From a virus (lineage: Duplodnaviria > Heunggongvirae > Uroviricota > Caudoviricetes): a DNA stretch of 30,723 bases. The notes under the pieces were generated by a model. The model worked only from the letters and a program-made list of their open reading frames with translations. It was not told the origin of the DNA and did not search any database. Shown here one piece after another: positions 1 through 30,723 of this stretch. The translations under genes were made by a program, and so were the position numbers. The stretch is from IMG/VR virus record IMGVR_UViG_2648501461_000010, positions 1-30,723 of that record; one strand, given 5' to 3'. The first letter of the stretch is position 1. The number at the start of each line of letters is the position of its first letter.

Positions 1-143
1 TTTGTTTTACCTCATTACAGATTTAAGGGTGAACAAATCCCTGCCATTGCTGGCATAAATTCATGGTTAATTTGTGTTTTATAAGTTTTGTGGTTTATCC
101 AGTCATAACGGAAATATAATCTGATCCCGCATTTAATTGCCCG

Positions 144-365
144 TCACCATGATTCCGCTTTTGCGGGCAATCCGTCACGACCGAGGAAGACCTTAATCAT
201 GGTGTCCTTAATGCAATGCTGAGTGCAAAGCCCCCGGATATAAAGTCGGTGTTTTTTAATTTCATTGACAGATGCAACATATGTTCTTCCCTGATACATA
301 ACGTAATCGCCGGGAGTGACGCACTGGCGTGGTATTTCATCGGTTCCGAAGTGATGAGCAATCAT
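144..365 (-). CDS. hypothetical small protein (73 aa) downstream of the Rha gene
   Basis: Intact ORF with a canonical RBS (AAGGAG, 6-nt spacer) before the ATG on the minus strand; no family recognised. Confidence 0.5.
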
Positions 366-410
366 AATAATCTCCTTAATAATTTGTGATATGAAGGAAA
401 TTCCAGAAAA

Positions 411-1259
411 CTATTTAATACTCAGCAACTGCTCGACGGTCATATTTTTAATTGCGCCCCGGTTTATGAGAGTCCATCCCTGCTTTTCCAGATAAAAACG
501 GAAAGTATCCAGAGTACAGACCAGTGCGCCATCAGGAACGGTTTCGGTGAATTTGATGTAGCCGTGTTCGTCGAAGCGGATAACCAGGGTTCGGTCATCA
601 CCCGGGATTATTTTGTCAGCGGGTGTGGTGTTATTCCGGCGCAGTTCTTCCTCCATGCGGTCGAACTCGGCAATGTAGGCTTCCTTGAATGCAGCGGCCT
701 TTTTGCCGGTGAAGCCCATCACCAGGAAAACGAAGCCGTTTTTGGTGATTTGGTAGGCATTGTAGGTATTGCCACGGTGCTCGAATTTAACCCGCGAAAA
801 GTTGCTGGTTAAAAAGCGTTCAGAACATTCGAGGGCCTCTATTTTTTGAACAACATGGTGATGCTGCTTGCCGAAGAATTCTGCGATCGCAATAGACGTA
901 GTGACTGCGCGACCATTTTCAATGGTTACGTCAGGGTGAGAAAGGGTAAGGGTAGTAGCCATGATGGCATCCTCAAGTGTTAAGTTAATTAACTCACCAC
1001 CGAGGCTTTCCACGACCATAAGGGTGGCGAGACGTACAGGGGTGGAAATACCGGTCACTCGAGAACCCGGCCAGCCTTGCAGCTGCCCTGCACGCCCCAC
1101 CATTATCTGAATGTGGCTGTGCTTAACGCATAAAAAAACCGCTTCGGCGCGGTTATGCGCTCGAGTAACTTTCGGGTTTCCACGCCCGGCACCCGGTTTA
1201 TGAGGTGCAGGTGCACTATAATTCCACCCGTACTGGTTTTCAATAGCTACATTCAACAT
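411..1259 (-). CDS. Rha-family phage regulatory protein
   Basis: Central segment (VTTSIAIAEFFGKQHHHVVQKIE...GNTYNAYQITKNGFVFLVMGFTGKKAAAFKEAYIAEFDRMEE) fits the Rha domain. An internal ATG at 962 has a good RBS (GAGGA, 7-nt spacer) and would start the protein just before the Rha domain, so the true start may be 962 rather than 1259. Confidence 0.6.
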   Translation of the reverse strand: MLNVAIENQYGWNYSAPAPHKPGAGRGNPKVTRAHNRAEAVFLCVKHSHIQIMVGRAGQLQGWPGSRVTGISTPVRLATLMVVESLGGELINLTLEDAIMATTLTLSHPDVTIENGRAVTTSIAIAEFFGKQHHHVVQKIEALECSERFLTSNFSRVKFEHRGNTYNAYQITKNGFVFLVMGFTGKKAAAFKEAYIAEFDRMEEELRRNNTTPADKIIPGDDRTLVIRFDEHGYIKFTETVPDGALVCTLDTFRFYLEKQGWTLINRGAIKNMTVEQLLSIK

Positions 1260-1437
1260 TTTCTCTTACCTTTCATCACCGAAGTGAACTTTGTTGATGC
1301 GGTGTCTGGTGCCTCCAGGTGACGTTAACCAGTTAACAATTAACGCCGGATACAGAGAATCCACCCATAACACTGTTTTTGGTTTTAACTGTTCCGCGTG
1401 CGCTCAGCCGCATTCACCGCATCACAAAATTCACTTT

Positions 1438-1495
1438 AAAAAGGGCGGCAGAGCAGTCACGGAGTAAAACTGATACCGCCAAACGTCACCAGAAA
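1438..1495 (-). ncRNA. dicF: DicF-like small RNA (cell-division inhibitor sRNA of Qin/Rac-type prophages)
   Basis: Minus-strand sequence UUUCUGGUGACGUUUGGCGGUAUCAGUUUUACUCCGUGACUGCUCUGCCGCCCUUUUU matches my recollection of E. coli DicF, including the 3' GC stem plus U-run; it lies downstream of a ydfA-like leftward operon as in Qin. Identification is from memory, not a search. Confidence 0.55.
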
Positions 1496-1826
1496 ATTGA
1501 TAACAGAGGGCGTTGCAGCGGGGTTGTCACTTAAGCGTATGGTCAACCTGACAACCCGGTGTCCTCAACGGGGAAGGAATAACCCCGCCATACTTACCGC
1601 CGCGCCATTTCGCGGATTGCCACAACCGGAAGCGCACGGTCGAACTAAATTTAACGACACCGTACAGAGAGACCAATTTCGCCGTGCGCTTTCGCGTTAT
1701 GCCCTGACTTTTCAGGGACATATCCTTTCAGTAAACTGTCAGTGCCGGATTCTCACCCGTGTCCGGCGCACGCACTCCATCTGACCCGTGGAGAACTCCT
1801 TAATTACCAACCCTCAGGAGGGTGAA

Positions 1827-2048
1827 ATGACTAGTAAAAATGTAAATATCCAGTTTAACCACGATGTTTCTCCTGCTGGACTTGCGGATGAACTCACTGC
1901 TATAAAAACGGCAATTATGCTACTTGCTGCTAAGTTGCCAGCAGCATCACAACCATCAGATATTTGTGACTCATTACGTAAGATGAATTCAACAAAATGC
2001 AACGAGATGGCATCACTTATTGAAATAGCTATTGATTTTAATGATTAA
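1827..2048 (+). CDS. hypothetical protein (73 aa), convergent with the leftward early operon
   Basis: ATG at 1827 preceded by a strong RBS (AGGAGG, 5-nt spacer); AT-rich codon usage; the 3' end overlaps the 3' end of the minus-strand gene 2038..2412 by about 10 nt. Confidence 0.4.
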   Translation: MTSKNVNIQFNHDVSPAGLADELTAIKTAIMLLAAKLPAASQPSDICDSLRKMNSTKCNEMASLIEIAIDFND

Positions 2049-2412
2049 TCGAAATCTCATGGCTAACTGTAACACTCCCGTCTGTGGCGGGATGCTTTAA
2101 ATCACAGGAATTAATGCTTCTTGTTGCGAAGTAATTTTCAAGGGGGTTCATTCGAATCCCTTTCTGTTTCATTAACAAGCCAAATCCCTTATCAATGATG
2201 TCCATTAATTCCAAGAAGTATTTTTTATGTAAATCCTGGTTATCAGAGAGTTGCTTCTCTTCGTACAGTCCGATAAAGGCACGACGCACGTTACCGGATA
2301 TATTATCGATGGTTTCTTTTTCTACGATACTCAGGTCAAGAGTCGCCAGTTGGGAACGAACTATATTCGCTGCCATTTCCTGGAATTGCATTGGTAAATC
2401 TTTAAATTCCAT
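2038..2412 (-). CDS. hypothetical early-left operon protein (about 124 aa)
   Basis: ORF directly following the ydfA-like gene on the minus strand; preferred start is the ATG at 2412 (GAGG 6 nt upstream) rather than 2424; no family recognised. Confidence 0.5.
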   Translation of the reverse strand: MEFKDLPMQFQEMAANIVRSQLATLDLSIVEKETIDNISGNVRRAFIGLYEEKQLSDNQDLHKKYFLELMDIIDKGFGLLMKQKGIRMNPLENYFATRSINSCDLKHPATDGSVTVSHEISINH

Positions 2413-2423
2413 CGTCAACCTCA

Positions 2424-2576
2424 TCAGTCAGTGTTTCTGGTTAACCAGCGACGCGCGCCAGCTTCCGTTTTAAACGTTTTGCTTCTGGTATACGTCATCG
2501 CGGTAAACGTTCCGTCCAGGTTGGGGAATACTCCACATACCAGAGATTCGTTGTTGCCAAGCTCGATAGTATCCAT
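2424..2576 (-). CDS. YdfA/YdaF-like small protein (DUF1391-like), first gene of the leftward early operon
   Basis: MDTIELGNNESLVCGVFPNLDGTFTAMTYTRSKTFKTEAGARRWLTRN resembles short YdfA/YdaF proteins of Qin/Rac prophages (from memory). Start chosen at the internal ATG 2576 with GAGG RBS; the longer frame to 2654 is probably leader. The stop overlaps the next gene's first candidate ATG by 1 nt. Confidence 0.5.
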   Translation of the reverse strand: MDTIELGNNESLVCGVFPNLDGTFTAMTYTRSKTFKTEAGARRWLTRNTD

Positions 2577-2757
2577 GCTGACCTCATTTCCCCTTAACGC
2601 CGGGGGAGCGGAACAAAAACCTGCTGCATAGTTAAAGTTGAACCCTGCCGTCATGTTCTTACGCCTCGGGCTGGCTACTTAACCCCTGACCACTGCCGGG
2701 TAACTCGAAGTATTGCCCTGCGTTCTGTGGGGCGGGGTGGGTAGTGGAAATAATCTA

Positions 2758-2795
2758 CAATTAAAAACTGTTTTGTGTCAACAGTTTTTAATTGT
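2758..2795. promoter_or_regulatory. candidate left operator (OL-like) palindrome
   Basis: Perfect 16-bp inverted repeat ACAATTAAAAACTGTT / AACAGTTTTTAATTGT with a 6-bp spacer, placed between the terminator of the repressor-TA operon and the leftward early gene; near-identical to the palindrome between the repressor and cro-like genes. Confidence 0.45.
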
Positions 2796-2805
2796 TGTGT
2801 TGGGC

Positions 2806-2830
2806 AAAAAAACTCCCTCGAATGAGGGAG
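2806..2830 (-). terminator. rho-independent terminator of the repressor/toxin-antitoxin operon
   Basis: On the minus strand, stem CTCCCTC / GAGGGAG with a 4-nt loop followed by a 7-U run, 18 nt downstream of the toxin stop. Confidence 0.55.
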
Positions 2831-2847
2831 TGTGAAAATTGTTCAGT

Positions 2848-3135
2848 TCAGATAGGGAAGGGAAATTGTCGGCGGGCATGCACAATATTTGCAATTTCAA
2901 TGCTTGAAGTTGCTACTCGGTACAAAACGATATAATTAGGGTGAACCACAATTTCCCGCAAACCGGATACTCGATCACTTGGCGGATATAGATATGGATG
3001 CTCAGAGAGGGCTAAAACAGACGTTTCAATCCGTATTTTTAGTCTGCGTGCTGCAGGAATATTTTCCTTAGCAATATAGGCTACGATCTGACGCAAATCA
3101 TCGCGAGCAGATGGTAGCCACAAAATGGGTAACAT
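2848..3135 (-). CDS. type II toxin, RelE/ParE family
   Basis: 95-aa protein with the typical ParE/RelE pattern (RDDLRQIVAYIA...REIVVHPNYIVLYRV...EIANIVHARR); its start overlaps the upstream antitoxin stop by 1 nt (TAATG). Confidence 0.75.
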   Translation of the reverse strand: MLPILWLPSARDDLRQIVAYIAKENIPAARRLKIRIETSVLALSEHPYLYPPSDRVSGLREIVVHPNYIVLYRVATSSIEIANIVHARRQFPFPI

Positions 3136-3326
3136 TACTCGCTCCTGTTAGTTACAGCAATTTGAGCAATAAGATTCTCCATTTCAGCCATTACCTCATC
3201 ATGTGGAATTGAGGGACGAGGGTCTGCAAGGCTTGACGCCACTTTAGCGCGTAACCATTCGTTGTAACTGTTTTCTTGTTCGGTAGTTTCGAATTCTGAA
3301 ACTATCGGAGAAAGGGCTGTACTCAT
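3135..3326 (-). CDS. putative antitoxin of the ParE/RelE-family toxin
   Basis: 63-aa acidic ORF immediately upstream of and translationally coupled to the toxin; GGAG RBS; begins 27 nt after the repressor stop. Assigned mainly by position and size. Confidence 0.6.
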   Translation of the reverse strand: MSTALSPIVSEFETTEQENSYNEWLRAKVASSLADPRPSIPHDEVMAEMENLIAQIAVTNRSE

Positions 3327-3353
3327 GGCATAACTCCTCTTCTTGTACTGTGG

Positions 3354-3755
3354 TCACGCCCGGCGGCTTTTTTGTGCCGCCAACCACCGGGCAATGGTTT
3401 CTTCCATTGATTTTTTCTTGTCTTTGATTTCTTGAAGCATTTTTTCTTGGTCTTCCTCTGGAAACGCACTAAAAGCCTGGAGCAGTTCGCGTTGACGAGG
3501 ACCAATTTTCATCGTGTCAGGGGTGAAAATTTGCTCCCCCTCTTCAGGAGGCAATAAAAACCAATGCAATGGATGCCCTGTAACCTCAACCAGTTTATCC
3601 AAACTTGAGGCTTTAGGTGTAGCCTTACCGCTGACCCATTGTTGAACAGTTTGTTGTGTCACACCAATTCTACGGGCAAGCTCAGCCTGGCTCCATCCAG
3701 TTTCCTGAAGAAGCTTGCTGATTCTGTACATAGATACTTCTAGGGCGTTCATCAT
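3354..3755 (-). CDS. prophage repressor, HTH XRE family (DicA/CI-like)
   Basis: N-terminal helix-turn-helix (SQAELARRIGVTQQTVQQW) and a C-terminal region resembling DicA; divergent from a Cro-like gene. The start could instead be the in-frame ATG at 3731 (MYRISKLL...). Confidence 0.8.
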   Translation of the reverse strand: MMNALEVSMYRISKLLQETGWSQAELARRIGVTQQTVQQWVSGKATPKASSLDKLVEVTGHPLHWFLLPPEEGEQIFTPDTMKIGPRQRELLQAFSAFPEEDQEKMLQEIKDKKKSMEETIARWLAAQKSRRA

Positions 3756-3791
3756 TATTCAATTTTACAGGTAAATACTGTTAAAAGCATC

Positions 3792-3830
3792 ACAATAAAA
3801 AACTGTTGATTGTGTACAGTTTTTTATTGT
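3792..3830. promoter_or_regulatory. candidate right operator (OR-like) palindrome in the repressor/cro divergent promoter region
   Basis: Perfect 15-bp inverted repeat ACAATAAAAAACTGT / ACAGTTTTTTATTGT with a 9-bp spacer in the 109-bp gap between the divergent repressor and cro-like genes. Confidence 0.5.
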
Positions 3831-3864
3831 AGGCTTTGCTTATAGTTTTTTAGAGGAGAGCAAA

Positions 3865-4137
3865 ATGCTAGATAGCACTCGCGAAAAAATTAGGCAGAAA
3901 TACACTCAAGCTGAAATAGGTCGTTATATGGGGGTCGCTCAACAGACTGTTTGGCAATGGTTTAGCTTTGACGTTCCCCCAAAGCAGGTAATTCCGTTAT
4001 GTCAGCTAATGAAGTGGGAAGTTACCCCGCATGAAATTCGCCCTGATATTTATCCTAACCCAACCGACGGTTTACCTGTTGGATTCAAGGTTAACACATC
4101 AAATGCACCGGAGCTGATTCATGAAAATCAAGCATGA
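3865..4137 (+). CDS. Cro-like HTH regulator (YdaS/DicC-like)
   Basis: 90-aa protein with an HTH (YTQAEIGRYMGVAQQTVWQW); divergent from the repressor; strong RBS GAGGAGAG; followed by a YdaT homologue as in Rac. Confidence 0.7.
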   Translation: MLDSTREKIRQKYTQAEIGRYMGVAQQTVWQWFSFDVPPKQVIPLCQLMKWEVTPHEIRPDIYPNPTDGLPVGFKVNTSNAPELIHENQA

Positions 4138-4546
4138 ACACATCCGCATGGCAATGAATGCCTGGGCGTATCCAGACGGTGAGAAAGTTCCAGCAGCTGA
4201 AATAGCCCGGACTTATTTCGAGCTGGGAATGACGTTCCCGGAACTGTATGACGACAGCCATCCGGAAGCCCTGGCTCGCAATACCCAGAAAATTTTCCGC
4301 TGGGTAGAGAAAGACACCCCTGATGCAGTTGAAAAAATTCAGGCGTTGTTACCAGCGATCGAAAAGGCAATGCCACCTTTGCTGGTGGCCAGAATGCGCA
4401 GCCACAGTTCAGCTTATTTTCGGGAGCTGGTGGAGACGCGGGAGCGACTGGTGAGAGACGCTGATGATTTTGTCGCAGTGGCAATCGCCGGTTTCAATCA
4501 GATGAACCGTGGTGGCCCGGCAGGAAATGCTGTGGCAGTACATTGA
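4121..4546 (+). CDS. ydaT: YdaT-family protein (CII-like regulator, reported toxic in Rac)
   Basis: 141-aa sequence (MKIKHEHIRMAMNAWAYPDGEKVPAAEIARTYFELGMTFPELYDDSHPEALARNTQKIFRWVEKDTPDAV...) closely matches my recollection of E. coli Rac YdaT; it overlaps the cro-like gene's 3' end. Confidence 0.75.
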   Translation: MKIKHEHIRMAMNAWAYPDGEKVPAAEIARTYFELGMTFPELYDDSHPEALARNTQKIFRWVEKDTPDAVEKIQALLPAIEKAMPPLLVARMRSHSSAYFRELVETRERLVRDADDFVAVAIAGFNQMNRGGPAGNAVAVH

Positions 4547-4617
4547 CTGACAATAGCCATATCGAATCGCTTCCGGCAACTCGTGAGTAAAAAGATTCGG
4601 TATCAGAAGAGGTGAGT

Positions 4618-5688
4618 ATGGCTAACGCCTGGCTCAGATTATGGCATGACATGCCAAATGACCCTAAGTGGCGAACAATTGCCAGGGTGTCAGGGCAGCC
4701 AATTGCAACAGTGATGGCAGTGTATATCCACCTCCTGGTGAGCGCGTCACGAAATGTCACGCGAGGTCACATTGATGTCACGACAGAAGATTTGGCAAGT
4801 GCGCTCGACGTGACAGAAGAGGTAATTGATTCAATTTTGCAGACGATGCAGGGGCGGGTACTTGATGGTGATTTAATCACTGGATGGGAAAAACGCCAGG
4901 TGCTTAAAGAGGACAACGGCAATATTTCGCAAACCGCAAAATCTCCTGCAGAGCGCAAGAGGGCGCAGCGAGAGAGGGAAAGAAAGCGGGAACAAAATGG
5001 CGATTGTCACGGCGCGTCACGAAATGTCACGCACATGTCACGACGAGTCACGACAGATAAAGATACAGATAAAGATACAGATCAAGAAGATCAAAACACT
5101 ATGGTCCATGGCGTAAAAAACGCCACGAACCAGGCAGGGGATGTTCAGACCGTCAATCTTGGTCAGCCAGCAGGCACGACACCGGAAGCCGATTCAGCGT
5201 ATGCGCTGAAAGCCGATTCGGGCGCTGTGCAGCAGGTGATGACCGCAAGGCCGGAGCAATCACACCAACTGCAGCAGCCTGAAGCCGATTCCGCCATTCA
5301 GCGGGAAGCCGATCGGGTAGTCCCGGAAAACACCGGGCAGCCTGTGGGACGAGTGGATTATCCGGATGTGTTCGAACAGGTCTGGCGGGAATACCCGTTG
5401 CGTGCTGGGGCAAACCCGAAGAAATCCGCTTTCAGTGCCTGGAAGGCCAGATTACGCGAGGGGGTGCCACCAGAGGCCATGCTGGATGGTGTGAGGCGTT
5501 ACGCAAGATACCTGGCGGCTACCGGGAAAACGGGAACGGAATTTGTTCAGCGAGCGACGACGTTTTTTGGACCGGACCGGAATTTTGAAAACCCCTGGTT
5601 GCTCCCGGTAAGCGGCACGAACAACCAGCGTTGTGTGAATCATATTTCTGAACCGGATAACGAAATTCCGCCGGGCTTCAGGGGGTAA
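4618..5688 (+). CDS. replication initiator / replisome organizer (O-like)
   Basis: N-terminus (ANAWLRLWHDMPNDPKWRTIARVSG) fits the phage replisome-organizer motif; the coding sequence contains two iteron arrays and an AT-rich tandem repeat, as lambda O contains ori. Start placed at the ATG at 4618 (RBS AGAGG); the ORF track uses the GTG at 4612. Confidence 0.65.
   Translation: MANAWLRLWHDMPNDPKWRTIARVSGQPIATVMAVYIHLLVSASRNVTRGHIDVTTEDLASALDVTEEVIDSILQTMQGRVLDGDLITGWEKRQVLKEDNGNISQTAKSPAERKRAQRERERKREQNGDCHGASRNVTHMSRRVTTDKDTDKDTDQEDQNTMVHGVKNATNQAGDVQTVNLGQPAGTTPEADSAYALKADSGAVQQVMTARPEQSHQLQQPEADSAIQREADRVVPENTGQPVGRVDYPDVFEQVWREYPLRAGANPKKSAFSAWKARLREGVPPEAMLDGVRRYARYLAATGKTGTEFVQRATTFFGPDRNFENPWLLPVSGTNNQRCVNHISEPDNEIPPGFRG
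4742..4784. repeat. iteron array 1 (GTCAC repeats) inside the initiator gene
   Basis: GTCAC at 4746, 4756, 4766 and 4777, spaced 10-11 bp; the 21-bp unit GCGCGTCACGAAATGTCACGC recurs at 5012. Confidence 0.6.
5002..5093. repeat. iteron array 2 plus AT-rich tandem repeat (candidate replication origin)
   Basis: GTCAC at 5006, 5016, 5026, 5037 and 5047 at about 10-bp (one helical turn) spacing, followed by tandem GATAAAGATACA x2 and an A-rich tract. Confidence 0.6.
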
Positions 5689-5728
5689 GTGTTAATTTCT
5701 GGTCATGAGGTAATTTTCAGGAGGGCTT

Positions 5729-6154
5729 GTGGCAAAAGTTTTTACACAAGAAGAGCGGGAAAAAATTAAAGGGCAGGTTCTTGAACTCGTACGCCAGAGT
5801 GGGCGCGAGACGTTACGACAACTGGAAGCTAAAACTGGGGCAACAAGATATCTGATGAGCGTTCTGGCCAGAGAGCTGGTTGCCAGTGGCGATGTATACA
5901 ACTCTGGTTACGGGTTATTCCCGTCTGAACAGGCGCGTAAGGACTGGCAAAATGCCCGTAAAAAGCTCTCAAGGGCAAAGCTGAATAAACCATCTGCGGT
6001 TGATCCGGACCTTATCTGGTCGTTACCAGACGGCGAAATACGCCGCTACGACAGGCGCCTGAATATAATCTGTCGCGAGTGCCGGAAGAGCGAAGCTATG
6101 CAGCGTGTACTGGCATTTTATCAAGGAAATGTTAGGTATTTTAGACGTTACTAG
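5729..6154 (+). CDS. hypothetical protein (141 aa), possibly winged-helix, downstream of the initiator
   Basis: GTG start with RBS CAGGAGGG; basic protein with no recognised family; sits where a helicase loader (P/DnaC-like) would usually be. Confidence 0.5.
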   Translation: MAKVFTQEEREKIKGQVLELVRQSGRETLRQLEAKTGATRYLMSVLARELVASGDVYNSGYGLFPSEQARKDWQNARKKLSRAKLNKPSAVDPDLIWSLPDGEIRRYDRRLNIICRECRKSEAMQRVLAFYQGNVRYFRRY

Positions 6155-6307
6155 ATTAAAGAGCATTAGTTCAGATGTGAATTGACATTTTCATGGCGCA
6201 GGGTAGAGCCAGCGTGGTTGTCCGCTTTGCGTCAAAACCAGATATTACCAGATTTAGACATATATTCCCGATAGCCCTGCTCTGATGCTACACTCTGTGC
6301 TATTTTC

Positions 6308-6994
6308 ATGACCCCAATAAAAATATTTATGACTATTGCTGATTTCAAACGGCCTAAATTGGAGCTCCCAAACGGGGCAAACAAACTACTACTGCACTCT
6401 TGCTGTGCTCCATGTTCCGGTGAAGTGATGGAGGCGCTTCAGGCCTCGGGAATCGACTACACCATCTTTTTCTACAACCCGAACATTCATCCTCAGAAAG
6501 AGTATTTAATTCGTAAGGATGAAAATATTCGCTTTGCTGAACAACACGGCGTGCCGTTTATCGATGCTGATTACGACACCGACAACTGGTTTGAACGTGC
6601 CAAAGGAATGGAATGGGAGCCTGAGAGGGGGATCCGTTGTACCATGTGTTTTGACATGCGTTTTGAGCGGACAGCGTTGTACGCTGCTGAAAATGGTTTC
6701 AGTGTGATCAGCAGTTCACTGGGCATTTCACGCTGGAAAAATATGCAGCAGGTTAACGAGTGTGGGCGGCGAGCTGTTGCGCATTATCCGGGTATGGTGT
6801 ACTGGGATTATAACTGGCGCAAGCAGGGCGGCTCGTCCCGTATGATTGAAATCAGCAAGCGCGAAAAATTCTATCAGCAGGAATATTGTGGCTGTGTGTA
6901 TTCTCTGCGCGATACCAATCTACACCGCAAATCTCAGGGGCGCCCTCTTATCAAAATTGGCCAACTCCACTACGGAAAAGAAGAGAAGGAGTGA
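6308..6994 (+). CDS. queH: epoxyqueuosine reductase QueH (DUF208 family)
   Basis: N-terminal [11 protein letters not shown] motif plus downstream conserved Cys residues and a size of about 225 aa are characteristic of QueH. Alternative start ATG at 6329. Confidence 0.75.
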
Positions 6995-7231
6995 TTTTAT
7001 GGATCACCTTTCTGATTGATTTCATATTGGCGAGGTGACGTGAGTTAAGTAGAATTGCTGCGGGTGCTTGAGGCTATCTGCCTCAGGCATGAACACCAAA
7101 AGGCAGATAGAGAAAAGCCCCAGTTAACATTACGCGTCCTGCAAGACGCTTAACATTAATCTGAGGCTCAATCCATGCTGAACACATGTAGGTTAGCCTC
7201 TTACGTGCCGAAAGGCAAGGAGAAGCAGGCT

Positions 7232-7387
7232 ATGAAGCAGCAAAAGGCGATGTTAATCGCCCTGATCGTCATCTGTTTAACCGTCATAGTGACGGCACTG
7301 GTAACGAGGAAAGACCTCTGCGAGGTACGAATCCGAACCGGCCAGACGGAGGTCGCTGTCTTCACAGCTTACGAACCTGAGGAGTAA
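7232..7387 (+). CDS. Hok/Gef-family type I toxin
   Basis: MKQQKAMLIALIVICLTVIVTALVTRKDLCEVRIRTGQTEVAVFTAYEPEE matches the Hok consensus (transmembrane helix, LTRK..LCE, EVA..AYE); RBS AAGGAGAAG; followed by the typical structured 3' end and terminator. Confidence 0.8.
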   Translation: MKQQKAMLIALIVICLTVIVTALVTRKDLCEVRIRTGQTEVAVFTAYEPEE

Positions 7388-7455
7388 GAGACCAGGCGGG
7401 GGAGAAATCCCTCGCCACCTCTGATGTGTCAGGCATCCTCAACGCACCCGCACTT

Positions 7456-7482
7456 AACCCGCTTCGGCGGGTTTTGTTTTTT
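7456..7482 (+). terminator. rho-independent terminator at the 3' end of the hok mRNA
   Basis: Stem AACCCGC / GCGGGTT with loop TTCG followed by TTGTTTTTT. Confidence 0.6.
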
Positions 7483-7554
7483 CCTGGCATTCTGGTTTAC
7501 AATTCGCACGCCAGCCTGAACAACTGGCACCTGCTGCGCCAGCAGAGACAACCG

Positions 7555-7833
7555 ATGGCGCACGATACCAAATTACACAATTCTAATGATTCTGCCGTCT
7601 TTGCCAGCAGGTGCGGACGGCGTTTTCACGCATTCAAATCAGACTGGTTCCAGCATCCTCCATGCACTGAAGAGCAGGCTGAATGGATAATTCAGTGTTA
7701 CCGCAGGCGTGGATACGAGGTTAAGAAAGCCCTCAGCCTCGATTATCGTCACTGGATAATCTACGTCAGGCTGCCGTACTCCGAGCGCCCACCGCGTCCG
7801 TCCCGCACATTCCAGCAACGCATCTGGAGGTAA
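7555..7833 (+). CDS. hypothetical protein (about 92 aa)
   Basis: ORF between hok and the DUF968 gene; start placed at the first ATG after the hok terminator, since the longer frame from 7426 would span the terminator. Weak RBS, start uncertain. Confidence 0.4.
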   Translation: MAHDTKLHNSNDSAVFASRCGRRFHAFKSDWFQHPPCTEEQAEWIIQCYRRRGYEVKKALSLDYRHWIIYVRLPYSERPPRPSRTFQQRIWR

Positions 7834-7834
7834 C

Positions 7835-8884
7835 GTGCGGGTATTACTTCGACCTGTTCCGGTACCGGAACTTGGGCTGGTGGTCCTTAAACCAGGCCGT
7901 GAATCCATGCAGGTATTCCATAACCCTCGAGTGCTGGTGGAGCCGGAACCGAAAAGCATGCGTGGTCTGCCGTCCGGCATCGTCCCTGCCGTTCGCCAGC
8001 CGCTGGCGGAGGATAAATCATTACTGCGGTTTTTCAGCAATGAGCGTGTGATTCGTGCTGCTGGCGGCGCTGGTGCACTGTCTGACTGGCTGTTGCGTCA
8101 TGTCAAATCCTGCCAGTGGCCTCATGGTGACTATCATCACAGTGAAACCGTCATACATCGTTACGGCACCGGCGCGATGGTGTTGTGCTGGCACTGCGAT
8201 AACCAGCTGCGTGACCAGACATCCGAATCACTTGAGCAACTTGCTCAACAAAACCTGGCAGCATGGATGATTGACGTCATACGCCATGCAATGAATGGCA
8301 CGCAGGAGCGGGAGTTATCGCTGGCTGAATTATCCTGGTGGGCGGTCTGCAATCAAGTGGCGGACGCGCTTCCGGAGGCAGTATTACGTCGTTCTCTGGG
8401 GTTACGTGCGGAAAAAATCCGCGCGGTGTACCGCGAAAGCGACATCGTACCGGGAGAGCAGACCGCCACCAGCATACTAAAGCAGCGCACAAAAAATCTT
8501 GCGCCGTTGCCTCACTTCCACCAGCAACAGAACCCACCACTGGAAAAGGCGGTGGTCAGCATTGCCGTTGATCCGGACTCTCCGGAATCTTTCATGAGGC
8601 GACCTAAACGTCGCCGTTGGGTAAATGAGAAATATACGCGCTGGGTGAAGACACAGCCGTGTGCGTGTTGTGGTCAGCCAGCCGACGATCCCCATCACCT
8701 GATTGGTCACGGTCAGGGAGGGATGGGAACAAAGGCCCACGATATTTTCACGCTACCGTTGTGCCGGGAACATCACAACGAACTTCATGCGGATCCGCTG
8801 GCGTTCGAAGAAAAGCATGGTTCCCAGGTTGATTTAATTTTTCGTTTTCTTGATCACGCCTTTGCAACCGGCGTGCTTGGGTAA
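7835..8884 (+). CDS. DUF968-family protein (YdfU-like) with C-terminal HNH/zinc-binding-like motif
   Basis: 349 aa; C-terminus (CACCGQPADDPHHL...CREHHNELH) is an HNH-like Cys/His cluster; position upstream of rusA and Q mirrors ydfU in Qin. GTG start with RBS CTGGAGG. Confidence 0.65.
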   Translation: MRVLLRPVPVPELGLVVLKPGRESMQVFHNPRVLVEPEPKSMRGLPSGIVPAVRQPLAEDKSLLRFFSNERVIRAAGGAGALSDWLLRHVKSCQWPHGDYHHSETVIHRYGTGAMVLCWHCDNQLRDQTSESLEQLAQQNLAAWMIDVIRHAMNGTQERELSLAELSWWAVCNQVADALPEAVLRRSLGLRAEKIRAVYRESDIVPGEQTATSILKQRTKNLAPLPHFHQQQNPPLEKAVVSIAVDPDSPESFMRRPKRRRWVNEKYTRWVKTQPCACCGQPADDPHHLIGHGQGGMGTKAHDIFTLPLCREHHNELHADPLAFEEKHGSQVDLIFRFLDHAFATGVLG

Positions 8885-8896
8885 AAGAGGTTATTG

Positions 8897-9271
8897 ATGC
8901 GTATTGAGTTTGTTTTGCCTTATCCGCCGACGGTGAATACTTACTGGCGACGTCGTGGCAACACATATTTTGTATCAAAAGTCGGTGAGCGTTATCGCCG
9001 TGATGTGGCGCTAATTGTTCGCCGGCAGCGGTTAAAATCAAACCTGTCCGGAAGGCTGGCGATAAAGGTGATTGCAGAGCCACCGGATAAGCGCCGTCGT
9101 GACCTGGACAATATCCTGAAAGCACCACTGGATGCGCTGACGCATGCCGGACTACTTATAGACGACGAGCAGTTTGATGAAATCAATATTGTGCGCGGTC
9201 AGCTCGTTCCTGGTGGTCGGTTGGGCGTGAAGATTTACGAAATAATGCATGACGGGCAGGTCCAAAAATGA
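8897..9271 (+). CDS. rusA: Holliday junction resolvase RusA
   Basis: Conserved motifs (LPYPPTVNTYW, DKRRRDLDNILKAPLDALTHAGLLIDDEQ) shared with E. coli RusA; RBS AAGAGG before the ATG at 8897. Confidence 0.85.
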   Translation: MRIEFVLPYPPTVNTYWRRRGNTYFVSKVGERYRRDVALIVRRQRLKSNLSGRLAIKVIAEPPDKRRRDLDNILKAPLDALTHAGLLIDDEQFDEINIVRGQLVPGGRLGVKIYEIMHDGQVQK

Positions 9272-10089
9272 GACTGGAAGATTTACCGAAATACTATTCC
9301 CCAAAATCGCCAGGCCTGACTGATGCATCCGTCTCGACGTCAAAAGATGCGCTGAGCATCACTGATGTGATGGCTGCGCAGGGTATGACACAAAACCGGG
9401 CTGAGATGGGATTTTCTGCGTTCCTGGGGAAAATGGGTATTAGTATGAATGACAGGGCGCGGGCAACAGAATTACTGGCAGATTATGCATTAAGTCAGTG
9501 CGATCGCGTGGCGGCGTTAAGAAAACTTCCGGCAGAAATAAAACCGGCAGTGATGCGCATTATGGCTTCGTATGCTTTTGAGGATTATGCCCGCAGCGCA
9601 GCGAGTAAAAAGCAGTGCCCCTGTTGCCGAGGGGAAAAATTTATTGAAAGCGAAGTTTTTACAAACAAGGTTCAGTATCCGGATGGCAAGCCGCCAGTAT
9701 GGGCAAAGTGTACGAAAGGTGTGTATCCGTCTTACTGGGAAGAATGGAAAAAAATCCGGGAGGTGGTGAAAGTTTCTTGTCCTGAATGTAAAGGGAAGGG
9801 GGAGATTTCCACTGCCTGTAAAGACTGCCGTGGGCGTGGTGTTGCCATTCATCGTGAAGAGTCGGAAAAACGGGGTATGCCTGTAATCAGGAACTGCCAG
9901 CGTTGTGGCGGTCGGGGCTATGAAAGACTACCATCAACGGAGGCATTTAATGCCATACGCAAAGTGACGAGTGCTATCACGCTTGATACGTGGAAAAAAT
10001 CAGTGAAACGCTTTTACGATACGTTGGTGGTTCGGTTTGACATTGAAGAGGCATGGGCGGAGCGGCAGTTAAAGAGGGTAACGCGATAG
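9268..10089 (+). CDS. late-gene antiterminator Q (zinc-finger type)
   Basis: 273 aa with repeated CxxC zinc-finger motifs (CPCCRGEK, CPECKGKGE, CKDCRGRG, CQRCGGRG); positioned between rusA and the late promoter/lysis region; start overlaps the rusA stop (ATGA). Confidence 0.7.
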   Translation: MRLEDLPKYYSPKSPGLTDASVSTSKDALSITDVMAAQGMTQNRAEMGFSAFLGKMGISMNDRARATELLADYALSQCDRVAALRKLPAEIKPAVMRIMASYAFEDYARSAASKKQCPCCRGEKFIESEVFTNKVQYPDGKPPVWAKCTKGVYPSYWEEWKKIREVVKVSCPECKGKGEISTACKDCRGRGVAIHREESEKRGMPVIRNCQRCGGRGYERLPSTEAFNAIRKVTSAITLDTWKKSVKRFYDTLVVRFDIEEAWAERQLKRVTR

Positions 10090-10094
10090 TGTTG

Positions 10095-10122
10095 TTGATT
10101 TTTCCCGAATCTGTGGTAAATT
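10095..10122 (+). promoter_or_regulatory. candidate late promoter pR' (with qut region)
   Basis: TTGATT, 16-bp spacer, TAAATT immediately downstream of Q, followed about 50 nt later by a terminator, as in the lambdoid pR'-tR' arrangement. Confidence 0.35.
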
Positions 10123-10171
10123 TGCTCTAACGATGGGCGTTTTATGCCTGACGTTAGAAGGATTTTTACAG

Positions 10172-10194
10172 CCCGCCATCGAGCGGGTTTTTTA
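10172..10194 (+). terminator. candidate tR' terminator downstream of the late promoter
   Basis: Stem CCCGC / GCGGG with a 6-nt loop followed by a 7-T run. Confidence 0.5.
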
Positions 10195-10266
10195 TATCTG
10201 GAAAGCGGTGCATAACGTTAAACGTGATGGCGATTGCGCAATGAGTTTCTCCTGCTCTGAAGTCTC

Positions 10267-10296
10267 TTGACTGCATGGAATCTCCTTTGTTATGTA
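10267..10296 (+). promoter_or_regulatory. candidate sigma70 promoter for the membrane cargo gene
   Basis: TTGACT, 18-bp spacer, TATGTA, about 30 nt upstream of the ORF start at 10329 and downstream of tR'. Confidence 0.3.
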
Positions 10297-10328
10297 AGAT
10301 GAGTTGATGTTTTAAAATTGTTAGAGAG

Positions 10329-11048
10329 ATGGGTATGGATGACAGCACTCTGCTGAGGAACTCTTCACTTTTTATTGCTTATATGGGCTGTCTTGGATGG
10401 GGAAGCGCTTATTTCTATGGATGGGGGACTTCCTTTTACTATGGCTTTCCATGGTGGATCGTCGGGGTTGGCGTTGATGATGTGGCCCGAAGTTTGTTTT
10501 ATGCTGTGAGCGTTATCGTTATATTCCTTACTGGATGGGGAGTAGGTATTGTTTTCTTTTTAGGCATAAAACAAAAAAACAATATACAGAATTTGAGTTT
10601 TATCAGACTTTTTCTGGCAATATTGCTGCTTTTTATTCCGCCTGTTCTGGAGTTTTCGGTAATTCATCAGCACGTTGAGCCAGATGTGCTGTTTTTTTGT
10701 GTTATTGCTGCCTTTACAATTACGCTTTTTGTCAGGTCAGGAAGAAGACTTATTTCAGTCAAATGTTTTTCGGAAGTGTCTTTTATTCGCCATCACCGAA
10801 TTGAGTTTATTATGGCTGGATTCATGATTTATTTCTGGACATTCTCTCTTATTGCCGGTTGGTATAAACCCCAGTTTAAGAGGGAATATCAGACGATCCA
10901 CTATGAGAATACTTGGTATTACGTTCTTGCACGCTATGATGATCGTCTGGTTTTATCGAAATCGTACAGTAATGGGAGTTCTGCATTCGTTATACTTAAT
11001 AGCGGGCAGATTGATGACTTTGAAATTAATGTAGTCAGAGTTCGTTAA
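10329..11048 (+). CDS. hypothetical integral membrane protein (about 5 predicted TM helices plus a C-terminal soluble domain), cargo gene in the Q-to-lysis slot
   Basis: 239-aa ORF that is markedly AT-rich relative to its flanks; hydrophobic stretches around residues 12-32, 55-78, 90-108, 118-135 and 158-176, then a roughly 60-aa polar C-terminus. No family recognised. Confidence 0.6.
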   Translation: MGMDDSTLLRNSSLFIAYMGCLGWGSAYFYGWGTSFYYGFPWWIVGVGVDDVARSLFYAVSVIVIFLTGWGVGIVFFLGIKQKNNIQNLSFIRLFLAILLLFIPPVLEFSVIHQHVEPDVLFFCVIAAFTITLFVRSGRRLISVKCFSEVSFIRHHRIEFIMAGFMIYFWTFSLIAGWYKPQFKREYQTIHYENTWYYVLARYDDRLVLSKSYSNGSSAFVILNSGQIDDFEINVVRVR

Positions 11049-11132
11049 TATTGCCTGAGTAACTTTCTGTTGACCGCTCAGATTCTTTTATCATGTGTAG
11101 GCCAATATGCAGGATTTAATCAGGGTAGGGTA

Positions 11133-11161
11133 TTGCAGAGCTAAACTGGCATAAGTATTAT
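11133..11161 (+). promoter_or_regulatory. candidate sigma70 promoter of the tRNA cluster
   Basis: TTGCAG, 17-bp spacer, TATTAT, ending 9 nt before the first tRNA. Confidence 0.45.
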
Positions 11162-11170
11162 TCCGCATAT

Positions 11171-11246
11171 GGCCCTTTAGCTCAGTGGTGAGAGCGAGCG
11201 ACTCATAATCGCCAGGTCGCTGGTTCAAATCCAGCAAGGGCCACCA
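11171..11246 (+). tRNA. tRNA with CAU anticodon (tRNA-Ile2 type, lysidine-dependent, or tRNA-Met)
   Basis: 76-nt cloverleaf by manual folding, anticodon loop CUCAUAA, 3' CCA encoded; close to my recollection of E. coli ileX. Confidence 0.8.
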
Positions 11247-11247
11247 A

Positions 11248-11324
11248 CCGCCACTAGCTCATCAGGAAAGAGCGTCAACCCTTTAAGTTGAGAGTGCGAG
11301 GTTCGAGTCCCCGGTGGCGGTCCA
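11248..11324 (+). tRNA. tRNA-like gene, anticodon UUU (Lys) with atypical C33
   Basis: 77-nt cloverleaf by manual folding: 7-bp acceptor stem, D-loop with GG, TPsiC loop UUCGAGU, encoded CCA; anticodon stem UCAAC/GUUGA with loop CCUUUAA. Position 33 is C instead of the near-universal U, and the T-stem has one A-C mismatch. Confidence 0.55.
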
Positions 11325-11326
11325 GT

Positions 11327-11402
<76 letters not shown>

Positions 11403-11405
11403 TAT

Positions 11406-11480
<75 letters not shown>

Positions 11481-11687
11481 GTCAGAGTCTTTCAGTCTGC
11501 GATGATGGGAAATCCCGGAGTGACTGAAAGACGTTTAAGTTATGAATGATCGCCTTTTTTTGCAAAATTGCTGTGCAGAAATACTAACCTTCGGGCAGGC
11601 GATCATTCATAAGCACTCTGCTTTTATTCCGATCAACTGTGGGTGGTTTGTTGGATAGAGTGCTTTCCTTTCTGTATATATCGTTTC

Positions 11688-11711
11688 GCCCGCTTTTGCG
11701 GGTTTTTCTTT
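11688..11711 (+). terminator. rho-independent terminator between the tRNA cluster and the lysis genes
   Basis: Stem GCCCGC / GCGGG(T) with loop TTTT followed by TTTTTCTTTT. Confidence 0.5.
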
Positions 11712-11772
11712 TCAAATCCCTTTCATTTCTCAGTGTAAAACTACGCCATCCGTTATTTGCGGAGGTGAGGCT

Positions 11773-11988
11773 ATGAAATCCATGGACAAAATTTCAACGG
11801 GCATTGCCTACGGCACCTCCGCAGGCAGTGCTGGCTACTGGTTTTTACAGTGGCTTGATCAGGTCAGTCCGTCACAGTGGGCTGCGATTGGTGTTCTGGG
11901 GAGTCTGGTTCTGGGCTTCCTGACTTATCTGACAAATCTGTACTTCAAAATCAGAGAAGACAAGCGTAAGGCTGCACGGGGAGAGTAA
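11773..11988 (+). CDS. S: class II holin (phage 21 S-like pinholin) with dual-start motif
   Basis: 71-aa protein [71 protein letters not shown] closely matches my recollection of phage 21 S; Met1 and Met4 give the antiholin/holin dual start; RBS GGAGGTGAGG. Confidence 0.85.
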
Positions 11989-11992
11989 TTCA

Positions 11993-12307
11993 ATGACTCA
12001 AAACTATGAACTGATTGTGAAAGGGATCCGCAATTTTGAGAATAAAGTTACGGTAACTTTAGCGTTACGGGACAAAAAACGCTTTGACGGTGAAATTTTT
12101 GACCTGGACATCTCGCTGGACCGTGTTGAAGGTGCAGCGCTGGAGTTTTATGAGGCAGCAGCCAGAAGGAGCATCAGACAGGTCTTCCTGGATGTTGCTG
12201 CCGGGTTATGTGAAGGGGACGAGCTGTTGCCAGAAACGCGCCCCTGTTCAGAGGCGCGGTATACCATAAAAATTAACAGTTCTGATAACTCGATTACAGG
12301 TTGTTAG
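11993..12307 (+). CDS. hypothetical soluble protein (104 aa) inserted between holin and endolysin
   Basis: ORF starting 5 nt after the holin stop with an RBS (GGGGAGAG); no TM segment, no recognised family; not part of the canonical S-R-Rz cassette. Confidence 0.5.
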   Translation: MTQNYELIVKGIRNFENKVTVTLALRDKKRFDGEIFDLDISLDRVEGAALEFYEAAARRSIRQVFLDVAAGLCEGDELLPETRPCSEARYTIKINSSDNSITGC

Positions 12308-12362
12308 CTTTTTGCAGTTGGCTTTCCAGTATCTTTCATTGGTAGCATCCTGATAAATATCC

Positions 12363-12896
12363 ATGAGCGCAAAAATCAAATACGGCCTGTCAGCTGCGGT
12401 TCTGGCGCTGATTGCTGCAGGTGCGTCTGCTCCTCAAATACTTGACCAGTTTCTGGATGAAAAAGAAGGTAACCACACAACGGCATACCGCGATGGGGCC
12501 GGCATCTGGACCATCTGTCGGGGTGCCACGATGGTGGATGGAAAACCCGTTTTTCCCGGTATGAAACTGTCGAAGGAAAAATGCGACCAGGTCAACGCCA
12601 TTGAGCGTGATAAGGCGCTGGCATGGGTGGAGCGCAATATTAAAGTACCAATGACCGAACCACAAAAAGCGGGTATCGCGTCATTCTGTCCCTATAACAT
12701 TGGCCCCGGTAAGTGTTTTCCGTCGACGTTTTATAAGCGGCTGAATGCCGGTGATCGTAAGGGCGCATGCGAGGCGATTCGCTGGTGGATAAAAGATGGT
12801 GGGCGCGATTGCCGCATACGTTCAAATAACTGCTATGGACAGGTTATTCGTCGTGACCAGGAAAGCGCATTAGCCTGTTGGGGGATAGATCAGTGA
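12363..12896 (+). CDS. R: SAR endolysin (T4-lysozyme-like muramidase, GH24)
   Basis: N-terminal Gly/Ala-rich weakly hydrophobic signal-anchor-release segment ([17 protein letters not shown]) and a Glu-8aa-Asp-5aa-Thr catalytic triad (E...YRDGAGIWT); pairs with the pinholin. Confidence 0.85.
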
Positions 12897-13357
12897 GCAG
12901 AGTCGCCGCGATTATTTATGCTCTGGTTATTTGCATCATCGTCTGCCTGTCGTGGGCGGTCAATCATTACCGTGATAACGCCATCGCCTACAAAGAACAG
13001 CGTGATAAAAAAGTCAGTGAGCTGAAGCAGGCGATCGCCACCATCGCTGACATGCAGCAGCGTCAGCGTGATGTTGCTGCGCTCGATGCAAAGTACTCGA
13101 GAGAATTAGCCAATGCGAAAGCTGAAAATGAAACTCTGCGCGCTGATGTTGCCGCTGGTCGTCGTCGGTTGCACATCAAAGCAGTCTGTCAGTCAGTGCG
13201 TGAAGCCACCACCGCCTCCGGCGTGGATAATGCAACCAGCCCCCGACTGGCAGACACCGCTGAACGGGATTATTTCACCCTCAGAGAGCGGCTGATGACG
13301 ATGCAGATGCAACTGGAAGGGGCACAGGAGTATATCCGCACTCAGTGCATTAAGTAG
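12893..13357 (+). CDS. Rz: i-spanin Rz
   Basis: GTG start overlapping the endolysin stop (AGTGA); N-terminal TM helix then coiled-coil region; contains an embedded Rz1 gene in the +1 frame. Confidence 0.8.
13113..13295 (+). CDS. Rz1: o-spanin Rz1 (outer-membrane lipoprotein)
   Basis: Embedded within Rz in an alternative frame; lipobox LVVVGC and a proline-rich stretch (KPPPPPAW), typical of Rz1. Confidence 0.8.
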
Positions 13358-13399
13358 CCTTTTTATCGTGGTAAACATTTCGCAGGGTATGAGGTATTT

Positions 13400-13750
13400 A
13401 TGCCATCACGAATCCCACGCGCCTGCCGTAAGCGTGGATGTGTAGGTACAACCACAGACAGTTCTGGTTACTGCGATAAACATCGTGGCGAAGGATGGGT
13501 ACAGCATCAACGCGGACTGAGCCGCCACCAGCGTGGCTATGGCTCGAAATGGGATGCCATACGTGCGCGCATACTGAAGCGTGATAATCATCTGTGTCAG
13601 AACTGCCTGCGCAATGGGAGAGCCGTTGAAGCCAGAACTGTGGACCACATCATTCCGAAAGCTCATGGTGGCACGGATGCAGACAGTAACCTGCAGAGTC
13701 TGTGCTGGCCCTGTCATAAAGCAAAAACAGCGCGCGAACGCATCAATTGA
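13400..13750 (+). CDS. HNH endonuclease (terminase-associated)
   Basis: Cys-rich 116-aa protein with HNH motif (DHIIPKAHGGTDADSNLQSLCWPCHKAK); located just upstream of the terminase small subunit, as in HK97-like cos phages. Confidence 0.85.
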   Translation: MPSRIPRACRKRGCVGTTTDSSGYCDKHRGEGWVQHQRGLSRHQRGYGSKWDAIRARILKRDNHLCQNCLRNGRAVEARTVDHIIPKAHGGTDADSNLQSLCWPCHKAKTARERIN

Positions 13751-13897
13751 TAACAGTTCCCATCTGTAGGGGAGGGGCGGGTCAAATCTCTGCAACCCTG
13801 GCTGCTCAGTACCGCCGCCTGACCTTTCCTCGCATCGCCGCAGGTTCGAAAACTTTTTTTTGGAATGTGATTAAATGATTGATAGGTAAAACCGATT

Positions 13898-14380
13898 ATG
13901 TCTGGACCCCCGAAAACCCCGCCACGCCTGCATTTGATACGAGGCAACCCCTCAAAGCGGCCAGTTAAAGACCTCAAAAAAACCGCTAAAAAGGATGAAA
14001 AAGGTCTCCCTAAAATTCCGCAACATTTAGGGGCGCAGGGGAAGTACTGGTTCAGGCGAATGGCGGAAGAGCTGAATGCGGAAGGGATCATTTCTCAGCT
14101 TGATGCGCGTGCGCTTGAGCTACTGGTGGAAGCCTATACCGAATACCGGCATCACTGCGAAACACTCGATGTTGAGGGGTACACCTACCGCTCGGAAACG
14201 CAGAACGGTGATGTGCTGATTAAGGCACACCCGGCTGCTGCGATGAAAGCGGATGCCTGGAAGCGGATCCGGGCGATGCTTGCAGAATTTGGTATGTCAC
14301 CGGCAAGCCGGGCAAAAGTAAATACCGCCGGACCGGATAATGTTGATCCGCTGGCAGAGCTTTTAAAAGCGAGAGACTGA
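13898..14380 (+). CDS. terminase small subunit (P27 family)
   Basis: 160-aa protein directly upstream of and overlapping the large terminase start (ATGA); sequence character typical of P27-type small terminases. Confidence 0.8.
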   Translation: MSGPPKTPPRLHLIRGNPSKRPVKDLKKTAKKDEKGLPKIPQHLGAQGKYWFRRMAEELNAEGIISQLDARALELLVEAYTEYRHHCETLDVEGYTYRSETQNGDVLIKAHPAAAMKADAWKRIRAMLAEFGMSPASRAKVNTAGPDNVDPLAELLKARD

Positions 14381-16137
14381 TGGCAAAAGTGGCTGACGGG
14401 ATCCGCTACGCCGAACGTGTTGTTGCAGGAGAAATTGTTGCTGGCGAATTTGTCCGCCTGGCCTGCCAGCGTTTTCTTGATGATCTGAAGTACGGCGAAA
14501 AGCGGGGGATTTATTTCAGTGAACCCCGTGCGCAGCACATCCTGAATTTCTACAAATTTGTGCCTCATGTAAAAGGGGCACTGGCAGGCCAGCCCATTGA
14601 GTTGATGGACTGGCATGTATTTATCCTCATTAATATTTTTGGTTTTGTCATTCCGCTGGTCAATGAAGAAACCGGGGAAGTTGTCATGCGCAGCGATGGC
14701 AGCGGACGTCCGGTGATGGTGCGCCGGTTCCGGACGGCGTACAACGAAGTCGCCCGTAAAAACGCAAAATCAACCCTGTCATCGGGTATCGGCCTGTATA
14801 TGACGGGGGCAGATAGTGAAGGCGGAGCTGAGGTGTATTCAGCCGCAACCACGCGTGACCAGGCCAGAATCGTGTTTGAAGACGCCAAAAATATGGTCAG
14901 AAAAGCCCGGTCGACACTCGGGCGGTTGTTTGATTTCAACAAGCTGGCGATTTACCAGGAGCAGAGCGCATCAAAATTTGAACCGCTTTCCTCGGATGCA
15001 AACAACCTGGACGGTCTGAACATCCACTGCGCCATTATTGATGAGCTGCATGCACATAAAACCCGCGACGTGTGGGACGTTCTGGAAACGGCAACCGGTG
15101 CCCGTCTGCAGTCCCTGTTATTTGGTATCACCACGGCTGGCTTTAACAAGGAAGGGATTTGTTACGAGCAGCGTGATTACGCCATCAAGGTATTGCGAGG
15201 CTATAACAGCGACGTGGAGGGCGCTGTAAAAGACGACTCTTACTTTGCGATCATTTACACGCTCGATGAGGGAGATGATCCGTTTGATGAAACGGTCTGG
15301 CAGAAAGCGAATCCTGGCCTGGGCATCTGTAAACGCTGGGATGATCTGCGTCGTCTGGCGAAAAAAGCGAAGGAGCAGGTCTCTGCGCGGGTGAATTTTT
15401 TTACCAAACACATGAATGTGTGGGTCACTGCCGAATCTGCCTGGATGGATATGATTAAGTGGGAGAAGTGCGAATACATTGCTCCACAACATGAGCTGAA
15501 AACATATCCCATGTGGGTCGGCGTCGACCTTGCTCATAAGATTGATATCTGTGCGGCGGCAAAACTCTGGCGAACCGATAACGGACATGTTCATGCTGAT
15601 TTTAAATTCTGGCTTCCGGAAGGACGGCTGGAACGATGCTCGCGGCAGCAGGCAGAACTTTACCGGAAGTGGGCGGAGATGGATAAGCTCATCCTGACGG
15701 ATGGTGATGTTATCGATCATGCTCAGATAAAAAGTGACTTACTGGAATGGATTGGCGGTGAAAACCTCAGGGAACTGGGATTTGACCCGTGGAGCGCAAT
15801 GCAGTTCAGTCTGGCACTGGCTGAAGAAGGGATACCGCTGGTGGAGGTTCCGCAGACGGTCCGCAATCTGTCAGAGGCCATGAAGGAAACGGAATCACTG
15901 GTTTATGCCGGGCGTTTCCATCACAGCAATCATCCGGTCATGAACTGGATGATGTCTAACGTTACTGTAAAACCGGACAAAAACGACAACATCTTCCCGA
16001 ATAAATCCACGCCGGAAGCCAAAATCGACGGCCCTGTTGCGCTTTTTACAGCCATGAGCCGCTTTCTGGTAAATGGCGGGGGCGTGAATGACTTTCTGTC
16101 CACGCTTGATCCTGATGAGGACCTGTTAATTCTGTGA
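14380..16137 (+). CDS. terminase large subunit
   Basis: 585-aa protein with ATPase then nuclease regions, positioned between the small terminase and portal. Confidence 0.9.
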   Translation: MAKVADGIRYAERVVAGEIVAGEFVRLACQRFLDDLKYGEKRGIYFSEPRAQHILNFYKFVPHVKGALAGQPIELMDWHVFILINIFGFVIPLVNEETGEVVMRSDGSGRPVMVRRFRTAYNEVARKNAKSTLSSGIGLYMTGADSEGGAEVYSAATTRDQARIVFEDAKNMVRKARSTLGRLFDFNKLAIYQEQSASKFEPLSSDANNLDGLNIHCAIIDELHAHKTRDVWDVLETATGARLQSLLFGITTAGFNKEGICYEQRDYAIKVLRGYNSDVEGAVKDDSYFAIIYTLDEGDDPFDETVWQKANPGLGICKRWDDLRRLAKKAKEQVSARVNFFTKHMNVWVTAESAWMDMIKWEKCEYIAPQHELKTYPMWVGVDLAHKIDICAAAKLWRTDNGHVHADFKFWLPEGRLERCSRQQAELYRKWAEMDKLILTDGDVIDHAQIKSDLLEWIGGENLRELGFDPWSAMQFSLALAEEGIPLVEVPQTVRNLSEAMKETESLVYAGRFHHSNHPVMNWMMSNVTVKPDKNDNIFPNKSTPEAKIDGPVALFTAMSRFLVNGGGVNDFLSTLDPDEDLLIL

Positions 16138-16154
16138 AACAGCTTATTACTGAT

Positions 16155-16295
16155 ATGACCGGGCTGATCGGTTTCGGTCTGCTCACTGCTGGCGTTTATC
16201 TGTATGCAGGTCTGCCAGCGTCTCTGATGCTGTCTGGCTGTTTGTTGCTGCTTTATGCACTGGTGGTGTCCATGAGGAGAAAACATGCTTCTTGA
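16155..16295 (+). CDS. possible small membrane peptide (46 aa) between terminase and portal
   Basis: Short ORF below the track threshold, translated by eye (MTGLIGFGLLTAGVYLYAGLPASLMLSGCLLLLYALVVSMRRKHAS); hydrophobic; no clear RBS; overlaps the portal start by 11 nt. Confidence 0.25.
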   Translation: MTGLIGFGLLTAGVYLYAGLPASLMLSGCLLLLYALVVSMRRKHAS

Positions 16296-17511
16296 TGCTC
16301 TGTTTCGCAGTGAGCCTCTGGAAAATCCCTCGGTTCCGGTAACCGGAGAGGCCGCTGAGACGGATAATATTTTTGCCCGGGATGTGTATGTCAGTCCGGA
16401 AACGTCCATGAGGCTGGCTGCTGTCTATGCCTGTATTTATGTTATTTCATCCAGTGTGGCTCAGATGCCCCTGCATGTGATGCGAAAAACGAATGAGCAT
16501 GTTCAGCCGGCACGCGATCACCCGTTGTTCTGGCTCGTTCATGATGAACCGAATGCCTGGCAGACCAGCTATAAGTGGCGGGAACTGAAGCAGCGTCATG
16601 TGCTGGGGTGGGGCAATGGTTATACGTGGGTGAAACGTAATCGTCGTGGCGAGGTTACCAGTCTTGAATGCTGTATGCCATGGGAAACCACGTTACTTAA
16701 CACTGGAGGGCGTCATACCTACGGTGTGTATAACGAAGAGGGTGCATTTGCGGTAAGTCCGGACGACATGATCCATATCAGGGCGCTGGGAAACAATCAG
16801 AAAATGGGACTGAGTCCGATCATGCAGCATGCTGAAACCATTGGTATGGGAATGAGTGGTCAGCAGTATACCAGTGCTTTTTTTAACGGTAATGCCCGTC
16901 CTGCCGGGATTATTTCTGTGAAAAATGAACTGAACGAACAGAGTTGGAGCAGGCTCAAGAATATGTGGCAGCGGGCGGTGACAGCGCTTCGCAGTCAGGA
17001 AAATAAAACCATGCTGCTGCCTGCGCAACTGGATTACCGTGCCCTGACAGTTTCTCCGGTGGATGCTCAGATCATTGATATGACCAAGCTGAACCGGTCG
17101 ATGATTGCCGGAATTTTTAATGTCCCGGCGCACATGATTAATGACCTGGAAAAAGCCACATTTTCGAATATTACACAGCAGGCGATTCAGTTTGTTCGCT
17201 ACACGATGATGCCCTGGGTTGCGAACTGGGAGCAGGAGCTTAACCGTCGCCTGTTTACCCGCACAGAACGGGCTGCCGGGTATTACGTTCGTTTCAACCT
17301 TACAGGATTGCTCCGCGGGACTCCACAGGAGCGTGCGCAGTTTTATCACTTTGCCATTACAGATGGCTGGATGAGCCGGAATGAAGCGAGGGCATTTGAG
17401 GACATGAACCCGGTTGATGGTCTGGATGAAATGCTGGTCAGCGTAAATGCAGCAAATCCGTTGAATGATTTTAAAGATACGAAAGGCAAAGAGGAAAAGA
17501 ACGATGAATGA
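16285..17511 (+). CDS. portal protein (HK97 family)
   Basis: 408-aa protein after the terminase with RBS GAGGAG; followed by prohead protease and major capsid in canonical HK97 order. Confidence 0.9.
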   Translation: MLLDALFRSEPLENPSVPVTGEAAETDNIFARDVYVSPETSMRLAAVYACIYVISSSVAQMPLHVMRKTNEHVQPARDHPLFWLVHDEPNAWQTSYKWRELKQRHVLGWGNGYTWVKRNRRGEVTSLECCMPWETTLLNTGGRHTYGVYNEEGAFAVSPDDMIHIRALGNNQKMGLSPIMQHAETIGMGMSGQQYTSAFFNGNARPAGIISVKNELNEQSWSRLKNMWQRAVTALRSQENKTMLLPAQLDYRALTVSPVDAQIIDMTKLNRSMIAGIFNVPAHMINDLEKATFSNITQQAIQFVRYTMMPWVANWEQELNRRLFTRTERAAGYYVRFNLTGLLRGTPQERAQFYHFAITDGWMSRNEARAFEDMNPVDGLDEMLVSVNAANPLNDFKDTKGKEEKNDE

Positions 17512-18103
17512 CCGTGAAACGCGCTGTTACAGCGGGGAAGTGCGGGCAGAACAATATGATAATGCCCCGACTCATATTTTGGGGTATGGCTCGGTATTTA
17601 ACAGTCGTTCAGAACCTCTGTGGGGATTTCGTGAAATCATCAAGCCGGGGGCTTTTGACGACGTGCTGAATGATGATGTACGTGGATTGTTTAATCATGA
17701 TCCTAATTTCATTCTCGGACGAAGTTCTGCCGGCACGTTGTCATTATCAGTGGATGAACGTGGTTTGCGTTACGACATTGTTGCACCGGATACGCCGACG
17801 ATTTGTGACCTGGTGCTGTCACCAATGTTGCGTGGTGACATTAATCAGTCCTCGTTCGCGTTTCGCGTCGCTCGTGATGGAGAGAGCTGGTATGAAGACG
17901 ACGAGGGGATTGTTATCCGGGAAATCACGCGCATTTCTCGTCTGTATGACGTCAGCCCGGTGACATATCCGGCCTATCAGGACGCAGACTCTGGTGTCCG
18001 CTCAATGAAAGCCTGGCAGGAAGCGCGGGCGAGTGGTGCGCTGAAGAAAGCTGTTAACGAACGAATGGCGCGTGAGCGTCTTTTGACCCTTCTTAATGCA
18101 TAA
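17504..18103 (+). CDS. prohead maturation protease (HK97 family)
   Basis: Start at ATG 17504 (RBS AAAGAGGAAAAG) overlapping the portal stop; position and size typical of the HK97 prohead protease. Confidence 0.85.
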   Translation: MNDRETRCYSGEVRAEQYDNAPTHILGYGSVFNSRSEPLWGFREIIKPGAFDDVLNDDVRGLFNHDPNFILGRSSAGTLSLSVDERGLRYDIVAPDTPTICDLVLSPMLRGDINQSSFAFRVARDGESWYEDDEGIVIREITRISRLYDVSPVTYPAYQDADSGVRSMKAWQEARASGALKKAVNERMARERLLTLLNA

Positions 18104-18117
18104 GGATACTACTGACG

Positions 18118-19335
18118 ATGAAACTTCATGAGATGAAGCAAAAACGAAACACCATTGCAAAGGATATGCGTGCACTGCATGAAAAAATTGGTGATAACGC
18201 ATGGACTGATGAGCAACGGGCAGAGTGGAACAGGGCGAAAGCTGAGCTGGATGCGCTGGATGAGCAAATCGCCCGTGAAGAAGAGTTGCGCCGTCAGGAT
18301 CAGGCATATGTGGATGAGTCCGGGCCGGAAGAGCGCCAGAATAATGAGGCGGAGAACGGGAAAAAGGCGGTGGAAGAGAAGCGCGCTGCGGCATTTAACC
18401 GTTTTCTGCGTGCCGGATTTGCAGAACTGAATGCTGAAGAGCGTAATCTGATGCGTGAACTGCGGGCTCAGAGTGTAACAACGGATTCTCAGGGCGGATA
18501 TACGGTGCCCACGCAGATGCGTAACAAAATCATTGACACCATGAAGGCTTATGGCGGGATTGCCAGTGTTGCGCAACTTCTGACCACATCAACCGGGCAG
18601 GATATCACCTGGTCAACGTCTGATGGCACGACTGAAGAGGGCGAACTGCTGGCGGAAAATACAGCCGCAACGGAACAGGATGTGACGTTCGGGACCGCTA
18701 TTCTGGGGGCTAAAAAGCTGTCATCAAAAATAATTCGTGTGTCCAATGAGCTGCTCCAGGACAGTGGGGTGGATATTGAATCTTATCTGGCAAACCGTAT
18801 TGCCCAGCGTATTGGTCGTGGAGAGGCGAAATATCTGGTTCAGGGGACCGGAACGGGATCACCGTTACAGCCAAAAGGGCTGGCAGCGTCGGTGACGGGA
18901 ATCATCCAGACTGCAGCCTCTGCCGCTTTCACCTGGAAAGAAATGAATGCCCTGAAACATGCCATTGATCCGGCATATCGTGGTGGGCCGAAATACCGCT
19001 GGGCATTCAATGATGCCACATTGCAGACTATTGAAGAGATGGAGGATGGACAGAAACGCCCGTTATGGCTGCCGGATATTGCAGGCGGTACGCCGGCTAC
19101 TGTGCTGGGGATCCCTTATGTTATTGATCAGGCTATTGACGGGATTGGTACCGGAAAAAAATTCATTTTCCTGGGGGATTTCAACCGCTTTATCATTCGC
19201 CGCGTTACTTATATGGAACTGAAACGTCTGGTTGAGCGTTATGCTGAGTTTGATCAGGTGGCATTTCTGGCTTTCCATCGTTTTGACTGTGTGCTGGAAG
19301 ATGTGGCAGCCATCAAGGCGCTCACTGGCAAATAA
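18118..19335 (+). CDS. major capsid protein (HK97 fold) with N-terminal delta/scaffold domain
   Basis: 405 aa; N-terminal roughly 100 aa is charged coiled-coil (delta domain) followed by the capsid body; canonical position after the protease. Confidence 0.9.
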   Translation: MKLHEMKQKRNTIAKDMRALHEKIGDNAWTDEQRAEWNRAKAELDALDEQIAREEELRRQDQAYVDESGPEERQNNEAENGKKAVEEKRAAAFNRFLRAGFAELNAEERNLMRELRAQSVTTDSQGGYTVPTQMRNKIIDTMKAYGGIASVAQLLTTSTGQDITWSTSDGTTEEGELLAENTAATEQDVTFGTAILGAKKLSSKIIRVSNELLQDSGVDIESYLANRIAQRIGRGEAKYLVQGTGTGSPLQPKGLAASVTGIIQTAASAAFTWKEMNALKHAIDPAYRGGPKYRWAFNDATLQTIEEMEDGQKRPLWLPDIAGGTPATVLGIPYVIDQAIDGIGTGKKFIFLGDFNRFIIRRVTYMELKRLVERYAEFDQVAFLAFHRFDCVLEDVAAIKALTGK

Positions 19336-19356
19336 CCACTCGTTGTTCAGTTACAG

Positions 19357-19378
19357 ACCGCGCCGACGCGGTTTTTTT
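19357..19378 (+). terminator. rho-independent terminator after the major capsid gene
   Basis: Stem ACCGCG / CGCGGT with loop CCGA followed by a 7-T run. Confidence 0.55.
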
Positions 19379-19411
19379 ATGCCCGCACAGTGTTGCGGGC
19401 AGGAGTTTCTG

Positions 19412-19729
19412 ATGGCAGCAATAGTGGAAAAACTCAGGGCGCAGTGCCGTATTGATACAGATGATGCAACTGATGATGAGTTACTGATGCTGTATTTCCG
19501 GGCTGCCTGCCGCAAGGCAGAAAATTTTATCAACCGTAAGCTTTATGAGGAGACGGTGCCGGAAGGTGATCCTGAAGGGGTGCTTATAGCTGATGATGTT
19601 TTGCTGGCGCTCATGTTGCTGGTCGGGCACTGGTACGAAAACCGGGAAAATTCCTCAGATGTCAGCAAGGCACCAGTCCCGTTTGGTTTTTCTTCTCTGC
19701 TGGAGCCTTATCGTTTTATTCCTTTGTAG
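19412..19729 (+). CDS. head-tail connector protein (gp6-like)
   Basis: Start at ATG 19412 with RBS CAGGAG; the longer track ORF from 19232 overlaps the capsid gene and terminator; position after the capsid gene. Confidence 0.7.
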   Translation: MAAIVEKLRAQCRIDTDDATDDELLMLYFRAACRKAENFINRKLYEETVPEGDPEGVLIADDVLLALMLLVGHWYENRENSSDVSKAPVPFGFSSLLEPYRFIPL

Positions 19730-19737
19730 GAGGAGAC

Positions 19738-20076
19738 ATGCAGGCGGGCAGATTACGTGATCGCGTAATTATTCTGAATGTCACCACCGCCCGCTCTCCG
19801 TCAGGGCATCCGGTGGAGACGGTGACGGAGGGAGCTACCGTATGGGCAGAAGTTAAGGGTATCAGCGGGAGGGAGATAATCTCAGGCGGAGCAGAAACCG
19901 CTCAGGCTACGGTCAGAGTCTGGATGAGATTCCGGCGCGATGTGACAGCGACTTCACGTCTGAAAGTGCTGACCGGTGCATTTAAAGGGGCCATTCTGGG
20001 TATAGAAGGTCCACCAATACCGGATGCACGCGCTACCCGGCTTGAAATACTCTGCAGCCTGAAGGGGAATGTGTGA
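19738..20076 (+). CDS. head closure / head-tail adaptor protein
   Basis: 112-aa protein with strong RBS AGGAGGAG, in canonical position. Confidence 0.7.
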   Translation: MQAGRLRDRVIILNVTTARSPSGHPVETVTEGATVWAEVKGISGREIISGGAETAQATVRVWMRFRRDVTATSRLKVLTGAFKGAILGIEGPPIPDARATRLEILCSLKGNV

Positions 20077-20522
20077 TGGATTTCAGTCTTGATTTTTCCG
20101 GCCTGGCGGATATTGCACGGGATTTGGAGACGCTCAGCAGGGCAGAAAACAATAAGGTTCTGCGCGATGCCACCCGTGCCGGTGCTGAAGTTATGCGGGA
20201 TGCAGTTGTTGAACGTGCGCCGGAGCGAACCGGGAAACTGAAGAAAAATGTGGTTGTTCTCACTCAGCGTTCAAAGCGTCGGGGGGAAATTATCTCGGGT
20301 GTCCACATTCGCGGACGGAACCTGCGAACCGGAAACAGTGATAACAGCATGAAAGCCAGCGATCCCCGAAATGCATTTTACTGGCGCTTTGTGGAGCTGG
20401 GAACGATAAACATGCCCGCGCATCCATTCATTCGCCCGGCTTTCGATACGACAGAGGAACTGGCAGCACGGATTGCCATACAGCGAATGAATCAGGCTAT
20501 TGATGAGGTCTTAAGTAAATGA
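20076..20522 (+). CDS. HK97 gp10-like neck/tail-attachment protein
   Basis: About 148 aa; start at ATG 20076 overlapping the upstream stop; position in the head-tail joining module. Confidence 0.7.
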   Translation: MDFSLDFSGLADIARDLETLSRAENNKVLRDATRAGAEVMRDAVVERAPERTGKLKKNVVVLTQRSKRRGEIISGVHIRGRNLRTGNSDNSMKASDPRNAFYWRFVELGTINMPAHPFIRPAFDTTEELAARIAIQRMNQAIDEVLSK

Positions 20523-20863
20523 GAGAGGCCACACTGTATTCCCTGTTGTCTCAGCTGGCCGGAGGACAGGTTTATCCTTATGTGGTCCCACTGACGGAGG
20601 GAAAGCCTGCGGTATCTCCGCCGTGGCTGGTGTTTTCTGTGGTGTCTGACACGGCATCTGATGTGCTTGATGGGCAGGCTGAATCCAGAATTACCGTGCA
20701 GATCGATGTCTGGGCGACAGTACCTGATGACGCAGATAATATTCGTGAGCAGGCGCTTGATGCGGTAAGAAAACTGGCACCCTCCGTTATTTCTAAAACG
20801 CAGGGTTATGATCCTGACTCCCGTCTGAGCAGAGCCACGCTTGAATTCCAAGTAATAGCCTGA
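20519..20863 (+). CDS. tail completion / tail terminator-like protein
   Basis: 114-aa ORF overlapping the upstream stop (ATGA); last gene before the major tail protein. Confidence 0.65.
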   Translation: MREATLYSLLSQLAGGQVYPYVVPLTEGKPAVSPPWLVFSVVSDTASDVLDGQAESRITVQIDVWATVPDDADNIREQALDAVRKLAPSVISKTQGYDPDSRLSRATLEFQVIA

Positions 20864-20884
20864 GGTCATTAATGATTTTACCCA

Positions 20885-20907
20885 CCCGCCGCTGGCGGGT
20901 TTTTTTA
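20885..20907 (+). terminator. rho-independent terminator upstream of the major tail gene
   Basis: Stem CCCGCC / GGCGGG with a 3-nt loop followed by a 7-T run. Confidence 0.5.
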
Positions 20908-20923
20908 TTTTCAGGAGACGAGT

Positions 20924-21628
20924 ATGTCCTCTAATTTTGAGCGTTCGCAACTGACGAAAATTATGATTTCGTCTGCACCGGTAACAGCAGAAACCCTGGA
21001 TTCTGCCAGCTATCTTGGCCTGAGCTGTACAATCAAAGAGGTGCAGTTTACCGCAGGACAAAAGCAGGATATTGATGTCACCACGCTGTGTTCTGTTGAG
21101 CAGGAAAATATTAACGGCCTTGGGGCTGCTTCAGAGATTTCCATGTCAGGCAACTTTTATCTGAATGCTGCCCAGAACGCGTTGCGCAGTGCCTATGACA
21201 ATGACACCACGTATGGCTTTAAAGTTATTTTTCCGTCAGGCAACGGATTTACCTTTATGGCAGAGGTGCGTCAGCATACCTGGTCTGCAGGAACCAATGG
21301 TGTTGTGGCTGCAACGTTTTCCTTGCGCCTGAAAGGTAAACCTGTGCTGACGACAGAGCCGCTGAAAGTGAAGGCCGATTTAAAAAGCACGCTGCGGGTT
21401 GCTTCCGGAGCGAAACTTGAAATGGCGGTTGAGGCTGCGGGTGGTGTGCCGCCTTATTCTTATGTCTGGAAGAAAGGTGGTTCTCCTGTTTCCGGACAGA
21501 CGGCGGCAACGTTCAGTAAGGCATCGGCAGTATCCGGTGATGCGGGTGCATATACCTGCGAGATTTCTGATTCAGCAAGCCCGGTTAACAAAGTGACCTC
21601 CACTTCCTGCACTGTAACCGTCAGTTAA
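20924..21628 (+). CDS. major tail protein with C-terminal Ig-like domain
   Basis: 234 aa with RBS AGGAG; the C-terminal roughly 90 aa (VPPYSYVWKKGGSPVSGQTAATFSKASAVSGDAGAYTCEISD) looks like a bacterial Ig-like domain, as on lambda V-type tail tube proteins. Confidence 0.85.
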   Translation: MSSNFERSQLTKIMISSAPVTAETLDSASYLGLSCTIKEVQFTAGQKQDIDVTTLCSVEQENINGLGAASEISMSGNFYLNAAQNALRSAYDNDTTYGFKVIFPSGNGFTFMAEVRQHTWSAGTNGVVAATFSLRLKGKPVLTTEPLKVKADLKSTLRVASGAKLEMAVEAAGGVPPYSYVWKKGGSPVSGQTAATFSKASAVSGDAGAYTCEISDSASPVNKVTSTSCTVTVS

Positions 21629-22014
21629 TGAGGATGGATGTGATGACTAAAAATATCCGTAATCTGGCACTGGCAACGATGTCGGGGTTTCGCCATAAAA
21701 CCGTTGATGTGCCTGAATGGGAGGGAGCAACGGTTGTGTTACGGGAACCTTCTGCAGAAGCCTGGTTGCGCTGGCAGGAGATCGTTAAAGCAAAAGATGA
21801 TGAGACACCGTTATCCGTTGCGGAGCGCGCCCGCCGAAATCTGGAGGCAGATGTTGAACTGTTCATTGATGTTCTGTGTGATACCGGACTGCAACCCGTA
21901 TTTTCAGAGGATGATCGTGAACAGGTGATTGCCGTGTATGGCCCGGTGCATGCGCGGCTTCTTCGGCAGTCTCTGGAACTGATCAGTGATGCCGGCGAGG
22001 TTAAAAAAAAGTAG
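21628..22014 (+). CDS. tail assembly chaperone (G-like)
   Basis: Precedes the tape measure gene; its 3' end carries a slippery heptamer that connects it to the downstream T-like frame. Start may be the ATG at 21643. Confidence 0.75.
   Translation: MRMDVMTKNIRNLALATMSGFRHKTVDVPEWEGATVVLREPSAEAWLRWQEIVKAKDDETPLSVAERARRNLEADVELFIDVLCDTGLQPVFSEDDREQVIAVYGPVHARLLRQSLELISDAGEVKKK
22005..22011 (+). other. programmed -1 ribosomal frameshift site (slippery heptamer A_AAA_AAG) for the G-T fusion
   Basis: A AAA AAG lies in the zero frame 3 nt before the G stop codon; a -1 shift reads GTA GCG CTT CCG GGG ATG CGT..., which is the frame of the 22026..22316 ORF. Confidence 0.65.
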
Positions 22015-22025
22015 CGCTTCCGGGG

Positions 22026-22316
22026 ATGCGTTTTCTGATGATGCTGGCGCTCAGGATGGGGCGCACATTGTCAGAGTTACGCCGGGAAATGTCCGCATCA
22101 GAAATCATGATGTGGGCAGAATTTGACAGGTTCAGCCCGCTGGGGGACGAACGGGCTGATATCCGGGCTGCCCAGATTGTTTCAGCTGTTTACGGTGCGC
22201 AGGGGGTCAAAGTGCCACTGAATGATGCGCTTCTTCAGTGGGAGAAGGAGCAGACAGAAGGCGTATCAGATCCATTTGCCGGACTGGAAAACGCGCTTTT
22301 AATAGTGTCTCAGTGA
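22026..22316 (+). CDS. tail assembly chaperone T-like segment (expressed as G-T fusion by -1 frameshift)
   Basis: ORF in the -1 frame relative to the G-like gene, directly upstream of the tape measure gene, as in lambda G/GT. Confidence 0.7.
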   Translation: MRFLMMLALRMGRTLSELRREMSASEIMMWAEFDRFSPLGDERADIRAAQIVSAVYGAQGVKVPLNDALLQWEKEQTEGVSDPFAGLENALLIVSQ

Positions 22317-22324
22317 GTCAACAT

Positions 22325-22347
22325 AACCGCTTCGGCGGTTTTTTTTC
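22325..22347 (+). terminator. terminator-like hairpin upstream of the tape measure gene
   Basis: Stem AACCGC / GCGGTT with loop TTCG followed by an 8-T run. Confidence 0.45.
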
Positions 22348-22356
22348 GTCCGGAGA

Positions 22357-25300
22357 ATGAGTGTGGCGACATTACGTGAACTGATTATTAAAATCTCGGC
22401 AAATTCCCGGTCATTCCAGTCAGAGATCTCCCGGGCTTCGCGTATGGGGCAGGATTACTACCGTACCATGCAGAACGGAGGCCGGCAGTCCGCTGCTGCA
22501 TCCCGTGAAATGCGGCGTGCACTGGCAGAAGTGACGGATCAGATAAATACAGCTAAATCTTCGGCACTGAATATGGCGGGGGCATTTGCCGGGGCTTTTG
22601 CTACCGGTCATCTTATTTCTTTCGCCGATGAGTGGAATTCAGTAAATGCCCGTCTGAAGCAGGCCTCACAGTCCAGTGATGATTTTCAGGCATCACAGCG
22701 TGAATTAATGGCGATCAGCCAGAGAACGGGGACGGCGTTTTCTGATAACGCCAGCCTTTTTGCCCGTTCTGCAGCTTCCATGCGGGAGTATGGTTACAGT
22801 TCTGAGGAGGTACTGAAAGTCACCGAGGCGATCTCCACGGGCCTGAAATTATCCGGTGCCAGTACAGCAGAAGCCAGTTCGGTGATCACGCAGTTCAGTC
22901 AGGCACTGGCGCAGGGAGTGCTGCGCGGTGAAGAGTTTAACTCGGTGAATGAGAACGGCGATCGTGTTATTCGTGCGCTGGCTGCGGGAATGGGGGTTGC
23001 CCGTAAGGATCTGAAGGCCATGGCGGATAACGGAAAGTTGACCGCCGATAAGGTTGTTCCTGCACTGATTAGTCAGCTTGGGGCATTACGTGATGAATAT
23101 GCGGCAATGCCTGATACGGTTTCATCCTCTGCAACCAAAGTTGAAAACGCCTTTATGGCCTGGGTTGGTGGTGCGAACGAGGCAAGCGGAGTGACGAAGA
23201 CGCTCTCCGGTGTGCTGAATGGTATTGCAGGCAATATTGACACTGTGGCAACCGCTGCCGGTGCTCTGGTTGCCGTCGGGGTAGCCCGATATTTTGGCAA
23301 TATGGCGTCTTCTGCTGGATCTGCAACTGCCGGATTAATTACTGCAGCCAGAAACGAAGTGGCTCTTGCGGAAGCGCAGCTCCGGGGGACACAGATAGCA
23401 ACAGCCAGGGCGCGTGCGGCGGTTTATCGTGCGCAACAGGCGGTTGTTGCTGCTCGCGGTACCGAAAGGCAGGCAGCCGCAGAAGCGAAACTGGCTGCTG
23501 CCCAGGCATCACTTACCCGTAATATTGCGGCCAGAACAGCAGCACAGACAACGCTGAATACTGTCACGTCAGTGGGAAGTCGTCTGTTAAGTGGAGCACT
23601 GGGACTGGTTGGTGGGGTGCCGGGGCTTGTCATGCTGGGGGCCGCGGCCTGGTACACGATGTATCAGAATCAGGAGCAGGCCAGAGAATCTGCACGCCAG
23701 TATGCCGCAACAATCGACGAAATTCGCCAGAAAACGTCGGCAATGTCGCTTCCTGAAGCGTCAGATAATGAGGAAAAGACGCGGCAGGCACTTGATGAGC
23801 AAAACAGGTTAATTGACGAGCAGAAAAGTAAGATTAAATCCTTACAGGAAAAAATTGCTGGCTATCAGTATGTGCTGGCAAACCCGGGCTGGACAACCGA
23901 TAACGGTTTTATGATTAACCACATGACGTCGGTAAAAACAGTCACAGAAGGGCTTGCAGAAGCAACAAATCAACTGGCAGTTGAACAGTCCCGTCTCACA
24001 CAAATGCAGGGCAAAGCGCAATCCATTCAGGATGTGCTTGCCGGGCTGGAGGAGCGGCGGGTTGCGTTGATCCGTCAACAGGCGGCGGAACAAAACAAAG
24101 CGTATCAGTCCCTGTTGATCATGAATGGGCAGCATACCGAGTTTAATCGCCTTCTTGGGCTTGGTAATGAATTACTTCAGCAGCGACAGGGGCTGGTGAA
24201 TGTACCGTTACGGCTACCACAGGCAACCCTGGATGATAAACAGCAGACCGCACTGAATAACAGCAAGCGCGAACTGGCTCTGTCCCGCCTTAAGGGGGAA
24301 GCGCGTGAGCGTGCCCGACTGGGCTATGCTGCGGATGATCTCGGCTTTGTGGGAGAGGCGTATCAGACAGCCAGACAGAATTATATCAATAACTCACTGG
24401 ATGCCTGGCGAAATAACCAGGCAAATAAACCCAAAGCGCATAAAAAGACCGAAGCGGAAAAAACAGAAGATATTTATAAACGGCTGATTAAACAGCAAAA
24501 AGAACAGATAGCACTGGCAGGGCAGAATACTGAACTGGCTAAGATGAAATATCAGGTCAGTCAGGGCGAATTATCAACCCTGTCAGAAGCGCAGAAAAAA
24601 ACGCTTTTGCAGAATGCAGCACTCATCGACCAGAAAAAGATTCGTGAGCAGCTTGCTGCGTATGAAAGCAGCCTGGCGGACAGTAATGCCAGTACCCGGG
24701 CGTCTAACGACGCGCAGTTACTGGGATATGGTGAAGGCTCACGGATGCGTGAACGACTCCAGGAAATGTGGAGTATCCGGCATGAGTTTGAGCAGAAAAA
24801 TAACGAGCTGCTGAGACAGTATCAGGCCGGAGAAATTGAAGAAGCCCTGTGGAAACAGGAGAAAGAACTGAATAAAAAATATCTGGAAGAGCGTCTCAGC
24901 GATCAGCAGGATTATTATGCAAAGGCCGATGCTTTACGTAATAACTGGAATGCAGGACTCCAGGAGGGGCTGACCAACTGGGCAGACAGTGCCACCGATT
25001 ATGCTTCGCAGGCGGCAGATGCTGTCGTTTCCACTATGGACGGGCTGGTATCAAATATTTCCGATGCGCTGGCCGGAAATGTTGTGGACTGGAGAAACTG
25101 GGGGAGTTCAATTCTCCAGGAAGTTTCAAAAATTCTGATGAATGCGGCCATTGTTAACGGACTGAAGTCACTCTCCGGTGCCGGAGGGTGGCTTGGTACG
25201 GTCGGCGGATGGATTTCGGGGGCGGTGGCAAACGCAAAAGGTGGTGTTTACACATCGGCAAATCTGAGTGCTTACAGTAACACTATTGTGGATACACCGA

Positions 25301-25590
25301 CGTATTTTGCTTTTGCGAAAGGTGCCGGGCTGATGGGCGAGGCCGGGCCTGAAGCTATCATGCCACTGACACGGGCAGCGGACGGCTCTCTTGGGGTCAG
25401 AGCCATTGGCAATGTGAATAGTGGCGGGGGGGTTGTTTATTCTCCCGTGTATCACATCAGCATTCAGAATCAAGGGAGCAATGGCGAGATAGATGCGCGC
25501 TCAGCCAGGGGACTGGTGGATCTGATCGACAGCAGGGTTGTGTCAATTATGCAGTCATCGCGTCGGGATGGAGGATTGTACAGTGCCTGA
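22357..25590 (+). CDS. tail tape measure protein
   Basis: 1077-aa protein rich in Ala/Gln coiled-coil sequence with a Gly-rich C-terminal region; positioned after G/T. Confidence 0.9.
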   Translation: MSVATLRELIIKISANSRSFQSEISRASRMGQDYYRTMQNGGRQSAAASREMRRALAEVTDQINTAKSSALNMAGAFAGAFATGHLISFADEWNSVNARLKQASQSSDDFQASQRELMAISQRTGTAFSDNASLFARSAASMREYGYSSEEVLKVTEAISTGLKLSGASTAEASSVITQFSQALAQGVLRGEEFNSVNENGDRVIRALAAGMGVARKDLKAMADNGKLTADKVVPALISQLGALRDEYAAMPDTVSSSATKVENAFMAWVGGANEASGVTKTLSGVLNGIAGNIDTVATAAGALVAVGVARYFGNMASSAGSATAGLITAARNEVALAEAQLRGTQIATARARAAVYRAQQAVVAARGTERQAAAEAKLAAAQASLTRNIAARTAAQTTLNTVTSVGSRLLSGALGLVGGVPGLVMLGAAAWYTMYQNQEQARESARQYAATIDEIRQKTSAMSLPEASDNEEKTRQALDEQNRLIDEQKSKIKSLQEKIAGYQYVLANPGWTTDNGFMINHMTSVKTVTEGLAEATNQLAVEQSRLTQMQGKAQSIQDVLAGLEERRVALIRQQAAEQNKAYQSLLIMNGQHTEFNRLLGLGNELLQQRQGLVNVPLRLPQATLDDKQQTALNNSKRELALSRLKGEARERARLGYAADDLGFVGEAYQTARQNYINNSLDAWRNNQANKPKAHKKTEAEKTEDIYKRLIKQQKEQIALAGQNTELAKMKYQVSQGELSTLSEAQKKTLLQNAALIDQKKIREQLAAYESSLADSNASTRASNDAQLLGYGEGSRMRERLQEMWSIRHEFEQKNNELLRQYQAGEIEEALWKQEKELNKKYLEERLSDQQDYYAKADALRNNWNAGLQEGLTNWADSATDYASQAADAVVSTMDGLVSNISDALAGNVVDWRNWGSSILQEVSKILMNAAIVNGLKSLSGAGGWLGTVGGWISGAVANAKGGVYTSANLSAYSNTIVDTPTYFAFAKGAGLMGEAGPEAIMPLTRAADGSLGVRAIGNVNSGGGVVYSPVYHISIQNQGSNGEIDARSARGLVDLIDSRVVSIMQSSRRDGGLYSA

Positions 25591-25924
25591 GCCTGAAGTT
25601 TTTAACTGGATCCCCCGTGAGGGGATGGAGACGACACGAAAGCCATCAGTTATTACGGTAAAGTTTGGTGACGGATATGAACAGAGACGGGCTGGTGGTC
25701 TGAATGCGGATCTGAAAACGTTTAAACCGGTATTTCGTGTCACAGATGAATATTCCCGTGCCGCGCTGGACAGTTTTTTATCCCGTCATGCCGGGATTCG
25801 TGCTTTTTTGTGGCGTCCGCCAAAACACAACAGGACTGTCCGGGTTGTCTGCAGGGAGTGGAGCATTTCGGATAATGCCATGTATACCGATTTTAACTGT
25901 ACCTTTGAAGAGGTCACTCACTGA
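25583..25924 (+). CDS. M: minor tail protein M
   Basis: Central region (VKFGDGYEQRRAGGLNADLKTF...FLWRPP) resembles lambda M; start chosen at GTG 25583 with RBS GGAGGA, overlapping the tape measure stop. Confidence 0.8.
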   Translation: MPEPEVFNWIPREGMETTRKPSVITVKFGDGYEQRRAGGLNADLKTFKPVFRVTDEYSRAALDSFLSRHAGIRAFLWRPPKHNRTVRVVCREWSISDNAMYTDFNCTFEEVTH

Positions 25925-26622
25925 TGCAGGATATACAGCAGGAAACACTCAATGAGTGCACTAAAACGGAGCAATCCGCGCTGGTCGTGCTCTGGGAAAT
26001 TGATCTGACAGAGGTCGGCGGAGATCGTTATTTCTTCTGTAATGAGCAGAACGAAAAAGGTGAACCAGTCACCTGGCAGGGGCGGCAGTATCAGGCTTAT
26101 CCCATTCAGGGAAGCGGATTTGAGATGAACGGCAAAGGAGCCAGTGCTAGGCCAACGCTTAAAGTCTCTAATCTGTACGGCATGGTCACCGGGATGGCGG
26201 AAGATCTGCAGAGTCTGGTCGGCGGAACGGTGGTCCGGCGTAAGGTTTACGCCCGTTTTCTGGATGCGGTGAACTTCGTCAACGGAAACAGTGACGCCGA
26301 TCCGGAGCAGGAGGTGATCAGCCGCTGGCGCATCGAGCAGTGCAGCGAACTGAGCGCGGTCAGTGCCTCCTTTGTACTGTCCACGCCGACGGAAACGGAC
26401 GGCGCTGTTTTTCCGGGACGTATCATGCTGGCCAACACCTGCACCTGGACCTATCGCGGCGATGAGTGCGGTTATAGCGGTCCGGCGGTCGCGGATGAAT
26501 ATGATCAGCCGACGTCCGATATCACGAAGGATAAATGCAGCAAATGCCTGAGTGGCTGTAAGTTCCGCAATAACGTCGGCAACTTTGGCGGCTTCCTTTC
26601 CATTAACAAACTTTCGCAGTAA
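25924..26622 (+). CDS. L: minor tail protein L
   Basis: 232 aa, same length as lambda L, with Cys-rich C-terminus; start overlaps the M stop (ATGA). Confidence 0.85.
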   Translation: MQDIQQETLNECTKTEQSALVVLWEIDLTEVGGDRYFFCNEQNEKGEPVTWQGRQYQAYPIQGSGFEMNGKGASARPTLKVSNLYGMVTGMAEDLQSLVGGTVVRRKVYARFLDAVNFVNGNSDADPEQEVISRWRIEQCSELSAVSASFVLSTPTETDGAVFPGRIMLANTCTWTYRGDECGYSGPAVADEYDQPTSDITKDKCSKCLSGCKFRNNVGNFGGFLSINKLSQ

Positions 26623-26632
26623 ATCCCGGTTT

Positions 26633-27376
26633 ATGACACAGACTGAATCAGCGATTCTGGCGCATGCCCGGCGGTGTGCGCCTGCGGAGTCGTGCGGCTT
26701 CGTGATAAGCACGCCGGAGGGGGAGCGGTATATCCCTTGTGTGAATATTTCCGCAGAGCCGGAGGCGTATTTTCGTATCGCACCGGAGGACTGGCTGCGG
26801 GCAGAGATGCAGGGTGAGATTGTGGCGCTGGTCCACAGCCACCCCGGTGGTCTGCCCTGGCTGAGTGAGGCTGACCGGCGGCTGCAGGTGCAGAGTAATT
26901 TGCCGTGGTGGCTGGTTTGCCGGGGGGCGATTCACAAGTTCCGCTGTGTGCCACATCTTTCCGGGCGGCGCTTTGAGCACGGGGTGACGGACTGTTACAC
27001 GCTGTTCCGGGATGCTTACCATCTGGCGGGGATTGAGATGCCGGATTTTCATCGCGAGGATGACTGGTGGCGTCACGGTCAGAATCTCTATCTGGATAAT
27101 CTGGAGGCCACAGGGCTGTATCAGGTGCCGTTGTCAGCGGCACAGCCGGGCGATGTGCTGCTGTGCTGTTTTGGTTCATCGGTGCCGAATCATGCCGCCA
27201 TTTACTGTGGTGACAGCGAGCTGCTGCACCATATTCCTGAACAACTGAGCAAACGAGAGAGGTACACCGACAAATGGCAGCGACGCACACACTCCCTCTG
27301 GCGTCACCGGGCATGGCACGCATCTGCCTTTACGGGGATTTACAACGATTTGGCCGCCGCATCGACCTTCGAGTGA
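26633..27376 (+). CDS. K: tail assembly protein K (MPN/JAB and NlpC/P60-like domains)
   Basis: MTQTESAILAHARRCAPAESCGF...VHSHPGG (JAB-type metal motif) closely resembles lambda K; the 3' end overlaps the I gene by about 100 nt as in lambda. Start uncertain (26633 or the in-frame ATG at 26807). Confidence 0.85.
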   Translation: MTQTESAILAHARRCAPAESCGFVISTPEGERYIPCVNISAEPEAYFRIAPEDWLRAEMQGEIVALVHSHPGGLPWLSEADRRLQVQSNLPWWLVCRGAIHKFRCVPHLSGRRFEHGVTDCYTLFRDAYHLAGIEMPDFHREDDWWRHGQNLYLDNLEATGLYQVPLSAAQPGDVLLCCFGSSVPNHAAIYCGDSELLHHIPEQLSKRERYTDKWQRRTHSLWRHRAWHASAFTGIYNDLAAASTFE

Positions 27377-27945
27377 AAACGGGGTCCGAAGCCATCCGGG
27401 CGCTGGCCATGCAGATCCCGGCGTTTCGTCAGAAACTGAGCGACGGCTGGTATCAGGTGCGTATTGCCGGACAGGATGTCAGCACGTCCGGATTAACGGC
27501 GCAGTTACATGAGGCTCTGCCTGACGGCGCTGTGATTCATATTGTTCCCAGAGTCGCCGGGGCCAAGTCAGGTGGTGTATTCCAGATTGTCCTGGGAGCA
27601 GCCGCCATTGCCGGATCATTCTTTACCGCCGGAGCCACCCTTGCAGCATGGGGGGCTGCCATTGGTGCCGGTGGTATGACCGGCATTCTGTTTTCTCTCG
27701 GTGCCAGTATGGTGCTCGGCGGTGTGGCTCAGATGCTGGCACCGAAAGCCAGGACGCCCACGGCAGCCAGTACAGATAACGGCAAACAGAACACGTATTT
27801 CTCGTCACTGGATAACATGGTTGCCCAGGGTAATGTTCTGCCTGTTCTGTACGGGGAAATGCGCGTGGGGTCACGTGTGGTTTCTCAGGAGATCAGCACG
27901 GCAGACGAAGGGGATGGTGGTCAGGTTGTGGTGATTGGTCGCTGA
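27274..27945 (+). CDS. I: tail assembly protein I
   Basis: 223 aa, near-identical to my recollection of lambda I (MAATHTLPLASPGMARICLYGDLQRFGRRIDLRVKTG...). Confidence 0.85.
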   Translation: MAATHTLPLASPGMARICLYGDLQRFGRRIDLRVKTGSEAIRALAMQIPAFRQKLSDGWYQVRIAGQDVSTSGLTAQLHEALPDGAVIHIVPRVAGAKSGGVFQIVLGAAAIAGSFFTAGATLAAWGAAIGAGGMTGILFSLGASMVLGGVAQMLAPKARTPTAASTDNGKQNTYFSSLDNMVAQGNVLPVLYGEMRVGSRVVSQEISTADEGDGGQVVVIGR

Positions 27946-27965
27946 TGCAAAATGTTTTATGTGAA

Positions 27966-27988
27966 ACCGCCTGCGGGCGGTTTTGTCG
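27966..27988 (+). terminator. terminator-like hairpin between I and J
   Basis: Stem ACCGCC / GGCGGT with loop TGCG followed by TTTTGTCGTTT; the T-run is interrupted, so likely weak. Confidence 0.35.
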
Positions 27989-28005
27989 TTTCTGGAGCGT
28001 GAGGA

Positions 28006-30723
28006 ATGGGTAAAGGCAGCAGTAAGGGGCATACCCCGCGCGAAGCGAAGGACAACCTGAAATCATCCCAGATACTGAGCGTGATAGACGCCATCAGTGA
28101 AGGGCCGGTTGAAGGTCCGGTGGACGGATTAAAAAGTGTGCTGCTGAACAGTACGCCAGTGCTGGACAGTGAGGGGAATACCAATATCTCCGGTGTCACG
28201 GTGGTGTTCCGGGCAGGTGAGCAGGAGCAGTCACCGCCGGAGGGATTTGAATCCTCCGGCTCCGAGACGGTGCTGGGTACGGAAGTGAAATATGACACGC
28301 CGATCACCCGGACCATCACGTCGGCAAACATTGACCGTCTGCGCTTTACCTTCGGTGTGCAGGCACTGGTGGAAACCACCTCAAAGGGTGACCGGAATCC
28401 GTCGGAAGTCCGCCTGCTGGTTCAGATACAGCGTAACGGTGGCTGGGTGACGGAAAAAGACATCACCATTAAGGGTAAAACCACTTCACAGTATCTGGCC
28501 TCGGTGGTGGTGGATAACCTGCCGCCGCGCCCGTTTAATATCCGGATGCGCAGGATGACGCCGGACAGCACCACAGACCAGCTGCAGAACAAAACGCTCT
28601 GGTCGTCATACACCGAAATTATCGATGTGAAACAGTGCTACCCGAACACGGCACTGGTCGGCGTGCAGGTGGACTCGGAGCAGTTCGGCAGCCAGCAGGT
28701 GAGCCGTAATTATCATCTGCGCGGGCGCATTCTGCAGGTGCCGTCGAACTATAACCCGCAGACGCGGCAATACAGCGGTATCTGGGACGGAACGTTTAAG
28801 CCAGCATACAGCAACAACATGGCCTGGTGTCTGTGGGATATGCTGACCCATCCGCGCTACGGCATGGGGAAACGTCTTGGTGCGGCGGATGTGGATAAAT
28901 GGGCGCTGTATGTCATCGGCCAGTACTGCGACCAGTCAGTGCCGGACGGCTTTGGCGGCACGGAGCCGCGCATCACCTGTAATGCCTGGCTGACCACACA
29001 GCGTAAGGCGTGGGATGTTCTCAGCGATTTCTGCTCGGCGATGCGCTGTATGCCGGTATGGAACGGGCAGACGCTGACGTTCGTGCAGGACCGACCGTCG
29101 GATAAGGTGTGGACCTATAACCGCAGTAATGTGGTGATGCCGGATGATGGCGCGCCGTTCCGCTACAGCTTCAGCGCCCTGAAGGACCGCCATAATGCCG
29201 TTGAGGTGAACTGGATTGACCCGGATAACGGCTGGGAGACGACGACAGAGCTTGTGGAGGACACGCAGGCCATTGCCCGTTACGGTCGTAACGTCACGAA
29301 GATGGATGCCTTTGGCTGTACCAGTCGGGGGCAGGCACACCGCGCCGGGCTGTGGCTGATTAAAACAGAACTGCTGGAAACGCAGACCGTGGATTTCAGC
29401 GTCGGCGCAGAAGGGCTTCGCCATGTGCCGGGCGATGTCATTGAAATCTGTGATGATGACTATGCCGGTATCAGCACCGGTGGTCGCGTGCTGGCGGTGA
29501 ACAGCCAGACCCGGACGCTGACGCTCGACCGTGAAATCATGCTGTCATCCTCCGGCACCACGCTGATAAGCCTGGTTGACGGAAGTGGGAATCCGGTCAG
29601 CGTGGAGGTCCAGTCCGTCACCGACGGCGTGAAGGTGAAAGTGAGCCGTATTCCTGACGGCGTTGCCGAATACAGCGTGTGGGGGCTGAAGCTGCCGACG
29701 CTGCGCCAGCGCCTGTTCCGCTGTGTGAGTATCCGGGAGAACGATGACGGTGCGTATGCCATCACCGCCGTGCAGCATGTACCGGAAAAAGAGGCCATCG
29801 TGGATAACGGAGCGCACTTTGACGGCGACCAGAGCGGCACGGTGAATGGTGTCACGCCGCCAGCGGTGCAGCACCTGACCGCCGAAGTCACCGCAGACAG
29901 CGGGGAATATCAGGTGCTGGCGCGCTGGGACACGCCGAAGGTGGTGAAGGGCGTGAGCTTCCTGCTCCGTCTGACCGTAACAGCGGATGACGGCAGTGAG
30001 CGGCTGGTCAGCACGGCCCGGACGGCGGAAACCACTTACCGCTTCAGGCAGCTGGCGCTGGGGCGTTACACGCTGACGGTCCGGGCGGTAAATGCCCGGG
30101 GACAGCAGGGCGATCCGGCGTCGGTATCGTTCCGGATTAACGCACCTGCAAAACCCGCCACCATTGAGCTGACGCCGGGGTATTTTCAGATAACGGCGGT
30201 CCCGCGTCTTGCGGTGTATGACCCGACGGTACAGTTTGAATTCTGGTTCTCAGAAAAACGCATCACGAACACAGCACAGGTGGAAAAATCTGCCCGTTAT
30301 CTGGGGACCGGCAGTCAGTGGACTGTCCAGGGGAGCCGGATTAAGCCGGGGACGGATTTCTGGTTTTACGTGCGAAGCGTCAACCTGGTGGGAAAATCTG
30401 CTTTTGTGGAAGCCAGCGGGCAGCCCAGCAATGATGGTGAAGGGTATCTGGAAATTTTCCGGGGGCTGATAGATGAGACGCTTCTGGGTCAGGCACTGAA
30501 AGAGCGCATTGATGCTTCAGCGCTGCGTACGGAGGTCACGCAACTGGAAGAAGACATCCGTCAGCGGATGGACACGGATATCGCAGAAGTGACCCGGAAA
30601 ATCGGGGAGGCGGAAAACAGCCTCACGCAGCTGGTTGCGAAAAAGAATGAGGACCAGACACTGGCCATCGCGCAGGTGAGCCAGAAAGTGGACCGGGTGA
30701 GCAGTGAAATCTCACAGACTGTC
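28006..30723 (+). CDS. J: host specificity / central tail fibre protein J (5' partial, runs off the window end)
   Basis: Open frame of 906 codons from ATG 28006 (RBS GGAGCGTGAGGA) to the window end with no stop; the N-terminus ([38 protein letters not shown]...) matches lambda J. Not in the ORF track because it lacks a stop. Confidence 0.9.

Follow-up and report, generated by a model that had tools for sequence, protein, structure and literature searches.

A near-complete lambdoid prophage of ExPEC E. coli very likely carries a functional dicF gene in its leftward early operon (pL-like, dicB-type). DicF is a prophage sRNA that prevents synthesis of FtsZ, a cell-division protein. The computed basis comprises the identity of DicF, its structure, the flanking processing helices, the target leader, the synteny of the operon and a duplicated operator-like palindrome, all analyzed in a stretch of 30,723 nucleotides (the window). 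Expression, processing, repressor control and phenotype of this DicF copy are carried over from E. coli K-12 and would hold here by analogy.

Positions 1-5000 of the window are 100% identical to the prophage adjoining tRNA-Ser/mtfA in the ExPEC strain IHE3034, and the same prophage was found over these positions at 100% identity in about 30 further genomes. The remaining window carries genes for replication, the Q antiterminator, tRNAs, lysis, terminase, head and tail; the integrase gene is frameshifted. As the gene set from replication to tail is present and only the integrase is frameshifted, we regard the element as a near-complete lambdoid prophage. In this respect it differs from Qin, the cryptic prophage remnant that carries the dicBF operon in K-12.

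Judged by its sequence, the minus strand of positions 1438-1495 is an intact, bona fide dicF gene. A search of the whole window against the Rfam 15 covariance models yielded a match to RF00039 (DicF) at 1443-1494 on the minus strand with a score of 76.7 bits (E 1.7e-15; gathering score 48). The match spans all model positions (1-52 of 52), with every consensus pair formed and zero non-canonical pairs flagged. Moreover, 1443-1495 is identical to dicF (b1574) of K-12 MG1655 in 53 of 53 nucleotides, including the 5′ single-stranded part and the loop, which are the pairing regions. A chance resemblance to DicF was ruled out by the Rfam E-value together with the 100% identity. The hairpin stem extends from 1480 to 1444 and is followed by a C and by UUUUU at 1442-1438; the fold has an energy of -15.9 kcal/mol (z -2.1). 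A first-pass annotation, made from the letters of the DNA, had assigned 1438-1495 on the minus strand to DicF and had described a GC stem plus U-run. Coordinates, strand, identity and both parts of the terminator were correct, and the covariance-model search proposed with that assignment gave the significant match reported above. The element as such is already known, a textbook sRNA with the same sequence as the reference copy. Positions of all features are compiled in Table 1.

Table 1. Features of the DicF operon, its downstream module and the adjacent immunity region, with window coordinates.
Feature	Position	Strand	Evidence
kil, protein inhibitor of FtsZ, 73 aa	144-365	-	PHROG 294 Kil, E 3e-32; RefSeq gene name kil
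Rha/antirepressor-family gene	411-962	-	Pfam Phage_pRha; PHROG Rha and anti-repressor families
C4 antisense RNA	1020-1107	-	Rfam, 73.8 bits (gathering 45)
isrK RNA, with terminator	1132-1208	-	Rfam, 66.6 bits (gathering 50)
isrK promoter-like site	1243-1215	-	Promoter scan
Structured element 3′ of DicF	1285-1433	-	Fold; same fold in K-12
DicF intrinsic terminator	1438-1480	-	RNA fold and Rfam consensus structure
DicF sRNA, 53-nt mature form	1443-1495	-	Rfam RF00039 and K-12 identity
Untranslated leader, 313 nt, homologous to Qin ydfC-dicF spacer	1496-1808	-	Alignment
73-aa convergent ORF, function unassigned	1827-2048	+	PHROG 7249 full length, E 9e-46; RefSeq WP_000202161.1
124-aa phage ORF, function unassigned	2038-2412	-	PHROG 6937 full length, E 3e-82
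ydfA homologue (DUF1391), first gene of DicF operon	2424-2576	-	Pfam, E 6.6e-27; K-12 ydfA alignment; RefSeq
Candidate operon promoter and overlapping palindrome	2752-2795	-	Promoter scan; inverted-repeat search
relB and relE toxin-antitoxin pair	2848-3326	-	RefSeq
Short DicA-type HTH repressor, 133 aa	3354-3755	-	Pfam HTH_3
Second palindrome copy (82% identical), candidate immunity operator	3792-3830		Repeat family and inverted repeat

The conservation extends well beyond the sRNA itself. Homology to Qin resumes at approximately 1808, reaches near-identity from approximately 1660 and continues through the leader, DicF and a further 150 nucleotides or so, ending at approximately 1285. In the leader, a long hairpin (about 1630-1691) is predicted, in which about 1691-1677 pairs with about 1630-1642. 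By homology with K-12, the RNase E site at the DicF 5′ end is part of this leader as well. The structured element on the 3′ side is predicted to be closed by a 19-bp helix formed between 1433-1415 and 1285-1304. The 158 nucleotides directly 3′ of DicF (1285-1442) fold with -55.8 kcal/mol (z -4.17), and none of 200 shuffled sequences was equally stable. For the whole leader plus DicF (377 nt) a z of -1.67 was obtained, the sub-elements alone being informative. Both RNase III helices are predicted identically in the window and in K-12; the few differences in the stems convert G-U into G-C pairs and leave the pairing intact. The downstream mosaic breakpoint, at which Qin homology stops, is located directly after the 3′ arm of the 19-bp helix.

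In K-12, DicF is cut from the polycistronic transcript of dicBp, and no internal promoter was found (PMC5069750; PMC10448788). RNase III generates a 190-nt species and RNase E the 5′ end of the 53-nt RNA. The 3′ end arises in two ways: termination yields the 53-nt form, and RNase III cleavage of readthrough transcripts the 72-nt form (PMC5069750; PMC10448788). Terminated transcripts of 1,146 nt and readthrough transcripts of 1,608 nt have been described (PMC10448788). We placed the RNase III cuts in the window according to the published RNA lengths, because the published coordinate 813/814 (PMC10448788) does not fit the lengths of 1,146 and 190 nt under one numbering. The 5′ end of the 190-nt species would then lie at about 1632, inside the leader hairpin, and the cut giving rise to the 72-nt isoform at about 1424, inside the 19-bp helix.

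The segment 1285-1442 on the minus strand gave a sub-threshold Rfam match to STnc100 (31.6 bits, against a gathering score of 47). A distant relationship between the dicF-dicB spacer of Qin and the STnc100/PasD family of prophage sRNAs is therefore conceivable; DicF goes unmentioned in the only recent paper that deals with STnc100 relatives.

The synteny upstream of dicF is partly that of Qin. In both prophages, ydfA is located upstream of dicF in the same orientation. The initial description, which placed DicF downstream of ydfA-like genes and compared this with Qin, is borne out by the Qin homology of ydfA, leader, DicF and 3′ element alike. In contrast, ydfB/ydfC of Qin are replaced here by the 124-aa ORF and the convergent 73-aa ORF, both of which are low in G+C (approximately 0.38 for 1827-2048). 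Alignment of the 124-aa ORF (2038-2412) to K-12 ydfB/ydfC revealed no homology, and the Pfam scan returned no match for either of the two replacing ORFs. The plus-strand ORF at 1827-2048, which had likewise been pointed out in the first-pass annotation, does exist: it is annotated in RefSeq and covered by PHROG 7249 from end to end. It is preceded by a strong Shine-Dalgarno sequence (GGAGG) and is probably a real gene. Provided that the operon transcript starts at the candidate promoter at about 2752-2781 (start at about 2745), this ORF would be antisense to the DicF precursor, and the convergent gene might tune the precursor level by antisense transcription.

Three close relatives (EC9682, W224N and DETEC-S589) carry an IS1A between the 124-aa ORF and the 73-aa ORF, at 1561-2258 of the relative's locus, which is equivalent to about 2030-2050 of the window. 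In these relatives the insertion separates DicF from its inferred promoter. The presence of IS1 between promoter and DicF in three relatives shows that the DicF operon tolerates interruption without obvious cost.

The candidate operon promoter consists of TTGACA (2781-2776), an 18-nt spacer and TAGATT (2757-2752) and matches the consensus in 10 of 12 positions. The promoter scan overall was not enriched over shuffled sequences (9 found versus 7.8 expected), so that it is the context that supports the promoter call. The candidate promoter is overlapped by a perfect palindrome (2757-2795), each arm of which measures 16 nt. Its second copy at 3792-3830 resides in the divergent intergenic region between the repressor gene and a YdaS-like cro analogue. 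The same two-site layout exists in K-12 Qin, where a different 16-mer is found in the dicC-dicA intergenic region and upstream of ydfA; in both prophages an operator-like repeat thus marks the immunity region and the operon promoter. Because of this shared layout, we read 2752-2795 as a candidate equivalent of dicBp with its operator. By analogy, the shared palindrome suggests that the operon promoter is under repressor control as at dicBp.

Like Qin, the prophage encodes a short DicA-type repressor. The protein (3354-3755) is similar to DicA in length, and the two are just 28% identical over 111 aa (E 2e-12). The different operator sequence and the low identity of the repressor indicate that the prophage is probably heteroimmune to Qin. 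The relBE genes, which in Qin are found elsewhere in the prophage, are located here between the repressor gene and the DicF-operon promoter and are co-oriented with the repressor gene. They are followed by a terminator-like hairpin (2831-2812). From 2750 to 1500 on the minus strand, the terminator scan detected no terminator-like site.

The host target site is likewise unchanged: from -60 to +30, the ftsZ sequences of IHE3034 and K-12 are identical. In K-12, DicF binds Hfq and base-pairs to repress ftsZ, xylR and pykA (PMC5069750). The 5′ single-stranded part and the loop of DicF pair with xylR/pykA and ftsZ (PMC5069750). As both the sRNA and the ftsZ leader are identical to their K-12 counterparts, the DicF-ftsZ pairing proven in K-12 should apply unchanged. 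Repression of xylR and pykA via the 5′ region should also hold, because the sRNA is the same. The pairing claim is based on identity to the tested K-12 pair and not on computation. A duplex energy of -38.5 kcal/mol was calculated for DicF and the ftsZ leader and discarded as evidence: of 1000 shuffled versions of DicF, 75 performed equally well, as did 136 of 1000 segments taken at random from the host, and the value was not counted as support.

Following the K-12 model, we propose that relief of the DicA-type repressor would permit transcription from the operator-covered promoter at about 2752-2781. The transcript would run through ydfA and the 124-aa ORF into the long untranslated leader. 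RNase III would cleave the long helices on either side of DicF, and RNase E would cut at 1495 to give the mature 5′ end. The hairpin and U-run (1438-1480) would terminate transcription, which would define the 3′ end and release a 53-nt, Hfq-binding sRNA. DicF would then pair with the ribosome-binding region of ftsZ, thereby blocking translation and delaying division, and would act on the known targets xylR, pykA and manX as well.

The remodelling of the operon raises the question of whether the precursor is made at all, or reaches DicF, or whether the gene is an intact but silent relic producing an RNA without a role. The promoter region and the segment from ydfA to the leader are not Qin-homologous. 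The precursor would have to traverse a convergent gene, probably a real one, that could interfere with its transcription, and close relatives carry IS1-interrupted versions. Furthermore, even K-12 keeps the operon under tight repression (PMC10448788). These points are set against the state of the locus itself: DicF and about 470 nucleotides of processing structure around it show 100% identity to K-12 or close to it, although the adjacent segments have been swapped. The palindrome at the promoter-like site recurs in the immunity region, which would be expected of a regulated early promoter. No terminator-like site intervenes, and the prophage is otherwise near-complete. We consider a silent relic very improbable.

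It is scarcely credible that the element serves mainly as terminator and processing punctuation of the phage, setting readthrough into the antirepressor, kil and recombination genes with ftsZ control as a side effect: the 3′ half of DicF is indeed a Rho-independent terminator between operon segments, predicted RNase III-type helices flank it, K-12 produces both the terminated (1,146-nt) and the readthrough (1,608-nt) transcript, and the mosaic breakpoints coincide exactly with the borders of the structured block, but the 5′ single-stranded part and the loop are invariant although they are not needed for termination, and precisely these parts pair with xylR/pykA and ftsZ in K-12 (PMC5069750). 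The terminator and sRNA roles of DicF are not mutually exclusive. A functional, repressor-controlled dicF remains the reading that we favor.

Downstream of the 3′ element, the locus departs from Qin. The homology stops approximately 30 nucleotides before the position of the K-12 dicB start codon (ATG), and the 62-aa division inhibitor is not encoded; unlike Qin, the prophage lacks both dicB and ydfD. The place of dicB is occupied by an isrK-C4-Rha/antirepressor module and kil. It had been stated previously that the gene following DicF is a Rha-family regulator rather than dicB. A Rha ORF is in fact located downstream and the dicB coding sequence is missing entirely; the statement needs refinement in that the isrK and C4 RNA genes lie between DicF and the Rha domain. 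Within the isrK-C4 module (1020-1243), a sub-threshold Rfam match to c4-a1b1 was also obtained.

RefSeq annotates the Rha ORF at 411-1259 (282 aa), crossing the isrK and C4 RNA genes. The Phage_pRha match (E 5.7e-26) comprises aa 120-204 of this long ORF. The N-terminal third is probably an over-extension, the true start being the ATG at 962 behind a GAGGA motif. A match to the Pfam family Phage_ASH (PF10554) at aa 14-108 of the long ORF covers exactly the isrK/C4 stretch (936-1259), and this family may be built in part on translated RNA genes. A further RefSeq feature, "DicB pseudogene, missing C-terminus" (1290-1373), corresponds to an in-frame stretch of the leader alone, upstream of the K-12 dicB start codon. 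The product name given by RefSeq for Kil (144-365), "cell division protein FtsZ", is an error; the Pfam scan gave no match for this protein. The prophage carries Kil and DicF, both aimed at FtsZ, and dicB is absent.

The order of elements in this module is known from other phages. As in isrK-orf45-anrP of Gifsy-1 (PMC4825925), full-length isrK and C4 matches precede a Rha/antirepressor-family gene that has the same orientation. The immI region of P1 (c4-icd-ant) similarly has a C4 RNA upstream of a Rha/Ant-family gene. In contrast to the Gifsy-1 and P1 modules, the module described here directly follows DicF and occupies the position of dicB. A leaky DicF terminator could couple the early-left operon to the isrK/C4-gated antirepressor and kil directly downstream, which we regard as unlikely. 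If it were true, derepression would hit ftsZ at two levels, with DicF acting on the mRNA and Kil on the protein, and the antirepressor would feed forward onto induction of the prophage itself or across prophages.

Searches with a 181-nt query comprising DicF plus flanks detected it in 4,372 of 5,426 complete E. coli genomes; the number of places per genome had a median of 2 and reached 9. None of the DicF matches listed had a RefSeq feature beneath it. Given its identity to K-12 and its presence in most E. coli genomes, DicF is ordinary here. The junction from the DicF leader to isrK/Rha was found in 380 genomes at a coverage of at least 80%, and the pair of ORFs upstream of the leader (124 aa and 73 aa) in 87 genomes. 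On sequence grounds, the DicF-to-Rha junction and the upstream ORF pair are recurrent mosaic variants. Various prophages in which DicF is accompanied by an incomplete dicBF operon have been reported before (PMC5069750).

The DicF leader together with DicF is also present in 57 sequenced phage records at approximately 94-95% identity, among them Stx2a/Stx2c-converting phages and induced vB_Eco coliphages. In 2016, DicF was reportedly absent from the phage databases of that time. EHEC Sakai/86-24 are described as carrying four DicF copies (Melson and Kendall 2019, as cited in PMC7873438; PMC5069750, Fig. 9). More than one copy per genome was likewise seen in our collection (median 2); unlike the EHEC copies, the copy analyzed here belongs to a prophage of ExPEC (B2/ST95-type). 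The EHEC-specific DicF targets pchA and stx2A are not expected in this ExPEC host. A literature search for DicF in ExPEC, UPEC or IHE3034 found nothing specific.

Knowledge of DicF itself is unchanged by this locus. It adds one more context in which DicF occurs, namely a near-complete prophage with DicF and Kil, without DicB and with an RNA-gated antirepressor instead. The practical value lies in annotation, as the RefSeq/PGAP records of these ExPEC genomes are without a DicF feature. Corrections concern the dicF-dicB leader, which is mislabelled as a DicB pseudogene, and the Rha ORF, which is stretched over two RNA genes. Effects of DicB dominate toxicity in K-12, and the locus could be a handy natural background to separate DicF from DicB effects.

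Further elements were noted in other parts of the prophage. A full-length sok antitoxin RNA (120.5 bits) is found with the hokD toxin gene at 7062-7387 on the plus strand, in the early-right region. A homologue of QueH (epoxyqueuosine reductase) at 6308-6994 on the plus strand represents a tRNA-modification moron. Finally, a cluster of four tRNA genes, assigned to Ile, Lys, Thr and Gly in RefSeq, is located at 11171-11477 on the plus strand between the Q antiterminator and the lysis genes.

What the first reader, a model, noticed from the sequence alone, without database searches (positions are those of the whole stretch)
2758..3830. Two near-identical long palindromes bracket the repressor/TA module
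ACAATTAAAAACTGTT-6-AACAGTTTTTAATTGT at 2758-2795 and ACAATAAAAAACTGT-9-ACAGTTTTTTATTGT at 3792-3830 share the motif ACAAT(A/T)AAAAACTGT. One lies in the repressor/cro divergent region and the other just beyond the terminator of the repressor-TA operon, upstream of the leftward early genes, which is the OR/OL arrangement. They are unusually long and perfect compared with lambda operators.
Basis: seen in the sequence. Interest (0 to 1): 0.45.

Follow-up and report, generated by a model that had tools for sequence, protein, structure and literature searches.

The report
Prophage repressor operator pairs (OL/OR)
The two long palindromes are most likely the left and right operator sets of a Rac/CP-933P-like E. 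coli prophage switch, each made of two adjacent 15-bp phage-434-like repressor sites flanking a promoter -35 box; this is an ordinary kind of switch whose particular sites seem not to have been described.

Summary

Each arm is itself a 15-bp ACA-N9-TGT site.

In relatives from five other genera, sites sit at the same offsets (-75, -51, -26) from the repressor ATG. A second pair lies beyond variable cargo. The conserved columns are the ACA/TGT ends and the promoter hexamers.

A weight matrix built only from relatives ranks these five sites as the top five in the 30.7-kb window.

The repressor's DNA-binding domain is most like phage 434 repressor (TQQTVQQ versus TQQSIEQ). 434 operators are ACA-N8-TGT with the same ACAAT/ACAGT half-sites. 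The Cro-like protein also carries QQT.

Both palindromes lie inside the immunity-specific segment (about 2743-4109) that differs from CP-933P, where PaaR2, YdaS, OR and OL are experimentally established with other sequences.

Verdict: OL/OR operators of a heteroimmune PaaR-type switch, a new member of a known kind. No binding data exist.

The parts
2757..2771 (.). OL1: promoter-proximal 15-bp operator ACAATTAAAAACTGT, between the -35 and -10 of PL (left arm of the left palindrome)
   Evidence: PWM from relatives scores it 19.9 bits. The equivalent site is conserved in relatives.
2781..2795 (.). OL2: distal 15-bp operator ACAGTTTTTAATTGT, abutting the -35 of PL (right arm of the left palindrome)
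   Evidence: PWM 19.8 bits. It is identical in the O157:H7 copy, whereas OL1 and the spacer differ there.
2776..2781 (-). PL -35 hexamer TTGACA, in the spacer between OL1 and OL2
   Evidence: Promoter scan gives TTGACA-18-TAGATT, 10 of 12 matches. TTGACn is conserved at this place in six relatives.
2752..2757 (-). PL -10 hexamer TAGATT; its first T is the last base of OL1
   Evidence: Relatives have TAGATT, TAGCAT or TAATCT at the same place. DNA homology with CP-933P resumes just downstream, at 2742.
2812..2831 (-). Intrinsic terminator of the repressor-paaA-parE operon (8-bp stem with 5 GC pairs, then T7)
   Evidence: Predicted RNA fold -13.8 kcal/mol, z = -5.5.
3767..3781 (.).
   Evidence: PWM 18.6 bits, fifth best of the window. 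It sits at -26 from the repressor ATG in the window and in five relatives in strict form; Morganella keeps a near-match there (ACAGTTTTTATCGGT).
3792..3806 (.). OR2: 15-bp operator ACAATAAAAAACTGT, abutting the -35 of PR; centred at about -44 from both the PR and PRM starts
   Evidence: (20.6 bits).
3816..3830 (.). OR1: 15-bp operator ACAGTTTTTTATTGT between the -35 and -10 of PR
   Evidence: (20.6 bits).
3806..3811 (+). PR -35 hexamer TTGATT, in the spacer between OR2 and OR1
   Evidence: GTTGA is invariant in 7 of 7 aligned relatives. Same geometry as PL. The assignment is inferred; the simple scan did not report it.
3830..3835 (+). PR -10 hexamer TAGGCT (TAnnnT conserved), 18 nt after the -35
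   Evidence: TGTA...T is conserved in 7 of 7. Inferred by position from PL. It matches the consensus poorly (3 of 6).
3762..3767 (-). PRM -10 hexamer TAAAAT, six nt upstream of the repressor ATG at 3755, which implies a leaderless mRNA
   Evidence: TAnAAT and its distance to the ATG are conserved in all relatives. Leaderless paaR2 was shown experimentally in CP-933P (PMC8630535).
3354..3755 (-). Repressor (133 aa): 434-like HTH N-terminal domain, linker, and a PaaR2-like C-terminal helical domain; no S24 peptidase domain
   Evidence: Pfam HTH_3, E = 1.7e-13. Best PDB sequence match is 434 repressor, E = 2e-5. The C-terminal 98 aa are 42% identical to PaaR2. AF2 model has mean pLDDT 83.6.
3135..3326 (-). 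PaaA-type antitoxin (cargo between the repressor and OL)
   Evidence: Pfam PaaA2, E = 1e-21. PDB 3ZBE, E = 1.5e-22.
2848..3135 (-). ParE-type toxin (cargo)
   Evidence: Pfam ParE_toxin, E = 4e-16. ParE2 (5CW7), E = 2e-38.
3865..4137 (+). Cro-like (YdaS-family) regulator with recognition helix AQQTVWQW
   Evidence: Pfam YdaS_toxin, E = 1.6e-9. Alignment with relatives. No BLAST similarity to CP-933P YdaS.
4121..4546 (+). YdaT (CII analogue); it lies outside the immunity-specific segment
   Evidence: Strong full-length sequence matches to PDB 3C4R (E = 2.4e-89, nearly identical in the printed alignment) and to CP-933P YdaT 8BT1 (E = 1.3e-78).

Best explanation
The two palindromes are the left (OL) and right (OR) operator clusters of the lysogeny switch of a Rac/CP-933P-like lambdoid prophage.

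The binding unit is a 15-bp pseudo-symmetric site, ACA-N9-TGT (family consensus ACARTWAWTWAYTGT). Each palindrome is two such sites in mirror orientation, 24 bp centre to centre. One site lies between the -35 and -10 of an early promoter: PR rightwards into the cro-like gene and ydaT, PL leftwards into the DUF1391...DicF operon. The other site abuts the -35 on its upstream side. A third site, OR3, occupies the same position in the repressor's own leaderless promoter.

The 133-aa repressor has a 434-like helix-turn-helix with Gln-Gln at the start of the recognition helix and a PaaR2-like C-terminal helical domain. Dimers of it are inferred to bind OR1+OR2 and OL1+OL2 cooperatively and shut PR and PL. 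Repressor at OR2 (about -44 from the PRM start, next to a poor -35) is inferred to activate its own promoter. OR3 would give negative autoregulation at high repressor levels. OL-OR looping over 1035 bp is possible.

The Cro-like protein carries the same QQT at the start of its recognition helix. It is inferred to use the same sites with a different order of preference.

Shown here: the sequence anatomy, the conservation pattern, the linkage to the immunity module and the protein similarities. Inferred: binding, the order of occupancy, activation and looping.
For: 1. The repeats are real and non-random.

2. The five ACA-N9-TGT sites are the only strong matches in 30.7 kb. A PWM trained only on relatives' sites scores them 18.6-20.6 bits. 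The next hit scores 11.4, and the null fifth-best score never exceeded 10.8 in 200 shuffles.

3. Sites sit at -75, -51 and -26 from the repressor ATG in the window and, with all three in strict ACA-N9-TGT form, in Salmonella, Raoultella and Pluralibacter. Morganella keeps the -75 and -51 sites in strict form; Serratia and K. michiganensis keep only the -26 site strictly and have near-matches at the other two. These repressors are 69-82% identical to the window's (the alignment also holds others down to 32%). A second pair of sites spaced 23-25 bp lies 0.5-1.3 kb downstream, beyond different cargo genes.

4. In the ungapped seven-sequence alignment of OR, the invariant columns are the ACA/TGT ends, GTTGA (-35 of PR), TA...T (-10 of PR) and TAnAAT (-10 of PRM). 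Site centres and spacers vary.

5. PL is a good sigma-70 match, TTGACA-18-TAGATT, with OL1 between the hexamers. The same layout is seen in six relatives.

6. The best PDB sequence match of the repressor is the 434 repressor DNA-binding domain, with TQQTVQQ aligned to TQQSIEQ. The annotated 434 operators in record OL657226.1 are ACA-N8-TGT with half-sites ACAAT, ACAGT, ACAAG and ACAAA. The reference 434 operator used in binding studies is ACAATNNNNATTGT (PMC1636474).

7. Repressor and Cro-like proteins of the family both keep QQ at the start of the recognition helix.

8. Comparison with CP-933P shows the TA genes and ydaT are homologous, but the repressor N-terminal domain, the cro gene and both operator regions are unrelated. 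DNA homology resumes at 2742 (10 bp beyond the PL -10) and at about 4110. Both palindromes therefore lie inside the immunity-specific cassette.

9. In CP-933P, PaaR2 and YdaS footprint on OR, and both repress PR, PRM and a PL located beyond the TA genes. paaR2 is leaderless there, and PaaR2 octamerizes (PMC8630535).

10. In the O157:H7 copy (repressor 98% identical) all three OR sites are unchanged while the OR2-OR1 spacer differs at 2 nt. At OL, one arm changed (T to A at site position 6, still within the consensus) without a compensating change, and the spacer gained 1 nt.
Against: There are no binding, footprint or transcription-start data for this immunity type.

The PR -10 (TAGGCT) and the PRM -35 are poor consensus matches. 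PR was not picked up by the simple scan.

The sites are 15 bp, one base pair longer than 434 operators, so transferring the 434 contact scheme is an analogy.

The PWM training sites were chosen with the ACA-N9-TGT pattern, so only positions 4-12 are an independent test.

OR2 and OR1 show slightly more mirror complementarity across relatives than shuffled controls: 87.5% versus 82.6% of cells, 6 of 500 shuffles as high, and covariation score 0.167 versus 0.083. Independent sites would not require this.

By structure alone, the N-terminal domain matches many XRE-type HTH proteins as well as it matches 434.
Confidence: 0.84

Rival explanations
1. Each 39-bp palindrome is one indivisible operator, read as a whole by a two-fold symmetric tetramer (or octamer) of the repressor, rather than two separable 15-bp sites.
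For: The arms are perfectly complementary in this window. There is a weak excess of mirror covariation between OR2 and OR1 across relatives, including a double change at the inner half-sites in Serratia. PaaR2, which shares the C-terminal domain, is reported to be an octamer in solution (PMC8630535). R-M controller proteins with the same fold bind paired inverted repeats as tetramers (fold hits 1y7y and 4jcy; C-box description in PMC9638921).
Against: OR3 is a single site with the same ACA-N9-TGT form and is conserved on its own. Arm-to-arm identity falls to 10-13 of 15 in relatives, while the ACA/TGT ends mostly stay. The O157:H7 OL has a mismatch between arms and a 10-nt spacer, and the Raoultella OL sites are spaced 23 bp. 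The covariation test does not control for relatedness.
Confidence: 0.08
2. The palindromes act as nucleic-acid hairpins (AU-rich terminators, RNA stability elements or DNA cruciforms), not as protein-binding sites.
For: If transcribed, they would fold stably, at -15.7 to -19.0 kcal/mol with z-scores of -3.8 to -6.8. The lenient terminator scan lists the left palindrome on the minus strand. That palindrome lies just downstream of the operon terminator.
Against: The stems have only 3 GC pairs and no U-tract follows them. With the inferred promoters, both elements lie upstream of the PL, PR and PRM start points and are not part of those transcripts. The -35 hexamer sits in the 'loop' and the -10 abuts the stem in every relative. 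Uncompensated arm changes occur in natural variants. The right palindrome has no terminator context.
Confidence: 0.03
3. The palindromes are bound by another regulator: the CII-like YdaT tetramer, or a host nucleoid protein attracted by the AT-rich DNA.
For: The spacer of the right palindrome contains TTGATT, which is a YdaT half-site. In Rac, YdaT also binds the racR-ydaS intergenic region (PMC11879457).
Against: The full YdaT box (TTGATT-N6-AATCAA) is absent from the palindromes. It is found, with one mismatch, at 4114-4131 across the ydaT start codon, as in Rac and CP-933P. YdaT matches the CP-933P protein strongly over its full length (E = 1.3e-78), while the operator regions are unrelated. 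The palindromes therefore track the repressor and cro genes, not ydaT. TTGATT is explained as the PR -35.
Confidence: 0.03

Closest known systems
CP-933P immunity region of E. coli O157:H7 (paaR2-paaA2-parE2 / ydaS-ydaT; Jurenas et al. 2021, PMC8630535)
   Same: The gene order is the same: repressor, PaaA antitoxin, ParE toxin, terminator, then OL/PL on the left, and a divergent cro-like gene plus ydaT on the right. The repressor promoter appears leaderless. PL lies beyond the TA genes and resembles PR. The repressor C-terminal domain is homologous (42% over 98 aa), ParE matches ParE2 strongly over its full length (PDB 5CW7, E = 2.3e-38), and YdaT matches the CP-933P protein (8BT1, E = 1.3e-78).
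   Different: The repressor N-terminal DNA-binding domain and the Cro-like protein are unrelated in sequence. CP-933P operators are 18-bp palindromes built on GTTTAGTAA, with four IRs/three ORs and three OLs. Here there are three 15-bp ACA-N9-TGT sites at OR and two at OL. This is a different immunity specificity. It is probably the paaR1-paaA1-parE1 paralogue of O157:H7, because a 98%-identical repressor occurs in O157:H7 genomes. That naming is an inference.
Phage 434 cI/Cro and their OR/OL operators
   Same: The repressor N-terminal domain is the best sequence match in the PDB. Gln-Gln starts the recognition helix, and a Gln aligns with Gln33 of 434. The operators have ACA...TGT ends, ACAAT/ACAGT half-sites and A/T-rich uncontacted centres. 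OR is tripartite, with O1 and O2 over PR and O3 over PRM.
   Different: The sites are 15 bp (N9) rather than 14 bp (N8). Site spacing is 24-25 bp rather than 22-23 bp. OL has two sites, not three. The repressor has no LexA-like S24 cleavage domain. The Cro-like protein belongs to the YdaS family, not the 434 Cro family.
Rac prophage RacR/YdaS/YdaT switch (PMC9638921, PMC11879457)
   Same: It is a short, non-cleavable repressor divergent from ydaS-ydaT, with three inverted-repeat operators in the intergenic region. A YdaT box spans the ydaT start codon; the near-identical box lies at 4114-4131 here.
   Different: RacR operators are (T/A)TAGGC-N3-GCCTA(T/A), and O3 overlaps the racR coding sequence. 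Rac has no TA cargo.
Lambda OR/OL
   Same: The logic is the same: divergent PR and PRM with three operators, a distant OL/PL, 24-bp centre-to-centre spacing of O1 and O2, a leaderless repressor mRNA, and a cargo slot (rexAB in lambda) between the repressor gene and OL.
   Different: Lambda has 17-bp operators of unrelated sequence, three OL sites and a repressor with an S24 autocleavage domain.

Membership tests
Lambdoid OR/OL operator system (repressor/Cro bistable switch) | Repeated dyad-symmetric sites overlap divergent PR/PRM promoters between the repressor and cro genes | tested here: met
   Three ACA-N9-TGT sites lie at 3767-3830, overlapping the conserved -35/-10 of PR and the -10 of PRM.
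Lambdoid OR/OL operator system (repressor/Cro bistable switch) | A second cluster of the same sites overlaps a leftward early promoter distal to the repressor operon | tested here: met
   Two sites at 2757-2795 straddle TTGACA-18-TAGATT on the minus strand. This is conserved in relatives with different cargo.
Lambdoid OR/OL operator system (repressor/Cro bistable switch) | The sites co-vary with the immunity (repressor and cro) genes | tested here: met
   Both clusters lie inside the segment that is non-homologous to CP-933P. The E. coli group with 64-67% identical repressors (helix AQQSVQKW) has the same layout but different site sequences.
Lambdoid OR/OL operator system (repressor/Cro bistable switch) | Repressor and Cro bind the sites and repress PR and PL | not testable with these tools
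   This needs EMSA, footprinting or reporter assays. It has been shown only for the CP-933P analogue (PMC8630535).
Phage 434-type operator and repressor | 14-bp operator ACAA-N6-TTGT (ACA-N8-TGT) | tested here: not met
   The sites here are ACA-N9-TGT, 15 bp. The 434 sites read from OL657226.1 are N8. The half-site sequences do match.
Phage 434-type operator and repressor | Five-helix HTH domain with Gln-Gln at the start of helix 3 and Gln at the position of 434 Gln33 | tested here: met
   phmmer alignment to 1PER/2R63 pairs TQQTVQQ with TQQSIEQ. AF2 model helices are at 4-19, 23-30, 34-41, 49-59 and 63-67. The fold is shared with many XRE proteins.
Phage 434-type operator and repressor | LexA-like (S24) C-terminal autocleavage domain | tested here: not met
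   There is no Peptidase_S24 hit. The C-terminus is two helices, homologous to PaaR2.
PaaR-PaaA-ParE three-component module (CP-933P type) | A regulator gene is followed by paaA and parE in one operon | tested here: met
   Pfam PaaA2 E = 1e-21 and ParE_toxin E = 4e-16. The paaA and parE reading frames abut at 3135, and a terminator follows parE.
PaaR-PaaA-ParE three-component module (CP-933P type) | The regulator is homologous to PaaR2 | tested here: inconclusive
   Only the C-terminal ~98 aa align (42% identity, E = 2e-20). The N-terminal DNA-binding domains are unrelated.
PaaR-PaaA-ParE three-component module (CP-933P type) | Operators of the GTTTAGTAA type | tested here: not met
   The CP-933P intergenic sequence, read from L093, has no similarity to 3756-3864.
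Rho-independent terminator | GC-rich stem followed by a U-tract | tested here: not met
   The stems have 3 GC pairs out of 15-16. The tails are AGAUUAU, UGUGUUG, AGGCUUU and GAUGCUU.

The most novel reading that the evidence does not exclude
The perfect 39-bp mirror symmetry is functional in itself. In this reading, a two-fold symmetric tetramer or octamer of this PaaR-type repressor reads all four half-sites of an O1+O2 pair at once and bridges OL and OR. Alternatively, the palindromes extrude as cruciforms under supercoiling and tune the switch. The arms would then co-evolve as a unit. The weak mirror covariation between OR2 and OR1 in relatives is the only hint.
Probability: 0.12. Interest if true: 0.5.

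Novelty: new member of a known kind. Interest (0 to 1): 0.3.

Why it matters
This immunity type is common. About 510 of 5,426 complete E. coli genomes carry this OR region, including O157:H7 strains. Related versions occur in Salmonella, Klebsiella, Raoultella, Serratia, Pluralibacter and Morganella.

The switch controls a ParE toxin module and a leftward operon that includes the DicF sRNA. Knowing the operators gives a concrete regulon and a way to predict cross-immunity between cryptic prophages.

It also offers a natural variant of the classic 434 recognition problem: the same half-sites and Gln-Gln helix, but one extra central base pair and a non-cleavable, PaaR2-like oligomerization domain. 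The family shows a cargo slot between the repressor gene and OL that is filled by different genes in different hosts.

None of this overturns the known logic of lambdoid switches.

Tried and rejected
1. The single genome-contig scan with the repressor alignment returned almost only generic HTH proteins. Relatives were fetched by exact-protein look-ups instead.

2. The Foldseek search of the AF2 model against the PDB found the generic XRE fold (SinR, C-proteins, 434, P22 C2). It did not discriminate a closest relative.

3. The YdaT-box pattern was searched for as a possible reader of the palindromes. It lies elsewhere, at 4114-4131.

4. The raw count of ACA-N9-TGT in the whole window is not above chance (9 versus 7.75 expected). 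Only the clustering, the A/T-rich centres and the PWM scores make the five sites stand out.

5. The operators of the E. coli group with 64-67% identical repressors (L086) could not be reduced to ACA-N9-TGT. They look like ACTTTnAAAGT cores in the same layout. I did not derive a residue-to-base code from this.

6. A literal search of the open literature for the four arm sequences gave one unrelated hit. The original paaR1/paaR2 paper (Hallez et al. 2010) is not held, so I cannot exclude that it shows the paaR1 promoter region.

7. No phage in the INPHARED collection has a repressor more than 60% identical.

8. I considered reading the sites as TGT-N-ACA units across the spacers and rejected it. 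N would vary from 8 to 10, and the conserved outermost ACA and TGT would be left as orphans.
Full report
**Observation.** The window holds two perfect inverted repeats. One is at 2757-2772/2780-2795 (16-nt arms, 7-nt spacer) and the other at 3792-3806/3816-3830 (15-nt arms, 9-nt spacer). The shared 15-mer ACAATWAAAAACTGT occurs four times, which are the four arms. Shuffles give 0.12 expected, and none of 100 reached four.

- an HTH_3 repressor of 133 aa without a peptidase domain (3354-3755, minus strand);
- a PaaA2-family antitoxin (3135-3326, minus) and a ParE toxin (2848-3135, minus);
- a divergent YdaS-family Cro-like gene (3865-4137) and ydaT (4121-4546);
- a canonical terminator hairpin with a T7 run at 2831-2812 on the minus strand, between parE and the left palindrome.

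**Anatomy.** Each arm is itself pseudo-symmetric, with ACA at one end and TGT at the other, nine bases apart. Searching for ACA-N9-TGT finds the four arms plus a fifth site, ACAGGTAAATACTGT, at 3767-3781. The site centres in the divergent region are therefore 3774, 3799 and 3823 (25 and 24 bp apart). Those on the left are 2764 and 2788 (24 bp apart).

On the minus strand the left element carries a good sigma-70 promoter, TTGACA-18-TAGATT. The -35 lies in the 'loop' and the -10 starts on the last base of the proximal site. The right element has the mirror layout on the plus strand: TTGATT at 3806-3811, 18 nt, then TAGGCT at 3830-3835.

On the minus strand, TAAAAT (3767-3762) lies six nt before the repressor ATG at 3755. 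This predicts a leaderless mRNA. The fifth site fills the spacer of that promoter. OR2 is centred near -44 of both divergent promoters, next to a poor -35 for the repressor promoter.

**Relatives.** The repressor family (69-82% identical for most members) occurs in Salmonella, Serratia, Raoultella, Klebsiella, Pluralibacter and Morganella. A second E. coli group is 64-67% identical. I fetched loci by exact-protein look-up.

With the repressor on the plus strand, ACA-N9-TGT sites lie at -75, -51 and -26 from its ATG in the window, Salmonella, Raoultella and Pluralibacter. Two of the three are strict matches in Morganella. Serratia and K. michiganensis have near-matches.

A second pair of sites, 23-25 bp apart, lies 0.5-1.3 kb downstream. 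It flanks TTGACn and is followed by TAGATT-like hexamers. The genes between the repressor and this pair differ. Here and in the second E. coli group they are the PaaA/ParE module. In Salmonella, Raoultella, Klebsiella and Pluralibacter they are unrelated ORFs. In Morganella nothing is called before the contig ends, about 380 bp beyond the pair.

In an ungapped alignment of seven OR regions, the invariant columns are the ACA/TGT ends, GTTGA (PR -35), TA...T (PR -10), TAnAAT (PRM -10) and the start codon. Site centres and spacers vary.

A weight matrix built only from the relatives' sites ranks the five window sites as the top five of 30.7 kb, at 18.6-20.6 bits. The next hit scores 11.4. The fifth-best score in 200 locally shuffled windows never exceeded 10.8. 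The end triplets were used to pick the training sites, so only positions 4-12 are an independent test. The family consensus is ACARTWAWTWAYTGT.

**Who reads the sites.** By sequence, the best solved relative of the repressor is the DNA-binding domain of phage 434 repressor (E = 2e-5). TQQTVQQ aligns with TQQSIEQ, so Gln34, Gln35 and Gln39 here correspond to Gln28, Gln29 and Gln33 of 434. From established structural work on 434, those three glutamines read the ACAA half-site.

I read the annotated 434 operators from record OL657226.1. They are ACAAACTTTCTTGT, ACAATGTATCTTGT, ACAGTTTTTCTTGT, ACAATGGAGTTTGT, ACAATATTTATTGT and ACAATCTTCCTTGT. All are ACA-N8-TGT. The reference operator used in 434 affinity studies is ACAATNNNNATTGT, with uncontacted central bases read indirectly (PMC1636474).

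The sites here have the same half-sites (ACAAT, ACAGT) and A/T-rich centres, but one more central base pair. The HMMER alignment places a one-residue insertion in the loop after the recognition helix. Whether that accommodates the extra base pair is speculation.

The Cro-like protein has AQQTVWQW at the equivalent place. Both proteins keep QQ throughout the family. The AF2 model (pLDDT 83.6) shows a five-helix N-terminal domain, a disordered linker (about residues 68-85) and two C-terminal helices. Fold search returns the generic XRE fold and does not discriminate.

**Link to the immunity module.** The closest studied system is CP-933P of E. coli O157:H7. There PaaR2 and YdaS footprint on the intergenic region. 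Both repress PR, PRM and a PL found beyond paaA2-parE2. paaR2 is leaderless, and PaaR2 is reported to be an octamer. The operators there are 18-bp palindromes built on GTTTAGTAA (PMC8630535).

I rebuilt the start of paaR2 from the paper's primers and fetched a CP-933P-type locus. Comparison shows the following:
- ParE, PaaA and YdaT are homologous. ParE matches ParE2 (PDB 5CW7) at E = 2.3e-38 and YdaT matches CP-933P YdaT (8BT1) at E = 1.3e-78, both over their full length.
- The repressors share only the C-terminal ~98 residues (42% identity).
- The Cro-like proteins have no detectable similarity.
- DNA homology stops at window position 2742 on the left, 10 bp beyond the PL -10, and resumes at about 4110 on the right.

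Both palindromes therefore lie inside the immunity-specific cassette (about 2743-4109) and travel with the repressor N-terminal domain and cro.

Rac has a third specificity, TTAGGC-N3-GCCTAA in three copies (PMC9638921). The E. coli group with helix AQQSVQKW keeps the same layout, with OL an inverted copy of OR, but uses different sites.

**Operator or hairpin?** As RNA the palindromes would fold at -16 to -19 kcal/mol. However, the stems have three GC pairs, no U-tract follows, and the lenient scan lists only the left one. With the inferred promoters, both lie upstream of the start points.

Natural variants argue for protein sites. About 510 of 5,426 complete E. coli genomes carry this OR region, most at 95-99% identity. 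In an O157:H7 copy (repressor 98% identical) the three OR sites are unchanged, while the OR2-OR1 spacer differs at two positions. At OL, one arm changed from T to A at position 6, a W in the consensus, with no compensating change in the other arm. The spacer there gained one base. Across genera, arm-to-arm identity is 10-14 of 15.

One observation points the other way. OR2 and OR1 are somewhat more complementary across relatives than shuffled controls: 87.5% versus 82.6% of cells, with 6 of 500 shuffles as high, and a covariation score of 0.167 versus 0.083. Relatedness is not controlled in this test. The effect could also reflect symmetric tetramer binding or homogenisation of the arms. I keep this as the basis of the novel reading.

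**Other candidate readers.** The YdaT box (TTGATT-N6-AATCAA) is not in the palindromes. It is found at 4114-4131 across the ydaT start codon, as in Rac and CP-933P. YdaT is conserved between prophages whose operators are unrelated.

**Mechanism proposed.** In the repressed state, repressor dimers occupy OR1+OR2 and OL1+OL2, probably cooperatively, since the 24-bp spacing matches lambda OR1-OR2. This blocks PR and PL. The operon driven by PL contains the DUF1391 gene and, further on, DicF, isrK and C4 RNAs. Repressor at OR2 is placed to activate the weak, leaderless repressor promoter. OR3 scores lowest, and in most relatives G or C lies at inner positions on one side of the site, so it would give autorepression at high repressor levels. 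The C-terminal helical domain shared with PaaR2 could allow OL-OR bridging over 1035 bp. The Cro-like protein would use the same sites. The sequence anatomy, conservation, linkage and protein similarity are shown here. Binding, order of occupancy, activation and looping are inferred by analogy with 434, lambda and CP-933P.

**Novelty.** This kind of system is textbook, and its PaaR2 version has been dissected. The sites of this immunity type were not found in the searchable literature. The original paaR1/paaR2 paper is not held. O157:H7 is reported to have a second paralogous paaR-paaA-parE system (PMC4803016; PMC8630535), and O157:H7 genomes carry a 98%-identical copy of this repressor. This is therefore probably the paaR1 type, but that naming is an inference. 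I rate it a new member of a known kind, of modest interest.

Noticed in passing
window 4114-4131: CTGATTCATGAAAATCAA is a one-mismatch match to the YdaT box TTGATT-N6-AATCAA. The ydaT start codon (4121) lies in its spacer, as described for Rac and CP-933P. It is probably the YdaT (CII-like) site of a PRE-type promoter.
   Followed up: partly
window 1020-1494, minus strand: Rfam finds DicF (1443-1494), isrK (1132-1208) and C4 antisense RNA (1020-1107) just upstream of, and overlapping the 5' part of, the Rha/Ash-domain ORF at 411-1259. This resembles a P1-like c4/ant antirepressor arrangement downstream in the PL operon. It could be how a repressor without a cleavage domain is inactivated.
   Followed up: no
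window 2587-2742: The transcript leader just after the PL -10 is 96% identical to CP-933P, although the adjacent operators are unrelated. Its start, CCAACCCACCCCGCCCCACAGAACGC, recurs in relatives from other genera. It is a conserved 5' leader of unknown role, and it marks the left boundary of the immunity cassette.
   Followed up: partly
window 4755-4815 and 5005-5042: Six TGTCACG repeats cluster inside the O-like replication gene (4612-5688). They look like origin iterons.
   Followed up: no
L082, L088, L089, L090, L091 versus window 2848-3326: The slot between the repressor gene and OL carries different cargo in different hosts: PaaA/ParE here, unrelated ORFs of 112-306 aa in Salmonella, Raoultella, Klebsiella and Pluralibacter. 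In Morganella no gene is called there and the contig ends about 380 bp past OL. It is a moron slot like lambda rexAB.
   Followed up: partly
L086 3410-3500 and 4461-4502: An E. coli group with a 64-67% identical repressor (recognition helix AQQSVQKW), also followed by PaaA/ParE, has the same OR/OL layout (a 42-nt inverted copy) but different sites with ACTTTnAAAGT cores. It is a further immunity specificity.
   Followed up: partly
window 7062-7237 and 11171-11480: A sok antisense RNA lies next to the hokD-type toxin gene. A cluster of four tRNA genes (Met, Lys, Thr, Gly) lies inside the prophage. An epoxyqueuosine reductase (QueH) gene is at 6308-6994.
   Followed up: no
L084 3426-3464 (Serratia) and L089 3426-3464 (K. 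michiganensis): In these two relatives the inner half-sites of OR1 and OR2 are both degenerate (AGT/ACT and AGT/ACC instead of TGT/ACA). In Serratia the two changes are mirror-symmetric, and there the centre forms a new palindrome, CAGTTGATAATCAACTG.
   Followed up: no

Follow-up and report, generated by a model that had tools for sequence, protein, structure and literature searches.

A probable PaaR-PaaA-ParE-type toxin-antitoxin module in the immunity region of a lambdoid Escherichia coli prophage

A repressor, an antitoxin and a toxin are encoded one behind the other on the minus strand of a 30,723-nucleotide stretch of tailed-phage DNA (IMG/VR record IMGVR_UViG_2648501461_000010, hereafter the window). 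We put the probability at about 0.8 that a lambdoid E. coli prophage has its immunity region here and carries in it a three-component type II toxin-antitoxin module of the PaaR-PaaA-ParE type. The preliminary description of this DNA had spoken of a ParE/RelE-type pair; the superfamily was named correctly, but the three-component family to which the genes belong went unrecognised. The three-gene repressor-antitoxin-toxin module and its position have already been described in E. coli O157:H7, and the window copy is not new. The window is 99.9-100% identical to chromosomes of ExPEC strains, in which its genes are already annotated in RefSeq.

Gene anatomy, family membership, orthology, the placement of operators and terminator, and purifying selection on the toxin were computed directly. 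Co-transcription, toxicity and its neutralisation, ClpXP/ClpAP lability, post-segregational killing and the CI, Cro and CII roles are carried over from O157:H7 homologues, and the homologues behind the transferred toxicity, neutralisation, co-transcription and addiction are 66-98% identical to the window proteins.

The antitoxin and toxin are of the PaaA and ParE families

The antitoxin gene, paaA (3135-3326, minus strand, with its ATG at 3326-3324), encodes 63 amino acids that score 76.9 bits against the Pfam family PaaA2 (PF21217, cut-off 27) and 96.1 bits against NCBIfam NF050103, and that align with the PaaA2 chains of PDB entries 3zbe and 5cw7 (E 1.5e-22; 65% identity to PaaA2). Its membership of the PaaA family is borne out by its place directly 5′ of the toxin gene and by a Pfam search that found no DNA-binding or other domain. 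The toxin gene, parE (2848-3135, minus strand), encodes a 95-residue protein that scores 59.7 bits against ParE_toxin (PF05016, cut-off 23) and whose match to ParE2 of PDB 5cw7_B (E 2.3e-38, 66.3% identity) places it in the ParE family. Both proteins exceed their Pfam gathering scores, and the nearest solved structures are those of the O157 PaaA2-ParE2 complex. We class the two genes as a type II toxin-antitoxin pair and, in agreement with the preliminary description, place it in the ParE/RelE superfamily.

Both reading frames are intact and have their own ribosome-binding sites (AGGAG 8 nt 5′ of the toxin ATG, GAGGAG 7 nt 5′ of the antitoxin ATG), and the coupled junction described earlier is present as a TAATG in which stop and start share base 3135. 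Compared with the allele of the O157:H7 prophage Sp4, parE has a dS of 1.35 and a dN/dS of 0.06; ParE is under strong purifying selection. Among 80 loci that were compared in other proteobacteria, the ParE relative has a PaaA-like partner gene in 79, and the C-terminal domain of PaaR was found in none of them. Modules of the PaaR-PaaA-ParE type occur in about 16% of complete E. coli genomes (roughly one in six). A tblastn search of 50,697 phage records with the toxin gave a single match, to an ORF without annotation in Escherichia phage Evi; the module is therefore encountered mainly in prophages and not in isolated phages.

The preliminary description held that family membership could not tell a gyrase poison from a ribosome-dependent RNase. 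The choice is narrower than this, as all four matches to solved structures with E below 1e-3 were deposited as ParE or plasmid stabilization proteins. A RelE-like mode of action, with ribosome-dependent cleavage of mRNA in place of ParE-type poisoning of DNA or a topoisomerase, is highly improbable for the toxin. PF05016 does cover the whole ParE/RelE superfamily, and NCBIfam RelE_StbE (TIGR02385) aligns with 26.3 bits (E 7.8e-6), but this score falls below the family cut-off of 27.9, so that the protein is not a member of RelE/StbE by that model. A RelE/StbE chain appears in the structure search only as one of two weak matches (E 0.18; the other is Caulobacter ParE1, E 0.44), and the ranking favours ParE; a RelE assignment was rejected on these two grounds. 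The 66%-identical ParE2 of O157 is moreover reported to localise to the nucleoid and to induce SOS when overexpressed. The same protein did not bind GyrA59, an observation that can be read in favour of a RelE-like activity and that leaves gyrase as no more than a candidate target of ParE2. The key residue of Vibrio cholerae ParE2, Trp25, is not conserved in the PaaA-associated clade, and a Phe has been reported in O157 ParE2.

The pair lies behind a PaaR-type repressor

The gene upstream of the pair on the same strand encodes a 133-residue immunity repressor, a CI analogue of the PaaR type (paaR, 3354-3755, minus strand, stop codon at 3354-3356). An N-terminal helix-turn-helix (Pfam HTH_3, 50.8 bits) is followed by a C-terminal domain of about 45 residues that is common to PaaR2 and DicA; the match to the NCBIfam DicA model spans the full length at a sub-threshold score. 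The C-terminal block, ELLQxFxAFPE...ARWLAAQK, is kept in three heteroimmune repressors. Its alignment with PaaR2 in this domain, and its position as an upstream regulator on the same strand, identify the protein as a PaaR. A Pfam domain search of the repressor found no S24 peptidase domain.

The pair had been placed 27 nt behind the repressor stop on the same strand, and the coordinates agree: the intervening spacer (3327-3353, minus strand), which was read directly, contains the GAGGAG ribosome-binding site of the antitoxin. No terminator or promoter-like site was detected in it by a minus-strand scan of 2400-4200, nor was any seen at the scan threshold from 3755 to 2848; a single terminator follows parE. 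At that threshold the scan thus gave no promoter from which the pair could be expressed independently of the repressor, and this possibility was rejected. The intrinsic terminator of the probable three-gene operon (2805-2831, minus strand), which the preliminary description had noticed between the toxin and the left operator palindrome, consists of an 8-bp stem with five GC pairs, a 4-nt loop and a T7 tail (ACTCCCTC-ATTC-GAGGGAGT at 2831-2812, then T7). It folds with -13.9 kcal/mol (z = -3.6; one of 200 shuffles folds as well) and is kept in the Sp4-type locus of O157.

Beyond the terminator lies OL/PL (2752-2795, minus strand), a perfect 39-bp palindrome (2757-2795) with fully complementary 16-nt arms, combined with a PL-like promoter, TTGACA-18-TAGATT (2781-2752, 10 of 12 matches). 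This is the only sigma-70-like site in the 2400-4200 scan; its -35 element (2781-2776) is inside the palindrome and its -10 element (2757-2752) abuts it. PL reads leftward into a ydfA-like gene, DicF and a dicB remnant. A sister palindrome of 39 bp (3792-3830) forms the centre of OR (3773-3850), between the repressor and the divergent cro-like gene, and is accompanied by outer half-sites AAATACTGT (3773-3781) and ATAGTTTTT (3842-3850). The 30.7-kb window contains two copies of the common core, AAACTGT-N(5-11)-ACAGTTT, and no more: one lies at 2765-2787, the other at 3800-3822 (none expected from 100 shuffles). OL is conserved in the O157 locus of the same immunity and replaced in two heteroimmune loci; the OR region is 98% identical to the Sp4-type intergenic region of O157.

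From their likeness to PL and to the promoters of CP-933P, we infer a PR and a PRM. The candidate PR overlaps OR (TTGATT at 3806-3811, an 18-nt spacer and TAGGCT at 3830-3835); its hexamers are poor and it scores below the scan threshold. The candidate PRM would have its -10 element, TAAAAT (3767-3762, minus strand), 6 nt before the repressor ATG and just outside the OR range. Three immunity types share an invariant leader on the downstream side of PL (2655-2740). Its folding stability is indistinguishable from that of shuffles (z -0.41) and it has no match in Rfam, and a put- or nut-like RNA in this leader was rejected on those results.

Flanking genes are those of a CP-933P-type immunity region

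Divergent from the repressor is a ydaS-type gene (3865-4137, plus strand; Pfam YdaS_toxin, 37.8 bits), a Cro analogue whose product is 97.8% identical to the Sp4-type protein of O157, followed by a ydaT-type gene (4121-4546, plus strand; Pfam YdaT_toxin, 39.6 bits), a CII analogue whose product is 83% identical to YdaT of a CP-933P-type locus. The Cro role is taken from work on YdaS (PMC8630535) and the CII role from work on YdaT (PMC8630535, PMC9986795). At the ydaS/ydaT junction lies an inverted repeat resembling the YdaT operator OM, CTGATT-N6-AATCAA (4114-4131, plus strand), which is the only match in the window to the published consensus TTGATTN6AATCAA (PMC9986795) with at most one mismatch. 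In CP-933P, OM is where YdaT activates PRE, a promoter that serves the repressor-antitoxin-toxin operon as well (PMC9986795).

On the other side, the ydfA-like DUF1391 gene (2424-2576, minus strand; Pfam DUF1391, 93.4 bits; a RefSeq CDS in strain IHE3034) is the first gene of the PL operon and marks the end of the cassette, where ordinary lambdoid early-left genes resume. With divergent ydaS-ydaT genes, operators in the intergenic region and OL/PL beyond the toxin, the region has the layout of the CP-933P type. An antirepressor-like Rha/C4/IsrK module lies at 411-1259 of the same prophage.

Relation to the O157:H7 systems and to other known loci

O157:H7 genomes contain exactly two such loci, one of Sp4 type and one in Sp12/CP-933P (PaaR2-PaaA2-ParE2). 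Judged by sequence comparison, the window trio is the orthologue of the second O157:H7 paaR-paaA-parE system, that of prophage Sp4. We take Sp4 to be CP-933M, in keeping with the count of two loci. The system of that prophage, reportedly described by Hallez et al. (2010), is usually called paaR1-paaA1-parE1. The number of loci that we counted agrees with the two paralogues published for O157:H7 (PMC8630535, PMC4803016).

The Sp4 system shares with the window its three genes, their order, the 27-nt gap and the 1-nt overlap, as well as immunity type, OL palindrome, terminator and the ydfA-like and ydaS/ydaT flanks. Its repressor (in strain JEONG-1266; Sakai position ECs_1069) is 97.7% identical to that of the window and its antitoxin (ECs_1068) 90.5%, whereas the toxin alleles (ECs_1067) are 78.5% identical in nucleotides and 85.3% in amino acids. 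A recombination breakpoint is located near the parE 5′ end (about 3088-3135); paaA, paaR and ydaS are 94-97.5% identical in nucleotides to the Sp4 type. The hosts also differ: Sp4 resides in O157, whereas the window-type prophage is found in ExPEC strains, beside tRNA-Ser/mtfA.

The CP-933P/Sp12 module is the paralogue that has been studied by experiment in detail, and its crystal structures are 5CW7, 5CZE, 5CZF and 3ZBE. It resembles the window in architecture, in its position in the immunity region, in the divergent ydaS-ydaT genes, in PL/OL after the toxin, in the conserved C-terminal domain of the repressor, in an OM-like site and in YdaT (83% identical). The repressors, however, are only 33.6% identical overall, with unrelated N-terminal DNA-binding parts, and the Cro analogues 17%; the CP-933P operators are four 18-bp repeats (consensus GTTTAGTAA) in a 97-bp intergenic region, in place of one 39-bp palindrome with two outer half-sites. 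PaaA and ParE are 65% and 66% identical to those of the window, and cross-neutralisation between PaaA1 and PaaA2 is reported not to occur. In CP-933P, paaR2-paaA2-parE2 form one operon under the CI-like repressor, with PaaR2, YdaS and YdaT in the roles of CI, Cro and CII and PL/OL downstream of the toxin, and the module stabilises plasmids through ClpAP/ClpXP-dependent killing, as plasmid-type addiction systems do (PMC8630535). Expression and activity have been reported for the O157 homologues, with a growth-inhibitory toxin that only its cognate PaaA neutralises.

The preliminary description likened the position of the pair to that of lambda rexAB, an analogy that the literature makes explicitly: paaA2-parE2 of the CP-933P paralogue replace rexA-rexB (PMC9986795). 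In lambda cI-rexA-rexB, and by analogy probably here as in CP-933P, the slot that separates the repressor from OL/PL contains accessory genes that share the repressor's PRM/PRE transcripts and are on in lysogens. RexA and RexB differ from PaaA and ParE in having no sequence or fold kinship with them, the RecA-cleavable domain of the lambda repressor is absent from the window repressor, and the phenotype reported for paaA-parE is addiction, whereas that of lambda rex is exclusion of superinfecting phage.

The Qin prophage of E. coli K-12 shares with the window a two-domain repressor, DicA (full-length alignment, motif ELLxxFxALPE), a divergent Cro-like gene and a leftward operon of ydfA, further genes, DicF and dicB; its bistable switch, with a repressor relieved by antirepressor, is a further likeness. 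It has no toxin-antitoxin pair, and ydfA follows dicA after 166 nt. Since the dicA-ydfA layout is otherwise the same, Qin represents an 'empty-site' version of the window locus. Classical ParD-ParE systems (RK2; V. cholerae ParDE2) share the PF05016 toxin, the small labile antitoxin encoded upstream of it and the addiction phenotype. Unlike ParD, the window PaaA lacks a ribbon-helix-helix DNA-binding domain, and regulation is therefore left to the separate repressor.

A proposed mechanism and its alternatives

In the mechanism that we propose, the CI-like repressor, of PaaR type and DicA-like architecture, would bind both 39-bp palindromes, OR and OL, and thereby shut off PL and PR, the latter serving the Cro and CII analogues ydaS and ydaT. 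The repressor transcript, probably leaderless and starting at a PRM-like promoter, would extend over paaA and parE and end at the 2831-2812 terminator. PaaA, which is probably protease-labile, would wrap around and neutralise the stable ParE. Were the module lost or silenced, PaaA would decay and free ParE would attack the nucleoid, with a type II topoisomerase as its likeliest target, leading to SOS induction and death; the module would therefore cause addiction and so stabilise the prophage together with the immunity region. The leaderless start, a role of the repressor's C-terminal domain in oligomerisation and the toxin target are points that we infer. Single-cell measurements on CP-933P, however, showed no activity of ParE2 in one switch state or the other, which counts against the proposal and makes any natural trigger or benefit of the module hypothetical.

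Accessory genes in the rexAB position of prophages are often defence genes, and the pair occupies a position analogous to that slot in a repressor operon of a type carried by about a sixth of complete E. coli genomes. It might accordingly be a RexAB-equivalent system for abortive infection or superinfection exclusion, expressed in the lysogen, in which an invading phage stops host transcription or speeds PaaA turnover so that ParE kills the cell before the invader replicates. We consider this unlikely. A PADLOC scan of toxin, antitoxin and repressor returned neither toxin nor antitoxin at E ≤ 0.01 and matched only the generic helix-turn-helix of the repressor, and this reading is unsupported for want of a match to any defence model. 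The literature on the module reports addiction, and a phage-defence phenotype was not found in it; type II toxins are moreover said to need at least 1 h after activation, longer than a phage cycle (PMC10899753).

Still less probable is a role in the lysis-lysogeny circuit, in which an end to repressor transcription would let PaaA decay and the DNA damage done by ParE would reinforce induction, for example through an SOS-controlled antirepressor, and so offset a repressor that RecA cannot cleave. The absence of an S24 peptidase domain, stated also for PaaR2, the antirepressor-like module in the same prophage and the induction of SOS by overexpressed ParE2 are compatible with such a circuit. In CP-933P reporters, however, transcription of the toxin-antitoxin genes was not confined to the repressor-on state but occurred in both, and the two states showed no difference in their SOS-positive fraction; a link between ParE and induction is not reported, and the reading is speculative. 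We give the least credence of all to the idea that the pair is degenerate and no longer functional, a mere passenger of a defective prophage. The closest studied relatives do reside in cryptic prophages, and the integrase adjoining the prophage in IHE3034 is frameshifted, but both reading frames and their ribosome-binding sites are intact, the dN/dS of parE is 0.06 although synonymous divergence is saturated, and the O157 homologues are reported as expressed and active.

Implications

Papers from 2010 to 2023 had already reported modules of this type, their location downstream of CI-like repressors in lambdoid prophages, their co-transcription and the addiction that they cause. The exact proteins of the window carry RefSeq labels, and the copy has little weight as a discovery. 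Its interest lies in the combination, in ExPEC, of Sp4-type immunity with a divergent toxin allele, which could offer a natural experiment on the specificity of antitoxin for toxin and on the molecular target of the PaaA-associated ParE clade. It is conceivable, if doubtful, that this clade (motif HPYLYPPS) has its target elsewhere than in the GyrA N-terminal domain, and that its release on loss of repressor-operon transcription is a lysogen-specific abortive-infection or anti-recombination device and not plain addiction. If this were true, the sharp switch of allele at the parE 5′ end, with nucleotide identity falling to 78% from 94-97% in paaA and paaR, would represent toxin diversification under conflict.

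The immunity-region module

Three minus-strand genes, located from the six-frame ORF list and by direct reading of the sequence, form the module: a repressor of 133 amino acids (3354-3755), an antitoxin of 63 (3135-3326) and a toxin of 95 (2848-3135). Exactly 27 nt separate the repressor stop from the antitoxin start, with GAGGAG in this spacer 7 nt before the antitoxin ATG. The antitoxin and toxin genes overlap at base 3135 (TAATG), and the toxin ATG has AGGAG 8 nt before it. The toxin matches Pfam ParE_toxin (59.7 bits, cut-off 23), the antitoxin matches the PaaA2 'stability determinant' family (76.9 bits, cut-off 27), and the repressor is an HTH_3 protein to which the NCBIfam DicA model aligns over the whole length, below cut-off. 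Best among solved structures are those of the O157 PaaA2-ParE2 complex (5CW7, 5CZE, 5CZF, 3ZBE; toxin E 2.3e-38, antitoxin E 1.5e-22). Divergent from the repressor, on the plus strand, family matches identify YdaS (3865-4137) and YdaT (4121-4546) genes.

The paralogous paaR2-paaA2-parE2 genes of prophage CP-933P also sit in an immunity region, where PaaR2, made from a leaderless mRNA, is the CI analogue, YdaS the Cro analogue and YdaT the CII analogue (Jurenas et al., 2021; PMC8630535). Both PaaR2 and YdaS bind the intergenic operators as well as another set of operators and promoter, PL933P, located past the toxin, and the operon is additionally transcribed from a PRE-like promoter activated by YdaT; the locus, which is bistable, stabilizes a mini-F plasmid, and that article attributes to earlier work by the same authors the dependence of plasmid-free cell killing on ClpAP and ClpXP (PMC8630535). 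Prolic-Kalinsek et al. (2023; PMC9986795) use the word 'replace' for what paaA2-parE2 does to rexA and rexB. According to a 2016 review of the primary work of 2010 (PMC4803016), a sigma-70 promoter upstream of paaR drives a transcript common to all three genes, PaaR is required for full repression, and PaaA1 and PaaA2 show no cross-neutralization.

The preliminary description had placed a translationally coupled toxin-antitoxin pair in the rexAB slot, 27 nt behind the repressor and closed by a terminator that precedes the left palindrome. Its coordinates and layout agree throughout with the ORF list, the sequence and the terminator and palindrome scans, and the family matches and sister systems (PMC9986795, PMC8630535) bear out the assignment. 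Because of the sister-system publications, the reading of the pair as occupying the rexAB slot and co-transcribed with the repressor is right, co-transcription by analogy with the O157 systems, and already in print for those systems. The pair exists as described, with the right limits and the right interpretation. The module is already known: it belongs to a three-component toxin-antitoxin family that has a name and has been characterized experimentally, and it occupies the genomic position known for that family.

Genomic source and distribution

The 1.2-kb module region is 100% identical in ExPEC chromosomes such as those of IHE3034 and UPEC 26-1, in which RefSeq labels the products RelE/ParE toxin, RelB-family antitoxin and HTH protein; between the window and IHE3034, 23 of 23,900 positions differ. 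The window is a lambdoid prophage whose IHE3034 copy starts at a frameshifted integrase adjoining tRNA-Ser/mtfA and runs through exonuclease, kil, the immunity region, replication genes, Q, lysis, terminase, head and tail.

Two related loci occur in O157:H7 genomes, in Sakai prophages Sp12 and Sp4 (genes ECs_1067-1069), and Sp12 is equated with CP-933P in the literature. At the CP-933P-type locus compared here, ParE is identical to crystallized ParE2 over its 92 residues and the repressor starts MQKKE, the published PaaR2 N-terminus. The window repressor is 97.7% identical to the Sp4-type copy, taken from O157:H7 JEONG-1266 (locus L002), and 33.6% to the CP-933P-type copy; corresponding values are 97.8% and 16.8% for the Cro analogue YdaS, 90.5% and 65.1% for the antitoxin, 85.3% and 66.3% for the toxin, and 87.9% and 83.0% for YdaT. 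Judged by sequence, the module is the orthologue of the second O157:H7 system, that of Sp4, which we take to be CP-933M.

When the three genes were used as a blastn query, matches came from 842 genomes in a set of 5,426 complete E. coli genomes, and in 544 the match spanned 80% or more of the query length; only 45 of the matching genomes reached at least 99% identity, and 444 were O157-like at 90-95%. The CP-933P type was found in 633 genomes. Among 50,697 phage records a relative of the toxin appears in only one, Escherichia phage Evi (LR597642), where the unannotated ORF (3001-3276) directly follows an annotated 63-amino-acid 'hypothetical protein' and a 123-amino-acid 'putative regulator', a gene order of the CP-933P type.

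Terminator, operators and candidate promoters

A terminator begins 16 nt past the toxin stop (ACTCCCTC-ATTC-GAGGGAGT followed by seven T, 2831-2812, minus strand), with a folding energy of -13.9 kcal/mol (z = -3.6 against dinucleotide shuffles). Directly beyond it lies a 39-bp palindrome with perfectly complementary 16-nt arms (2757-2795), holding the leftward-pointing sequence TTGACA-18-TAGATT, the only sigma-70-like site that a promoter scan found on either strand of 2400-4200. A right copy, 82% identical to the left (3792-3830), lies between the repressor gene and the divergent gene at 3865 and is flanked by two extra half-sites (3773-3781 and 3842-3850). The core AAACTGT-N(5-11)-ACAGTTT occurs only at these two palindromes in 30.7 kb, where none is expected by chance.

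The left palindrome, the terminator and the entire right intergenic region (OR 98%) are kept in the same-immunity O157 locus, whereas two heteroimmune loci carry unrelated sequence at the operator and terminator regions; this is the pattern that immunity-specific operators would be expected to show. By analogy with PL, a candidate PR would lie inside the right palindrome (TTGATT at 3806-3811, an 18-nt spacer, TAGGCT at 3830-3835), too weak for the promoter scan of 2400-4200. The repressor ATG is without a ribosome-binding site and TAAAAT (3767-3762, minus strand) ends 6 nt before it, so the transcript may plausibly be leaderless, like those of cI and paaR2. A copy of the YdaT site, defined as TTGATT-N6-AATCAA (PMC9986795), spans the ydaS/ydaT junction with one mismatch (4114-4131); the window holds no other such copy.

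Between PL and the ydfA-like gene lies a C-rich leader of approximately 90 nt (2655-2740, minus strand) that is invariant in all four loci, across three immunity types, while the adjoining operators are replaced. It has no unusual structure (z -0.41) and no Rfam match, and could be a Rho-utilization or antitermination site.

The toxin allele and possible roles of the pair

Against the Sp4-type locus L002, paaA, paaR and ydaS show 94-97.5% nucleotide identity, whereas parE (2848-3135 against L002 6001-6288) shows 78.5%, with dN/dS 0.06 and a saturated dS of 1.35. The sharp drop near 3088-3135, close to the parE 5′ end, marks a recombination breakpoint. Recombination has therefore replaced the toxin allele, on which, by its low dN/dS, strong purifying selection acts; this argues against decay. 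The divergent toxin is paired with a nearly unchanged antitoxin.

Four chains of solved structures match the toxin with E < 1e-3, and each was deposited under the name ParE or plasmid stabilization protein. A RelE-type toxin was rejected, as the score against the RelE_StbE model falls below cut-off and the one RelE/StbE chain among the matches has E 0.18. ParE2 colocalizes with the nucleoid and induces SOS (PMC8630535), and the key residue Trp25 of the V. cholerae toxin is not conserved in the clade of this ParE. The protein is probably best described as a 'DNA or topoisomerase-directed ParE toxin'.

A RexAB-like defence role is a less likely reading, one that neither PADLOC nor the cited literature on the module supports. 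Participation of the pair in the induction circuit is speculative, and is contradicted by SOS fractions that are equal in both switch states of a CP-933P reporter (PMC8630535).

Modularity of the cassette

When the repressors of the two same-immunity loci are aligned with those of two further immunity types and with DicA of K-12, the N-terminal HTH parts vary and a C-terminal block (ELLQxFxAFPE...ARWLAAQK) is common to all; DNA similarity to the heteroimmune loci ends within the repressor gene. K-12 Qin, in which ydfA lies 166 nt after dicA, lacks the toxin-antitoxin pair but otherwise has the same layout, including DicF and dicB. In the PL operon of the window, the DicF sRNA gene (1443-1494, minus strand; Rfam 76.7 bits) adjoins a dicB pseudogene annotated by RefSeq as truncated in IHE3034. 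This layout mirrors the dicBF operon of Qin.

Across one-genome-per-species contigs, 80 loci carry ParE relatives (43-63% identical, mostly from Pseudomonas and Burkholderiales). A PaaA-like gene lies just upstream in 79 and the PaaR C-terminal domain is found in none of the 80. Elsewhere, therefore, PaaA-ParE is a cassette of two genes that stands on its own; in lambdoid prophages of enterobacteria a DicA-type repressor borders it on one side and PL on the other, in line with the insertion put forward in PMC8630535.

Other features of the prophage

A sok antisense RNA (7062-7237, plus strand; Rfam 120.5 bits) accompanies a hokD-type type I toxin gene, and the prophage therefore has two unrelated toxin-antitoxin systems. 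Between the replication genes and this locus lies, as cargo, a gene for the tRNA-modification enzyme epoxyqueuosine reductase QueH (6308-6994, plus strand; Pfam 221.5 bits). Four tRNA genes (11171-11480, plus strand) separate the Q antiterminator region from the lysis genes; ARAGORN assigns them as Met(CAT), Lys(TTT), Thr(TGT) and Gly(TCC), and RefSeq has the CAT gene as tRNA-Ile.

At 411-1259 (minus strand) RefSeq annotates a 282-amino-acid 'Rha family phage regulatory protein' with a Rha domain at residues 120-204. Its N-terminal third (Pfam Phage_ASH, residues 14-108) coincides with Rfam matches on the same strand to C4 antisense RNA (1020-1107, 73.8 bits) and isrK (1132-1208, 66.6 bits). 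Instead of coding for protein, this third probably represents RNA genes, and the true protein start is probably near MATTLTL. The region looks like an antirepressor module of the P1 c4/ant type, which would offer an induction route for a repressor without a RecA-cleavable domain.

Follow-up and report, generated by a model that had tools for sequence, protein, structure and literature searches.

A probable replication origin with two iteron arrays inside the initiator gene of a lambda-like E. coli prophage

We propose that positions 4742-5100 of a 30,723-nucleotide stretch of DNA, called the window here, are where a lambda-like E. coli prophage starts its replication, and that this origin lies within the gene that encodes its initiator. 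We put the probability of this reading at about 80%. By its sequence features, the region belongs to the class of iteron origins that lie inside an initiator gene, as a bipartite variant. The intragenic design is familiar in phages, and the two-array layout is unusual yet widely conserved. An origin had been named as likely here in the initial annotation, and that suggestion gains support from our sequence analysis, in which the signs of selection at the DNA level, the co-variation of the repeats with the N-terminal domain (N-domain) of the initiator and a conserved A-rich tract all point to it.

The repeat arrays and the gene that carries them

The initial annotation had described nine GTCAC iterons in clusters of four and five, spaced by 10-11 bp, and the sequence and a pattern search return the same nine sites (Table 1), eight of which extend to GTCACG. 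It had also reported a 21-bp unit duplicated between the clusters, which is exact, and an in-frame tandem repeat with an A-rich tract past the second cluster, which is found as described. The two copies of GATAAAGATACA (5056-5067 and 5068-5079) encode DKDT DKDT, and GATC sites lie inside the tract at 5080 and 5090. The gene has its GC minimum (33-37%), with an AT skew of +0.5 to +0.63, at 5040-5119. The arrays start 260 bp apart, and the first site of array 2 lies 229 bp past the last site of array 1.

Table 1. Features of the initiator gene and the putative origin (window coordinates)
Feature	Coordinates	Strand	Details and basis
Initiator ('replisome organizer') gene, 356 aa	4618..5688	+	phrog_3729 match; NCBI name; no Pfam family
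N-terminal winged-helix domain coding region, aa 1-95	4618..4902	+	
21-nt unit GCGCGTCACGAAATGTCACGC	4742..4762	+	exact duplicate at 5012-5032, offset 270
Iteron array 1, four (T)GTCACG sites	4746..4782	+	sites at 4746, 4756, 4766, 4777 (spacing 10, 10, 11)
Single inverted iteron copy CGTGAC	4809..4814	-	33 bp past array 1; pattern search; absent from the list in the initial annotation
Iteron array 2, five GTCACG sites	5006..5052	+	sites at 5006, 5016, 5026, 5037, 5047 (spacing 10, 10, 11, 10)
A-rich tract, (GATAAAGATACA)x2 then GATCAAGAAGATCAAAACAC	5053..5100	+	candidate DNA-unwinding element
Mosaic (module-exchange) junction between the N-domain plus origin cassette and the C-terminal domain	5075..5093		match limits of relatives, just past the GATAAAGATACA repeats
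Imperfect inverted repeat TGGTCCATGGCGT-AAAAA-ACGCCACGAACCA	5102..5132		13-pair stem, just past the A-rich tract
Small helical C-terminal domain, about aa 246-329	5353..5604	+	
C-terminal tail ...VNHISEPDNEIPPGFRG	5611..5685	+	resembles the E. coli DnaT C-terminal tail; phmmer against PDB; NCBIfam

Chance is excluded as the origin of the GTCAC clustering. In 2000 block shuffles, same-strand neighbours at 10-11 bp occur 0.12 times on average and never more than twice, whereas the window has seven such pairs, and the rest of the 30.7-kb window contains no further same-strand cluster of at least three GTCAC copies. The sites are read as GTC ACG (VT), as xGT CAC (C/G-H) and as xxG TCA CGx (SR). 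Because the site spacings are not multiples of three, all three frames are used, and thus a repeat at the protein level cannot explain the sites. Array 1 encodes S44-T55 (SRNVTRGHIDVT), which is the end of helix 29-49 and the loop 50-55. Array 2 encodes residues 130-145, part of a linker (residues 130-160) that is predicted to be disordered, with pLDDT below 50. No DnaA box with at most one mismatch is found in 4600-5600. A promoter scan of the array region gave matches that are no commoner than in shuffles, the sole one being weak, on the minus strand and within array 2, and there is no promoter between the two arrays. Hairpins past the tract are weakly enriched in relatives, with a perfect stem of at least 7 in 25% compared with 9.5% of controls.

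The gene starts with ATG at 4618, preceded by GAGGTGAG, while the mechanical open reading frame begins with GTG at 4612. That it encodes a replication initiator, as had been claimed from the letters alone, is now backed by a match over residues 1-356 to positions 1-356 of phrog_3729, 'replication initiation protein' (E 4.3e-258), by the NCBI label of the protein family, 'phage replisome organizer', and by the fold of the N-domain. This is a winged helix, and in a structure comparison the closest folds are the N-terminal domain of DnaD and also a RepA_N initiator. A profile of 54 N-domain homologues had no match among PDB sequences, and a Pfam search of the 356-aa protein gave no family at E <= 0.01. 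The N-terminal region of the SPP1 G38P type, TIGR01714, matches residues 5-125 with 15.4 bits (E 0.016), where the curated cut-off is 49.8 bits. As judged by these searches, the protein is outside the O (Pfam Phage_rep_O), RepA_N (PF06970) and TIGR01714 families.

At the other end of the protein, the motif SEPDxxIPPGFRG is present and the last 25 or so residues (...SEPDNEIPPGFRG) match the tail of DnaT. In phmmer searches against PDB the hits are 6aep (E 6e-4), 2ru8 and residues 159-179 of 9zbt_D, 'Replication restart protein DnaT', and in NCBIfam they are positions 156-179 of the DnaT model NF002770. The C-terminal domain (C-domain) of the window protein itself has no Pfam match to PF17948, the DNA-binding domain of DnaT, whereas a sister initiator of the L002 type has a true PF17948 domain (E 9.5e-18).

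Upstream of the initiator gene are genes for a cI-like repressor (3354-3755, minus strand), a YdaS/Cro-like protein (3865-4137) and a YdaT/cII-like protein (4121-4546), and downstream of it are DUF977 (5729-6154), QueH (6308-6994) and hok/sok. With cI, cro and a cII-like gene ahead of it, the initiator gene occupies the slot of lambda gene O, and in relatives the next gene is one for replication. It is lambda-P-like in four loci, DnaC/IstB-like in four, DnaB-like in two and a primase-helicase gene in one. In the 30.7-kb window there is no phage helicase loader or P-like gene, and isolated phages with the same module (Tritos) are likewise without a helicase-loader gene.

Conservation, codon choice and module exchange

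Our family sample comprises 51 loci, on contigs of one genome per species, and there are hundreds of N-domain homologues overall. The sample ranges over Enterobacterales, Pseudomonas, Burkholderiales, Neisseriales, Sphingomonas and Acidobacteria, with 33-69% GC, and the N-domain family also extends to Aeromonas. The separation of the clusters by about 260 bp, which had been remarked on as an unusual split, is real and recurs in this family. Both arrays, with at least two class-specific core copies each, are present in 40 of 49 sequences (the window counted), although these sequences share ancestry, so that counts of family loci are not counts of independent events. Another two have array 2 only, with seven copies in the one from Edaphobacter, and a search limited to four cores found no obvious arrays in the other seven. 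From these comparisons, the two-array split is seen as a conserved trait of the family and not as an accident of the window phage.

The iterons at these two places come in three or four classes, with the cores (T)GTCACG, (T)GTAACGC, CGAACGC and, occasionally, GAAACGC. The (T)GTCACG class comprises about 27 sequences and has an array 1 spacing of 10, 10, 11, usually together with an inverted copy. No class-specific residues are obvious in the recognition helix; the differences between iteron classes sit in the loop encoded by array 1 and in residues 96-115. Across the family, the site spacing is almost always 10-11 bp, and array 2 has 3-9 copies in relatives. Array 2 is almost always directly followed by AGATAAAGATAAAGA or GATACAGATACA repeats, even at 69% GC, and the GATAAA/GATACA repeats past array 2 are found in nearly all family members, from 33 to 69% GC. 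A conserved helical phasing between the two arrays was considered and rejected, as the gap is 229 bp in most E. coli-type sequences, with a range of 227-268, and reaches about 320 in other genera.

We also scanned viral contigs for the signature GTCAC-N5-GTCAC-N5-GTCAC-N6-GTCAC, which matched at least 120 contigs. Among the matches listed, 109 are in an open reading frame with the family motif PNDPKWR, three are too near a contig end and three are diverged or truncated family copies; a second array is found at +260 in 60 cases and at +271 in 14. The 72 distinct sequences among them have arrays of 4+5, 6+5, 6+4, 4+4, 4+3, 6+6, 6+3 and 6+9 sites, and all their spacings (533 of 533) are 10 or 11. 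Five arrays among the matches listed are outside the family, in non-coding-looking DNA of satellite-like contigs, and may also be origins. One of these adjoins a 755-aa open reading frame that, by eye only, resembles a primase-polymerase/helicase.

Selection at the DNA level is seen in a codon test of 17-19 GTCAC-class genes, each from different genera, in genomes with 34-69% GC. Within the iterons, one codon per residue accounts for 95-100% of cases (S=TCA, V=GTC, T=ACG, G=GGT, H=CAC), compared with a background use of 17-46%. The inverted copy is at the same place in most GTCAC-class loci, and its V65 codon is GTG in 100% of the sequences with V there. In the A-rich tract, the GAT and AAA codons are about 90-100% fixed. 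The other conserved residues of the N-domain have two to six synonymous codons each, with the one exception of D11 (95% GAC), and the third positions of the spacers vary freely. Synonymous-site conservation is as strong in array 1 as in array 2. Synonymous sites elsewhere in the gene are saturated, which argues against shared ancestry as the explanation of the fixed codons. The DNA-level constraint maps to the iterons, the inverted copy and the A-rich repeats. The peptides SRNVTRGHxDVT and CHxESRxVT are invariant because the DNA sites are conserved.

Mosaic relatives indicate what the arrays belong to. Three of them (L002, L003 and L006) share ydaT and the N-module with the window up to 5075-5088, at 85-89% identity, and past the junction they have a different, DnaT-type C-domain (PF17948) and a lambda-P-like gene. 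Compared with the four sites in array 1 of the window, these relatives have six (+21 bp, +7 aa), and the five sites of their array 2 are separated by spacers that differ from those of the window. Their array 1 aligns to array 2 of the window, which suggests sequence exchange between the two arrays. A prophage of O157:H7 is similar to the window in cI, cro and ydaT (93% identity), in the C-domain (93%) and in DUF977 (88%), with matches that resume at 5093. Its counterpart of the window segment 4545-5092 is an unrelated N-module without GTCAC arrays but with different repeats, namely three AAGGGGCTT sites twice (3+3), 256 bp apart, and then purine-rich hexamer AAGAACAGGAACAGGA repeats. It follows from the mosaic comparisons that the arrays travel with the N-domain, and not with the repressor, Cro, the cII-like gene, the C-domain or the downstream genes. 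Both the mosaic junctions and the three or four iteron variants in diverged N-domains indicate that the repeats co-vary with the DNA-binding domain of the initiator. Since array 2 and the A-rich tract are in the disordered linker and array 1 is in an insertion-tolerant loop, the N-domain and the origin can be regarded as one exchangeable specificity cassette.

Proposed mechanism and rival explanations

The analysis establishes the anatomy, the selection at the DNA level, the co-variation with the N-domain and the fold. We infer by analogy that the initiator binds at the arrays and that these have origin activity; unwinding would occur at the A-rich tract, a helicase would be recruited, and array 1 may have a role beyond that of extra binding sites. 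In the mechanism we propose, the N-terminal winged-helix domain of the 356-aa protein would bind 6-7-bp (T)GTCACG sites, and with sites in the same direction one helical turn apart, its protomers would sit along a single face of the helix, arranged head to tail. The origin would comprise the inverted site and two arrays, of four and five sites, with about 230 bp between them. The promoter-distal array 2 abuts the GATAAA/GATACA tract, where the duplex would open. The C-terminal half of the initiator would then recruit the helicase, in relatives possibly via the product of the adjacent P-like, DnaC-like or DnaB-like gene (or a primase-helicase). Because the window phage has no loader or helicase gene of its own, it presumably uses DnaB-DnaC of the host, and the DnaT-like tail is a candidate contact for these proteins, though this helicase-loading step is conjectural. 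Array 1 may serve for extra binding sites, for looping or for self-control.

A more demanding form of the mechanism, which is possible though we regard it as doubtful, is that the two arrays make up one obligatory bipartite origin. Initiator oligomers, bound to both arrays and the inverted site, would make the 230 bp in between (the rest of the coding sequence of the initiator's own DNA-binding domain) loop or wrap, and the strain would open the GATAAA tract. The same contacts would throttle transcription, and the helicase would be recruited without a loader, through the DnaT-like tail. If this were true, the region would be a self-limiting cassette that encodes itself. The same design would then hold as a rule throughout a large class of phage origins, because the unrelated O157:H7 module shares the layout.

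Plasmid iterons are known to limit initiation by handcuffing. Array 1, perhaps with the inverted copy, could thus be mainly a control element that throttles transcription of its own gene or loops or handcuffs, and the origin would consist of array 2 and the A-rich tract only, which we think is unlikely. Array 1 seems dispensable in some lineages (the two sequences with array 2 only, one of them with seven copies), its copy number varies from four to six within E. coli prophages, it is about 230 bp from the A-rich tract that array 2 abuts, and lambda needs only two iterons beside the AT-rich tract in vitro (PMC7466680). However, the synonymous-site conservation of array 1 equals that of array 2, about 40 of 49 family members have array 1, two arrays are laid out in the same way in the unrelated O157 module, and Stx phages require two extra, distal iterons for replication (PMC7466680). 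Control and origin roles of array 1 are also not mutually exclusive.

The arrays could alternatively have functions outside replication. The parC of plasmid R1 has two sets of 11-bp repeats, and parC-type centromeres are short direct repeats at one-turn spacing, which the two arrays resemble; a ParB-HTH gene also follows downstream in one relative. A centromere-like or packaging-type site of this kind, or a set of operators for another phage regulator, is nevertheless very improbable. Partition genes are missing from the window and from most relatives, and the arrays are intragenic with no promoter between them, where a parC-type site would flank the promoter of the partition genes. The O157:H7 prophage is without the arrays, yet it shares 93% identity with the window in cI, Cro and YdaT, and the arrays are not tied to DUF977. 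Instead, they move with the N-domain of the initiator, and an A-rich tract of the unwinding type is conserved beside them. Hardly credible is the idea that the repeats have no DNA function and are a by-product of a repeated peptide, or of slippage or recombination at the mosaic junction. It is true that the peptide RNVT recurs (SRNVTRGH / SRNVTHMSRRVT), that a module junction is at 5075-5093, and that the arrays vary in their number of copies and exchange sequence with each other. But every reading frame is used across the sites, genomes of 34-69% GC show fixed synonymous codons nowhere but at the sites, and different iteron variants are found at the same two places. In addition, array 2 is in a disordered, variable linker in which only the residues encoded by the sites are invariant. 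The sequence evidence contradicts this explanation.

Relation to known systems and occurrence

In lambda, the N-domain and the origin form a specificity module, the C-terminal part of O deals with the loader, and the iteron units are about 19-20 bp. The lambda ori is inside gene O, with initiator-binding repeats and then an A+T-rich tract (PMC7466680). Lambda O and the Stx phages 933W and P27 are like the window in that the origin is in the initiator gene, in the order of repeats and A+T-rich tract, and in the position after cI, cro and cII. In Stx phages, six iterons in place of four add 13 aa to the initiator (PMC7466680), and in the family of the window the number of iterons similarly adds residues, with 7 aa for six sites in place of four. 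Unlike in lambda, the window protein is without sequence homology to O (no Pfam match), the sites are direct repeats of 6-7 bp at one-turn spacing, and the phage has no P gene. The window also differs from lambda in having two arrays about 230 bp apart, the first of which is in the coding region of the DNA-binding domain.

The partner of gp18 in P22 is the DnaB-type helicase gp12. Gene 18 of P22 and gene 18 of phage L are precedents for repeats inside an initiator gene (PMC8022706, PMC7466680), and the six imprecise 11-bp repeats in the latter are its inferred origin (PMC8022706). These distantly related initiators each carry their own intragenic repeats, which in phage L have one-turn spacing as in the window. 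They differ in having a single array and in belonging to an O/gp18-like protein family. Phage SPP1 has a second, distant copy of its origin, oriR, and its own loader and helicase. G38P of SPP1 binds direct repeats beside an AT-rich unwinding element, and oriL is within its own gene 38 (PMC6316719). It shares with the window protein the name 'replisome organizer', the intragenic repeats with an AT-rich element and a faint N-terminal TIGR01714 match. However, that match is below the cut-off (15.4 compared with 49.8 bits), and the window has no second GTCAC array elsewhere.

The Rep protein of plasmid pSK41 has a DnaD-like winged-helix N-terminal domain that binds Rep boxes, which are central in the gene, in a dispensable-linker segment (PMC5703833). 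The window protein resembles RepA_N initiators (pSK41 Rep, pTZ2162 RepA) in its DnaD-like winged-helix N-terminal domain, but it has no Pfam RepA_N match, it is found in Gram-negative phages and not in Gram-positive plasmids, and an additional array is inside the coding region of its N-domain. E. coli DnaT is similar in the C-terminal tail, and the L002-type sister has PF17948, whereas the C-domain of the window protein is not PF17948. To our knowledge, DnaT has no sequence-specific origin-binding domain. Overall, the window differs from known systems in its very short sites at one-turn spacing, in the conserved GATAAA-type tract and above all in the second array in the coding region of the DNA-binding domain.

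The region gives a nucleotide-level map of the sites, the putative unwinding tract and the module boundary for a very common prophage replicon. It is also a clear case in which DNA sites impose invariant residues on the protein that presumably recognises them. The three or four iteron variants, paired with their N-domains, are a natural set for studying a change of specificity. In addition, the system lends itself to studying how the host helicase is recruited by a phage that has no helicase loader of its own, and array 1 to studying the function of a second array at a distance.

Literature searches on iterons, the replisome organizer and DnaT-like origins in prophages returned general precedents only, with no studied member and no binding or replication data, and a paper on the replication regions of the 'Eru' non-lambdoid Stx phages mentions neither iterons nor a GTCAC-type initiator module. 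The N-module is in 24 phage records, with no classic model phage among them. Even so, the initiator module, for which there is no Pfam family, is present in about half of the complete E. coli genomes: a match to the initiator gene occurs in 2651 of 5426, and most of the gene in 1647. Matches in plasmid records number 11 and carry no information on autonomous replication; most are large plasmids of E. coli or chromosomes labelled wrongly, and two are 51-kb elements of Pseudomonas.

A second initiator N-module with two arrays

The initiator N-module of the E. coli O157:H7 ATCC 43894 prophage (L004:2160-2500) has the same layout as that of the window phage. The two N-modules are sequence-unrelated, with an hhalign probability of 0.5%. 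In the O157:H7 module, two arrays of three AAGGGGCTT sites each lie 256 bp apart from start to start. Two copies of AAGAACAGGAACAGGA come after the second array, and next to them is the junction with the C-domain that this initiator has in common with the window.

The initiator tail and the helicase loader

The last residues of the window initiator are VNHISEPDNEIPPGFRG, a motif that also forms the C-terminal tail of DnaT in E. coli. Genes of initiators with this tail have either a DnaC-like gene after them (the O157:H7 prophage and L029, a relative) or no loader gene after them (the window phage and three relatives, L005, L017 and L024). This pattern hints that the DnaT-like tail links the initiator to the host DnaC/restart machinery. 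In the window phage, the interval that separates the initiator gene from DUF977 (interval 5689-5728) contains no gene for a helicase loader, and the same is true of this interval in isolated phages such as Tritos. The O157:H7 prophage, which shares the C-domain of the window initiator, has genes for a DnaC-like ATPase and for a DUF1627 protein in this interval.

Surroundings of the A-rich tract and arrays elsewhere

Directly 3' of the A-rich tract, the candidate unwinding element, the window carries an imperfect inverted repeat. GC-rich hairpins occur at the matching relative position in several relatives, and those of L007 and L023 have the loop TCACTACGTTC in common, though the enrichment of such hairpins across the relatives overall is weak. 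Two GATC (Dam) sites lie within the tract itself, and AAAGATCTAAAA is found again at the GATC position in several relatives.

Outside the initiator family, the GTCAC array signature was found in five viral contigs among the matches listed. One of these arrays adjoins a 755-aa ORF with a resemblance to primase-polymerase/helicase proteins that was judged by eye only, and the remaining ones are in satellite-like elements, in DNA that looks non-coding. The non-family arrays may be origins of other replicons.

Other genes and RNAs of the window

The early-left region encodes three small RNAs identified with Rfam, and a sok RNA and a Hok-like ORF form a hok/sok-type toxin-antitoxin pair. A prophage-borne gene for epoxyqueuosine reductase QueH lies directly 3' of the replication module; in another relative (L002), QueH is also the next gene after DUF977. 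A pair of small overlapping ORFs adjoins the repressor gene, and the equivalent gene in the O157:H7 prophage is annotated as a RelB-family antitoxin. Four clustered tRNA genes are found inside the prophage.

Coordinates of features in the window and in related or matching contigs
Feature	Source	Position	Strand	Detail
First AAGGGGCTT array	L004	~2166-2200		
Second AAGGGGCTT array	L004	~2421-2455		
Interval with DnaC-like ATPase and DUF1627 genes	L004	3079-4617		
Non-family GTCAC array	L141	8822-8870		
Non-family GTCAC arrays	L068, L144, L170, L136			
C4 antisense RNA	window	1020-1107	minus	
isrK	window	1132-1208	minus	
DicF	window	1443-1494	minus	
Small overlapping ORF pair	window	2848-3326	minus	95 + 63 aa
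GATC sites	window	5080-5093		10 bp apart
Imperfect inverted repeat	window	5102-5132		13-pair stem
Initiator C-terminus	window	5611-5685		
QueH gene	window	6308-6994		Pfam E 1e-65
hok/sok-type pair	window	7062-7387		
sok RNA	window	7062-7237		120 bits
Hok-like ORF	window	7175-7387		
tRNA genes	window	11171-11477

Follow-up and report, generated by a model that had tools for sequence, protein, structure and literature searches.

A chromosome-derived queH cassette in a lambdoid prophage may free queuosine maturation in Escherichia coli lysogens from vitamin B12

Queuosine maturation enzymes and borrowed phage genes

QueG (YjeS) and QueH catalyse the same reaction (EC 1.17.99.6), the conversion of epoxyqueuosine (oQ) to queuosine (Q), on the same tRNA substrates (PMC5372724), and share no relationship in sequence or fold. 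QueG needs cobalamin and two [4Fe-4S] clusters (PMC4646009), and that source, citing Frey 1988, gives the QueG-dependent step as cobalamin-dependent, whereas QueH is described in PMC5615194 and PMC5372724 as a cobalamin-independent replacement. E. coli produces oQ-tRNA, and single-gene queG knockouts of K-12 accumulate oQ (PMC4646009), which implies that K-12 has no back-up enzyme. In the E. coli strains considered below, both enzymes are encoded in the same cell.

Phages are known to borrow queuosine/archaeosine enzymes for another purpose. The 7-deazaguanine (preQ0/G+) clusters of phages such as 9g and CAjan combine DpdA with FolE, QueD, QueE and QueC and act on DNA (PMC6884629). A survey of the queuosine pathway in viruses detected no homologues of QueA, QueG or QueH in the viruses analysed (PMC6884629), and in the searchable literature we found no account of a QueH carried by a phage or prophage. 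Here we analysed a stretch of 30,723 nucleotides (the window; positions 1 to 30,723 of the Caudoviricetes record IMGVR_UViG_2648501461_000010 of IMG/VR), a prophage of E. coli type in which, in contrast to the 7-deazaguanine phages, QueH is found alone and would serve the last, tRNA-level step. The enzyme family, its reaction and the RefSeq name are known already; the phage-borne member is new. Somewhat tentatively, it might be the first virus-encoded enzyme of tRNA queuosine maturation to be described, and a temperate-phage cargo that uncouples the final Q step from vitamin B12.

The cargo genes of lambdoid phages known as morons offer the closest comparison on the phage side. Like them, the queH cassette is a sharp-edged insertion in a cargo hotspot, is polymorphic among related prophages and has a promoter-like element of its own. 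Unlike them, it showed no terminator of its own, and its promoter activity and expression in the lysogen are predictions. The type of cargo differs as well, as lambdoid morons carry virulence, exclusion or defence functions and the gene studied here encodes a tRNA-modification enzyme.

Identity and coding sequence of the prophage QueH

The gene was first called as an open reading frame of 228 aa with an ATG start on the plus strand (6308..6994), and its product in the ORF listing contains HSCCAPCS. The initial annotation had read it as a QueH-type gene with a CCAPC motif and had proposed an HMM search to confirm the family. Pfam PF02677 (QueH, DUF208) bears this out: the product covers model positions 1-174 of 175, i.e. 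the full length, and scores 221.5 bits (E=1.1e-65) where the gathering cutoff is 23.5 bits, so that a chance ORF is excluded. When PDB sequences were searched with phmmer, QueH of T. maritima alone was matched over residues 27-203 (7lc5 E=8e-22; variants ~1e-21). An AlphaFold2 model, for which a 37-sequence alignment served as the input, reached a mean pLDDT of 95.7 and a pTM of 0.91, and was superposed by Foldseek on 7lc5 with a target-normalised TM of 0.93 and an rmsd of 1.3 Å over 180 columns. The best Foldseek matches were all T. maritima QueH entries (TM 0.90-0.93, rmsd 1.3-2.0 Å), while the runners-up, TtuA-type sulfurtransferases and other adenine-nucleotide alpha-hydrolase proteins, gave E-values about 9 orders of magnitude weaker. 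The predicted fold thus matches that of the structurally characterised T. maritima enzyme (PDB 7lc5, 7lc7 and 9deu), to which the window protein is ~30% identical and from which it differs by a C-terminal extension of ~25 residues.

The metal-ligand cysteines are intact. On the plus strand, the CCAPC codons at 6401..6415 encode Cys32/Cys33/Cys36 of the 228-aa ORF (C25/C26/C29 of the 221-aa protein), which face CCAPD (C9, C10, D13) in T. maritima. A CxxC pair at 6638..6649 (Cys111/Cys114, i.e. C104/C107) aligns with RCERC of that enzyme, and a CGC pair at 6887..6895 (Cys194/Cys196, i.e. C187/C189) with YCGCV; both pairs are invariant. Each of the six T. maritima cysteines (CC, RCERC, YCGC) hence has a cysteine partner in the window protein, and all seven cysteine positions of the latter are invariant in the 37-sequence alignment, among homologues down to 35% identity. 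The cysteine at the position of T. maritima Asp13 is not a deviation, since CCAPC is the majority form of the family: among the representatives at 50% identity that have the HxCC motif (n=107), 94 show CCAPC and 3 show CCAPD. Li et al. (2021) reportedly assigned these residues of QueH as ligands of a [4Fe-4S] cluster and of an iron next to it. The PDB entries also include the T. maritima mutants C9S and D13N, so the C9 and D13 positions have been functionally probed. Judged by sequence, motif and predicted fold, the window gene is an intact member of the QueH family, and its product is very probably an active oQ-to-Q reductase for tRNA-Asn, tRNA-Asp, tRNA-His and tRNA-Tyr. Its enzymatic activity in E. 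coli is what we infer from these features.

The databases label the gene unevenly. RefSeq already names the E. coli copies 'epoxyqueuosine reductase QueH'; as an NCBIfam scan of the window protein returned no family match, this name must derive from another rule. PHROGs places queH solely in phrog_3217 ('unknown function'), with a profile that starts at residue 41. The idea that phage copies lack the N-terminal CCAPC region was rejected, as the N-terminus is complete in HannyBb and in every prophage allele; the shortened PHROGs models seem to stem from a start wrongly called at an internal ATG (6428) that is preceded by GGTGA. An in-silico suggestion of 2012 that connected DUF208 with Holliday-junction resolution (PMC3403352) is superseded by the QueH assignment.

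While the open reading frame of the initial annotation stands, its start at 6308 probably does not, and translation more likely begins 21 nt downstream at ATG 6329 (Met8), giving a coding sequence of 221 aa plus the stop codon at 6329..6994 on the plus strand. Three observations point this way. RefSeq WP_000150294.1 uses this start. In the divergent allele of E. coli GPEC657, a stop codon interrupts the stretch between the equivalents of ATGs 6308 and 6329. When alleles are compared, conservation across the ORF is lowest in its first seven codons (MTPIKIF versus MNLINTF versus ITPT*TF), so these in-frame codons (6308..6328, plus strand) are probably 5' UTR. No Shine-Dalgarno sequence precedes ATG 6329, and this is not a sign of decay because the chromosomal queH orthologues have none either.

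Boundaries, origin and setting of the cassette

Two independent blastn comparisons delimit the unit to which the gene belongs. Window positions 6279-6998 match the chromosomal queH of Scandinavium at 84% nt identity, and positions 6280-6998 match the prophage of E. coli GPEC657, the most divergent prophage context, at 90%; in both cases the flanks are unrelated. Since the two comparators give the same boundaries, we regard the block at 6279..6998 on the plus strand as a mobile unit of 720 bp with sharp edges. Besides the coding sequence itself, it includes 49 nt ahead of the start codon and 4 nt beyond the stop.

The origin of this unit is chromosomal. Outside E. coli and E. albertii, the closest proteins are those of Scandinavium (92% aa identity), Kluyvera (91%) and Enterobacter (88-90%), followed by Symbiopectobacterium (87%), Erwinia (~86%), Providencia/Proteus (84-86%) and Photorhabdus (~80%). 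The chromosomal proteins of these Enterobacterales (Scandinavium, Kluyvera, Enterobacter, Erwinia, Providencia, Photorhabdus; 80-92% aa identity) have the same length and the same seven cysteines as the window protein. Where their surroundings were inspected, these genes lie among ordinary chromosomal ones, whereas the window gene lies inside a lambdoid early-right operon and, unlike them, in a species that has QueG as a core-genome enzyme. For instance, queH of an Erwinia-like contig is found between purL and glrK/glrR/glnB/hmp/glyA, that of Providencia beside tmcA and that of Enterobacter near rluE/icd, and the neighbours in Scandinavium are non-phage. Among 80 species-representative queH loci, E. 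albertii alone had the same prophage neighbours. The cassette accordingly appears, from these comparisons, to have been copied from a related enterobacterial chromosome together with part of its promoter.

The promoter part of this statement concerns TGCTACACT, a predicted extended -10-like element (TGn + TACACT) at 6286..6294 on the plus strand, ~34 nt upstream of ATG 6329 and just inside the left edge of the cassette. Five prophage contexts with otherwise divergent upstream DNA share it without change, and it is present in 77 of 80 IMG/VR loci. The closest chromosomal genes have the same element: TGCTACAAT, TGCTACACT or CTACACT occurs at an equal distance upstream of queH in Scandinavium, Kluyvera, two Enterobacter species, Symbiopectobacterium, several Erwinia and Pantoea. 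The chromosomal counterpart can be written as TGCTACA(C/A)T or CTACACT. The element was detected by comparative alignment alone. A two-hexamer promoter scan did not flag it and called no promoter for queH, and no good -35 match was seen upstream of it. This conservation nevertheless suggests that a native promoter, seen here as a predicted -10-like element, was captured along with the gene. At the other end, no intrinsic-terminator-like site was detected between 6995 and hok; within 5600-7900 a single such site was seen, at 7456-7473, beyond hok. The cassette is thus not a textbook self-contained moron.

Over 18,994 aligned bases, the window differs at 2 from a prophage of E. coli UPEC 26-1 that is integrated beside tRNA-Ser/mtfA. 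In order, the prophage contains an exonuclease, kil, a Rha-family regulator, a RelE/ParE toxin, a repressor/Cro-like pair, a YdaT-like gene, an O-like gene, DUF977 and queH. Then follow sok/hokD, DUF968, RusA, the Q antiterminator, four tRNAs and the lysis genes, after which come HNH, the terminase and the HK97-type genes for head and tail. The initial annotation had located queH in a nin-like region, after the replication genes and before hok. This is correct: an O-like gene for replication (4612-5688) and DUF977 (5729..6154, plus strand; Pfam PF06163, 100 bits) are upstream, and sok/hokD is downstream. DUF977 is the constant left neighbour, found in all informative loci among 80 examined in IMG/VR and in all annotated contexts. 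The right neighbour varies. In the window it is the hok/sok type I toxin-antitoxin (7062..7387, plus strand), with sok at 7062-7237 (Rfam, 120 bits) and hokD at 7232-7387 (RefSeq of UPEC 26-1). Across the 80 IMG/VR loci it is hok in ~56 and a pair of Dcm and an NgoMIV-like restriction-modification enzyme in ~21, and the GPEC657 prophage has a DUF1971 gene in this slot. The replication module to the left also differs among these 80 loci, being O-like or composed of an HTH gene and a DnaC-like gene with or without DUF1627.

An Rfam scan next to queH gave no riboswitch (e.g. preQ1) and no RNA element other than sok. A tie to the phage tRNA array was considered and dismissed, because none of its four tRNAs (CAU, Lys, Thr, Gly) is a Q-tRNA.

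Distribution, retention and possible roles

Of 5426 complete E. coli genomes, 995 contain the 687-bp queH sequence, and nearly all of the copies are chromosomal. Together with the defined boundaries and the shuffled flanking modules, this distribution marks the cassette as a discrete insertion. By identity, the copies fall into 707 at ≥99%, 181 at 95-99% and 107 at 90-95%. The prevalence of 18% is inflated by clonal sampling, as many carriers are human ExPEC/ST131-type isolates. Laboratory strains are also among the carriers: in E. coli B (REL606, B, ATCC 11303), E. coli C and ATCC 8739, queH is intact in a degraded Qin-like prophage with dicB/dicC, an IS3 disruption and truncated tail genes. 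Among viruses the gene is scarce. QueH occurs in ~25 of 50,697 GenBank phage records, with HannyBb as the one clear isolated coliphage that has it in the same position (93.5% nt identity, annotated 'hypothetical protein'); the remaining tblastn matches are for the most part short faecal contigs that lack annotation and are labelled 'Bacteriophage sp.'. In IMG/VR, any relative of QueH was seen in 214 of 2.9 million viral contigs, and 189 of these 214 are of the E. coli lambdoid type. The remark that such a gene is unusual for this phage type therefore needs to be divided. The gene is very rare across viruses as a whole, as the IMG/VR and GenBank counts indicate, but common within the E. coli lambdoid lineage, where those 995 genomes and 189 contigs belong.

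Prophage queH alleles are under strong purifying selection. By the Nei-Gojobori method, dN/dS between the window allele and those of HannyBb, E. coli B and GPEC657 is 0.03-0.04 at a dS of 0.27-0.44. The cassette has been kept while its neighbours were reshuffled, namely the replication and immunity modules to one side and hok or the restriction-modification pair to the other, and both the viable phage HannyBb and degraded prophage retain an intact queH.

The initial annotation had asked whether the host possesses queG. It does, as the K-12 queG sequence was matched in all 5426 of 5426 complete E. coli genomes, each at ≥80% coverage. Hence the prophage gene supplies a second, non-homologous enzyme and not a replacement.

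We consider it probable that the gene encodes a functional QueH, carried on a 720-bp cassette captured from a chromosome, which makes Q maturation in the lysogen B12-independent in a moron-like manner. A lambdoid phage would have taken the coding sequence, the 5' UTR and the native -10 element of queH from a close enterobacterial relative. The cassette now occupies a cargo slot that is flanked by DUF977 and by hok (or the restriction-modification pair) and that precedes DUF968, rusA and Q. Its product would act as a cobalamin-independent tRNA epoxyqueuosine(34) reductase with a [4Fe-4S] cluster and an iron, converting oQ34 to Q34 in tRNA-Asn, tRNA-Asp, tRNA-His and tRNA-Tyr. In lysogens, queH would be expressed from its own promoter, and during lytic growth it would also be read from the early-right transcript. 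As QueG needs cobalamin and E. coli does not synthesize B12 de novo, a prophage QueH would allow lysogens to finish queuosine without B12, which would amount to lysogenic conversion of the tRNA modification state. A change of host tRNA modification by the prophage enzyme, as the initial annotation had envisaged, is plausible. A fitness benefit is presumed here, and because we know of no E. coli phenotype that separates oQ from Q, the benefit of B12-independence is conjecture.

Other roles for the gene should be weighed against this one. QueH might be produced chiefly after induction or infection, from the antiterminated early-right (pR-type) transcript, as a lytic-phase auxiliary protein that raises Q/oQ and so improves translation of the more NAU-rich phage mRNAs, with any benefit to the lysogen being incidental. 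We hold this to be rather unlikely as the main role, although several observations fit it. The gene lies co-oriented inside the early-right operon, after the replication genes and before the Q antiterminator; no terminator was detected to its left or right, and an isolated phage, HannyBb, carries it. A lytic role also stays plausible because phage infection of Shewanella raises both queG expression and the Q/oQ ratio (bioRxiv 10.64898/2026.03.05.709803, preprint). The codon argument is not persuasive: NAU makes up 61.5% of the Asn/Asp/His/Tyr codons of the prophage versus 53.1% in a K-12 housekeeping sample, a small difference that is typical of mobile DNA and rests on a host sample of 12 genes. 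Against a mainly lytic role, the native -10 element has been retained, and queH is intact in defective prophages that are unable to grow lytically, such as that of E. coli B, which points to selection in the host. The lytic-phase role and B12-independent Q maturation in the lysogen are not mutually exclusive.

It is considerably less probable that the enzyme, even if active, adds nothing beside QueG and persists as a passenger hitch-hiking with successful prophages. The universality of queG in E. coli is compatible with such redundancy, as are the clonality of many copies (707 of 995 at ≥99% identity) and the fact that our literature searches found no reported role for the gene. However, dN/dS values this low at dS up to 0.44 indicate long-term purifying selection across alleles, and the cassette has been kept amid shuffled neighbours and stays intact in decayed prophages. 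Least probable of all, and by our estimate scarcely credible, is that the gene belongs to a phage pathway of 7-deazaguanine DNA modification or anti-restriction, or that it is a QueH homologue with a different substrate. Phages do use the preQ0 pathway on their own DNA (PMC6884629), and in some prophages a restriction-modification system occupies the slot next to queH. Yet the search for 7-deazaguanine genes elsewhere in the prophage, suggested at the outset, yielded no DpdA/TGT-like protein, FolE, QueD, QueE or QueC in the RefSeq annotation or in the Pfam-scanned unannotated ORFs, and a DNA-modification role is without support for this reason. The survey of deazaguanine phages likewise listed no QueH (PMC6884629). 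As for a new substrate, the close identity (86-92%) to non-prophage chromosomal orthologues and the invariant active-site residues leave little room for it.

B12-independent Q maturation in lysogens remains the reading that we prefer, and it would bear on both phage and host. Although the survey of viruses contained no QueH (PMC6884629), about one in five completed E. coli genomes carries the gene, as does a viable phage, and the cassette offers a clean example of a chromosomal gene captured by a phage with part of its promoter. Laboratory lineages differ in this respect, since B/REL606, C and ATCC 8739 carry queH; the Davis minimal medium of REL606 contains no added B12. If the enzyme is active, strains would differ in tRNA wobble modification according to their prophage content and their B12 supply, which would provide a cheap natural experiment on oQ versus Q and is a possible confounder in comparisons of tRNA modification or translation across strains or media. 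If the proposal is true, lysogens, including E. coli B and C and not K-12, would carry Q instead of oQ in the absence of B12, as in minimal media and B12-poor host niches, and the decoding of NAU and NAC codons, host fitness or phage yield may be affected.

Internal start codon and truncated queH gene models

The queH open reading frame of 228 codons contains an internal ATG at window position 6428, which encodes Met41 and is preceded by GGTGAAGTG. Numerous database models of queH are N-terminally truncated and lack the CCAPC ligands, because the first residue of PHROG 3217 ("unknown function") corresponds to residue 41 of this frame and at least 7 of the 150 QueH family representatives listed (P0133, P0164, P0169, P0181, P0195, P0236 and P0244) start exactly at Met41. 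The short models probably arise because gene callers prefer the Shine-Dalgarno-like GGTGA. Truncated models may also be the reason why phage annotation pipelines call queH "hypothetical".

The cargo hotspot and the left flank of queH

Different cargo genes occupy the hotspot that immediately follows queH (window 6995-7834): hok/sok in the window, a Dcm methyltransferase with an NgoMIV-family restriction enzyme in the O157:H7 Z1504 locus (7872-9882), and a DUF1971 gene in the GPEC657 locus (8290-8628). The Dcm and NgoMIV-family pair was found downstream of queH in approximately 21 of the 80 IMG/VR loci. On the other side, only a 150-bp spacer separates the DUF977 gene from queH in the window, whereas a truncated methyltransferase remnant lies between the two genes in E. 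coli B (6735-6920 of its locus) and phage HannyBb (5762-5968). The remnant suggests earlier cargo turnover to the left of the queH cassette.

Mosaic relatives and other modules of the prophage

When the window was compared with the prophage of E. coli strain UPEC 26-1, only 2 mismatches were found in the first 18,994 aligned bases, and the head-tail region (window approximately 19000-30723) gave 3110 mismatches in 14,574 bases. As the latter count was made position by position, and one indel could shift the register, these mismatches reflect either such an indel or a different tail module. Because of this head-tail divergence, whichever its origin, sequence comparison places the window as a mosaic relative of the UPEC 26-1 prophage carried by another strain. 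A full lambdoid early region with queH also occupies positions 1-14687 of pNR3838_1 (NZ_AP040233.1), whose 94.5-kb record bears a plasmid label. This record may represent a phage-plasmid or an excised prophage, or may have arisen as an assembly artefact; plasmid records hold 3 of the 1017 queH copies.

The early-left region of the window appears to contain an antisense immunity element of the P1/P7 type, together with the DicF sRNA. According to Rfam, C4 antisense RNA (1020-1107, minus strand) and isrK (1132-1208, minus) lie inside the Rha-family regulator gene (411-1259, minus), and DicF (1443-1494, minus) lies just past it. RefSeq annotates a RelE/ParE-family toxin gene (2848-3135, minus) adjoining the prophage repressor, with a small ORF upstream of the toxin gene.

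Downstream of the Q antiterminator, four tRNA genes (11171-11480) carry the anticodons CAU (labelled tRNA-Ile by RefSeq), UUU (Lys), UGU (Thr) and UCC (Gly). A tie to queH was considered; since none of the four tRNAs bears queuosine, there is no obvious link between the array and queH.

queH in laboratory lineages of E. coli

In the common laboratory lineages B and C, intact queH resides in a decayed Qin-like prophage. The gene is intact in E. coli B-ZidR (7022-7687 of its locus), and matches were present in NC_012967.1 (REL606), NZ_CP029371.1 (E. coli C) and NZ_CP043852.1 (ATCC 8739). Single queG knockouts of K-12 accumulate epoxyqueuosine (oQ) (PMC4646009), which implies that K-12 has no back-up for the B12-dependent QueG. 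Because B and C carry queH and K-12 is without such a back-up, these lineages may differ from K-12 in their Q/oQ status in B12-free media.

Follow-up and report, generated by a model that had tools for sequence, protein, structure and literature searches.

Enterobacterial phages, among them lambda, P22, HK97, T4 and the Shigella serotype-converting phages, have accessory cargo modules (morons), and the inner-membrane proteins from these that have been characterised serve mostly in exclusion or O-antigen modification. HK97 gp15, P22 SieA and T4 Imm are small inner-membrane accessory proteins of phages or prophages that act alone and block genome entry. A hot-spot for interchangeable cargo lies after the late promoter pR' and its terminator tR', in the interval from Q to S, and is occupied by Stx, LT-II toxins, a DNA methylase, tRNAs or the NanS esterase.

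The family considered here has been studied by experiment in Salmonella STM1630 only, and the record consists of expression data and largely negative phenotypes. STM1630 has its own mapped transcription start site and promoter and has been studied as a macrophage-upregulated gene (PMC6785131); it is co-regulated with SPI-2 (PMC2639726), and in invasive ST313 two -10 SNPs inactivate its promoter (PMC6785131; bioRxiv 10.1101/450098). Intramacrophage replication was reduced by deletion of STM2475 only, and not by deletion of STM1630 (PMC6785131). An STM1630 deletion was hypermotile in one screen (PMC4219756), and STM1630 is absent from the mutants with altered motility that are listed in the accessible text of a follow-up paper (PMC4534456). 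TfpY/FimB proteins of Pseudomonas, Acinetobacter, Neisseria and Dichelobacter have about 235-245 aa, are encoded beside pilin genes and act in the inner membrane (PMC11841053).

We analysed a stretch of viral DNA of 30,723 nucleotides (hereafter the window), in which a preliminary description had placed an AT-rich membrane-protein gene of 239 aa in the cargo slot between Q and the lysis genes. That observation as a whole is confirmed: the gene is real, and it forms an AT-rich accessory insert in an E. coli prophage, just past the switch to the late genes. By comparison with the soluble secreted toxins or enzymes that make up the known Q-to-S cargo, the product here is an integral membrane protein, and its gene has a candidate promoter.

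The slot and its insert

The ORF (10329-11048, plus strand) lies between Q, pR' and tR' on one side and the tRNA genes and lysis cassette on the other (Table 1). A family gene stands directly 3' of Q, on the same strand, in 70 of 80 IMG/VR viral loci, which span two unrelated Q types, and the post-Q position recurs in phage 434 and an O157:H7 prophage. The pR'-like site scores 8/12, under the cut-off of the promoter scan, and is near-identical in sister prophages whose slot content differs; its likeness to lambda pR' suggests that it serves as the late promoter. The tR'-like terminator is kept in the alignment with both sister prophages, L015 and L016.

Whether the content of the slot varies among related prophages, a question raised by the preliminary description, is answered by these two. 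L015 has the same Q, pR' and tR', and its homology to the window stops just past the tR'-like terminator; its slot is empty, with tR' joined to tRNA-Ile within about 35 bp. In L016 the same slot is filled by a hypothetical protein and a DNA methylase. Both flanks are common to the window and the sister prophages, and the module of about 930 bp is missing from the latter. Modules can also stack, as in L033, where a methylase lies between a TfpB-family gene and the lysis genes downstream. GC content is 51.2% in the window and about 51% in each of the 5-kb flanks, but 39.4% in the ORF, in keeping with the AT-richness first noticed, and the GC profile falls to 0.37-0.40 solely over 10300-11200.

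Table 1. Features of the cargo slot and its flanks (window coordinates)
Feature	Position	Strand	Basis and remarks
Late antiterminator Q gene, 273 aa	9268..10089	+	Pfam PF03589 Antiterm E=1.4e-50; RefSeq 'antitermination protein'; left neighbour of slot
pR'-like late promoter, TTGATT-16 nt-TAAATT	10095..10122	+	Read from sequence
tR'-like intrinsic terminator, 7-bp stem with 5 GC pairs, then TTTTTTAT	10170..10197	+	Terminator scan
Cargo module (moron), about 930 bp	10198..11129	+	Junction alignments against L015 and L016; ends approximate, about 20 bp
Candidate sigma-70 promoter: -35 TTGACT (10267-10272), 18-nt spacer, TGt + TATGTA (10288-10296)	10267..10296	+	Conservation
STM1630/TfpB-family inner-membrane protein CDS, 237 aa	10335..11048	+	ORF list; identical to WP_000342820.1; alternative ATG 10329 gives 239 aa
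tRNA cluster of four: Ile-CAU, Lys-UUU, Thr-UGU, Gly-UCC	11171..11480	+	ARAGORN, Rfam RF00005, RefSeq
Intrinsic terminator between tRNAs and holin gene, GCCCGCTTTTGCGGGT then T-run	11688..11713	+	Terminator scan
Lysis cassette: P21-type holin, YdfR/DUF1327, lysozyme, Rz (embedded Rz1-like ORF)	11773..13357	+	Pfam PF04971, PF07041, PF00959, PF03245

The module thus resembles a moron in being a discrete insert between otherwise contiguous flanks and in its distinct base composition. A terminator of its own directly after the gene, also expected of a moron, is lacking: the scan called none from 11048 to 11171, and the next follows the tRNA cluster. Because no terminator separates them, the CDS and the tRNAs would be co-transcribed; the terminator at 11688 would then halt promoter-driven (non-Q) transcripts ahead of the lysis genes. 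Over the interval 9800-12000 Rfam found nothing but the four tRNAs and sub-threshold noise; ARAGORN calls the Ile-CAU gene Met. An intragenic hairpin at 10668-10691 was considered as an attenuator and rejected, as it is not kept in the ETEC allele.

The second ATG, at 10335, is the likely start of the gene: it is preceded at 5 nt by a Shine-Dalgarno-like run, GAGAGA, RefSeq uses this start, and the alignment of all homologues begins there. The proposal that the gene has a promoter of its own downstream of tR' gains from conservation. Amid variable flanking bases, 30 of the 31 distinct upstream variants from IMG/VR retain the -35 box, its spacing to TGtTATG and a TTTGTTATG block, and an ETEC plasmid, phage 434 and E. 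albertii share the box and the block, at this fixed spacing, with the window. The candidate -10 hexamer is weak (3/6 matches), and a strict consensus scan calls no promoter there; a promoter of the module's own is plausible at this candidate site. The preliminary description had begun the feature at 10267, which is the first base of the TTGACT box. As a CII-type site the upstream block was rejected, no TTGC-N6-TTGC pattern being evident by eye, although the 434 record marks pattern matches nearby.

An orphan family of inner-membrane proteins

The gene is a member of a catalogued, widespread orphan family, and the preliminary description erred in recognising none. An identical protein exists in RefSeq (WP_000342820.1, 'STM1630 family protein'), phrog_1521 matches residues 19-239 at E=6.5e-86 (PHROGs), and a gene in the same slot is annotated in phage 434. 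Full-length homologues number 96 at E<=1e-3, and all 96 carry PF27470 'TfpB', an assignment that consists of precomputed matches on the database homologues rather than a score of the window protein against the curated threshold. Local Pfam-A and NCBIfam release 20 gave no family for the ORF, and both appear to lack the model. The family is small, with 70 clusters in a set of 1.84 billion representatives, and a profile suffices to recognise it. None of the RefSeq STM1630 family, PF27470 and phrog_1521 has an assigned function, and the literature search returned no paper that mentions the family accessions or PF27470. The Acinetobacter TfpB motor of the literature shares the name and is an unrelated protein.

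Among the relatives, Salmonella Typhimurium STM1630 (238 aa; orthologue P0160, 48% identity over 100% of length) has the same predicted architecture and is likewise an AT-rich, horizontally acquired single gene; it differs in lying in a chromosomal islet, divergent from sseJ, rather than in a prophage late operon, and its upstream region is not homologous to that of the E. coli gene. The homologues of phage 434 (CPT_434_68, 'putative membrane protein') and O157:H7 (WP_001302581.1) are 57% identical over 99% of length and occupy the same slot, right after Q/tR' and before the lysis genes, with the same upstream TTGACG...TTTGTTATG arrangement. They follow an unrelated Q82-type antiterminator, however, and precede TciB/DUF3927, a small membrane protein and the NanS esterase, whereas the window gene precedes tRNAs.

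The architecture first described, about five TM helices followed by a C-terminal domain, is borne out by hydropathy and by an AlphaFold (AF2) model. Hydropathy shows TM2-TM5 clearly and an aromatic, Gly-rich TM1. The model, built from 49 sequences (pLDDT 80.3, pTM 0.74), has helices at 4-36, 47-78, 89-111, 116-135 and 155-181 and a five-strand beta domain of roughly 55 aa at 184-235. Across the 49 sequences the mean K+R content is 0.04 in loop 1, 2.67 in loop 2 and 3.51 in loop 4, a positive-inside pattern that indicates an N-in, C-out topology; the N-terminus would therefore be cytoplasmic and the C-terminal beta domain, beyond the five predicted TM helices, periplasmic. The turn between TM1 and TM2, which would also be periplasmic, is an almost invariant aromatic/glycine stretch, YYGFPWW. 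TM1 carries a family-wide small-xxx-small ladder at positions 21/25/29/33/37, with small residues at 21/25/33/37 in at least 48 of the 49 sequences; P39 is present in 46 of 49, and Y26, within the ladder, and Y195 are invariant. The window protein has the family signature of about 240 aa, AYxYGWGxxxYYGxPWW and a C-terminal YY(V/I)L beta domain. Fold searches with the model gave no informative match, and a profile search against PDB sequences returned noise only (E>1). Neither sequence nor fold searches linked the protein to any characterised protein. A match to a previously characterised membrane protein, which would have spoken against the preliminary description, did not emerge, the matched family being itself uncharacterised.

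Its late-strand position between Q and the lysis genes in the IMG/VR loci, mostly directly after Q, and the lack of an own terminator ahead of the tRNAs would suit a late lytic function, expressed mainly from pR' after induction and exerted together with the lysis cassette, for instance as a channel or holin modulator tuning lysis timing or as a late superinfection block. The zipper of glycine and small residues in TM1 would suit it too, such zippers being common in oligomeric membrane channels, pinholins included. We consider this unlikely: sister prophages that share Q and the lysis genes have an empty slot, and lysis can thus do without the gene; intact members are found on plasmids and chromosomes away from any phage genes; and Pfam and PHROGs gave no holin or antiholin match, the cassette having its own PF04971 holin.

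A family mobile between replicons

The family is mobile between replicons. Of 5426 complete E. coli genomes, 1197, about one in five, have a detectable relative, often in two or more copies. Homologues occur on 106 Shigella plasmids, where the record examined (the invasion plasmid) places the gene about 5 kb from spa40; on ETEC plasmids, divergent from eltAB and about 870 bp apart; and in Salmonella, where the family gene adjoins sseJ. Further afield, H. ducreyi has a lone copy flanked by an rpoH-like gene and mqo, a copy on a metagenome scaffold, with a protein named from Klebsiella aerogenes, lies next to SRAP/umuDC, and in L100 the gene lies among housekeeping genes. The lack of conserved neighbours indicates that the gene works alone. 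Apart from Mangrovibacter phragmitis, the sole exception, all named members belong to animal-associated genera (Enterobacterales, Pasteurellaceae, Neisseria).

Such company, on the 106 Shigella plasmids and near eltAB, together with the animal association of all named members but one, raises the possibility that the protein serves lysogenic conversion, or alters the envelope, to the benefit of a bacterium living in an animal, being concerned with antimicrobial peptides, host stresses or motility and travelling with virulence loci. The macrophage upregulation of STM1630, the loss of its promoter in ST313 and the one hypermotile screen speak for such a role, and its SPI-2 co-regulation together with the macrophage upregulation points towards host interaction and away from phage defence. 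Yet the STM1630 deletion did not lose intramacrophage replication, the follow-up's list of motility mutants, as far as the accessible text gives it, omits the gene, SPI-2-like regulation is common to any AT-rich horizontally acquired gene, and adjacency to toxins and effectors may merely reflect common residence in IS-rich or phage-derived DNA. We regard this role as possible but doubtful.

One distant member has different surroundings. In a metagenomic locus (L121) it lies between two inverted pilin C-terminal cassettes, beside a Piv-like DEDD recombinase, a layout that we take to match the Moraxella tfpQ/tfpI-tfpB-piv arrangement; we know of no function for Moraxella TfpB. The L121 protein is close to P0125, which matches the enteric profile at E=9.3e-18; sequence identity is about 24%. 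TfpB of pilin-inversion loci (PF27470) is thus a profile-level homologue of the window protein and agrees with it in length, in TM pattern and in the AYxYGWG..YYGxPWW motif, but the L121 copy sits inside an invertible pilin segment with no phage genes, whereas the window gene has no pilin nearby.

This locus, with its recombinase and inverted cassettes, and the Pfam name itself suggest an accessory factor that binds inner-membrane (pseudo)pilins and modulates a pilus or type II secretion, as the pilin-linked TfpB might. The ETEC copies adjoin the genes for LT, which is a type II secretion substrate. TfpY/FimB, although unrelated, has a comparable plan of a cytoplasmic N-terminus, N-terminal TM helices and a periplasmic beta-rich C-terminal domain, and binds pilins (PMC11841053). 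It has, however, three TM helices and a different, larger periplasmic domain of two sheets, where the window protein is modelled with five TM helices and one domain of five strands and about 55 aa, and Pfam finds no sequence match between them. Neither the window nor any enterobacterial locus examined contains a pilin gene, and other distant members are singletons among housekeeping genes. A pilin-binding role appears improbable for the window protein.

Truncations or frameshifts affect many of the alleles in the databases (P0072, P0075, P0093 and numerous partial entries), and in strain KE51 the gene is interrupted by IS1. These alleles, and the lack of any phenotype reported so far, are what would be expected of a selfish passenger with no current function in its host, kept through prophage linkage alone. 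Such a passenger would hardly show the constraint seen here, and we hold this explanation to be very unlikely. Pooled dN/dS over 53 distinct alleles is 0.22, which indicates purifying selection rather than a chance ORF, and the constraint is specific to regions: it is tightest in the first periplasmic loop (dN/dS 0.03, 97% amino-acid identity), and TM4 and the cytoplasmic loops are variable. Full-length conservation across bacterial orders and retention of the -35 box likewise argue against a mere passenger.

Possible function and its meaning

The reading that we favour, though tentatively and well short of even confidence in all its parts together, is that the window carries a self-contained moron of about 930 bp encoding a partner-free inner-membrane protein, transcribed in two ways, whose most likely role is superinfection exclusion. 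The moron would have been dropped between tR' and the tRNA and lysis genes of a Qin/HK97-like lambdoid prophage in an extraintestinal pathogenic E. coli. In the lysogen, a low-level transcript would start at the TTGACT promoter, run through the tRNAs and end at the terminator before the holin gene; after induction, Q-modified polymerase would transcribe the module strongly from pR'. The protein, acting without a partner, would engage a conserved host component at the periplasmic face of the inner membrane, and genome entry by incoming phages would be blocked at that membrane, as in HK97 gp15, P22 SieA and T4 Imm.

Exclusion itself, the mechanism preferred among the readings, we infer by analogy with those proteins. 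They show no detectable sequence relationship to the window protein and differ from it in size and TM number, and their genes lie not in the Q-S slot but in immunity, early or tail regions. The window protein had no annotated match among exclusion and defence families, and its PHROGs matches are all of unknown function; a PHROGs scan of 49 members gave one stray 'tail protein' match (1/49). The sole PADLOC match, to AbiC (E=0.0037, 14.8 bits, 1/49 members), was set aside as noise. The functional reading of the preliminary description, which named superinfection exclusion, abortive infection or lysogenic conversion, is neither supported nor contradicted by these searches and the fold searches. 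The periplasmic loop is extremely conserved and can be recognised as far afield as Neisseria; that suits a housekeeping target in the host and by itself is no pointer to exclusion.

On a broader view, which is possible but which we also consider doubtful, the family would be an unrecognised class of single-gene inner-membrane systems of animal-associated Proteobacteria, moving among late operons of prophages, effector islets, pilin-inversion loci and virulence plasmids. Its invariant periplasmic aromatic loop would act on a conserved envelope machine, for instance a phage DNA-entry route or a (pseudo)pilin assembly platform, with exclusion or another infection-relevant envelope phenotype as the outcome. 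Tests of the gene should be simple, given the selection on it and its independence of any partner. Should no function emerge, it would be one more conserved hypothetical membrane protein of prophages. Relatives are, however, common in the mobile gene pool of enteric pathogens (Shigella, ETEC, Salmonella, phage 434, O157:H7), and if a function were shown, a common unannotated mobile gene would gain a role and the historic tfpB ORF would be explained too.

A cargo module between Q and the lysis genes

The window carries a lambdoid prophage right arm in which DUF968, RusA and Q are followed by the ORF in question, four tRNAs, lysis genes, HNH, terminase and head/tail genes; positions 10090-11170 are 100% identical to ExPEC chromosomes (e.g., IHE3034, UPEC 26-1 and ST95 strains). 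The preliminary description of an AT-rich membrane-protein ORF in the Q-to-lysis slot is confirmed: the ORF (10329-11048, 239 aa from its first ATG) lies after Q/tR' and before the tRNAs and lysis genes, and its GC content is 39.4% (GC3, 38%), compared with 51.2% for the window and ~51% for both flanks, the dip being confined to ~10300-11200. The product is probably 237 aa, starting at the second ATG (10335), because a GAGAGA run lies 5 nt 5' of that codon and because it is the start in RefSeq and in all aligned homologues.

Slot content varies among related prophages. In one sister prophage (L015) the slot is empty, with tR' followed by ~35 bp and then tRNA-Ile; in another (L016) it holds a hypothetical gene and a DNA methylase. 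The pR'- and tR'-like elements are near-identical across sister prophages, the window departs from both sisters after tR', and homology returns ~40 bp 5' of the first tRNA, boundaries that place the cargo module at about 10198-11129. The terminator scan found no terminator directly after the ORF.

Features of the window around the ORF, with the basis of each assignment
Feature	Position	Basis or remark
QueH, epoxyqueuosine reductase	6308-6994	annotation from identical RefSeq locus
hokD-type toxin ORF	7175-7387	annotation from identical RefSeq locus
Q antiterminator, 273 aa		PF03589, E=1.4e-50
pR'-like element, TTGATT-16-TAAATT	10095-10122	directly 3' of Q stop; read from sequence
tR'-like GC-rich hairpin and T-run	10170-10197	terminator scan
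Four tRNAs, 3' of the gene	11171-11480	Ile-CAU, Lys-UUU, Thr-UGU, Gly-UCC
Next terminator past the ORF	11688-11703	beyond tRNAs, just 5' of holin gene
Lysis genes		after tRNAs: P21-type holin, YdfR/DUF1327, lysozyme, Rz
HNH endonuclease gene	13400-13750	immediately 5' of P27-family small terminase, then large terminase

Several further features of the region were observed. More accessory cargo (QueH and the hokD-type ORF) occupies 6308-7387, 5' of the DUF968-RusA-Q block, and the HNH and terminase genes form the usual HNH-assisted cos-packaging arrangement. All four tRNAs decode A-ending codons; ATA makes up 5/23 Ile codons and GGA 7/17 Gly codons in the ORF (11% and 20%, respectively, in other phage genes), AGA/AGG make up 7/13 Arg codons, for which the cluster carries no matching tRNA, and sister prophages have Ile/Arg tRNA sets instead. 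A terminator-like hairpin within the ORF (10668-10701; 9-bp stem then TTTTTTT, in codons of the TM3-TM4 loop) is probably due to chance, as it is not kept in the ETEC allele. In E. coli KE51 (NZ_CP141080.1, 2285861-2287717) the region is otherwise identical, but its match is broken into two segments with an IS1 transposase annotated beneath, and the locus is thus interrupted by IS1.

The ORF had also been credited with a plausible promoter of its own downstream of tR'. A TTGACT box begins at position 10267, with TGt-TATGTA eighteen bases downstream; a strict consensus scan called no promoter here, since the -10 hexamer matches at only 3/6 positions. Conservation nevertheless favours the claim: CTCTTGAC(T/G) and TTTGTTATG occur at fixed spacing across loci that share just 57-78% protein identity (the window, an ETEC plasmid, phage 434, E. 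albertii and another Escherichia), and among 31 distinct upstream variants from 80 viral contigs all but one (30 of 31) retain the block amid variable neighbouring bases. The block is therefore best described as a probable, candidate extended -10 sigma-70 promoter. The ETEC plasmid homologue retains it as TTGACG...TTTGTTATG, and in the phage 434 record the depositors marked CII-binding-site consensus matches (3954-3967 and 4609-4622) just upstream of and inside the homologue.

Family membership and distribution of relatives

The earlier statement that the protein has no recognised family does not stand. Local copies of Pfam and NCBIfam gave no family; the protein matches phrog_1521 (E=6.5e-86; annotated function unknown), every database homologue carries a precomputed match to PF27470 (named TfpB in contig tables), and the identical protein WP_000342820.1 is a 'STM1630 family protein' in RefSeq. 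Since it belongs to a known, catalogued family, the gene itself is not a novel object. Clustering at 50% identity shows a small family, with 70 clusters among 1.84 billion representatives, and its named members occur only in Enterobacterales, Pasteurellaceae and Neisseria.

Relatives lie immediately 3' of Q, on the same strand, in 70 of 80 IMG/VR loci and behind two unrelated Q types. The phage 434 homologue (57% identity) occupies the same slot, with TciB, a small membrane protein and NanS behind it; an O157:H7 prophage also has its homologue in the post-Q slot; and at another locus (L033) a methylase and then the lysis genes come after the homologue, so cargo modules stack. At the DNA level, 1197 of 5426 complete E. 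coli genomes contain a relative, and the positive ones have a median of two sites each. A 58% identical homologue is carried by 106 Shigella plasmids as well as by EIEC plasmids; in Shigella flexneri p2016AM-0877 (6001-6717 of the compared locus) it lies ~5 kb from the type III secretion region, on the spa40 side, a distance taken from this one record, whose gene table is incomplete. Porcine and human ETEC plasmids carry a 77-78% identical copy (6001-6714 or 5001-5714 of the compared loci) ~870 bp 5' of eltAB and in divergent orientation, with IS elements on its flanks and STb and EAST1 nearby; this copy may derive from a former prophage Q-S slot. The Salmonella homologue, divergent from sseJ, is STM1630 by synteny with STM1632-1636. 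Other settings include a metagenome scaffold where the homologue, bearing a Klebsiella aerogenes name, adjoins SRAP/umuDC; H. ducreyi, where a singleton lies between an rpoH-like gene and mqo; and a singleton amid housekeeping genes (L100). No neighbour is conserved across the phage, plasmid, chromosomal and metagenome settings, which argues that the protein acts alone.

One distant member bears on a (pseudo)pilin accessory role, which we rank third among possible functions and consider unlikely. In a metagenome locus (L121, 900-4220; contig ERZ1023440 NODE-90), a TfpB-family gene, apparently disrupted by an insertion or frameshift, is flanked by two pilin C-terminal cassettes in inverted orientation and adjoins a Piv-like IS110-family DEDD recombinase; the locus is a pilin-inversion switch holding a relative of our gene. 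This layout matches that of Moraxella tfpQ/tfpI-tfpB-piv and explains the Pfam name TfpB. The plan of TfpY/FimB-like pilin accessory proteins is loosely comparable, but these have three TM helices and their periplasmic domain differs (PMC11841053); they are an analogy rather than relatives.

Protein architecture, selection and possible function

Hydropathy gives four clear TM segments and an aromatic/glycine-rich first helix. AlphaFold gave a poor model with close homologues only (pLDDT 62) and a better one (pLDDT 80.3, pTM 0.74) once the alignment comprised 49 sequences, Neisseria, Pasteurellaceae and Klebsiella-clade members among them. The latter has helices at 4-36, 47-78, 89-111, 116-135 and 155-181, a brief amphipathic segment at 142-153 and, at 184-235, a beta domain of five strands, bearing out the proposed five or so TM helices and C-terminal domain. 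Across the alignment, K+R counts of 0.04 (loop 37-48), 2.67 (78-88) and 3.51 (135-156) imply an N-in, C-out topology that would assign both the YYGFPWW turn and the beta domain to the periplasm. Along TM1 runs a small-xxx-small ladder (21/25/29/33/37) beside aromatic positions that include the invariant Y26.

Among 53 distinct alleles, pooled dN/dS is 0.22. The first periplasmic loop has the lowest value (0.03; 97% amino-acid identity), followed by TM1/TM2 (0.09-0.12), whereas TM3, TM4, cytoplasmic loop 2 and the beta domain reach 0.25-0.33; the ~1.2 of the second periplasmic loop comes from seven codons, too short for interpretation. The gene is functional, its periplasm-facing surface being the most constrained part under the predicted topology, and these data argue against the last-ranked reading, that of a functionless passenger. 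Frameshifts or truncations affect a sizeable share of the database alleles (P0072, P0075, P0093 and many 'partial' entries), an indication that the gene has decayed repeatedly in some lineages even though purifying selection prevails overall.

Experimental knowledge of the family comes from Salmonella STM1630 only. Two SNPs in its -10 box lower its expression in ST313 D23580 within macrophages (bioRxiv 10.1101/450098; PMC6785131); per the main text, only STM2475 deletion reduced intracellular replication (PMC6785131). STM1630 deletion was hypermotile in one screen (PMC4219756), and the opening part of a follow-up's abstract does not name it among mutants with altered phenotype (PMC4534456). 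The regulation data, together with the virulence-locus neighbours, are the basis for a host-interaction or envelope role, which we rank second and consider rather unlikely; a late lytic role ranks fourth and is unlikely. Superinfection exclusion at the inner membrane ranks first, as a tentative proposal, because of the base rate for inner-membrane phage morons, the autonomy of the protein and its probable expression in lysogens. The earlier interpretation as a whole is partly supported. The descriptive side is firm: the gene is a moron of a named, uncharacterised family, recurrently inserted after tR' and moving between replicons of enteric pathogens, and its product is an inner-membrane protein that stands alone and, by predicted topology, presents a conserved face to the periplasm.

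Follow-up and report, generated by a model that had tools for sequence, protein, structure and literature searches.

Several anticodon nucleases act on the tRNA-Lys(UUU) of Escherichia coli. PrrC cuts it between positions 33 and 34 (PMC2275089, PMC2610378), while PARIS AriB cuts it at C40|A41, within U36AAUC|A41 (PMC12409363, PMC11464382). AriB no longer cleaves a U39A variant and cleaves A41C or U16C variants less well (PMC12409363). P2-OLD requires an anticodon stem with paired CNG motifs and targets tRNA-Lys(UUU) to a lesser degree, its preferred substrate being thrU (PMC12445682), which is also a primary AriB target. Phage-encoded tRNA-Lys can counter such enzymes: phage variants rescue infection from PrrC170, whereas host tRNA-Lys does not (PMC11555353), and both cleavage resistance and infection rescue have been demonstrated for the PARIS-resistant tRNA-Lys(UUU) of T5, which is virulent and carries 24 genes for tRNAs. 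Another coliphage has a set of tRNAs with loop changes that possibly confer nuclease insensitivity; these map to positions 1, 6 and 7 of the loop, and none is at position 33 (PMC12482277).

The closest described relative of the locus reported here is the ileZ-argN-argO cluster of phage 933W, situated between Q and the lysis or toxin genes. The window that we analysed, a stretch of 30,723 nucleotides taken as a whole, is a lambdoid siphovirus prophage with a promoter-bearing cassette of four tRNAs, in the order Ile2(CAU)-Lys*-Thr(UGU)-Gly(UCC), between Q (9268-10089) and the lysis genes. This is the slot occupied by ileZ-argN-argO and stx in Stx phages. The first cassette gene (11171..11246, + strand; ARAGORN; 72.5 bits with Rfam) is an ileZ-type tRNA with anticodon CAU, called Met-CAT by ARAGORN and tRNA-Ile in Stx phages, and is identical to ileZ of Stx2a_F349. 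The second gene, which we refer to as Lys*, follows the ileZ-type tRNA just as argN does in 933W. Whereas argO follows argN in Stx phages, Lys* is followed by a tRNA-Thr(UGU) (11327..11402, + strand) and a tRNA-Gly(UCC) (11406..11480, + strand), both called by ARAGORN. These are 100% copies of the host genes thrU and glyT, respectively, and each had a 100% identical match in 5421 of 5426 E. coli genomes. The spacers between the cassette tRNAs measure 1-3 nt, with 1-2 nt on either side of Lys*.

A promoter-like element, read from the sequence and corresponding to that of 933W, precedes the cassette (11133..11161, + strand). It consists of the -35 hexamer TTGCAG (11133-11138), a 17-nt spacer and the -10 hexamer TATTAT (11156-11161), placed 9 nt before the first tRNA. 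A simple consensus scan missed the element because its -35 hexamer matches at only 3 of 6 positions. The layout (TTGCAR/TTGNNN-17-TATTAT-9 nt) was nevertheless common to 201 of 206 related loci, 5' of the ileZ-type tRNA and with differing spacer sequences, and in phage 933W the corresponding element is annotated as 'pT; putative tRNA promoter'. A sequence scan also detected, after the cassette and ahead of holin S, a G+C hairpin with a T run that resembles a terminator (11688..11703, + strand), and an analogous terminator is annotated after argO in 933W. Given the promoter layout upstream, the cassette looks like an autonomous transcription unit that would also receive read-through transcription from the late promoter. 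In BLAST comparisons, homology with other loci usually started at 11156-11171 and extended downstream into the lysis genes.

Lys* is a genuine, if unusual, tRNA gene of an E. coli prophage. ARAGORN called a 77-nt tRNA-Lys(ttt), the second among four adjacent tRNAs, at exactly 11248-11324 (+ strand). The Rfam tRNA model (RF00005) aligned with it over its full length and scored it at 45.1 bits (E=1e-6 for the whole window; gathering score 29), compared to 65-74 bits for its cassette neighbours. The fold reads CCGCCAC-UA-GCUC-AUCAGGAAA-GAGC-G-UCAAC-CCUUUAA-GUUGA-GAGUG and continues CGAGG-UUCGAGU-CCCCG-GUGGCGG-U-CCA. This is a 7/4/5/5-bp cloverleaf with C1-G72, discriminator U73 (11321) and an encoded CCA (11322-11324), in which the core nucleotides U8, A14, G18-G19, T54-Psi55-C56, A58 and purine 37 are all present. 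The U-turn base U33 is not. In the anticodon loop CCUUUAA (11280..11286, + strand; C32 at 11280, anticodon UUU at 11282-11284, A37 at 11285, A38 at 11286), the cmscan alignment has a C (11281) in the U33 column of the consensus, at full posterior probability. The sole non-standard pair that it flagged was T-stem pair 51-63 (A at 11299, C at 11311).

Each of these features, namely a prophage tRNA with a good cloverleaf and encoded CCA, a UUU-bearing loop with C at position 33, and an A-C mismatch in the T stem, was as stated in the original prediction, and the lambdoid gene context agrees with the prophage assignment. We enumerated linker and loop lengths and found five stem pairs in one register only, so no realignment restores U33 and alternative registers were ruled out. 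ARAGORN, Rfam and NCBI PGAP all treat Lys* as a tRNA, and copies identical to it are annotated in RefSeq as tRNA-Lys rather than as pseudogenes. In the literature on ileZ/argN/argO or on Lys* we found no paper that describes it; thus it is unreported in the papers found, yet intact copies already carry a tRNA-Lys annotation. Minimum-free-energy folding was uninformative, because the host-identical Thr and the conserved Met tRNAs also gave no cloverleaf. Covariation among 13 close Lys* variants was not significant (one double-sided change, equalled in 146 of 500 shuffles), and compensatory stem changes became visible only at the depth of the whole argN/argO-type family.

Judged by its sequence, Lys* is by descent a member of the argN/argO tRNA-Arg family of lambdoid phages. 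Its identity to argN/argO-type tRNAs was 79-88%: 79.2% to argN of 933W, 83.1% to argN of Stx2a_F349, and 88.3% to L200, a canonical Arg(UCU) tRNA of the family whose anticodon stem (UCAAC/GUUGA) matches that of Lys*. The Met and Lys* genes taken as a pair were 91.6% identical to ileZ and argN of Stx2 phages. Lys* shares with argN and argO the acceptor stem (CCGCCAY/RTGGYGG, with C1-G72), a D arm with A20, the T arm and CCA, and with argN it also shares U73. It differs from them in its anticodon (UUU, compared to UCG in argN and UCU in argO-type tRNAs) and at position 33 (C, compared to U). Exactly two differences, both transitions (U33C and C35U), separate its loop from that of L200 (CUUCUAA to CCUUUAA). 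The one-step intermediate CCUCUAA, an Arg(UCU) loop with C33, was seen once, in another sequence background (L166). The original prediction had proposed a comparison with host lysT-family genes, and the likeness proved to be confined to the loop. There, CUUUUAA of lysT and CCUUUAA of Lys* agree at six of seven bases, among them the anticodon and U36-A37-A38; none of the five anticodon-stem pairs is shared, lysT has A73, G1-C72 and U33 where Lys* has U73, C1-G72 and C33, and identity to K-12 lysT was only 51.9%.

We sampled the wider family by scanning metagenome contigs with a pattern limited to the 5' acceptor strand and D arm, which yielded 120 members. Canonical tRNA-Arg loops (CUUCGAA, CUUCUAN, CUCCUAA and CUCCGGA) made up ~83% of this sample, and the anticodon stems of the family varied in a compensatory manner (CCAGC/GCUGG, CGGAG/CUCCG, UAGAG/CUCUA, GCAGC/GCUGU and UCAAC/GUUGA). 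The argN/argO group is thus a genuine phage tRNA-Arg family. T-stem pair 51-63 also varied across the family, being A-U in L200 and L132, G-C in L135, G·U in argN of 933W, and A·C in both Lys* and argN of Stx2a_F349. Given this variation, A51·C63 is one among several forms of a variable pair, most relatives having a standard one, and need not indicate decay.

Each of the two peculiarities of Lys* has a known parallel. In tRNA gene remolding, a mutated anticodon shifts a tRNA to another amino-acid identity, and C33 occurs naturally in some tRNAs, such as certain eukaryotic initiators. Lys* has in common with the former a tRNA body of one isotype bearing the anticodon of another, and with the latter a position 33 other than U. 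It differs from both in combining the two changes in a phage tRNA of elongator type.

LysRS recognizes mainly the anticodon U34-U35-U36, together with the discriminator A73, while ArgRS recognizes mainly C35, together with A20. Lys* has the UUU anticodon, lacks A73, and retains the ArgRS-type A20; it has lost C35, and with U35 it falls outside the arginine anticodons (NCU/NCG). It therefore belongs to the Arg family by descent and not by decoding identity. Determinants for t6A37 are present, comprising U36-A37-A38 and the D-stem pairs G10-C25, C11-G24 and U12-A23, and the bacterial t6A enzyme makes no base-specific contact with U33 (PMC13276492). Nothing in Lys* looks tuned for lysine charging, its U73 being inherited from argN. 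Relative to host codon usage, the phage genes were enriched for ACA, GGA and AUA and for the Arg codons AGA, AGG, CGA and CGG, but not for AAA. We therefore rejected codon supply as a reason for a phage tRNA-Lys. The conversion thus cost the phage a useful tRNA-Arg for rare codons and brought in its place a tRNA whose codon the host already serves well.

We next compared Lys* with the substrates of the anticodon nucleases. Its C33 stands at the PrrC 33|34 cut site, where the host tRNA has U. At the AriB determinants U39, C40|A41 and U16 it has G39, U40, U41 and C16, and its anticodon stem contains no CNG motif. Lys* is predicted to escape AriB and OLD, mostly because of its Arg-type anticodon arm. 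[quoted passage not shown] The first two of these likenesses extend to the phage tRNA-Lys variants that overcome PrrC170. In contrast to the T5 tRNA, with its demonstrated resistance and rescue, the likeness of Lys* is one of sequence; moreover, Lys* resides in a temperate phage, is derived from a tRNA-Arg, has C33 and U73, and appears weakly constrained (see below). The adjacent tRNA-Thr(UGU) keeps UAAUCA and U16, features recognized by AriB, as well as the CUG/CAG stem motif recognized by OLD. Because its sequence is 100% that of host thrU, nuclease resistance cannot be a property of the entire cassette. The Arg ancestry that is the source of most of the nuclease-relevant differences went unseen in the original prediction.

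Lys* was carried by 771 of 5,426 complete E. coli genomes (~14%, about one in seven), many pathogen lineages among them, at a total of 828 places. The exact 30-nt anticodon-arm segment with C33 was present at 791 of these 828 places (~95%), whereas the U33 version of the segment had no match in either the E. coli genomes or the IMG/VR viral contigs. Thus, C33 is fixed in Lys*, with no revertant to U33. The cassette was present in many unrelated phage backgrounds. Among the IMG/VR loci, 95 of ~125 had the order Met-Lys-Thr-Gly, with a minority having Met-Lys-Arg(UCU) or Met-Arg-Arg, and no clean deletion of Lys* was seen among ~110 cassettes. An exact scan of species-representative genomes with the T arm matched only E. 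coli, Shigella and two unrelated metagenome-assembled genomes; wider relatives emerged only when the search pattern comprised the 5' acceptor strand plus the D arm.

We then measured nucleotide diversity in 56 loci sharing the downstream region. Diversity of Lys* was 0.019 over the whole gene and 0.030 over nt 1-47, which lie outside the T arm used for ascertainment. The neighbouring tRNAs were far less diverse (ileZ-type Met, 0.006; Thr, 0.004; Gly, 0.007). In holin S, diversity was 0.029 at third codon positions, compared to 0.0015 at first and 0.0010 at second positions, and that of the intergenic region was 0.016. Lys* is therefore about as diverse as synonymous sites (0.029), and 3-8 times as diverse as its neighbouring tRNAs. 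Likewise, non-singleton polymorphic sites numbered 7 in Lys* and 5 in 227 nt of the neighbours (p=0.014; p=0.003 when the ascertained T arm was left out).

Lesions were also frequent. Only 369 of the 828 E. coli copies had an intact 5' half, while 227 had a 1-nt D-stem deletion, typical of EHEC PPompW-type prophages, and 188 had a C4U/U8C/C11U haplotype, so that ~50% of Lys* copies are damaged in one of these two ways. Neither type has a PGAP annotation or an Rfam tRNA match at E<0.01, although the neighbours of the damaged copies scored 51-73 bits, mostly 72-73. From this near-synonymous diversity and these frequent lesions, Lys* appears to be under weak purifying selection, which is clearly below that acting on the other cassette genes. 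The common stem changes were mostly C-to-U transitions that keep G·U pairs, and may for that reason be tolerated by a working tRNA. The 5' half varied, and the anticodon arm was the least variable part of the gene. A function that is useful only against certain defences would also look weakly constrained in prophages.

We next asked how position 33 behaves in other tRNAs by running ARAGORN over all fetched loci. Outside the argN/argO-type family, 580 tRNAs had U33 and none lacked it, setting aside one C33 tRNA-Lys(ttt) that the script filed outside the family and that we took for a Lys* copy missed by the family filter. Among family members with an Arg anticodon, 107 had U33 and 1 did not. In contrast, among those with a non-Arg anticodon, 1 had U33 and 146 did not. 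The latter set comprises Lys*, with C33, and a 78-nt subfamily with A33, whose loops include CAUAUAA, CAUUGNN and CAUUAUU as well as 6-nt and 8-nt loops. Members of this subfamily, which fail the Rfam tRNA model, are 86-100% identical across unrelated flanks. Of their 5 variable positions, 3 fall in the anticodon loop, a significant concentration (p=0.014), and their discriminator tracks the anticodon, with G73 accompanying UUG and mostly A73 accompanying UAU.

Across the family, a change of anticodon thus goes with loss of U33. Since only two or three independent lineages contribute, the association is suggestive rather than statistical. It fits a sequence of events in which U33 was lost first, inactivating the tRNA and leaving its anticodon to drift freely; it fits a second mutation that removed a harmful mis-decoding tRNA; and it fits selection by nucleases acting at position 33. 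We regard as unlikely the strongest form of the last idea, in which loss of U33 was selected rather than a product of decay. Lys* would then be a functional C33 elongator, expressed from its own promoter during both lysogeny and lytic growth, and would sustain lysine decoding while host tRNA-Lys is cut by PrrC or RloC at or beside position 33, or by AriB in the stem. On those terms, the recurrence of a new anticodon together with a non-U33 base on the Arg scaffold (C33 with UUU; A33 with UAU or UUG, with matching discriminators) would constitute a route to nuclease-proof tRNAs of new identity.

We give about an even chance to the view that Lys* is a remolded tRNA-Arg, marginally functional or a relic, kept by linkage within a selected cassette. 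An Arg(UCU)-type ancestor with loop CUUCUAA and stem UCAAC/GUUGA would have acquired the transitions U33C and C35U, giving CCUUUAA. We infer that the product is transcribed together with the three well-conserved tRNAs from the cassette promoter, and by Q-dependent read-through, and that it is probably processed like its neighbours. With its UUU anticodon and U36-A37-A38, it would be open to charging by LysRS and to t6A37 modification. Because C33 should weaken the U-turn and U73 is not the LysRS discriminator, it would be at best a poor supplementary tRNA-Lys, decoding poorly and conferring little or no selected benefit. It would now be drifting, and may persist because it is wedged, with 1-2-nt spacers, between tRNAs under selection. 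The only quantitative evidence on selection, namely the diversity and lesion frequencies, points to this view. If it is correct, a rare-codon phage tRNA-Arg has been turned by two transitions into a gene that annotation pipelines call tRNA-Lys, and it would serve as a warning that hundreds of RefSeq 'tRNA-Lys' genes in E. coli prophages are of Arg ancestry and doubtful function. Against a relic, the window copy is structurally intact and scores above the tRNA threshold, the arm is near-invariant despite the variable 5' half and has no U33 revertants, and the cassette has spread into many unrelated phage backgrounds. In addition, conservation of the A33 sister subfamily across unrelated flanks suggests that non-U33 members can be maintained. 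The decayed pseudo-tRNA, one of two interpretations in the original prediction, has real support in the population, with its near-neutral diversity and half of its copies damaged, whereas the copy in the window is itself intact; taken together, the two interpretations are partly supported. The other, a nuclease-insensitive replacement for host tRNA-Lys, is the main rival to a remolded relic and, in our estimation, possible but less probable. Here, Lys* would be a working tRNA-Lys(UUU), charged by LysRS through its anticodon, that sustains AAA/AAG decoding, for the phage or for the lysogen, when host tRNA-Lys is cut. The host tRNA is indeed a target of three such enzymes, and Lys* has G39, U40, U41, C16, no CNG motif and C33 at the PrrC scissile bond. 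By analogy, the T5 tRNA-Lys acting against PARIS and the phage tRNA-Lys acting against PrrC170 (PMC11555353) provide precedent. Lysine codons are not rare, so codon supply offers no competing explanation for a phage tRNA-Lys; C33 and the arm are fixed in ~95% of copies; the t6A37 determinants are in place, for an enzyme that makes no base-specific U33 contact (PMC13276492); and the cassette promoter would allow expression in lysogens. On the other hand, diversity is near neutral and 50% of copies are damaged, the differences that matter for AriB are a legacy of the Arg ancestor and not changes acquired in the Lys* lineage, and the discriminator used by LysRS is A73, not U73. Furthermore, the adjoining host-identical tRNA-Thr(UGU) keeps the recognition features of AriB and OLD, the loop changes in the other coliphage set avoid position 33 (PMC12482277), and we found no trigger linking lambdoid phages to PARIS or PrrC. 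If Lys* does work, it would provide a natural example, bacterial or phage, of an elongator tRNA able to decode in the absence of U33, and the first temperate lambdoid case of the 'resistant tRNA' counter-defence so far demonstrated for virulent phages such as T5.

We considered two further explanations. Lys* might be a non-decoding, tRNA-shaped RNA, acting either as processing 'punctuation' for RNase P and 3' maturation of its neighbours or as a decoy for enzymes that target tRNA-Lys, which we consider improbable. The 1-3-nt spacers and the lack of any clean Lys* deletion in ~110 cassettes are consistent with such a role, as is the 78-nt subfamily, in which the loop varies (3/5; p=0.014) while the body remains 86-100% identical. 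Lys* itself displays the reverse pattern, with an invariant arm and a variable body. Moreover, copies with the D-stem deletion or U8C persist beside intact neighbours, so the cassette can do without an intact Lys* fold. Competition by viral tRNA has been raised as a possibility in work on AriB (PMC12409363), but we found no direct evidence for a decoy. Far less probable still is a role for Lys* in tuning the -1 frameshift of the tail-assembly chaperone genes at a slippery A_AAA_AAG, a heptamer read entirely by tRNA-Lys(UUU). The last codons of the G-like ORF (21628-22014) are GTT AAA AAA AAG TAG, and a -1 slip at 22005-22011 would bring ribosomes into the reading frame of the T-like ORF (22026-22316), which closely precedes the tape measure gene; a single PHROG family (phrog_14766) spans both ORFs. 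However, host tRNA-Lys is abundant and multi-copy, with five genes in one K-12 locus, and should dominate decoding. Only two other loci reach the tail gene, too few for an association, and nothing links C33 to slippage. Whether Lys* is a relic or a working tRNA, the family-wide link of a changed anticodon to loss of U33 is directly testable.

The remainder of the window is organized as follows. The early region encodes a repressor-like HTH protein, a replication protein, RusA and Q. A 239-aa membrane protein of unknown function (10329-11048) is encoded between Q and the cassette, and the holin, endolysin, spanin, terminase, portal, capsid, tail and tape measure genes follow (11773-25590). We also considered a prophage-encoded nuclease or defence system paired with a resistant tRNA. 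No nuclease or known defence gene was found in the 20 ORFs of the window scanned with PADLOC, Pfam and NCBIfam, which returned only a packaging-type HNH (13400-13750) and a weak RelE-like match, and this pairing was rejected. Two terminator-like hairpins are present directly after Q.

The tRNA cassette has the order Ile2(CAU)-Lys*-Thr(UGU)-Gly(UCC), Lys* being the C33 tRNA with a UUU anticodon, and its first tRNA is preceded, at a distance of 9 nt, by a promoter-like element, TTGCAG-17-TATTAT (window 11133-11161, + strand). Both hexamers and their spacing recur in 201 of 206 related loci, while the spacer sequences differ; because the former are kept despite this divergence, the cassette appears to be a self-contained unit. 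Its tRNA-Thr(UGU) and tRNA-Gly(UCC) (window 11327-11480, + strand) match host thrU and glyT at 100% identity; the intervening tyrU has been removed. Of its substrates, P2-OLD prefers host thrU (PMC12445682), which is likewise among the targets of PARIS AriB and of HepS. Since the cassette tRNA-Thr is identical to this nuclease target, the prophage does not supply a resistant form but raises the dosage of a low-copy host tRNA that is sensitive to nucleases.

Two damaged Lys* alleles are frequent and lineage-associated in complete E. coli genomes. A 1-nt D-stem deletion, found at 227 places, typically occurs in EHEC prophages of the PPompW type that have an Arg(UCU) downstream, and a C4U/U8C/C11U haplotype was found at 188 places; PGAP annotation is missing for both. 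By descent, Lys* belongs to the lambdoid-phage argN/argO tRNA-Arg family. The acceptor stem of argN in the Stx phage Stx2a_F349 (L001 1578-1654) carries a G3·U70 wobble, the alanine identity element, in place of the G3-C70 pair of 933W argN, together with U7·G66 and an A51·C63 mismatch. In three further related loci (L137, L138 and L141), chimeric genes combine the 5' two-thirds of a family Arg(UCU) tRNA with the 3' end of the tRNA-Gly that follows it, and apparently arose by a deletion joining the T arms of the two; ARAGORN called no tRNA in these chimeras.

A 78-nt sister subfamily (loci L130, L132-L136, L139, L142-L149, L157, L185, L243 and L251) has acceptor, D and T arms in common with the Lys*/argN family but carries A at position 33. 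Its anticodon loops read CAUAUAA, CAUUGNN or CAUUAUU, with 6-nt or 8-nt loops in some members, and anticodon and discriminator vary together. The subfamily is conserved even though its flanks are unrelated, yet it is not accepted by the Rfam tRNA model. Among its members is a homologue in Yersinia phage YeP2, whose sole annotation is an antisense hypothetical protein.

Decoding by tRNA-Lys(UUU) accounts for the whole of an A_AAA_AAG slippery site (window 22005-22011) in the tail-assembly chaperone region. The G-like ORF (21628-22014) ends in GTT AAA AAA AAG TAG, and a -1 slip at this site connects it to the T-like ORF (22026-22316), directly upstream of the tape measure; one PHROG family covers both ORFs. 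In the related locus L032, the A run is shorter by one A.

A 228-aa QueH-type protein (window 6308-6994, + strand; Pfam QueH, epoxyqueuosine reductase, E=1.1e-65), a predicted queuosine tRNA-modification enzyme, is encoded in the early (nin) region; tRNAs bearing queuosine are the targets of colicin E5. Between Q and the cassette lies a gene for a 239-aa multi-pass membrane protein (phrog_1521; window 10329-11048, + strand), for which Pfam, NCBIfam and PADLOC searches returned no match. Rfam matches comprise C4 antisense RNA (1020-1107), isrK (1132-1208) and DicF (1443-1494), all on the - strand, and the sok antitoxin RNA (7062-7237, + strand); an ORF at 2848-3135 (- strand) weakly matches RelE/StbE.
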